A stretch of 33,356 nucleotides of DNA, from positions 1 to 33,356 of the forward strand of contig CAZEGO010000002.1 in assembly GCA_964511955.1 (NCBI GenBank), given 5' to 3'. Below are positions 1 to 33,356 of this stretch, piece by piece. A model generated the notes under the pieces. The model worked only from the letters and a program-made list of their open reading frames with translations, had not been told where the DNA came from and made no database searches. Numbering within the stretch: the first letter of the stretch is position 1; every line of letters begins with the position of its first letter. The stretch comes from an uncultured Planctomycetia bacterium. GTDB taxonomy: Bacteria > Omnitrophota > Gorgyraeia > Gorgyraeales > Gorgyraeaceae. The position numbers and the translations under genes were made by a program.

Positions 1-232
1 GCCAGGAGCTTTCGAGCCCCGCGACGAACATAAGGGCCACCAGGCCCGCCTCGCCTAACAGGTCGATAAATCCGGCGTAATCTTTTATGATAATATCAGA
101 GAAAAAAGGAGTGCCCACGATTATCCCGAGAAGGATAAGCACGACAACCGAAGGTACGCCGATCCTTTTGCCGGTTTTAGTAAAAAAATAAGCCGATGCC
201 GGTATTAATATTAAAAAAATCGGAATATTCAT
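1..232 (-). CDS. Cation:proton antiporter (CPA/Kef-type), N-terminal fragment running off the left edge
   Basis: Not in the ORF track because it is truncated. Minus-strand ATG at 232..230. The translation MNIPIFLILIPASAYFFTKTGKRIGVPSVVVLILLGIIVGTPFF...LLGEAGLVALMFVAGLESS is strongly hydrophobic and resembles the N-terminal TM segments of Na+/H+ or K+/H+ exchangers. Its ATG overlaps the TGA of the upstream fpg gene (ATGA at 229..232). Confidence 0.5.
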   Translation of the reverse strand, partial: MNIPIFLILIPASAYFFTKTGKRIGVPSVVVLILLGIIVGTPFFSDIIIKDYAGFIDLLGEAGLVALMFVAGLESSW

Positions 233-1017
233 TTTTTTACCTGGCACGACGAACAGAAATAACTGGTTCTCGAATTTATCTTCGTCAGTTTGACGGATTT
301 ACCGCAGCGCGGACATTTTCCTTCTTTATCCCGCTCCTTTAACAGAAAAGATTCGGGCAGGTCATCGGGATTCGCTTTTTGCTCGATAGCTTTTTTCAGG
401 ACATATTTCATTTTTTTGTAAATATTTTCTATTTCATTATCTTTTAGTTTTTCTGCATGTGTTTTTGGGTGCGCGCCCGCCTGGAATAATATCTCATCGG
501 AATAGATGTTTCCGAGACCGGAGATGCCATCCTGCTTCATAAGAGCTGATTTTACAGAACCTTTTTTGTTCCGCAATAATCTCCTAAAGGTGTCATAGTC
601 CACTGAATAAGCGTCCGGACCCAGTTTTTTTTCTTTGATAAAATCATCTTTGTTTTTTTTCAGAAAGATTTTCCCCAGAAGGCGCCGGTTATTGAAAGCA
701 AGGACGTACCGGTTCTTAAAGTGCACGAGAAACTTGTCATGCGGCCCTATACCTTCCTTACCCTTGAAATACCTGAGGAAGCCCGTCATCCCGAAATGCA
801 GCACCATGACACCCTCTTTTCCGAACTCGGCGAACATGTATTTCCCATGCCTGTCGCTCGACTTGAAAGCCTTGTCGCGGAGTTTCCTGTTCAGTGTTTT
901 CTGAGTAGCGCCCCCCGTTATCTTCTTTGACCGAACTTCCACCGTTTTTATCTTCTGCCGCAGCGCTGTCCTGTTAAAATATCTCCTGAAAGTCTCTACA
1001 TCGGGTAGTTCGGGCAT
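229..1017 (-). CDS. mutM: Formamidopyrimidine-DNA glycosylase (Fpg/MutM family)
   Basis: N-terminal MPELPDVE catalytic-proline signature, and a C-terminal four-Cys zinc finger CPRCGKSV...CSSCQ. The 262-aa length is typical. Confidence 0.88.
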   Translation of the reverse strand: MPELPDVETFRRYFNRTALRQKIKTVEVRSKKITGGATQKTLNRKLRDKAFKSSDRHGKYMFAEFGKEGVMVLHFGMTGFLRYFKGKEGIGPHDKFLVHFKNRYVLAFNNRRLLGKIFLKKNKDDFIKEKKLGPDAYSVDYDTFRRLLRNKKGSVKSALMKQDGISGLGNIYSDEILFQAGAHPKTHAEKLKDNEIENIYKKMKYVLKKAIEQKANPDDLPESFLLKERDKEGKCPRCGKSVKLTKINSRTSYFCSSCQVKK

Positions 1018-1036
1018 AAAAACTCCTTTCTTTTTG

Positions 1037-1222
1037 TCAGAACCTCATAAAAAAATCCATAAACGGATCATCGAACCTGCGGGACATCCTTTTATAATTC
1101 AAACTTATCGACACAAAAGACACTCCTATGAAAATCATCACAAAAGCGACTATCCATGAAAGCAAAGCGGGATATACCGCTATGAGGATACCGCAAAGAA
1201 TGAATAATATTCCTAAAGCCAT
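1037..1222 (-). CDS. Small two-TM membrane protein, unknown function
   Basis: 61 aa with two hydrophobic helices (ALGILFILCGILIAVYPALLSWIVAFVMIFIGVSFV) and a charged tail. It sits between two co-directional genes. Confidence 0.45.
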   Translation of the reverse strand: MALGILFILCGILIAVYPALLSWIVAFVMIFIGVSFVSISLNYKRMSRRFDDPFMDFFMRF

Positions 1223-1331
1223 TTTTTTCTCCTTTCTCTACAGCATGGATTTGAAATTTTTCTCCTTCCTGTATATGGCGGAGCAGGTAAGCTCTTTTTT
1301 TTGAACACGCTTCGATTTTTTTCTCAGATCA

Positions 1332-3974
1332 TTATCTCGTCTCATTTTTCCTTCTTCTCCTTATGAGCTTGTCGATTTCCATAACCGCTATAACCGATAA
1401 AGAAACGCCGATGACCTGGAGCCAGCTGACACCGTCCAGCGGCTCGGTTTTGAACACATACCTCAATCCCGGGAGGTACATAACGCACATCTGCGCGGCG
1501 ATGGATATAAAGATGCTGATAGATAAAAAAGGATTAGAAAACGGTGACATGGTAAATATGGATTTTTCGAAACTCCGGGCGTTCAACACGTGAAAAAGCT
1601 GAAAAAAGACAACGCTGTTAAAAGCTACCGTGCGCGCGAAGCGCGCGTCGGCCCCGCCCCTAAGCTTAAACCAGAATAAAAAAAGAGTCCCCAGAGTCAT
1701 GGTACCTCCTATCAGAAAAAGCCGTTTAAGCACAAAACTGTTTATAATACGTTCCCGTGGGTTCCTGGGGGGCTTTTTAGAGATATCTTTTTCAGCGGGC
1801 TCGTACGCCAAAGCCACATCCTGCAGGCCGTTGGTCACGAGATTAATCCATAAAACCTGGGTGGCCAGAAAAGGGAGCGGCAGATCCAGAAAAAGGCTGA
1901 GGATGATTATGGACGAGACTCCGACAGCCGTCCCCAAAAGAAAGAATACTACTTTTCGTATGTTTTCGAATATTACCCTCCCCACTTTTACAGCTTCGAA
2001 TATTGTGGCGAAATTATCGTCCTTCAACACCATATCCGAAGCTTCTCTTGCAACATCCGTGCCTATCTTACCCATCGATACGCCTATATTGCCTTTCTTC
2101 AGGGCCGGCGCGTCGTTCACACCGTCTCCTGTCACGGCAACGACATGCCCTTTTTCCTGTAAAGCCTCGACTATGCGTAGTTTATCTTCCGGGGAAACCC
2201 GGGCGTAAACGCCTATGTTCTCCACATTCTGCTTCAGAAAGTCCACGCCCTTTGAATCAAGCTCTTTACCGTCTATGACGATTTCGCCTTTGCGTAATAT
2301 TCCTATGCTTCCCGCGATAGATTCTGCGGTTATCTTGTTATCCCCTGTCACCATCACCGTTTTTATGCCGGCTGTTTTAGTATCCTCTATGGCTTTTATG
2401 GCGCTTTCTCTCGGCGGGTCTATAATGCCCTGAAATCCCCTGAAAATAAGTCCTTTTTTGATTTCATCCATAAGATCAGACCCGTTCGCGCTTTTTAATT
2501 CCTTTGAGGCAAAAGCCAGCACTCTCAGCCCTTCTCCGGCCATTTCTTTATAAACTTTTTCCGGGGCTTCTTTGTCTCTCACGCCGCATAGCTCCAGCAC
2601 CATCTCGGGAGCGCCCTTAACGAATATCGTCCTTTTACCGTCTTTTTCCCGTAGAGCAGCCATGTATTTTCTTCTGGAATCAAACGGGATTTCGTCCAGT
2701 AAATCAAAACCGTTGTCCTCTTCGTCGGTATCTATGCCGAACTTGGCAGCCGACACAAGCAAAGCGCCTTCGGTAGGGTCGCCGTCTATAAGCCACTCCC
2801 CGTTTTCTCTGTAAAGGTCGGCGGAATTGCAAAGAGCCCCGGTCATAAGAAGCGTCTTTAAATCTTCATCCTCTCCCACTTTTTTGTCTTTATTTAAAAT
2901 CTCGCCCTCGGGTTCATAACCTTTGCCTTTTACATCAAAAGTCTTGCCGTTGGCGTATGCCTTCCTGACCGTCATCATGTTCTCGGTTATGGTCCCGGTC
3001 TTATCCGAGCAGATGTAATCGCAGCTGCCCAGAGTCTCGACCGCTATAAGTTTTCGTATAATAGCGTGGCGGTCGGCCATCCTTTTCATGCCTATAGCCA
3101 TTGTTATTGTTATGACTATCGGAAGTCCTTCCGGTATTATCGCGACTGCCATGCTGATGGAAAAGAGAAGCATCTCCGTAACCGGCCTGGATTTAATGAG
3201 TCCCACCGCGAAAACGAATACTGCAAGGCCCAATGATATGAGTCCCACCATCTTGCTCAAATCCGCCAGTCTTTTCTGCAGAGGGGTTTTTTCTTTCTCG
3301 GTCCCGCTTACCTGTTCCGAAATCCCTCCCAGCTCGGTCTTATTCCCGGTGGCCGTTACCAGGGCTTTCCCCTTTCCTTTTACCGCTATGCTTCCCATAA
3401 AAACCATGTTGTCCCTGTCGGCGAGAGGTATATTATCTTCCTCGATAACTCCGGTATTTTTTACGGCCGGCCTGGATTCCCCCGTGAACATGGACTCGTT
3501 TACATGAAGCTCCTTTGCCTGAAAAATTCTCATATCGGCCGGAATCCTGTCTCCCGCAGATATTATCACGACATCCCCGGGGACAAGATTTTCGGCGTCT
3601 ATCTTTTTATTGTCACAGTCCCTGCGTACCCGGGCTTTTGGTGAGGTAAGGTTGCTTATTGCCCTCATCGCTTTCTCGGCTTTGAATTCCTGAAAAAAGC
3701 CCACTATCGCGTTGAGCACCACAACGCCGAATATCACCCACATGTCCACGTACTTTTCTATTATCAGGGTCACTATGCCCGCTATGACAAGTATATAGAT
3801 AAGAGGGTCCTTAAACTGGCTGATTGCAAGCTGGAATACGGATACCTTCTTTTTTTCTTTAAGACTGTTGGGCCCGTAGCGTTCGAACCTTTGACGCGCT
3901 TCCTCCCCTGACAGGCCGCATTTCGCGCTTTTCAGCTCTTCGAACACTTCGTCCGCGGTTTTTCTATAATACAT
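1332..3974 (-). CDS. P-type cation-transporting ATPase, Ca2+-ATPase (type II) like
   Basis: TGES actuator motif (MFTGESRP), phosphorylation site CSDKTGTIT, M4 IPEGLP, hinge GDGVNDAPALKK, and 880 aa with about 10 TM segments. Confidence 0.93.
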   Translation of the reverse strand: MYYRKTADEVFEELKSAKCGLSGEEARQRFERYGPNSLKEKKKVSVFQLAISQFKDPLIYILVIAGIVTLIIEKYVDMWVIFGVVVLNAIVGFFQEFKAEKAMRAISNLTSPKARVRRDCDNKKIDAENLVPGDVVIISAGDRIPADMRIFQAKELHVNESMFTGESRPAVKNTGVIEEDNIPLADRDNMVFMGSIAVKGKGKALVTATGNKTELGGISEQVSGTEKEKTPLQKRLADLSKMVGLISLGLAVFVFAVGLIKSRPVTEMLLFSISMAVAIIPEGLPIVITITMAIGMKRMADRHAIIRKLIAVETLGSCDYICSDKTGTITENMMTVRKAYANGKTFDVKGKGYEPEGEILNKDKKVGEDEDLKTLLMTGALCNSADLYRENGEWLIDGDPTEGALLVSAAKFGIDTDEEDNGFDLLDEIPFDSRRKYMAALREKDGKRTIFVKGAPEMVLELCGVRDKEAPEKVYKEMAGEGLRVLAFASKELKSANGSDLMDEIKKGLIFRGFQGIIDPPRESAIKAIEDTKTAGIKTVMVTGDNKITAESIAGSIGILRKGEIVIDGKELDSKGVDFLKQNVENIGVYARVSPEDKLRIVEALQEKGHVVAVTGDGVNDAPALKKGNIGVSMGKIGTDVAREASDMVLKDDNFATIFEAVKVGRVIFENIRKVVFFLLGTAVGVSSIIILSLFLDLPLPFLATQVLWINLVTNGLQDVALAYEPAEKDISKKPPRNPRERIINSFVLKRLFLIGGTMTLGTLFLFWFKLRGGADARFARTVAFNSVVFFQLFHVLNARSFEKSIFTMSPFSNPFLSISIFISIAAQMCVMYLPGLRYVFKTEPLDGVSWLQVIGVSLSVIAVMEIDKLIRRRRKNETR

Positions 3975-3983
3975 AATGTCTCC

Positions 3984-4946
3984 TTATCCGTTTTCGGCTT
4001 TTCCGGATATAAGCTTTTCTCTTTTTATCTCATCGTAAAGCCTGAAAACATCTTCTTTTCGACATAACTGTGTGCCCGGCGTAAGGCACGCGGCCGTCCC
4101 GGCGGCGACCCCGAGCTGTCCGGCGTTTAAAAGTGACTTTCCCGACGCAAGTCCGAAAACTATGCCTCCCAGCATACTGTCCCCTGCGCCCACCGCGCTT
4201 TCCACGCGTACTCCGGGAGCCGGTATCTCGGTTATGCCTTTTTTGGAGGCCATAAAGGCTCCTTTATCACCGAGAGAAACAACCACTATCTCGCTTTGTC
4301 CGTGTTTTACTATATTCATCGCGGCGCCTCTCTGTTGGGGCTCGCTTTTCAACGGTTCGCCCATTAAATATGAGAGTTCCTTAAGATTGGGTTTGATGAG
4401 GTATGCCTTGTTATCCAAGACCGAGCGCAGAGCTTTTCCGCTCGTGTCAATAACGAAACGTATACCCGATTTTGAGCAGATCTTGGAAAGCTTGAGATAG
4501 AAATCTTCCGGCATGCCCGGGGAAAGACTGCCGCTGGCCACCAGATAATCCGTCCGGGACCCGCTGTTCTCGATGAAACCGAGAAGTTCGGATAACTTGT
4601 CCTCTTCTATAGCGGGGCCGTTAACCACAAAGCGGTACTGGTCGGCGCTCCGGCTGTCGGAAACGGTGATGTTCTCGCGTGTCTGGCCTCTTATGAAAAT
4701 CGGTTTTTGAGAAATCTTTTCTCCTTGCAGAAAATCACCAATCATCTTACCGTGATATCCGCCTGCGTAATAAATCGTCAGAGCGTCGCCACCCAGGCTC
4801 TTTATAACCCTTGACAGATTTATCCCTCCGCCGCCTGCTTCATAACTCACTTTTTCCGTGCGCAATTTCGGGCCAGGTATAATACGGGAAACTTCCATAT
4901 TAAGGTCTATGCACGGATTTACAGTTAAGCTTACTATTTTACGCAT
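3984..4946 (-). CDS. pfkB: PfkB-family sugar-phosphate kinase (6-phosphofructokinase II / 1-phosphofructokinase family)
   Basis: GGGGINLSRVIKSLGG, QYRFVVNGPAIEEDK and the C-terminal VGAGDSMLGG motif align closely, from memory, with E. coli PfkB. Confidence 0.8.
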   Translation of the reverse strand: MRKIVSLTVNPCIDLNMEVSRIIPGPKLRTEKVSYEAGGGGINLSRVIKSLGGDALTIYYAGGYHGKMIGDFLQGEKISQKPIFIRGQTRENITVSDSRSADQYRFVVNGPAIEEDKLSELLGFIENSGSRTDYLVASGSLSPGMPEDFYLKLSKICSKSGIRFVIDTSGKALRSVLDNKAYLIKPNLKELSYLMGEPLKSEPQQRGAAMNIVKHGQSEIVVVSLGDKGAFMASKKGITEIPAPGVRVESAVGAGDSMLGGIVFGLASGKSLLNAGQLGVAAGTAACLTPGTQLCRKEDVFRLYDEIKREKLISGKAENG

Positions 4947-5031
4947 AATACATCAATGTTAGCTTAAAGACGCGGACAAAACAATCGGAAGCGTACGCTT
5001 TTTACCGACTATTTTCCACTTCGGGCAGACC

Positions 5032-5400
5032 TTAATTGAATGATTTGATTTTTCTGAGAAGCTTTTTTATATCGAATGGTTTTTGTATGATGGCGTCGGC
5101 CGCTCTCAGCTGTTTTTTCTTTTCGCCGTTGGCAAGCGGGCCTTTAAGGAGGCTTCCGGTTATTATGAGCACTTTTGTGGCGGGTCTTTTGTCTTTAACG
5201 TTTTTTAGTATTTCTACCGAGTTGTTCCCGGGAATTTTTAAATCCAGGAGAACTAAATCGTATTTTCCGCTCTCCACCACGCTGATGGCCTTTGAGCCGT
5301 CACAGAGCGAATCCACGTCAAATCCTTCGTCTTTCAGCAAATCTCCTATCTCGTCACACATTTCCTCGTCATCTTCGATAATGAGTACTCGCTTTATCAC
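5032..5400 (-). CDS. Single-domain response regulator (CheY-like receiver)
   Basis: DDEE acidic pocket, phospho-acceptor context LVLLDLKIPG, conserved K in IIQKPF, and 122 aa. The gap to the kinase gene upstream is 1 nt. Confidence 0.85.
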   Translation of the reverse strand: MIKRVLIIEDDEEMCDEIGDLLKDEGFDVDSLCDGSKAISVVESGKYDLVLLDLKIPGNNSVEILKNVKDKRPATKVLIITGSLLKGPLANGEKKKQLRAADAIIQKPFDIKKLLRKIKSFN

Positions 5401-5401
5401 A

Positions 5402-6934
5402 TTATCTCCTTATGGGTAGAGATACGGTTATCGTGGTTCCTTTTCCTTTGCGGCTGTCGGCTTTTATTTCACCTCCGTGCAGATTTATGAATTCTACGGC
5501 TATAGAAAGCCCCAGCCCTGTACCTTTTGACTTTTTGGTAAAAAAAGGTGAAAATATATTTTCCATTTCATCTTTGTCTATACCCACACCGTTATCCTTG
5601 ACGCTTATTCTTATCTTGTTCCTTCCGGCTTTTTCCCCTTTTATAATTATTCTGCCTTTTTTGTCGTTGAACGATTGATAAGCATTCGTAAGTATGTTTT
5701 TCAATACCTCGCTTATCTGGAAGGAATCCGCCTCTATTATAAGGCCTTTAAGAGGCTTTATGTTTTTTTTCAATGAAATTTTATATTTAAAAAAGTTTTT
5801 GCCGACCGCGTCCACACTTTCGTTTATAATATCGTCTATCTTAACTCTGACGAATTTAGGGACTTTTATGCGGGAGTAACTAAGAAGGTTGTTTATAGTC
5901 CTGTTTCCTTCTCTTATCTTTTTCTCTATATTGGCAAGGTGTTTATCTACGCCGGGATTCTTTCTTTTTCTCGAAATGTTAAAAATAGCGGTCTTTATAA
6001 CGCCGAGCGGATTGCGCAGTTCGTGAGCGACCGTGGCGGCAAGAGTACCGAGATCTGACAATCTGCTGGTATTATTGAGGTCTTCTTTCGCTTTTATGAG
6101 CTCATCGGTTCTTTCTTTTATAATTCTTTCCAGCATTTCTTTATCTCTTTTTAATATATCCCTGGCCTTTTTTCGTTCCGTTATATCCTGAACAGTTCCT
6201 ATCATGTGAACGGGTTTGCCGTTTTTATCTTTTATAACGTTTCCTATCTCCATCACCCATTTTATAGTGTCGTCGGGCCAGATTATCCGATGTTCAATAT
6301 TGTATTTCTCGCCTCGCCTGATGGCGTCGGTTATCGAATTTTTCACGTATTTCCGGTCATCCGGATGTACGCGTTCAAGGAAAGCGGAATGCGTTCTTTT
6401 AAACTCGCCTTTTTTAAATCCGAATATCGGCTCTATGACTTCGGTCCATTGTACCTCGCCCGTTCGAATGTCATAATACCAGCTACCCACTCTGGCGGCG
6501 CGTTGAGCAAGCTTATAACGCTCCTCGCTTAGCTGCAGGTCTTTTAGGATATTTTTATAAAAGCTGACATCCCGGATGATTTTTAATTTGGATACGGATC
6601 CGTCCGTATTCCTTAAGAGGCTTTCAATAACGTCATAAACCTTGCCGGACACGGAAGATGTCCATTCCGATCTGATTATCGCACCGCTTTCAATTTTCCT
6701 GAAGTTACAACCCGGGCACCTCTTTTTTCTATCATGCAAGTAAGCGTAGCATTTTCGGTTTTTTATCGGCCCAAAATCTTTTTTTATGGCTTGGTTGGCG
6801 TATTCTATGTCACAATTCTTGTTGGTTATATAGACGCCGTCCTTTATGGAGCTCAGTATCTTAAGAAGTTGGTTTTTTGTATTAAGGGCTGGATTTTTTA
6901 GGCTCCCTGAACGTCGTTTTTTCTTCGCACTCAT
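5402..6934 (-). CDS. PAS-domain sensor histidine kinase
   Basis: H-box AHELRNPL; N, G1 and G2 boxes (NILTNAY, VKDNGVGI, GTGLGLSI); two PAS-like segments. The first PAS-like segment carries C-x10-C-x2-C. Confidence 0.9.
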   Translation of the reverse strand: MSAKKKRRSGSLKNPALNTKNQLLKILSSIKDGVYITNKNCDIEYANQAIKKDFGPIKNRKCYAYLHDRKKRCPGCNFRKIESGAIIRSEWTSSVSGKVYDVIESLLRNTDGSVSKLKIIRDVSFYKNILKDLQLSEERYKLAQRAARVGSWYYDIRTGEVQWTEVIEPIFGFKKGEFKRTHSAFLERVHPDDRKYVKNSITDAIRRGEKYNIEHRIIWPDDTIKWVMEIGNVIKDKNGKPVHMIGTVQDITERKKARDILKRDKEMLERIIKERTDELIKAKEDLNNTSRLSDLGTLAATVAHELRNPLGVIKTAIFNISRKRKNPGVDKHLANIEKKIREGNRTINNLLSYSRIKVPKFVRVKIDDIINESVDAVGKNFFKYKISLKKNIKPLKGLIIEADSFQISEVLKNILTNAYQSFNDKKGRIIIKGEKAGRNKIRISVKDNGVGIDKDEMENIFSPFFTKKSKGTGLGLSIAVEFINLHGGEIKADSRKGKGTTITVSLPIRR

Positions 6935-7701
6935 TTTTTAACCTGTTTTTTAGTACTCTTTGCGCGCCTCTTTGATTTTCGAGGTTTTCGCGAGGGGACA
7001 TAGTGCCTGTACTCGGCCGGTGTCTTACTTGTATAGGATTTAAATATCCTGGTAAAAGACTCTATATTCTCGTACCCCAGCTTGTCCGATATCTGACTGA
7101 CCGTATATCCCGTGTTTTTAAGAAGGTTTTTGGCTTTTTTGATTTTCACGTTCAGGATATATTCGTTAAATCCTATGTTCTGTTCCTCTTTGAATATCCG
7201 GCTCAGGTACTTCGGGCTCAGGCAGACTATGCGAGAGACATCCTTCAGGCGTATTTTTTTGTGCCAGTTTCTCTCTATAAAAATCTTTACTTTCTCGGTC
7301 TTGGCTCTATTGTCCCAGGAACCGATATCGTCGCCGTAAGTTTTGGACTCCAGCAGTTCTTCTATGACATTCAGGAATTTATTAAGATCTACGGGTTTTT
7401 CCAGGTAATCGTCAGCGTGTGCCTTAAGCGCGGATATGGCAATATCCTCGGAGCTGTGGCCCGTAAGCATAACAACAGGAATATCCGGGGCCATTTTTTT
7501 TATTTTTTTTAATACCTCTATCCCGTCCATACCCGGCATCATAACGTCCAGTACCACGAGATCCACATCGTTGGGCTTTTCGAATATCCCGAGAGCGTGT
7601 TTTCCGGCCGGGGCCTCGGTTACCGCGTAGTCATACAGGCAATCTTTAAGCTCGTCCCTGTACTCACTGTCGTCATCAACCAATAGAATATTGAATGGCA
7701 T
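6931..7701 (-). CDS. Response regulator with AraC-type HTH output domain
   Basis: Receiver domain (DDDSEY..., VVLDVMMPGMDG, K in LEKPV) plus a C-terminal AraC HTH (SPKYLSRIFKEE...SFTRIFKSYTSKTPAEYR). It overlaps the kinase gene by 4 nt. Confidence 0.9.
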   Translation of the reverse strand: MPFNILLVDDDSEYRDELKDCLYDYAVTEAPAGKHALGIFEKPNDVDLVVLDVMMPGMDGIEVLKKIKKMAPDIPVVMLTGHSSEDIAISALKAHADDYLEKPVDLNKFLNVIEELLESKTYGDDIGSWDNRAKTEKVKIFIERNWHKKIRLKDVSRIVCLSPKYLSRIFKEEQNIGFNEYILNVKIKKAKNLLKNTGYTVSQISDKLGYENIESFTRIFKSYTSKTPAEYRHYVPSRKPRKSKRRAKSTKKQVKK

Positions 7702-7797
7702 AGTGTCTCCTGTTTTTATTATACATCCATCGCTCTTGGTAATAAAGTCAAAAATACTCAGCCCAAACTCGGATAAAAACGCTGAATTTTTCGGTTG

Positions 7798-8229
7798 TCA
7801 TTTTCTTGAGGTGGAAAGCATATGGTCTATGACCGCTGTGCTGACGCCGTTATCCTTTAAATAGGAAATCGCTTCTGCCGATAAGTAATAAACCGAATTA
7901 GTGCGGTTTATCCTGTCTATTATAACGTCATCCGGTAGGCCCCGCTGAGAATAATCCACTATCTTTTCCATTATTATGTGATTTGGGTTATTACGCCTCT
8001 CTTTTGCCATGGATTCGCCTATAAGTCCTCCGGCCAGGGCCCCCGCAGCGGCGCCTAATGCCGCGCCTTCTCCTGTCTCGCCGCTTTGATGACCTATGAC
8101 AGCTCCACCTGCCGCGCCGAGCAAACCTCCGGTCACGGCGCCTTTTTGGGACTCCTCGCTCATAGAGGCGCACCCCGCCATAATGCAAATAAACACTCCA
8201 CTCAATGCTAATGCGAATAATTTTCTCAT
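7798..8229 (-). CDS. Lipoprotein with glycine-zipper region
   Basis: Signal peptide with lipobox IMAGC, then a Gly/Ala zipper (GGLLGAAGGAVIG...GAALGAAAGALAGGLIG). Confidence 0.6.
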   Translation of the reverse strand: MRKLFALALSGVFICIMAGCASMSEESQKGAVTGGLLGAAGGAVIGHQSGETGEGAALGAAAGALAGGLIGESMAKERRNNPNHIIMEKIVDYSQRGLPDDVIIDRINRTNSVYYLSAEAISYLKDNGVSTAVIDHMLSTSRK

Positions 8230-8243
8230 ACGGCTCTCCTTTC

Positions 8244-8492
8244 TTAAGGCCTTCTTTTTTCCTCTTCTTTTTTAATCAGCTCTGTATCCAGCGTTTCCTG
8301 AGGATCTTCGCCGGGCAGATAACCGTGTTTCTGGAACCTCTCGTATGATTTAATCCCCGGCTTCTCTCTTTTTTGTTCCTCGTCTCTGTAGCCGGGTTTC
8401 GCTTGAATGGAAGATCGCATCCTTTTTTTTCTCTTTTTCAGCCTTTTTCTTTGGGATTTTCCGCGTTTTTTTGCCATGAATATCACTTTCAT
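8244..8492 (-). CDS. Highly basic, charged small protein, unknown function
   Basis: Lys/Arg-rich N-terminus (KKRGKSQRKRLKKRKKRMR). An alternative start MAKKRGK lies at 8477. There is no recognisable domain, and coding status rests only on ORF length and its co-directional position. Confidence 0.35.
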   Translation of the reverse strand: MKVIFMAKKRGKSQRKRLKKRKKRMRSSIQAKPGYRDEEQKREKPGIKSYERFQKHGYLPGEDPQETLDTELIKKEEEKRRP

Positions 8493-8496
8493 CAGA

Positions 8497-9135
8497 TTAC
8501 ATTTTCGTTTTTTCGCGCCATTTATTCATGAGCTCAATGACTTCACTGTCGGGAACGTCGTACCATTCCTCGTAGCCCTGCGCCACGGCGCTGAAAAAGG
8601 ACGGTTTCTCCAGTATAATAACATCGTCGACTTTTTGTTTAAATTCTCTCTCTGCCCCGGAGTCGGCTATAGGCGCGGCTACCATAATCTCTCTGGCTTT
8701 GTTTTTCCGACACATCTTAACCGCGGCCCACATGGTAGAACCCATAGCGATACCATCGTCCACCAGTATGACACTCCTGTCTTTTATCCTCGGGAGCGCT
8801 TTGTTTTGCCTCAGCGCTTTTACTCTTCGCGCTATCTCTCTATTCTGTTCATTTACAATTCTGTCCACCGTATCGCCGGGTAAACGGGAAACTGAGTCTT
8901 CATAAATAAACAAACTGCCGTCCTCGGCTATGGCTCCGAAACCCGCTTCGGGATTGTTTGGAAAAGGCAGTTTTCTTACTACCAGGACTGAAAAATCCGC
9001 GTCAAGATAACTCGCTACTTCATATCCTACCGTAACGCCGCCGCGCGCTATCCCAAGAACCAGCGGTTGCCTGTCCCTGAATCTCTCCAGGGCCCGAGCC
9101 AGCTTTTCTCCCGCGTCTTCTCTGTCCCTGAACAT
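8497..9135 (-). CDS. Phosphoribosyltransferase-family protein
   Basis: PRPP-binding loop VILVDDGIAMGSTM and an N-terminal GIARGGVTVG, typical of the stand-alone putative PRTase family. Confidence 0.78.
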   Translation of the reverse strand: MFRDREDAGEKLARALERFRDRQPLVLGIARGGVTVGYEVASYLDADFSVLVVRKLPFPNNPEAGFGAIAEDGSLFIYEDSVSRLPGDTVDRIVNEQNREIARRVKALRQNKALPRIKDRSVILVDDGIAMGSTMWAAVKMCRKNKAREIMVAAPIADSGAEREFKQKVDDVIILEKPSFFSAVAQGYEEWYDVPDSEVIELMNKWREKTKM

Positions 9136-9143
9136 AAGGCCTC

Positions 9144-9710
9144 CTATAAGCTATGCCTGGTTATCACCCTCACAGTGCTCGCCTGCGGCCCTTTCTCACC
9201 CATCTCTTCTACATAATGGACGCCTGTTCCTGTTTTCAGCCCGTCAAATTTATTATGCAAAACTGAATTGCGATGAAAATACACTTCCGAACCGTCGGTC
9301 GATTTTATGAACCCGTAACCGTCGGACTTAAACAGCTTGTAAATGACCCCGTTTACTTCCTGTTCGGGATGTTTTTTTACGTCTCTGGACTGAATTTCCT
9401 TGAGCTTCTTCAGCTTTCTTTCCGTTGCCTCAAAGGCCTCGTTTAAAACCGCACTGAGGGGTTGGTGCAGTTCTCCTTCGGTGGATTTTCTCTTTATCAC
9501 TATCTCGTGCCCGGGCGGCACGGTAACGTCTATTCTTACCCTGTAAGGATTTCCGCTGTCCTGGTGTTTTTGTTTCTTCTCCACCGAAACCCTGCAGCCT
9601 GTTATATGATCGTGGAATTTTTCGAGTTTCTCCACATAACTTATGATTTCCTTTTTCAGCGCGGGGCTATGCTCGATGTTCCTCAATGTTATCTGCGGGG
9701 TGATCTTCAT
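9144..9710 (-). CDS. HPF/RaiA (ribosomal S30AE) domain fused to a cold-shock domain
   Basis: The N-terminal half follows the HPF/YfiA pattern (ITLRNIEHSPALKKEIISYVEKLEKFHDHITGCRVSVEK). The C-terminal half carries RNP1-like GYGFI and VYFH motifs of a CSD (GVIYKLFKSDGYGFIKSTDGSEVYFHRNSV). Confidence 0.78.
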   Translation of the reverse strand: MKITPQITLRNIEHSPALKKEIISYVEKLEKFHDHITGCRVSVEKKQKHQDSGNPYRVRIDVTVPPGHEIVIKRKSTEGELHQPLSAVLNEAFEATERKLKKLKEIQSRDVKKHPEQEVNGVIYKLFKSDGYGFIKSTDGSEVYFHRNSVLHNKFDGLKTGTGVHYVEEMGEKGPQASTVRVITRHSL

Positions 9711-9854
9711 ATAACCGCCTTCCTTGAAATAATTTATCCGTTGTGTCTATATTATTAATATATATAAATCATTGATTATATACAATGTCGAATGTCCACT
9801 CTTTTTTGACTTATCTCCACCTACCCCCGGATCTTATGTTAAAATATAAACATC

Positions 9855-10304
9855 ATGAAAACTAAATCCGCCGTCACGGCGCTTTTGCTTTCGGTCATGC
9901 CCGGGCTCGGGCAATTATACATCGGAAAAAGAAAAAAAGCACTCGGCCTGCTGATAATAGACACGGGAATACTTATTACGTTTACCCTTTCATCGTCCTA
10001 TATAATGCGTCTTCTGATGATAATTATTTATATAGTGACTTTTTTTCCCGCGTGTATAGAATCGTACCACCTCGCTAAATACGGAAAAAACACTTTGGAT
10101 ACCGGCGCGAAATGGTATGTTACCATACTTCTTCTGACTACGGGTTTTTCAGCCCTACCGCTTCTATGGCAAAGCGAGAAATTCTCGAAAGGCGCCAAGA
10201 TAAACTGGACGATAACCGTTCCGGTGCTGGCCGTCATATTTTTTACCGTACTTATAAAATATTGGGACTTAGTTAACGCGTATATCGAACAGGCACTTTT
10301 TTAG
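9855..10304 (+). CDS. Integral membrane protein, unknown function
   Basis: 149 aa with 4-5 hydrophobic helices. One of only three plus-strand genes. Confidence 0.5.
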   Translation: MKTKSAVTALLLSVMPGLGQLYIGKRKKALGLLIIDTGILITFTLSSSYIMRLLMIIIYIVTFFPACIESYHLAKYGKNTLDTGAKWYVTILLLTTGFSALPLLWQSEKFSKGAKINWTITVPVLAVIFFTVLIKYWDLVNAYIEQALF

Positions 10305-10313
10305 GAGACTATT

Positions 10314-10766
10314 ATGAAAAAAAACGGTACGGAAAAAACAAAAGAACGCATAATACAGTTTGACTCGTGTTCGGCACTGATAAACGCGCTGGCACTATAC
10401 CTTCACAGAAAGGATTTCCCGGGAGCGGGAATCGCTCCCGACGCACCGGCCTGGCTCGGCAAGGGAATAAACCTTCTCCCTTTAAGCATCAGACAGACGC
10501 TTTTCAGCTGGAGCGGGTGGCTCGAAGCCCTTCCGGCGGCCTCACTGAAAGACATACAAGAGGAAGATATATCCCGCTGGGTTATTTCGCTCTATCCCGA
10601 AAGGAAATACAGCGGAATTATGTTCGGCTCGGCCAACGGCGGTGCCATACACATTGCCGCGGCCCTCGGGATACCGTGGCTCCCGCAGACCTACCTGACC
10701 GCGGTAAGGCGATTCCTCCCGCCGGATGAGATAAAAAAAGACATAGAATGGGGCAAAAAACAATAG
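10314..10766 (+). CDS. Hypothetical protein, probable N-terminal part of a split gene
   Basis: The ORF ends at TAG 10764..10766, directly after an A6 run (10755..10760). The downstream ORF is in the -1 frame and overlaps by 19 nt. Confidence 0.5.
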   Translation: MKKNGTEKTKERIIQFDSCSALINALALYLHRKDFPGAGIAPDAPAWLGKGINLLPLSIRQTLFSWSGWLEALPAASLKDIQEEDISRWVISLYPERKYSGIMFGSANGGAIHIAAALGIPWLPQTYLTAVRRFLPPDEIKKDIEWGKKQ

Positions 10767-11722
10767 CTCCTTTTCTTAAAAACAACTCTTCCATGCTCGC
10801 TCATCAGATGCACGACCCGGTACAGGACCGGCTTATGATACAGAAAATGGGATATTTCAGGATTAAGAAAACCGGGCTGGACAGGGTATTCGAGAGCTTC
10901 ATTATAAAAAACCTGAAAAAAAACTACCCTTTTATCACCGTAGAATGTGATTTTACATGGCCCTCTTTAAAACTGAGCGGCAGGCATTTATTTCAACTGG
11001 GAGGTTTCGGCGCGATAGATCCTTATGAATATTTAAAAGGAGGAAAAAGAGTCGAACGATTTTTAAAAAGAGTCTGTTCACCCATAAAAAAATGGGAAAC
11101 GTTCGAGCCGTCGGGAGAGTTTCCCGAGGCGGAATGGGGCTTCTGCGATGAATGCCTCACGGACATAAAATCATTCCTGAAAAAAAATAAAATACCCCTT
11201 ATACGCATAAAGTTCGGCCATCCCGAAGGTATAAGCAATCTGACCGCCGAACTTTACAAATTCTGGTATAAAAAACGGGGGAGAAGGTCACAGATACTGC
11301 TGGTGGAAAATTTCGGATTGATAGTTCCGTATGACACCGTGGAAACGATCTCTACACCCTTCTGGCTCGCTTTTAATACCGAAGACTCTTATAAAAGGCT
11401 TAAAGCCTTCCTGCAGTCGCGCGGTAAATTCGGGGAAATATATATTATGCTTATGTCCAACGGAGTCGCCGAAGGCATAGGCCTCACCAAAATCGAGGAA
11501 TGGAAAAAGATATTAAGAAAAGTCGGAAAAAAAGGCGACTTCATAGGAGTCAACGAACGCGAGTACCCCAGTGATTTCGGGACTTACCTGGAATATAACG
11601 AGGAAATAAAAGAAAAAATGCCCAAAAGGTTCCCTTTCCCGGAACCCCTGACGCTCAAGGAATTTTATGACTTTATCCAAAAAAATGAATCCGGGGAAGA
11701 CTATACTATCGTCAGGGAGTGA
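10748..11722 (+). CDS. Hypothetical protein, probable C-terminal part of the same split gene
   Basis: 324-aa ORF with no recognisable motif. One extra A in the A6 run would fuse it in frame to 10314..10766 (...WGKK-TIAPFL...). Confidence 0.55.
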   Translation: MGQKTIAPFLKNNSSMLAHQMHDPVQDRLMIQKMGYFRIKKTGLDRVFESFIIKNLKKNYPFITVECDFTWPSLKLSGRHLFQLGGFGAIDPYEYLKGGKRVERFLKRVCSPIKKWETFEPSGEFPEAEWGFCDECLTDIKSFLKKNKIPLIRIKFGHPEGISNLTAELYKFWYKKRGRRSQILLVENFGLIVPYDTVETISTPFWLAFNTEDSYKRLKAFLQSRGKFGEIYIMLMSNGVAEGIGLTKIEEWKKILRKVGKKGDFIGVNEREYPSDFGTYLEYNEEIKEKMPKRFPFPEPLTLKEFYDFIQKNESGEDYTIVRE

Positions 11723-11736
11723 ATAAATTTTTTGCC

Positions 11737-11783
11737 AACTCAAGGCGGACACATGCCCGGGTGCCCGTCTTGAGTTTTATTTA
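11737..11783 (+). terminator. Rho-independent terminator of the plus-strand gene pair
   Basis: aactcaaggcgg (11737..11748) pairs with cccgtcttgagtt (11764..11776) with one mismatch, followed by ttttattta. It lies at the convergence point with the minus-strand gene ending at 11786. Confidence 0.55.
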
Positions 11784-11785
11784 TC

Positions 11786-12175
11786 TCAGACCACCGGAGG
11801 ACCTTCGAATATATAACCTGCCACTATAGCAAACAACAAAATTATCATGAGAACCCAGAAAAAAGCTCCCAGGGCAGCCTCGGCTTCACGTTCAGCCCTG
11901 GCTTCCTGTCTGTTTCTTGGTCTCGGCTCGGGAACGACCGCTGCCAATAACAGGGCAAAGAGCAAAGCCATGAAAACAAACGGCAGCCAATAGACCCCCA
12001 TTAACGTAGGCCCAAGAGGCATTATCCATAACCCCCCGGCCCACGCAGCCAGGAAAAGAATCATAAAAAAAGCCCAGAAGCCGGACCACGGTCCGGGCCT
12101 GCGAAACCCTACCGCAAAAATCAACCATACGATAAACGCGATGGCCAGCGCGAATAATATATCCCATATAAACAT
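11786..12175 (-). CDS. Integral membrane protein, unknown function
   Basis: 129 aa with four hydrophobic helices and a central RPRNRQEARAEREAE charged loop. Confidence 0.5.
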   Translation of the reverse strand: MFIWDILFALAIAFIVWLIFAVGFRRPGPWSGFWAFFMILFLAAWAGGLWIMPLGPTLMGVYWLPFVFMALLFALLLAAVVPEPRPRNRQEARAEREAEAALGAFFWVLMIILLFAIVAGYIFEGPPVV

Positions 12176-12317
12176 AATAACCCTCCTTGGTTTGAAAAAA
12201 ACTTCCGCTTATTTTTATCTTAAAAAGAAAAATCCGGGACGGGAATTGTCTCGTTCCTGCTTTTGCTGACTTTTTTCTATAGGGAAGCTCTTATGAAATG
12301 AAAAAACAAAAAAACGA

Positions 12318-12356
12318 CAAAAAAATGCACACTTCAGTAATACCTGAAGTGTGCAT
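12318..12356 (-). terminator. Rho-independent terminator downstream of the ferritin-like gene
   Basis: Perfect 13-bp stem atgcacacttcag / ctgaagtgtgcat (12325..12337 and 12344..12356) with a 6-nt loop. On the minus strand it is followed by a T7 run and more T-rich sequence. Confidence 0.75.
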
Positions 12357-12394
12357 TTGGGGGCTTTTTTTCGCGAAATGTATTTCAAACGGGT

Positions 12395-12703
12395 TTATTT
12401 CTCCCCGTGTTTTTTTATCTCTTCTTCTACCTCGCCGTATCCCTCTTTATAGAACTTCTCCTCATCCGGAGCAAGTTCTTTCAAAAGCCTGAGGAATTCG
12501 CCGGCGTGGACTCTTTCTTCATCGGCTATGTCCTTAAGCACTTCGCGTGCCAATTCGTTATCCGTGGACTCAGCAAGCTGCATATAAAGCTGAATTGCCT
12601 CGTATTCCGCGGCTATCGAGAACCTTATAGCCCTTATAAGTTCTTCTTTAGTCACTTTACGATCGTTTTTTAATCCCGCGAACGGGGAGCCAAATTCAGG
12701 CAT
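12395..12703 (-). CDS. Ferritin-like mini-protein of the encapsulated-ferritin (EncFtn) type
   Basis: IRFSIAAEYEAIQLYMQLAE...DIADEERVHAGEF carries the E...ExxH di-iron ligand pattern of EncFtn or rubrerythrin-like mini-ferritins. A strong SD (aggaaaggagag) lies upstream. Confidence 0.65.
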   Translation of the reverse strand: MPEFGSPFAGLKNDRKVTKEELIRAIRFSIAAEYEAIQLYMQLAESTDNELAREVLKDIADEERVHAGEFLRLLKELAPDEEKFYKEGYGEVEEEIKKHGEK

Positions 12704-12791
12704 GTTTCACTCTCCTTTCCTGAAATTAACATTCGATGCTTTCTTATAATTATCCATGTTAGTGCCACAACGAGATAACTTGATATGTTGC

Positions 12792-13154
12792 CTACTCAAG
12801 ATAAAGACTGATTAATACGGGCCTGCCCTGCTCGTTTACAAAATATCTGGCTGTGCCCACTTCCCCCTCCACTATCCGGGAAAGAGATATTTCCTCCGAA
12901 CGTCTCTTTAATACCGATTCTTCCTTAACTATCAGGGTCTTTTCTATATCCCGCCTTAAAAAAAATATACTGTGTATTCTTACGGATATGGTAATGGTGT
13001 TTCCGAGTACGTCCACCGATTCTATCTGACAGGGGGCTGTGCGAATAGGCTCTTTAATTTTAAGCTCGGCGGTAGCGTTCAAAGCGTACAAAATTACGAA
13101 AGAAAAAATAATAAATAATATAACTAGGGGTATTTTTTGTTTGGAATCCAGCAT
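12792..13154 (-). CDS. Exported or membrane-anchored hypothetical protein
   Basis: N-terminal hydrophobic anchor IPLVILFIIFSFVILYAL. I prefer the ATG at 13154 (GGAAGG 10 nt upstream) over the TTG at 13160 used in the track. Confidence 0.45.
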   Translation of the reverse strand: MLDSKQKIPLVILFIIFSFVILYALNATAELKIKEPIRTAPCQIESVDVLGNTITISVRIHSIFFLRRDIEKTLIVKEESVLKRRSEEISLSRIVEGEVGTARYFVNEQGRPVLISLYLE

Positions 13155-13236
13155 CCGCAATGCCTTCCGGTGTATTTAGCCGCTAACTCTCACGGATTAT
13201 ATAATAATCCTTTACTACGTTTTACGCAACAGGTAA

Positions 13237-13605
13237 TTATCGCGCGCGGATAATCAGGATACCCGGAGAAACAAAAGCAATCAGGGGAAGCACGTACACG
13301 AGATATAAAACCGAGAGAAATATAAGCCAGGGCGAAAAACTCCGGGTACCTTCGGTGGCCGGGAAGCCGAAAAGAATAAAAACACATGAGAATACGGCAG
13401 AATAAAGTACGCTAAACAAAAACTTTACGCTCTTTTTCTCTATTTTTCTGTCGCAAAAGATCGATACTAGGACTGTAATAAAAAGGGTTACCGAAACCGG
13501 AGCGGCTCCGTCCGGCCAAAAAGACTCCGTGCCCCCATTAGTATACAACATAAGAGTCGCGATAATCCCGGAGAAAATCAAAAGAAGTGCGTAAATTCTT
13601 TTCAA
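13237..13605 (-). CDS. Integral membrane protein, unknown function
   Basis: 122 aa, four predicted TM helices, TTG start. It lies directly downstream of the radical SAM gene. Confidence 0.4.
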   Translation of the reverse strand: MKRIYALLLIFSGIIATLMLYTNGGTESFWPDGAAPVSVTLFITVLVSIFCDRKIEKKSVKFLFSVLYSAVFSCVFILFGFPATEGTRSFSPWLIFLSVLYLVYVLPLIAFVSPGILIIRAR

Positions 13606-13747
13606 ATTTAATCCCGCGCGATATCCGCATATATCCTGCGTATTTTAATTACGGCGTTTTCTATGCGTTGCTTGGGAAAAGGTTAAGGGTTAAAAAAAAT
13701 AAGATTCGGATACAATCGAACTTTTTAAATTTTTTTGTTTTTATCCA

Positions 13748-14785
13748 TCATAAGACTTTTTCGGTCTTGAAAAAACACCCCGCGCAGACATCGGGCGGAT
13801 CAGCACTGTTTACCGTCTTTCGCATAGCGATAAATCTTTCGTTGTTCCAAACGCTCGCTATGTCCGTATGCGCGTTGATTTCACCTAGTCTCAATCTCTC
13901 ATCACAACAACAGGAAACGTTCCCATCGCCGGTTATTGAAACACAGTCCCATGGAAAATAGCATTTATTCAAACTTTTTTCTCTTTTCTTTTTATCGCAC
14001 AAATCCCCTCTAGTATATTTCTTTTTAAATTCTATCCCGATGGCTATATTGCTGCTTCGTGATTTCATCTCTGTTTTTTTTATAAATTCAAGTACCTTTC
14101 GAAAATCTTTATATAGACATTCATCGTTCTTTGTTCCGGTATAATCCACAAATTCCCGGAAATAAATCTTGTCTATCCCTAAATCCCGGAGATCGAACAA
14201 CCGCGAAAGGTTCTCAATGCTACTCAACATCGTACATACTACTAATTGTATTTTCATTTTATTACTTCCGGTATTTTTTTTCGCTTTTTTCAAAAGAACT
14301 ATATTATCTAAAAGGTTCTTCCATCTTACGCCTCTTATCCGCGTATAATCGTCTCCGTAGCCTTCCACACTTATGCTTACGTTATCAATATTTTCGGACA
14401 TAAGAACAGCTCTTTTTTTATCGAGAACGGAAAGGTTGGTGATAAGATTTATCTGCCTTAATTTGGTTCTACCGGCTCTGGACAAAAAATAATCAAAATC
14501 ATCCGAAACCAATGGCTCGCCAAGACTGTTACCTCCTATACGTAAATACTTACAATGCGGCAATACTTTTTCTATTACATAATCTACTAATTCTCTGGGC
14601 ATGTCTTTTTCTTCCTGCTCGAAGGAGCCTCTCGGACAATGAAGACAGTGAAGGTTGCACCTGTTGGTAAGGGAAACCATGAGCTTCTCGGGAGGGATAT
14701 TTAATCTTTCTCTCTTGGAGTAAAAAAGCTTTATAAGGGGTCCATGGACCCAAAAATTATTAAATATATTACTGATATATCTCAC
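13748..14785 (-). CDS. Radical SAM enzyme with C-terminal SPASM/twitch-like Cys-rich domain
   Basis: CxxxCxxC cluster motif in SLTNRCNLHCLHCPRG. Cys-rich C-terminus CYFPWDCVSITGDGNVSCCCDE...VCAGCFFK. GTG start. Confidence 0.85.
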   Translation of the reverse strand: MRYISNIFNNFWVHGPLIKLFYSKRERLNIPPEKLMVSLTNRCNLHCLHCPRGSFEQEEKDMPRELVDYVIEKVLPHCKYLRIGGNSLGEPLVSDDFDYFLSRAGRTKLRQINLITNLSVLDKKRAVLMSENIDNVSISVEGYGDDYTRIRGVRWKNLLDNIVLLKKAKKNTGSNKMKIQLVVCTMLSSIENLSRLFDLRDLGIDKIYFREFVDYTGTKNDECLYKDFRKVLEFIKKTEMKSRSSNIAIGIEFKKKYTRGDLCDKKKREKSLNKCYFPWDCVSITGDGNVSCCCDERLRLGEINAHTDIASVWNNERFIAMRKTVNSADPPDVCAGCFFKTEKVL

Positions 14786-14810
14786 CGGAGACCGGCCTTT
14801 TTAATTAAAA

Positions 14811-15824
14811 TCAATGCGTATTAATAAAATCTGTCAAAGTATCGACGGCTTTATCTATATCGATTCCTATTCTTATCTCATAGGTATCACATCTGCAAAG
14901 AACACCCAGGAAAAGCGCGCTTCTCGAGAAGACAAGTTTTATTTTTTCCATAAAATCTCTTAAGCCGCTTTTTAAAAATAACTCGACTATCTGAGGAAGC
15001 CCTAAACCAAAAACCCCGGACTCTATAAAAGGTATAAGACATTTTATCTTGGATATCCTGCTTATCTGGGTTTTTTCCTGAAAAACCCTTTTTCCTATCA
15101 GAATATTTTTTATATCCGCCTGCCCGGACAGACTATCAGAAAAATATGCGGTATCTATAAGAAATTTATCCCCATACCGTGGACGTTTTATATGCGTAAT
15201 CCGCTCTGCCGGTACATCGCACAGGGCTTCTCTGTCTCTTATACCTATACGCAAGACAAACGGATGTACGCGCCCGTCAAATCCCAGCATGCATACATCA
15301 TCCGATAATAGTTTTATACCATTATCCTGTTTTATAGCTTTGAACGCCAAGGTTGTCTTGCCCATAGCCATAGGCAAAAGACATATAGTAGCTCTTCCGG
15401 CTTTTGAGAGGCCGAGGCCGTGAATTCTGTGTATATGTCGTTTATCCAGACATTCGCCTATTCTCGACAGGCACGCTAGGCGCGCTTTCTCGTAAAGAAG
15501 ATTCTCGTCTTCCCCGTAAACAGCACCCTCTTCTTTGTTAAAATCATATATCATAAGGCCTTTCCCCATATAATCCACATAGTGTATACCGTCTTTCCTG
15601 TAACAAATAGAGTCCAGGTTGTATAAGGCCGCCTCGACCGGCGGAATCTTAAAATAAGGCACATCACCCTTATTTACACTCAAACTAACGCAACCGGTTA
15701 AATCCGGAGCCTCTTTATCAACAACATAGAGTGAGAAGTCCTTGCGCAGGTTATCCAGCACAAACTTACAATTGCCTTCTATTTTGATATTAACGTTATA
15801 AATATTTAAAAACACAGGCTTCAT
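14811..15824 (-). CDS. HPr-kinase-like (HprK-related) P-loop protein
   Basis: IHGLGLSKAGRATICLLPMAMGKTTLAFKAIKQDNGIKLLSDD aligns with the HprK C-terminal core (HG...G.GKS/T...L.ADD). No PTS genes are nearby. Confidence 0.62.
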   Translation of the reverse strand: MKPVFLNIYNVNIKIEGNCKFVLDNLRKDFSLYVVDKEAPDLTGCVSLSVNKGDVPYFKIPPVEAALYNLDSICYRKDGIHYVDYMGKGLMIYDFNKEEGAVYGEDENLLYEKARLACLSRIGECLDKRHIHRIHGLGLSKAGRATICLLPMAMGKTTLAFKAIKQDNGIKLLSDDVCMLGFDGRVHPFVLRIGIRDREALCDVPAERITHIKRPRYGDKFLIDTAYFSDSLSGQADIKNILIGKRVFQEKTQISRISKIKCLIPFIESGVFGLGLPQIVELFLKSGLRDFMEKIKLVFSRSALFLGVLCRCDTYEIRIGIDIDKAVDTLTDFINTH

Positions 15825-15827
15825 AGA

Positions 15828-17009
15828 TTATTGTTTATATACATCTTCGAGGCCGGCCAATGTCTTCTCCCACTTATACCGGCTCATAGTCTTTAAATAA
15901 CCCATCTCGGACAGACGTAAGGCCATATCGTCGTCTTTTAATAATTTTACCACACTTTCCGAGAATAGTTGCGGATTATCGGCTATGAGAATCTCCTCGC
16001 CGGATTTTAAATCCAGTCCCTCCGCGCCTTTTGATGTGCTGACCACCGGAATGCCTGCCGAAAGAGACTCGAGGATTTTAAGCCTCGTACCGCTCCCGTT
16101 TAATAGCGGCACCACCTTACATCTCGCCTGGTAATAATAAGGCCTCACGTCCATGACGTCAAATTTGTAATCCAGATTGGCCGTATTTTGAAAATATTTT
16201 ATCAGCCCGGAAGTAGGCGCCCTGCCCACGATACGGAATAACACATCCGGCACTTCCTTTTTTATAAGAGGCAGACATCTCTTACAAAAAAATAATACCG
16301 CTTCCTCATTCGCGAAATAATCCAGACTACCAGTAAATAATATAACAGGCGGGCGGGTTTGCCATTTTTTTTTGATTATATAACTGTCATTCACTCCGGA
16401 CGGGATTACTTTTATGGGCTTGCCTCCGAGAAAAGGCCTGAGAAACTCGGCATCCTTATCGGAAGTAGCCAGATTCACGTCAAAATGACCGAAATATTTT
16501 TTCTGGAACTTTTCCCATTTTATATATTCCCCTTTGTAATCGATTTTCTTGAAGAAGTTTTTCGTGTGGCTATATGCCCTTCGGAATAACTCTGTCTTCA
16601 CGTTGTGATGGTCAAGGACTTTCAAAGTGTTATGATTTTTCAAAAAAAGTTTCACGTAAGGCGCTATATAACCGTGTGAAATATGCACTACGTCAAATTT
16701 CTCCTTGCGCTCGATATCTTCTAATAAAGCGTACATCTTTTCCGAGTTATAATTCAGCGCCCAATGCGGCAGATAAGGGTCTTTGAATAACGTAGCGTAA
16801 TTCAGGGGGTGCAGTTCCACGGAGTATGTCTTAACTACCGGCAGGCTCTCCAGCCGCACTTCTTTCTTGCCTATCAGGTCTATGACGCCGACCAGGGTGA
16901 TCTCGAAACGCTCCGATAGTTTCTTCAGGATATGATAATCCCTTATCTTACTGCCGTGGTCGAGTGGACTTTCCGGAAGGTGAGGGGTTATGTATAACAG
17001 TTTTCTCAT
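15828..17009 (-). CDS. GT-B glycosyltransferase, family 4 type (Glycos_transf_1)
   Basis: The C-terminal half has the GT4 signature (NGSGTRLKILESLSAGIPVVSTSKGAEGLDLKSGEEILIAD). The 393-aa length is typical. Confidence 0.85.
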   Translation of the reverse strand: MRKLLYITPHLPESPLDHGSKIRDYHILKKLSERFEITLVGVIDLIGKKEVRLESLPVVKTYSVELHPLNYATLFKDPYLPHWALNYNSEKMYALLEDIERKEKFDVVHISHGYIAPYVKLFLKNHNTLKVLDHHNVKTELFRRAYSHTKNFFKKIDYKGEYIKWEKFQKKYFGHFDVNLATSDKDAEFLRPFLGGKPIKVIPSGVNDSYIIKKKWQTRPPVILFTGSLDYFANEEAVLFFCKRCLPLIKKEVPDVLFRIVGRAPTSGLIKYFQNTANLDYKFDVMDVRPYYYQARCKVVPLLNGSGTRLKILESLSAGIPVVSTSKGAEGLDLKSGEEILIADNPQLFSESVVKLLKDDDMALRLSEMGYLKTMSRYKWEKTLAGLEDVYKQ

Positions 17010-17146
17010 TTCTGTTTTTTTAAGCCTTTTTTAAGCCGGTGAGATATATATAGAAAAGCGTTTATAAAAAATACTATAGTTATAAAAACCAAAGTATTCA
17101 GCGTATAATCTATCCTTTTTTTAAGCATTGTCCTGCTGAAAGCCAT
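17006..17146 (-). CDS. Unannotated 46-aa single-TM ORF
   Basis: Hand translation gives MAFSRTMLKKRIDYTLNTLVFITIVFFINAFLYISHRLKKGLKKQK. Its ATG is 2 nt after the TAG of the upstream gene, and its TGA overlaps the ATG of the GT4 gene (ATGA at 17006..17009). It fills the only apparent gap in the operon. Confidence 0.4.
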   Translation of the reverse strand: MAFSRTMLKKRIDYTLNTLVFITIVFFINAFLYISHRLKKGLKKQK

Positions 17147-17148
17147 AT

Positions 17149-18510
17149 CTATGCCCTTTTTTTAATGAGTCTCGATGATTTTTCGTTTATTTTGTTTATA
17201 AGTTCATATAGTACAGGATATGTCTCGTGTATTTTGTTAGCGTACCAGTTCTCACACCCCAACGCGTCGCCGTAATTCGCTATAATTTTTGAAATCAAAT
17301 CACAAGAATCACACCTTGTCTCCCGTGCTATTCCGATAAAATTATCCGCGGACTCAAGAAAAAGATAATAATATATAAGCAGCCTTATTTCGGGCATGGT
17401 AAAAAAATCGAACGAACGGGATTTCTCACCCCTGTAGAACATAAGAAAAGGCAAAAAAAACTCTTTCAGCCTATATGCAAACTCTTTTATCTTAAAAATG
17501 TTCCACATCCGCGGCGGGTGTATTATCTTAAGTTCATTCGAACTATCGTACACCGGGCCGTACTGAAGAAAATATGACTCGAGTGCTATAGGGCCGTTCA
17601 TATAATACATCTGATTGGTAATGAGTGAGGAAGTGGAAAAACGGACTATCAATTCTTTCTTCTCTATCTCTCTGCGTAACTTTCTGCACCGCCTTATGAT
17701 GCGTTCCATAATCTCTAAAGGCGTGTCTTTGTCTATCAGGAGAAACAAATTCGTGCGGTAAAACTTATAGGGCTCTTTATATGCCACCGCTTCTATATCT
17801 TTGCCTGTGATATTATTTATAATACTATATACCGATAGATCTTTCGGCTTCTCATTGATCCTGGACGATAAGTAAGTAATGTCTTCTTTATCTAATGACT
17901 GATACGCCTCCGTAAGGTTTAACAGGATATCCTTAAGTATATAAACAGGATTTTTTTTCTCGTTACTGTTTTCAATAAGCCTATCCGAAAATCTGATTGT
18001 ATTTATATGATTTTTTATACGTGAAGCGGATTTTTCCATTCTGGCACGCTGTCCCAACCCTATATGTTCATTCTGGAAAATTATTTCCTGCAAAAAGCCG
18101 TACAGGTTAAACCTGACGGAGTCCGGAAAAGGATATCTTGTCCTGCCTGAGGGATAGATCTTCTCATCTCCCTCGCGTATAAACCGAATCTCATTCGACG
18201 GACACAGGATAAAGAAAAACAACCTGCACGCTCTGTAGAATTTTATAAAGCGTCTGAAAAAGTCCATCTCTTCATCAGCCTTCATGGACTTTGTGACTAT
18301 TATAAGGTCTATATCACTCATCCCTAAAATCCAGTCCCGGTGTTTTACGGATATAGACTTTATTTCCCTATAGCCTAAAACCCCGACACCATATCTAAGG
18401 AACCTGACCGCCAGGCTGTAATAGAATCTCAGGAACGGTCTGAATATCCTCAACCTGTTAAGATCGAACAATAAGGTATTGATAAAATTCTTAAATCTTT
18501 CCATTGTCAT
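17149..18510 (-). CDS. Hypothetical 453-aa protein with a possible minimal nucleotidyltransferase-like motif
   Basis: GMSDIDLIIV resembles the DxD strand of Pol-beta-fold NTases. The rest is unrecognisable. It overlaps the upstream gene by 20 nt. Confidence 0.4.
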   Translation of the reverse strand: MTMERFKNFINTLLFDLNRLRIFRPFLRFYYSLAVRFLRYGVGVLGYREIKSISVKHRDWILGMSDIDLIIVTKSMKADEEMDFFRRFIKFYRACRLFFFILCPSNEIRFIREGDEKIYPSGRTRYPFPDSVRFNLYGFLQEIIFQNEHIGLGQRARMEKSASRIKNHINTIRFSDRLIENSNEKKNPVYILKDILLNLTEAYQSLDKEDITYLSSRINEKPKDLSVYSIINNITGKDIEAVAYKEPYKFYRTNLFLLIDKDTPLEIMERIIRRCRKLRREIEKKELIVRFSTSSLITNQMYYMNGPIALESYFLQYGPVYDSSNELKIIHPPRMWNIFKIKEFAYRLKEFFLPFLMFYRGEKSRSFDFFTMPEIRLLIYYYLFLESADNFIGIARETRCDSCDLISKIIANYGDALGCENWYANKIHETYPVLYELINKINEKSSRLIKKRA

Positions 18511-20446
18511 ATTGATTAAGACTTGATGATATATAACAGGGATTCGTACAATAACACCTGTCCCTGAATTCTCTTATCTCGTCCGTAAAATTTTCTTGTA
18601 CGGCTTTCCTGACGTCAAAACCATAATTTTTAAGATTGGTTATCGGTTTTACCGCCTCGCAAATGGATATATCGTAATTCGGGAAAATAGTGACTATGGA
18701 TTCCCCGGCGGAGCATCTTATAGCTGGTTTTTTCTGAATTACCTGGCTACTTATTATTTTAAACATGCGCTTTTGATATCCGGCTTTCTCTCGTCCTATT
18801 ATACCGTCTCTGACCTGGATATTATAAAGTTTATCCAGGTTTCTTTTTAACCTTTTAATCTGTCCGGTCTCAAGAAGCTGAGAACTGTCTTTCGGGCCGT
18901 AATATTGGTTTATAAATCTTTTCTCCTCGCAAAACATATTTTTGTCCCTTACGATATCAAAAACGTGAAATACCCTAAGCTCCTTTCTCACGAAATCCGC
19001 TAAAGGGATTAAATCGTCAAGGTTATTTTTGCTTATTGCAGTCTGTACATCGACTTCTAAATTATTGTTTTTACCCTCTAAGACTTTCAGAGCATTGATA
19101 GTTTTAACGGCCGAACGGAAAGCTCCCGGATGATTCCTTACGCGGTCATGGGTTTCTGCCAATCCATCCAGTGAAATCCACAAATTAAACGTAAAATAAG
19201 ATGTTTTTAAAATCCTTTTTACCTTGTTCAGTATCAAATCCGTCTCCAACCCATTCGAGACGATATACATGTTACTTAAATAAATATTCTTCGCTAATGC
19301 CTCGCATATTTCTTCCAATTCATTTGACAAAAAAGGCTCACCCCCTCCTATGCAGACTGTCCTGATATCCCTATCCAGTGAGCGTAATACCTTAATGATA
19401 TCTCCCGCTTTCATATCGCTTTTGTCTTTCCTGTCGGTATTATGATTAAAACAGTGCGAGCAGTCTAAATTGCATCTATTTGTTATGAAGAGTACCATGT
19501 CCCGGGATTTCTTAAAACCTTCCCCTGAACTCGCTTTCCATCCTTTTCCCGCGACTAAACCCGCTATAAAGAAAACTCTCTGGAGGACAAGCGCGGAATA
19601 ATATTTCATCAGATCGCAAAAACCTTTTTCAGAATAAATTCTTTTCGCGTAAGCACGCCTGTAAGACGCGTTGATGTCCTTGTAGAACACGCGAACTGCC
19701 TTATAAAAAGAGCCTACACTATCCAGATGGTAATCATAGAAATCATTATGTATAGCCTTGACCTGAGCTTTGCCGAATCCATAGAAATACCAGGCCCTAA
19801 GAAAAGGAACAAGCCTGTCCCTGTAATAATGCCTCGCTCTCATTTTCTCGCTATAAGCGATAAGGATGCCTTTCTTTTTCAATTTCCAGTGTAATTCCAC
19901 GTCCTCATTGGTGATTAATCTCTCATCGAAAGGTTTCCGGAAAGAATCGAGAATCTCTTTCCTGATGGCGAAATTCTGAGTATTTAACATATCAACGTGT
20001 CCGGGAGTAGTTTCAAGCATGGAGCCTATCCAGGCGTTGTACTCATTATCCATTATCCCGGCGTAGATTTTAGAGCGCGAAGAAACGTGTGTAGTATTGC
20101 CCTGCAAGGCCATGATATCATGGCGCGAACTAAAACTATCCGCGATTGCCTCTATCCAGCCCGGAAGTGCCTCGCAGTCATCGTCCAGAAAGGCTATAAT
20201 GCTTGATCGGGCAAGAGATATACCTTTATTGCGGGCGCTGGGTATATTCAGGCCTGTTTCATAAAAATATTTAATGGGTAGCGAGTCTTTGGAATCATCC
20301 GTTACTAAAGCGAGGTGGCCACCACCGGTATTTATTATAATTATTTCCCGTGGAGTTAATATCTGAGATTTAAGGCTTTCAAGCAGTCTTTTTAATTCCT
20401 TCTGCCTGTTGCAAGTTATTATAATAATCGAGACGGAGGTACTCAT
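18491..20446 (-). CDS. Fusion protein: GT2 glycosyltransferase (N-terminal) and radical SAM with Cys-rich C-terminus
   Basis: GT2 hallmarks VSIIIITCNRQKELKRLLESL and FLDDDCEA in residues 1-230. A hydrophobic linker follows, then FITNRCNLDCSHCFNH (CxxxCxxC), then the C-terminal CSAGES...ICEA...RCYCTNPCY. Confidence 0.85.
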   Translation of the reverse strand: MSTSVSIIIITCNRQKELKRLLESLKSQILTPREIIIINTGGGHLALVTDDSKDSLPIKYFYETGLNIPSARNKGISLARSSIIAFLDDDCEALPGWIEAIADSFSSRHDIMALQGNTTHVSSRSKIYAGIMDNEYNAWIGSMLETTPGHVDMLNTQNFAIRKEILDSFRKPFDERLITNEDVELHWKLKKKGILIAYSEKMRARHYYRDRLVPFLRAWYFYGFGKAQVKAIHNDFYDYHLDSVGSFYKAVRVFYKDINASYRRAYAKRIYSEKGFCDLMKYYSALVLQRVFFIAGLVAGKGWKASSGEGFKKSRDMVLFITNRCNLDCSHCFNHNTDRKDKSDMKAGDIIKVLRSLDRDIRTVCIGGGEPFLSNELEEICEALAKNIYLSNMYIVSNGLETDLILNKVKRILKTSYFTFNLWISLDGLAETHDRVRNHPGAFRSAVKTINALKVLEGKNNNLEVDVQTAISKNNLDDLIPLADFVRKELRVFHVFDIVRDKNMFCEEKRFINQYYGPKDSSQLLETGQIKRLKRNLDKLYNIQVRDGIIGREKAGYQKRMFKIISSQVIQKKPAIRCSAGESIVTIFPNYDISICEAVKPITNLKNYGFDVRKAVQENFTDEIREFRDRCYCTNPCYISSSLNQYDNGKI

Positions 20447-20483
20447 ATATAATATATATTATTACACAAATACAACCTCATTA

Positions 20484-20870
20484 TTACAATTTTTTAATAA
20501 GCGTAGGATTAAAACTTTCATCCAGCCATAGAGCATTTACCAGCTTTACCGGAAAATCCCACGAAGCTATAACGCCTGCCGCCTTTATCAGCTGTTTTTT
20601 TTGCGATTCAACGTCCACAGGATTTCCGGCACAATCGTAATGAGCCGCTATAAATATTATGTTTGAACCGTGTTTTTCCACAGATACGGCTACTCGCTTT
20701 CTTATAGATTTTACCGTATCAAAGTCTTTACCCTCGGCCAGTATCTTATTCGGACCCGGCTCTGTTATCATATCCACGTAATCAACGTCGAATTTTTTCT
20801 TGATAAATTCCATAACCGGCATCTGCGTTCTCCCGTCCATGCAATTTATAGCTGTGGCGAATTTAAACAT
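20484..20870 (-). CDS. Small beta-carbonic-anhydrase-like protein (Cys/His/Cys metal-site pattern)
   Basis: CMDGR near the N-terminus and HYDCAG at about residue 87 mimic the beta-CA CxDxR and HxxC zinc-ligand motifs. GGAGGG SD lies upstream. Its start overlaps the MATE stop by 8 nt. Confidence 0.45.
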   Translation of the reverse strand: MFKFATAINCMDGRTQMPVMEFIKKKFDVDYVDMITEPGPNKILAEGKDFDTVKSIRKRVAVSVEKHGSNIIFIAAHYDCAGNPVDVESQKKQLIKAAGVIASWDFPVKLVNALWLDESFNPTLIKKL

Positions 20871-22218
20871 AAGTCTGCCCTCCGTATTTATGTTTTTTCA
20901 TTTCCCTGGTTATAAATAAAATGGCGGCGCATGCAGCGGTAAAGTCCGTAACGGGCCCGCTGAACCATATACCCTCCAGGCCGTATAGAGACGACAGAAT
21001 GTATAACACGGGTACGAAGATTATCACCTGCCGCAGGAGCCCCATGAATATAGCATGAGCCCCCTTGCCTATGGCCTGAAAATATCTCGACCCTAAAATA
21101 GTAACAGCCTCCGCGGATGCCATTATAAGAAATATACGTATAGCGTGAGCTCCAAGCAAAGTAAGCTCGATATTGCCTCTTGAAAAAAGTCCCACTATGC
21201 CCCTTGCAAAAACAGCCACTAACAGGACAAACCCTGTCACCACAAGAAAATTTATCTTACACGCATAATAAAAAGTGTCTTTCGCCCTCTTGTTCTGCCC
21301 GGCCCCGTAATTATATCCCACTATAGGCTGCATACCTGCCGCCATCCCGGCCGTAAAAAGACGCAGTATGGAATATATAGGAAATATTATTCCTATAGCA
21401 GCAACAGCGATATTACCCCCGTAGACAAGAAGCCTCTCATTCAAAAGAATCAACTGAACGCTTGAGGCCACGGTGAGAAAAGCTGTTGACAACCCGAGAA
21501 AACCTATCTTTCTTATAACGGGTATATCCAGTCTTAAATTTTTCCTGCGAATATGCACTACGCCCTTTTTTCTGGTCATATAGAAAAGTCCCATAAGCGC
21601 CACTACACCCTCTGAGATTATGGTCGCAAGAGCCGCGCCTTCCGTACCCATAGACAGCAGAAAAATAAATATCGGGTCCAGTATAAGATTTATGACCGTT
21701 CCCGTTACGATAGCCGCTGTGGCGTATATGGGGTTTCCCTCCGCTCTTATAATAAAAGTAAGCGTGAACCCGTAAAGGAATAAAGGCCCTCCGGACAGAA
21801 TAATCCTGAGATATCCCTCGGCGTACGGAAGAACCTCGGGAGGCATATTGAAAAGGCCTATGATATTTTTATAGTAAAAATTTCCCGTAATCGCCAGGGC
21901 TAACCCCACTACCGTAATCGCGGCAATAGTGGTTCCCAGAATTTTCTCGGCCTTATATTGCCTGTTCTCTCCCAGATGGATGGATATAAGAGCGGACGCG
22001 CCGCTCGAGAACATCATGCACACGCCGAAAATTAAAAGTATTATAGGAAAGCACAGCGTAACGCCGGTAAGACCGAGTGACCCTACGCCCCGGCCTATGA
22101 ATATCCTGTCGGCCACATTATAAAATGCATGCAATACGAGGCTGGCTATGGAAGGAATAGCGAATTGCGCCAGCAGAGTCGATATCTTTTTTGTGCCTAA
22201 TCTTTTCGAACGGTCCAA
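20863..22218 (-). CDS. MATE-family efflux transporter
   Basis: 451 aa, 12 predicted TM helices, N-terminal LLAQFAIPSIASLVLHAFYNVADRIFIGRGVG typical of MatE repeats. TTG start with AGGAG 9 nt upstream. Confidence 0.88.
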   Translation of the reverse strand: MDRSKRLGTKKISTLLAQFAIPSIASLVLHAFYNVADRIFIGRGVGSLGLTGVTLCFPIILLIFGVCMMFSSGASALISIHLGENRQYKAEKILGTTIAAITVVGLALAITGNFYYKNIIGLFNMPPEVLPYAEGYLRIILSGGPLFLYGFTLTFIIRAEGNPIYATAAIVTGTVINLILDPIFIFLLSMGTEGAALATIISEGVVALMGLFYMTRKKGVVHIRRKNLRLDIPVIRKIGFLGLSTAFLTVASSVQLILLNERLLVYGGNIAVAAIGIIFPIYSILRLFTAGMAAGMQPIVGYNYGAGQNKRAKDTFYYACKINFLVVTGFVLLVAVFARGIVGLFSRGNIELTLLGAHAIRIFLIMASAEAVTILGSRYFQAIGKGAHAIFMGLLRQVIIFVPVLYILSSLYGLEGIWFSGPVTDFTAACAAILFITREMKKHKYGGQTYV

Positions 22219-22270
22219 AATATACGCTCCTGTATTATTCCAATCATTATATACTAAAATACCGCCTTAT

Positions 22271-22304
22271 AAAATAAAAAGTCCATCTCCGAAAAGATGG
22301 ACTT
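22271..22304 (-). terminator. Rho-independent terminator after the VIT1 gene
   Basis: Stem aagtccatct / agatggactt (22279..22288 and 22295..22304) with a 6-nt loop. On the minus strand it is followed by tttttatttt. Confidence 0.6.
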
Positions 22305-22369
22305 TTACCGACTCCTGAGTGGGTTTCTTGAATCCGGACTGTTTAGCCCGTGCCTTAACATCTACCAAA

Positions 22370-23245
22370 TCATATATCTACGTGTAAAAACTTTCTCACC
22401 GCAAGGCCGATTAAAAAACTCAAGAATGCCACGCCTATACTGACTGCGGCCATTTCCGTAAAGCGTTTCCCGAAAGGGATATCTTTTATCACCGATGAAT
22501 AAAAAGTAAAAGCGGCTATGAGCAGGACAGCAAAAGCTATCGTCATAAATAACGCTTGATAGCTGTCCTTAAAAATAAAATAAGGCGAAACAAGTATCAT
22601 CACCGTAACTACATATGCCATGCCCGTATAAAACGACGCCTTTAGAGGGTTCTTCTTGTCACTCTCCGTCTTTGTGGAAATATACTCGGACACTGCCATG
22701 GAAAGCGAAGCCGAAAATCCCATGATAAGCCCTGTCATAGCGATCAGGCGTGAATGCCGAAGCGCCAGAGTAAATCCTGCCAGCGCTCCCATAAACTCCA
22801 CCAGCGCGTCATTCAACCCCAGCACGATAGAACCCATGTACGCCAATTTTTCTTCGTCTATCATATCCGAAAGCTTAGACTCGTGCTCGGATTCATCCCT
22901 GTGTATGTCTTCTGCCTCGGGTACTACCTCCGAGAGCCCGGCATAAGCGGATTGCGCGTCAGTCTCTCCTCTTTCCATCAGTTTAATACCGAACGTGACC
23001 CCAAATACCCTCGCCAGCATCACATAAAACCATATCTTAAATCTGTCAGGCTTTATCTTTATGCCAGAATGCTTATACCAGATATCGTAATGGCGCAGCT
23101 CTTCTTCGGAAAGATTCATTAAGACTTGACGATTGCTTTCCTTGCGCGCGAGGCCGGCAAGCGAGCGGTAAATATAATACTCGGTAACCTCGCTTTTCTG
23201 GAATTTTATTATTGTTTTCTTAACGTTAACGCCCACTCTGCTCAT
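22370..23245 (-). CDS. VIT1/CCC1-family Fe/Mn transporter with N-terminal ferritin-like (erythrin) domain
   Basis: The N-terminal EYYIYRSLAGL...EEELRHYDIW is ferritin-like. The C-terminal GLNDALVEFMGALAGF plus TM helices is VIT1. I trimmed the start to the ATG at 23245 (MSRVGVN), 4 nt after the upstream stop. Confidence 0.82.
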   Translation of the reverse strand: MSRVGVNVKKTIIKFQKSEVTEYYIYRSLAGLARKESNRQVLMNLSEEELRHYDIWYKHSGIKIKPDRFKIWFYVMLARVFGVTFGIKLMERGETDAQSAYAGLSEVVPEAEDIHRDESEHESKLSDMIDEEKLAYMGSIVLGLNDALVEFMGALAGFTLALRHSRLIAMTGLIMGFSASLSMAVSEYISTKTESDKKNPLKASFYTGMAYVVTVMILVSPYFIFKDSYQALFMTIAFAVLLIAAFTFYSSVIKDIPFGKRFTEMAAVSIGVAFLSFLIGLAVRKFLHVDI

Positions 23246-23249
23246 ATTT

Positions 23250-23594
23250 TTATTCCCGTTGATCTTCTGCGTATTTACCGGACAGCGCGTTTTCAACGGC
23301 TTTTTTTAAATTATTACTGCTTACGGTGGCTCCCGTTATCGCATCCACTTCGATGGATTGATTCTCGATTATGAGGGGTATCAGATCTTCTACCATCTCC
23401 TCGTAAGTTTCTCCTCCGCCTCCGTGACGTAATATTTTTATGTCGGTTATCTCACCTTCTTTTACGGTGACTTCCGCCTTTATAAAAGAATGCTCTCCTA
23501 CGTAAACACCGTCTTCATAAGACCCATCCCAGGCATAAACTCGAGAAACAAAAATTATAAAAAACGACAAGATCGAAACATAAACTCTTTTCAT
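23250..23594 (-). CDS. Secreted FMN-binding domain protein
   Basis: VDAITGATVSSNNLKKAVENAL is the FMN_bind signature (the Thr is the site of flavinylation in homologues). Signal peptide MKRVYVSILSFFIIFVSRVYA. I trimmed the start to 23594, which has a GGGAGG SD. Confidence 0.75.
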   Translation of the reverse strand: MKRVYVSILSFFIIFVSRVYAWDGSYEDGVYVGEHSFIKAEVTVKEGEITDIKILRHGGGGETYEEMVEDLIPLIIENQSIEVDAITGATVSSNNLKKAVENALSGKYAEDQRE

Positions 23595-23620
23595 AAAATC
23601 CTCCCGTCCGTAGTCCTGTC

Positions 23621-24130
23621 CTATCCGGCACTCCACTGCATTTTAATATCAAGGACGGGGGTAGAATCAACGGCGTCCAGTCCCTCGACATAAAGAGTGG
23701 CATCTTCTATTTTCAATAGCCTGACATTTTGAATACCTATCTTCGATAACCTGTACGGCGTACGGGAAGCAAATACCCCTACTTTCTTCCCATCCAGTCC
23801 CCTGTTAAATAAAGACTTAACGTAATCTGACTCATGCAGATAGTAAACGATCGTAATAATCTTTTCTTCCTCAAGTTTATACAGGAAAGGTTTCTGAGAA
23901 ACGAATAACTCTATGCGTGATACACCCTCTTCACCGGATACACCAAAACCTTTATCGGCGCGCCTGAGCCCGTTTTTAATCATGCCTATCGGATAAATCT
24001 TAAAAGGCTCCGCGTCCCCGTAGATACATTTTACGCAAACAGGCAAATCGTCGATAATCAACATTTCGCCGCTGTCGACACCCTTCCCGCAGCGTGAACA
24101 AACATTAATGCTCTTATTGTCTTTTACCAT
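23621..24130 (-). CDS. TsaA/TrmO-like (UPF0066) protein with N-terminal CxxC...CxxC zinc ribbon
   Basis: GVFASRTPYRLSKIGIQNVRLLKIEDATLYVEGLDAVDSTPVLDIK matches the TrmO/YaeB core. The N-terminus has CSRCGK...CVKC. Confidence 0.78.
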   Translation of the reverse strand: MVKDNKSINVCSRCGKGVDSGEMLIIDDLPVCVKCIYGDAEPFKIYPIGMIKNGLRRADKGFGVSGEEGVSRIELFVSQKPFLYKLEEEKIITIVYYLHESDYVKSLFNRGLDGKKVGVFASRTPYRLSKIGIQNVRLLKIEDATLYVEGLDAVDSTPVLDIKMQWSAG

Positions 24131-24244
24131 ATACGGTAAACATTATAACACCAAACAAAAAACCTATGTAATTTATCTGTCCCGGGGGATACCGAATGGT
24201 GTGCTGGCTCATTAAAGAACTATTTAGGAAATGACTCGGCAATA

Positions 24245-24790
24245 TTATTCATACATGCCTCTCATATGTTCTCTTTTCATCATATGCTCTCCCTCTTCTG
24301 TATGGAACATGTATCCTTTGCCTTTTTTGCCATAGTTCCCGTAGCCATATTTGTAATGTTTCTTGCTTTCGTATATCTCTTTAAGATCATCCATCTGATT
24401 TTCCGTAAGTATATCCTTGAGGTCTACGTAAGACTGAATCAATGTCTTGGTTTTATTGTTTTTAAGGTTATACTTTTTATCTATCAGGGTATTTACCTTA
24501 TCAATGTCAACCCGGTCTCTCATCAGTTCGGCCTTAACATCCAGAAGAATCGTCTCGATTTCTGCTTTCTTCATGATGCAATCTTTCTTTGTTTTGACTT
24601 TAAGGGCGAGTATTTCGTCGAACTGCGCGTCGGAAAGACCTAATTCTTCCTTTTTTTCCAAAGCAATATGCATTTTTTTGAGGATTTTATCCCCTAAATT
24701 CTTATCCTTGCCTTTTGCCGCGGCTATTCCCGTTGACAGATACATTACCGAGCAACAAAGAGCCAGGCCTACGAATATTCTCTTAAACAT
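24245..24790 (-). CDS. Periplasmic Spy/CpxP/ZraP-family protein with His/Met-rich tail
   Basis: Signal peptide, two LTxxQ-like motifs (LSDAQFDEI, LTENQMDDL), and a C-terminal HTEEGEHMMKREHMRGMYE. Confidence 0.62.
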   Translation of the reverse strand: MFKRIFVGLALCCSVMYLSTGIAAAKGKDKNLGDKILKKMHIALEKKEELGLSDAQFDEILALKVKTKKDCIMKKAEIETILLDVKAELMRDRVDIDKVNTLIDKKYNLKNNKTKTLIQSYVDLKDILTENQMDDLKEIYESKKHYKYGYGNYGKKGKGYMFHTEEGEHMMKREHMRGMYE

Positions 24791-24893
24791 TTTAAACTCC
24801 TTCCTTTTTAAGGGCGTGGACTACAAGCGCCTCATTTGAACATAAGACAAATCTCTCACGTCGAATAATACTTCATATCGTACTTCTCGTTAC

Positions 24894-25010
24894 TCAGCAG
24901 GATTCTCCGCCGGATTTCTCTTTCATTGCTTCGCCGCAGCATTCTTCCTTTTCCTCTGATTTTTTTCCGCGGCTTCCGCATTCATACTTTTTCTTCTGTT
25001 CTTCCGACAT
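24894..25010 (-). CDS. Unannotated 38-aa Cys- and Glu/Lys-rich ORF
   Basis: Hand translation gives MSEEQKKKYECGSRGKKSEEKEECCGEAMKEKSGGESC with a TGA stop. A very strong SD (aaGGAGGTGAgagatATG) lies upstream. It sits between a terminator-like hairpin and the Spy-like gene. Confidence 0.42.
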   Translation of the reverse strand: MSEEQKKKYECGSRGKKSEEKEECCGEAMKEKSGGESC

Positions 25011-25054
25011 ATCTCTCACCTCCTTCCGTTTTTAAACACTGCGACTATTTTAAG

Positions 25055-25100
25055 TCAAAAATAAAGGGACGGGCAATGCCTCCCCTCCCTTTATTTTTGA
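25055..25100 (-). terminator. Terminator-like hairpin after the oxidoreductase gene
   Basis: aaaggga (25063..25069) pairs with tcccttt (25086..25092) around a GC-rich interior. It is flanked by an A-run and a T-run, so it could act in both directions. Confidence 0.4.
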
Positions 25101-25186
25101 TTTATTTCGTGATACAACTGTAAAATTATTGATGAAAAAATATTATATATTGTGAGTTCTTAAGAATGGGTTTTAAAAAATCCGGC

Positions 25187-26533
25187 TTACATCTTATCCG
25201 ATACATCCTGAGCGGCCAATACTATGGGATACATGGTCGGCGCGCTTGTCAGGTATGGGTGTGTGGCCATCTGAAGGGTCTCAAGTTCTATGGCTGAGAT
25301 CCTCTGCTGGATACCCAGTCCTATAATGTTTATTATCTCGCTCGCGGACATGCCTCCGGCGACTTGTCCTCCCATCAATATACCTGATTGTTTCGAGAAA
25401 ATCAGTTTAACTTTTATCTTGCTTACACCCGGAAGGTTCTTGGGATGTTTGTCTACGCCTTCGGCTTTACCCACGACTATCTCAAAGCCTTCTTTTTTGG
25501 CGCTATTTTCGGTAAGACCGGCAGAGCCCAGAACCAGGCCATCGACATACGTTGAGTATATGGCTATGGTACCTTTGTTTTCCCTTACTACTTTCAGTTG
25601 ATAAAGATTGGCTCCCGCTATTCTGGCCTCGGCGGTAGCCGTGGAGGCCAGCATAACGGGCGCATCTTTCCTGGTGTAGAAATCCCTCTTACCGGCACAG
25701 TCGCCTACAGCGAATATATCCGGGTCTACAGTGCGCATATACTCATCAACCCATATGCCTTTACCTTTACCCAGATCCAGGCCCGCCTCATCGGCCAGCT
25801 TCGTGTCGGGCCTGGCGCCTATACCTAAAATAACGCTGTCTACCTTAAGCTCTTTTCCGCTATCAAATTTCACGGACGCTGCTTTATCTTTACCGAGCAG
25901 TTCTGTCACACGATTATTCGTCAGGACTTCCACTCCTTTAGCCTTTAACCTTTCCTCCACCAGACCGGAAAATTCCGCGTCAAAAGAATTCGCCAGAAGA
26001 TTCGGTAATACCTCTGCCAAATAAACCTTTATTCCGCTTATCCCGGAAATCTCATCCGCGAATTCAACGCCTATAAAACCACCTCCCAATACCAATACGC
26101 TCTTTGCCTTTTTAACTTCTTGTATAAGATCCTTAAGATAACACATGTCCTTATGTATTGAGTATACGCCTTTTTTATCCATGCCGGGTATGGGTGGAAC
26201 TATAGAATTCGAACCCATAGCCAGAATGAGTTTCTCGTAATAATACTTATTACCTGATTTGGTCAGGACCGTTTTTTCGGATCTTTGTATCTTTACCGCC
26301 TCGTCCAGAACAGATTTTATATTATTTTTATCCAGGCTTTGAGTCCCTAACTTATTGTCATCGGGAGTTTTTAAACTCGAGAACATGTACGGAATGCCGC
26401 ATGGAACGACTCCGGTCTCGATATTCTTTAATACCGTGATTTTTTTATCAGGATAATATTTACTCGCCGTTACCGCGCTTATTATGCCCGCCGGGCCGCT
26501 GCCTATAACCAGAATATCCGTTTTGCTATCCAC
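25187..26533 (-). CDS. FAD-dependent pyridine nucleotide-disulfide oxidoreductase (NADH oxidase / CoA-disulfide reductase-like)
   Basis: N-terminal GxGxxG (VIGSGPAG), a single redox Cys in VVPCGIPY, a second dinucleotide fold VLGGGFIGVE, and GDCAG. 448 aa. Confidence 0.88.
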   Translation of the reverse strand: MDSKTDILVIGSGPAGIISAVTASKYYPDKKITVLKNIETGVVPCGIPYMFSSLKTPDDNKLGTQSLDKNNIKSVLDEAVKIQRSEKTVLTKSGNKYYYEKLILAMGSNSIVPPIPGMDKKGVYSIHKDMCYLKDLIQEVKKAKSVLVLGGGFIGVEFADEISGISGIKVYLAEVLPNLLANSFDAEFSGLVEERLKAKGVEVLTNNRVTELLGKDKAASVKFDSGKELKVDSVILGIGARPDTKLADEAGLDLGKGKGIWVDEYMRTVDPDIFAVGDCAGKRDFYTRKDAPVMLASTATAEARIAGANLYQLKVVRENKGTIAIYSTYVDGLVLGSAGLTENSAKKEGFEIVVGKAEGVDKHPKNLPGVSKIKVKLIFSKQSGILMGGQVAGGMSASEIINIIGLGIQQRISAIELETLQMATHPYLTSAPTMYPIVLAAQDVSDKM

Positions 26534-26537
26534 AGTT

Positions 26538-33317: not shown

Positions 33318-33346
33318 TTGACTGACACTACGATTTGTTTTAGTAT
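33318..33346 (+). promoter_or_regulatory. Candidate outward-facing promoter at the right window edge
   Basis: TTGACT (33318..33323), a 17-nt spacer, then TAGTAT (33341..33346). It points rightward out of the window, divergent from the TA cassettes. Confidence 0.3.
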
Positions 33347-33356
33347 ATTTACATAT

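What the first reader, a model, noticed from the sequence alone, without database searches (positions are those of the whole stretch)
13748..22218. AT-rich eight-gene block with two radical SAM enzymes, an HprK-like kinase, two glycosyltransferases, an NTase-like protein and a MATE exporter, but no recognisable substrate gene
Seen in sequence: eight co-directional minus-strand ORFs are packed with overlaps or near-zero gaps. These include an 8-nt overlap at 20863..20870, a 20-nt overlap at 18491..18510, a 2-nt gap plus ATGA coupling around the 46-aa ORF at 17006..17146, and a 3-nt gap between 15824 and 15828. Both radical SAM proteins carry CxxxCxxC plus Cys-rich C-termini. The 337-aa protein aligns with the HprK core (HG...GKTT...LSDD). 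Spot counts of individual 60-nt lines gave roughly 35-40% GC here against roughly 45-60% in the flanks, so the block looks compositionally foreign. Established knowledge: SPASM-type radical SAM enzymes are mostly peptide maturases. HPr-kinase homologues occur in lasso-peptide clusters, where they phosphorylate the precursor C-terminal Ser, and in the SynChlorMet cassette alongside radical SAM/SPASM enzymes. NTase-fold and glycosyltransferase enzymes can further decorate such phospho-peptides. Inference: this looks like a peptide or small-molecule tailoring pathway (radical chemistry, then phosphorylation, then glycosylation, then MATE export). It lacks a lasso cyclase, a leader peptidase, a PqqD/RRE domain and any obvious precursor ORF, so it does not fit a named class I know.
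Basis: partly seen in the sequence, partly recalled or inferred. Interest (0 to 1): 0.8.

Follow-up and report, generated by a model that had tools for sequence, protein, structure and literature searches.

The report
Uncharacterised kinase–nucleotidyltransferase–glycosyltransferase–radical SAM cassette
This is a real operon from a rare, previously undescribed gene cassette found across many phyla, which probably attaches a phosphate-linked, radical-SAM-modified sugar group to a target that is still unidentified, and a conserved 46-aa 'MAF' mini-protein encoded inside it is a new candidate for that target.

Summary
The eight minus-strand ORFs, their overlaps and both CxxxCxxC motifs are as described. 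The AT-richness claim is overstated: the block is 40.9% GC against 43.7% for the rest of the window.

**Which assignments hold**
- Pfam thresholds are passed by Radical_SAM+SPASM (A), GT4 (C), GT2+Radical_SAM (F), Pro_CA_2 (G) and MatE (H).
- The 'HprK-like' protein B fails every Pfam and NCBIfam cut-off. It is still a PEPCK/HprK-fold P-loop kinase, remotely homologous to RiPP-associated HprK-like kinases.
- E belongs to a very rare Pol-beta-type nucleotidyltransferase-like family with no structural match.

**Context in relatives**
- Across 32 loci carrying a B relative, in more than 10 phyla, GT2 occurs in 26, E-like in 24, rSAM/SPASM in 19 and GT4 in 14.
- E::GT2 and GT2::rSAM fusions tie these enzymes together.
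- Most relatives sit among glycan-assembly genes. Two carry PqqD proteins, and one of these also has leader-type precursor peptides.
- The window has no PqqD gene and no YxxPxL-type precursor.
- The 46-aa ORF D is conserved in five loci, always beside E, and always starts Met-Ala-Phe.

**Best model:** a PsmK/PsmN-like phospho-glycosylation pathway with an unresolved acceptor. It is a new variant of a known kind, of moderate to high interest.

The parts
22277..22306 (-). Terminator-like hairpin (13-bp stem plus T run) ending the upstream VIT1-family gene's transcript
   Evidence: This is a consensus scan only.
22246..22273 (-). Best sigma-70-like promoter match (TTTATA-16-TATAAT), followed by an AGGAG RBS before the TTG start of H
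   Evidence: This is a consensus match, not proof of function.
20863..22218 (-). H: MATE efflux transporter with 11-12 TM segments. It is translationally coupled to G but is not conserved in related cassettes.
   Evidence: PF01554 at 133 bits; TIGR00797 at 175 bits (cut-off 147). TM scan. No partner in the clustering of the first 28 sources and no tblastn match in the later loci.
20484..20870 (-). G: Pro_CA_2 (putative carbonic-anhydrase-like) small protein. It is not conserved in related cassettes.
   Evidence: PF20393 at 158 bits. No partner in the clustering of the first 28 sources and no tblastn match in the later loci.
18491..20446 (-). F: fusion of a GT2 glycosyltransferase (residues 1-~235) and a radical SAM domain (~310-651; C325xxxC329xxC332 plus 5 C-terminal Cys). 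Predicted soluble.
   Evidence: PF00535 at 74 bits and PF04055 at 59 bits, with no SPASM hit. About 8 other database clusters share this architecture. F'-D'-E'-C' synteny in L041.
17149..18510 (-). E: 453-aa Pol-beta-type nucleotidyltransferase-like protein (L-G-M-S65-D66-I-D68 motif) from a very rare family
   Evidence: No Pfam or NCBIfam hit. Only 29 representatives out of 1.84 billion proteins. Relatives hit PF01909, best 5e-9. The model (pLDDT 84) has no significant PDB or BFVD match.
17006..17146 (-). D: conserved 46-aa 'MAF' mini-protein (MAFSRTMLKKRIDYTLNTLVFITIVFFINAFLYISHRLKKGLKKQK) with one hydrophobic helix and basic ends
   Evidence: Homologs starting MAF lie beside the E-subfamily gene in L001, L038, L039 and L041. 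TM scan.
15828..17009 (-). C: GT4 (GT-B fold) glycosyltransferase
   Evidence: PF13692 at 72 bits and PF00534. The best NCBIfam match is TIGR03087 at 185 bits, below its cut-off of 317. Orthologs follow E in L001 (52%), L039 (38%) and L041 (39%).
14811..15824 (-). B: 337-aa PEPCK/HprK-fold P-loop kinase (H132-R-I-H-G, G155-K156-T-T, L-S174-D-D). It represents a new family.
   Evidence: No Pfam hit. 68 homologs, all annotated hypothetical. Model pLDDT 89, with Foldseek PEPCK matches at E 1.5e-8 and TM 0.6. 18 of 23 family members hit HprK_rel_A and HprK_rel_B. hhalign to the L034 ScmC/Hpr_kinase_C-type kinase gives E 1e-5.
13748..14785 (-). A: radical SAM/SPASM enzyme (C43xxxC47xxC50, 7 Cys in the C-terminal domain). 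There is no N-terminal RRE domain.
   Evidence: PF04055 at 57 bits and PF13186 at 35.6 bits. The best NCBIfam match is W_rSAM_matur at 112 bits, against a cut-off of 380. The nearest solved structures are BtrN and MoaA. Orthologs at 40% identity in L001 and L041.
12323..12358 (-). Next strong terminator-like hairpin on the minus strand. This is a possible true 3' end of the transcript, which would then also cover three non-conserved small genes (13237-13605, 12792-13160, 12395-12703).
   Evidence: No terminator-like site was found between 13748 and this point. The three genes have no counterparts in related loci.

Best explanation
The block is one operon. Its conserved core is F-E-D-C-B-A (18491-20446 through 13748-14785). 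That core belongs to an undescribed cassette built around three parts: a PEPCK/HprK-fold kinase (B); a large Pol-beta-type nucleotidyltransferase-like protein (E) with its small 'MAF' partner (D); and GT2/GT4 glycosyltransferases. SPASM-type radical SAM enzymes usually accompany them.

Working mechanism:
1. B uses ATP to phosphorylate a hydroxyl group on the acceptor.
2. E uses its DxD metal site to turn that phosphate into a phosphodiester-linked nucleotidyl or glycosyl group. The precedent is the HprK-like kinase PsmK and the nucleotidyltransferase PsmN on the lasso peptide pseudomycoidin.
3. The GT2 domain of F and the GT4 enzyme C add or extend sugars.
4. The radical SAM domain fused to the GT2, and the SPASM enzyme A, modify the sugar or the acceptor.
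5. In this genome all enzymes are predicted soluble, and the co-transcribed MATE pump is the only candidate exporter.

The acceptor is not identified. My leading candidate is a small ribosomal peptide handled without a classical leader or RRE, with D itself as the concrete candidate. A non-peptide envelope glycoconjugate comes second.

What is shown: operon structure, domain and fold assignments, conserved co-occurrence, the fusions, and D conservation. What is inferred: every chemical step, the order of steps, and the acceptor.
For: - Operon packing and start signals.
- B: PEPCK-like fold at E 1.5e-8, TM ~0.6 over both domains. P-loop and LSDD motifs are conserved. 18 of 23 members hit HprK_rel_B (best 2.7e-6) and HprK_rel_A, and 4 hit the bona fide HPr(Ser) kinase model. 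There is a full-length hhalign match (299 columns, E 1e-5) to a kinase that carries ScmC/Hpr_kinase_C Pfam hits and sits next to PqqD.
- E: the G-x-S-D-x-D motif is nearly invariant. Relatives pass PF01909 (27 bits against GA 21; best 5e-9).
- Co-occurrence in 32 loci from more than 10 phyla: GT2 in 26, E-like in 24 (0-7 kb from B), rSAM/SPASM in 19, GT4 in 14. The E subfamily itself has only 29 representatives in 1.84 billion proteins.
- Fusions link the enzymes: E::GT2 in L015 and L016; GT2::rSAM in the window and about 8 other clusters.
- Minimal cassette in L039: GT-B-D-E-GT4.
- Precedent: PsmK (DD mutant inactive) and PsmN (DxD mutant inactive) give phospho- then hexosyl-pseudomycoidin (PMC6993621). 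LPP clusters pair an HprK-like kinase with an NTP transferase inside capsule loci (PMC13381572).
- Peptide link: L032 has three tandem plus one distal K-rich/YxxPxL small ORFs after B, an E-like gene overlapping PqqD, and NTP_transf_5. L034 has B-like, F-like, PqqD, a second HprK-like kinase and a 606-aa ABC transporter.
- D is conserved with an invariant Met-Ala-Phe in five loci, always adjacent to E.
- None of A, B, C, E or F has a TM segment in the window.
- No initiating phosphoglycosyltransferase was seen in any Pfam-annotated locus.
Against: - No biochemical evidence exists for any member of either family.
- B fails all curated thresholds, and its top structural neighbours are PEPCKs, which act on a small molecule rather than a protein.
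- E has no significant structural neighbour, so the NTase activity rests on a motif and on transitive HMM hits.
- Most related loci show no PqqD or precursor and are full of polysaccharide and glycolipid machinery: Polysacc_synt, ABC2_membrane, Wzy_C, PMT_2 and sugar redox enzymes.
- The window has no RRE, no YxxPxL-type ORF, no peptidase and no cyclase.
- D could simply be a subunit or membrane tether of E. Apart from MAF it has no conserved Ser or Thr (Ser4 is Val or Ile in three homologs).
- MATE is not conserved with the cassette.
- The nearest solved relatives of the rSAMs include sugar-, lipid- and peptide-modifying enzymes alike (BtrN, MoaA, SkfB, GDGT-MAS, BlsE).
Confidence: 0.4

Rival explanations
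1. Envelope glycoconjugate locus. The cassette decorates a polysaccharide, glycolipid or lipid-linked glycan, for example with sugar-phosphate or phosphodiester substituents. B would act as a sugar or glycan kinase and E as a LicD/fukutin-like phosphotransferase. No ribosomal peptide would be involved.
For: - Neighbours of B homologs include a Polysacc_synt (Wzx-like) flippase directly upstream of B in L010-L013, ABC_tran/ABC2_membrane pairs, Wzy_C, PMT_2, multiple GT2/GT4, GFO_IDH_MocA, epimerase, YdjC and GDSL.
- C's best family match is the PEP-CTERM/XrtA-associated EPS glycosyltransferase TIGR03087 (185 bits, full length).
- More distant GT2::rSAM/SPASM fusions sit with DegT aminotransferase, formyltransferase and transketolase genes.
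- A's auxiliary-cluster domain is closest to BtrN, a sugar-modifying enzyme.
- An EEP-family phosphodiesterase-like gene occurs in the deltaproteobacterial loci.
Against: - The window has no flippase, polymerase, ABC exporter, priming phosphoglycosyltransferase or sugar-nucleotide genes, and all its enzymes are predicted soluble.
- No priming transferase was seen in any annotated relative.
- All characterised HprK-like kinases outside PEPCK act on Ser of proteins or peptides.
- RiPP clusters with the same enzyme pair are known to be embedded in capsule loci, so context alone does not discriminate (PMC13381572).
- The PqqD/precursor loci L032 and L034 point the other way.
Confidence: 0.3
2. Nucleotide-sugar or small-molecule pathway. 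B is an anomeric or sugar kinase. E is a sugar-phosphate nucleotidyltransferase that makes an unusual NDP-sugar. The rSAM enzymes remodel it, the GTs transfer it, and a soluble glycoside or nucleoside-like product is pumped out by the MATE transporter.
For: - Kinase, nucleotidyltransferase and GT follow the logic of sugar salvage and activation.
- The E::GT2 and GT2::rSAM fusions fit substrate channelling.
- F's rSAM domain weakly matches cytosylglucuronate decarboxylase, and A matches BtrN.
- The enzymes are soluble and a MATE pump is co-transcribed.
- The authors of the PsmN study also considered that PsmN might make a donor substrate (PMC6993621).
Against: - From my own knowledge, known sugar-1-P nucleotidyltransferases and anomeric kinases use other folds.
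- MATE is not conserved with the cassette.
- This model does not explain D, or the PqqD and precursor genes in L032 and L034.
Confidence: 0.12
3. Classical leader-dependent RiPP cluster, of the SCM, LPP or lasso-tailoring type, whose precursor and RRE are encoded elsewhere in the genome.
For: Remote homology of B to HprK_rel_A, HprK_rel_B and ScmC-type kinases. Two rSAM enzymes are present. L032 and L034 show what the complete version could look like.
Against: - No PqqD/RRE, peptidase, cyclase or YxxPxL-type ORF exists anywhere in the 33-kb window.
- A has only 42 residues before its CxxxCxxC motif, so it has no fused RRE.
- ScmE and ScmF scores are 35 and 27 bits against cut-offs of 400.
- Most relatives also lack these genes within 10 kb.
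Confidence: 0.1
4. Not a functional unit. These would be unrelated glycosyltransferase, rSAM and hypothetical genes that merely share an operon.
For: H and G are not conserved with the rest. The order of the core genes varies between loci.
Against: B, E-like and GT2 co-occur in 24-26 of 32 loci across more than 10 phyla. There are gene fusions and translational coupling. The D-E-C order is kept in L001, L039 and L041, and the window has the same three genes adjacent in the order E-D-C.
Confidence: 0.03

Closest known systems
HprK-like kinase plus nucleotidyltransferase tailoring pair of paeninodin-type lasso peptides (PsmK/PsmN of pseudomycoidin; PMC6993621)
   Same: - A P-loop kinase with an ...SDD motif is paired with a DxD nucleotidyltransferase-fold protein.
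- Glycosyl groups are involved, and an exporter lies in the same operon.
- B is a remote homolog of this kinase class.
   Different: - There is no lasso cyclase, B1/B2 or YxxPxL precursor.
- B fails Hpr_kinase_C and the HprK_rel models.
- E is not PF14907 and is twice the size of that domain.
- The window adds a GT2::rSAM fusion, a SPASM enzyme, a GT4 and the D mini-protein.
- The exporter is MATE rather than an ABC transporter.
Linear polyphosphorylated peptide (LPP) clusters of Bacillota (PMC13381572)
   Same: - A kinase and an NTP transferase form the conserved core.
- The clusters are embedded in glycosyltransferase-rich or capsule loci.
- The final product is unknown.
- The core peptide is about 45 aa. 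In LPP it starts AQS, with Ser3 phosphorylated; D without its initiator Met is 45 aa and starts AFS.
   Different: - The window has no SpI peptidase, no discrete RRE, no MsbA-like pump and no YxxPxVL leader.
- Ser4 of D is not conserved in its homologs.
- LPP clusters have no radical SAM enzymes.
- The phyla are different.
SynChlorMet (SCM) cassette: ScmC (HprK-like), ScmD (PqqD), ScmE/ScmF (rSAM/SPASM). The composition is from my own knowledge of the TIGRFAM/NCBIfam definitions.
   Same: - An HprK-related protein is combined with two SPASM-type radical SAM enzymes, and no precursor has been identified.
- A B-family member (P0059) carries a precomputed PF27840 (ScmC) hit.
- HprK_rel_B is the best family-level match.
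   Different: - A and F score 35 and 75 bits on ScmE, and A scores 27 bits on ScmF, all against cut-offs of 400.
- There is no PqqD.
- The SCM cassette has no E-like, GT2 or GT4 partners.
ATP-dependent phosphoenolpyruvate carboxykinase (structural neighbour of B)
   Same: Two-domain architecture and the P-loop nucleotide-binding domain (Foldseek E 1.5e-8, TM 0.6 normalised to B).
   Different: - Sequence identity is 10-13%.
- B is 337 aa against about 530 aa.
- The only sequence-level signal is a sub-threshold P-loop match to an NCBIfam PEPCK model (E 0.21 for B, best 0.012 in the family).
- The genomic context is glycosyltransferases rather than central metabolism.

Membership tests
HPr kinase / HprK-related kinases (Pfam Hpr_kinase_C; NCBIfam TIGR00679, TIGR04352, TIGR04355) | Score above the curated HMM cut-off | tested here: not met
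   B has no Pfam hit at E<=10. HprK_rel_A scores 13.6 bits and HprK_rel_B 13.2 bits, against cut-offs of 200.
HPr kinase / HprK-related kinases (Pfam Hpr_kinase_C; NCBIfam TIGR00679, TIGR04352, TIGR04355) | PEPCK-like P-loop fold with a Walker A GxxGKT/S motif and a downstream ...(A/S)DD motif; remote homology at profile level | tested here: met
   - Motifs G155-K156-T-T and L-S174-D-D are conserved.
- Foldseek matches to PEPCK at E 1.5e-8.
- 18 of 23 members hit HprK_rel_A and HprK_rel_B, and 4 hit TIGR00679.
- hhalign to an Hpr_kinase_C/ScmC-type kinase gives E 1e-5 over 299 columns.
HPr kinase / HprK-related kinases (Pfam Hpr_kinase_C; NCBIfam TIGR00679, TIGR04352, TIGR04355) | Membership of Pfam PF27840 (ScmC) | not testable with these tools
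   The model is not in the local Pfam copy. Only precomputed hits are visible, on P0059 and on the L034 kinase.
Radical SAM / SPASM | Radical_SAM domain with CxxxCxxC, plus a SPASM auxiliary-cluster domain above the gathering score | tested here: met
   A: PF04055 at 57.1 bits and PF13186 at 35.6 bits (GA 21.5). F: Radical_SAM at 58.7 bits but no SPASM hit, only 5 C-terminal Cys. Met for A and only partly for F.
Pol-beta-type nucleotidyltransferase (Pfam NTP_transf_2 / NTP_transf_5) | HMM hit above threshold; hG[GS] and DxD motifs | tested here: inconclusive
   - E itself has no hit.
- The motif L-G-M-S-D-I-D is nearly invariant.
- 3 of 16 relatives hit PF01909 (best 5e-9), and the L031 paralog scores 27 bits against GA 21.
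- There is no PF14907 hit.
- There is no significant structural match.
Lasso peptide cluster (paeninodin type) | Asn-synthase-like macrolactam cyclase, B1 (PqqD) and B2 peptidase, and a precursor with a YxxPxL leader | tested here: not met
   None were found among the block or flanking ORFs by Pfam or NCBIfam. No YxxPxL-type ORF is credible as a precursor in the window. A PqqD profile finds nothing.
LPP RiPP family (PMC13381572) | SpI-like peptidase, discrete RRE, HprK-like kinase, NTP transferase, MsbA-like exporter and a YxxPxVL precursor | tested here: not met
   Only remote counterparts of the kinase and the NTase are present. No peptidase, RRE or ABC exporter was found in the ORFs scanned. 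No such precursor was found.
SynChlorMet cassette | ScmE and ScmF rSAM/SPASM equivalogs, plus ScmD (PqqD) and ScmC | tested here: not met
   ScmE scores 34.8 bits (A) and 74.8 bits (F), and ScmF scores 27.4 bits (A), all against cut-offs of 400. No PqqD is present.
Wzx/Wzy- or ABC-dependent polysaccharide locus | Priming phosphoglycosyltransferase, a flippase or ABC exporter, a polymerase or ligase, and sugar-nucleotide genes | tested here: not met
   - None are present in the window.
- H is MatE, not Polysacc_synt.
- Such genes do occur in many related loci, but no priming transferase was seen.
MATE efflux transporter | MatE domains above threshold and about 12 TM segments | tested here: met
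   PF01554 at 133 bits; TIGR00797 at 175.3 bits, above its cut-off of 147.4. 11 TM segments by hydropathy.
Mycofactocin pathway (MftF GT2 plus MftC rSAM) | Equivalog scores for MftF and MftC, plus MftA and MftB | tested here: not met
   MftF scores 96 bits against 280. MftC scores 49 bits (F) and 32 bits (A) against 265. No MftA- or MftB-like genes are present.

The most novel reading that the evidence does not exclude
The 'MAF' mini-protein D is not a subunit but a leaderless, RRE-independent ribosomal acceptor. In this reading the PEPCK-fold kinase B and the novel nucleotidyltransferase-like enzyme E build a phosphate-linked glycan on it. The GT2::rSAM fusion and the SPASM enzyme remodel that glycan by radical chemistry. 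This would be a new class of phosphoglycosylated mini-protein or RiPP-like product, spread over many uncultured phyla.
Probability: 0.2. Interest if true: 0.85.

Novelty: new variant of a known kind. Interest (0 to 1): 0.6.

Why it matters
- If the model holds, the kinase plus nucleotidyltransferase 'phospho-glycosylation' logic extends beyond a few Bacillota lasso and LPP peptides. It would then apply to a cassette present in at least ten mostly uncultured phyla and one archaeal MAG.
- It would give first functional hypotheses for two protein families with no annotation. One is a PEPCK-fold kinase. The other is a roughly 450-700-aa NTase-like protein with no structural relative.
- It points to GT2::radical-SAM fusions as enzymes that may couple glycosyl transfer to radical sugar or acceptor chemistry.
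- The invariant Met-Ala-Phe mini-protein offers a concrete, cheap experimental entry point: a synthetic peptide plus purified B and E.
- The result also shows that glycan-rich context and RiPP-type context overlap for this enzyme pair. This matters for genome-mining tools that classify loci as one or the other.

Tried and rejected
- **Sequence searches of B against PDB.** The single sequence and the 23-sequence profile gave only sub-threshold generic P-loop hits (MiaA, RecA). Only the fold search was informative.
- **E in every library.** Pfam, NCBIfam, PADLOC, PDB fold and BFVD fold searches returned nothing significant.
- **Word-indexed homolog search for E.** It found one relative only. The exhaustive search was needed.
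- **The search for related loci.** The metagenome scan with A2 added one new locus.
- **Anti-phage defence reading.** Rejected: only generic rSAM similarity to pVip.
- **Riboswitch or leader upstream of the MATE gene.** Rejected: no Rfam hit anywhere in the window.
- **Horizontal-transfer island reading.** Rejected as unsupported by GC or GC3.
- **The 31-aa ORF after the F homolog in L034 as a precursor.** Rejected: it is a GT2 gene fragment.
- **Ser4 of D as a conserved phospho-acceptor.** Weakened: it is Val or Ile in L038, L039 and L041.
- **My own early note that D is not conserved in L001.** This was wrong and is corrected.
- **Literature.** Searches for the combination rSAM/SPASM, glycosyltransferase and HPr kinase found no description of this cassette. 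The library does not cover subscription journals.
- **Source organism.** It could not be determined: the look-up by exact sequence found no record.

Full report
**1. The observation**

The eight minus-strand ORFs are at the stated coordinates:

| Gene | Coordinates | Product |
|---|---|---|
| H | 20863-22218 | MATE |
| G | 20484-20870 | Pro_CA_2 |
| F | 18491-20446 | GT2::radical SAM |
| E | 17149-18510 | NTase-like |
| D | 17006-17146 | 46-aa ORF |
| C | 15828-17009 | GT4 |
| B | 14811-15824 | 'HprK-like' kinase |
| A | 13748-14785 | rSAM/SPASM |

- The quoted junctions are exact: an 8-nt H/G overlap, a 20-nt F/E overlap, a 2-nt E/D gap, an ATGA D/C overlap and a 3-nt C/B gap.
- A terminator-like hairpin (22306-22277), then the best promoter-like match in the region (22273-22246) and an AGGAG RBS, precede the TTG start of H.
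- The next strong minus-strand terminator-like site is at 12358-12323. The transcript may therefore also include three small non-conserved genes downstream of A. These signals are consensus matches only.
- The compositional claim does not hold up. The block is 40.9% GC against 43.7% for the rest of the window. Per-gene values are 38-46%, and several other genes are equally AT-rich.

**2. Domain assignments**

- Passing Pfam gathering scores: A has Radical_SAM plus SPASM; C has GT4-type domains; F has Glycos_transf_2 plus Radical_SAM/Fer4_12, but not SPASM; G has Pro_CA_2; H has MatE.
- Every equivalog-type NCBIfam model (ScmE/F, MftF/MftC, PqqE, NirJ, W_rSAM_matur, TIGR03087) scores far below its cut-off.
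- B and E have no Pfam hit even at E<=10. B has only E~0.03 hits to HprK_rel_A and HprK_rel_B.
- The nearest solved relatives of the rSAM domains are distant and of mixed substrate type. For A they are BtrN and MoaA. For F they are SkfB, GDGT-MAS and cytosylglucuronate decarboxylase.
- PADLOC shows only generic rSAM similarity to pVip. Rfam finds nothing in the window.

**3. What B is**

- B has 68 relatives in 5.8 billion protein clusters, all annotated 'hypothetical' where a source names them (one further hit is a partial 'tetratricopeptide repeat protein'). They come from Omnitrophota, Elusimicrobia, Endomicrobiales, Bdellovibrionales and an archaeal MAG.
- Alignment shows conserved HRIHALG, GGKTT and LLSDD motifs, and supports the 337-aa start.
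- The AlphaFold model (pLDDT 89) matches ATP-dependent PEP carboxykinases over both domains (E 1.5e-8, TM ~0.6 normalised to B).
- It is established structural knowledge that the HprK/P catalytic domain shares this PEPCK-like P-loop fold.
- At family level, 18 of 23 members hit HprK_rel_B (best 2.7e-6) and 18 of 23 hit HprK_rel_A. Four hit the HPr(Ser) kinase model and six hit a PEPCK model.
- A profile-profile comparison with a kinase from locus L034 aligns 299 columns at E 1e-5, probability 82%. That kinase carries Pfam ScmC/Hpr_kinase_C hits and lies next to a PqqD gene.
- B is therefore a new family in the HprK/PEPCK superfamily. It is not a member of the curated HprK families.

**4. What E is**

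- The word-indexed search found one relative.
- An exhaustive profile search of 1.84 billion representatives found 29 at E<=1e-3, and 11 at E<=1e-10.
- The only nearly invariant residues are S65-D66-I67-D68 after a Gly, plus F84 and Y92; Y31 and F99 are fully invariant. The S-D-I-D string fits a Pol-beta nucleotidyltransferase hG[GS]...DxD signature.
- Three of 16 relatives hit PF01909 (best 5e-9) and Polbeta. One paralog in L031 passes the gathering score.
- The model (pLDDT 84) has no significant match in PDB or BFVD. Only insignificant NTase-fold entries appear among the top rows.
- 'NTase-like' is therefore reasonable at family level but rests on a motif.

**5. Comparative genomics**

I collected loci encoding B relatives in three ways. 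I looked up their exact protein sequences on contigs. I scanned GTDB species-representative genomes. I also followed relatives of F and E. I then called ORFs, clustered them and built family HMMs locally.

The census covers 32 non-redundant loci with a B gene. They come from Omnitrophota, Planctomycetes, Ignavibacteria, Spirochaetia, Desulfobacterota and other 'delta' lineages, Elusimicrobia, Anaerolineae, Acidobacteriota, Methylomirabilis and Gemmatimonadota.

| Partner gene | Loci (of 32) |
|---|---|
| GT2 | 26 |
| E-like (0-7 kb from B) | 24 |
| rSAM/SPASM | 19 |
| GT4 | 14 |
| ABC ATPase | 9 |
| PMT_2 | 6 |
| Polysacc_synt flippase | 6 |
| B12-rSAM | 5 |

- Many loci are truncated by contig ends, so these counts are lower bounds.
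- Gene fusions tie the enzymes together. E-like::GT2 (N-terminal half) occurs in L015 and L016. GT2::rSAM occurs in the window and in about 8 other database clusters.
- The closest full relatives keep A, B, C, D, E and a GT2 or F. These are L001 (561-kb JGI contig), L041 and L039.
- L039 is a minimal version, GT-B-D-E-GT4, followed by housekeeping genes.
- H and G have no counterpart in any relative: none in the clustering of the first 28 sources and no tblastn match in the later loci.

**6. The small ORF D**

- My first impression was that D is not conserved. That was wrong.
- Homologs occur in L001, L038, L039 and L041. Each directly abuts or overlaps the E-subfamily gene, and each starts Met-Ala-Phe. 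Basic residues, a hydrophobic helix and a basic tail follow.
- An HMM of four of them finds nothing else in 13,124 stop-to-stop frames.
- D is thus the small ORF that co-varies with the cassette. Whether it is a subunit or tether of E, or the acceptor, cannot be decided here.
- Apart from MAF there is no conserved Ser or Thr.

**7. Peptide or glycan?**

Evidence for a glycan:
- The usual neighbours are Wzx-like flippases, Wzm/Wzt-type ABC pairs, Wzy_C, PMT_2, many GTs, and sugar redox or deacetylase genes.
- More distant GT2::rSAM/SPASM fusions sit with sugar aminotransferase and formyltransferase genes.

Evidence for a peptide:
- L032/L033 (B 48% identical) has three tandem small ORFs immediately after B and a fourth further on. 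Each has a Lys-rich N-terminus and a variable Pro-rich tail. Three of the four carry a Y-x-x-P-x-[L/I] motif; the first tandem ORF has Leu in place of Pro.
- In the same locus an E-like gene overlaps a PqqD gene. A second PqqD, an NTP_transf_5 gene and further rSAM/SPASM genes are also present.
- L034 combines a B-like gene, an F homolog (41%), a sulfotransferase, a 606-aa ABC transporter (TMD+NBD; MsbA-like is my reading, Pfam gives only ABC_tran), PqqD and a second HprK-type kinase.

Published precedent:
- PsmK and PsmN install phosphate and then hexose on pseudomycoidin (PMC6993621).
- LPP clusters pair an HprK-like kinase with an NTP transferase. They are embedded in capsule loci whose GTs may act on the peptide (PMC13381572).
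- Context alone therefore does not discriminate between the two readings.

The window itself:
- It has no PqqD, peptidase, cyclase or YxxPxL-type ORF.
- It has no flippase, polymerase, priming transferase or sugar-nucleotide genes.
- All five enzymes lack TM segments.

**8. Mechanism**

I commit to a PsmK/PsmN-like phospho-glycosylation pathway.
- B phosphorylates a hydroxyl on the acceptor.
- E converts the phosphate into a phosphodiester-linked nucleotidyl or glycosyl group.
- The GT2 domain of F and the GT4 enzyme C add sugars.
- The fused rSAM domain and A perform radical modification.
- Export in this genome is possibly through H.

Irrespective of the acceptor, I rate this logic at about 0.6. 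With a leaderless peptide acceptor (candidate D) I rate it 0.4. Rivals are an envelope glycoconjugate at 0.3, a nucleotide-sugar or small-molecule product at 0.12, a leader-dependent RiPP with a remote precursor at 0.1, and no functional unit at 0.03. Every chemical step is inference.

**9. Novelty and verdict**

- No searched paper describes this cassette.
- It resembles the lasso/LPP kinase-NTase tailoring pair and the SCM cassette, but it fails the membership tests for each.
- I class it as a new variant of a known kind.
Interest 0.6.

Noticed in passing
L032 11023-11513 and 20524-20667 (also L033): Three tandem small ORFs and one distal small ORF lie next to a B homolog, an E-like gene overlapping PqqD, a second PqqD, NTP_transf_5 and rSAM/SPASM genes. 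Examples are MKKKKRQYKKPSLKKVLAEQNLKNLAEICAAAPGGDPPAG and MKPRENNKRKKKKYLAPEIEKFRIDDLAKKWNIMSAPSPDPDECPPR. Each has a Lys-rich N-terminus and a variable Pro-rich tail, and three of the four have a YxxPx[LI] motif (Leu replaces Pro in the first). This looks like a genuine, undescribed RiPP cluster interleaved with PMT_2, Wzy_C and ABC genes.
   Followed up: partly
L015 16052-18154 and L016 13161-15455: The E-like protein is fused at its C-terminus to the N-terminal half of a GT2. The C-terminal half of the GT2 is a separate downstream gene (cluster c5); it follows the fusion directly in L014, L016 and L021, but was not detected in L015. The same split GT2 follows unfused E-like genes in L011 and L028; L013 shows only the N-half and L012 neither piece in the clustering.
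   Followed up: partly
L031 2215-7520: The cassette core is duplicated in tandem: B1, E-like 1, E-like 2, B2. An rSAM/SPASM gene and a GT2 follow.
   Followed up: no
window 31551-33160: This is the lowest-GC stretch of the window (about 35%). It carries a Doc/Fic-like toxin ORF (motif HPFIDGNKRTG, 32409-32804) overlapping an upstream antitoxin-sized ORF (32801-33160), plus another ~100-aa ORF (31551-31853). It is probably a toxin-antitoxin islet. No HMM search was run on it.
   Followed up: no
window 10314-11722 (+): Two overlapping plus-strand ORFs (150 and 324 aa) have no Pfam hit. With 9855-10304 they are the only plus-strand genes in a window that is otherwise entirely minus-strand. They may be one gene with a frameshift.
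   Followed up: partly
window 22370-23296 and 12395-12703: Iron-handling genes bracket the block. On one side is a ferritin-like/VIT1 fusion, and on the other a 102-aa rubrerythrin/EncFtn-like protein. Neither recurs near B homologs.
   Followed up: partly
window 14811-15824: The database gene call for B (P0001, 316 aa) starts 21 codons downstream of the ATG at 15824. Alignment with homologs supports the upstream ATG.
   Followed up: yes
L034 1054-1292 and 4995-5090: Intergenic remnants of an ABC-transporter C-terminus and of a GT2 N-terminus suggest recent rearrangement or decay in that locus.
   Followed up: no
L035 868-7774: Two full GT2::rSAM paralogs (37% and 34% identical to F) flank a third GT2-containing protein of similar size. 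A GH113 gene and a further rSAM/SPASM gene are also present, with no B or E within the 11-kb contig.
   Followed up: no
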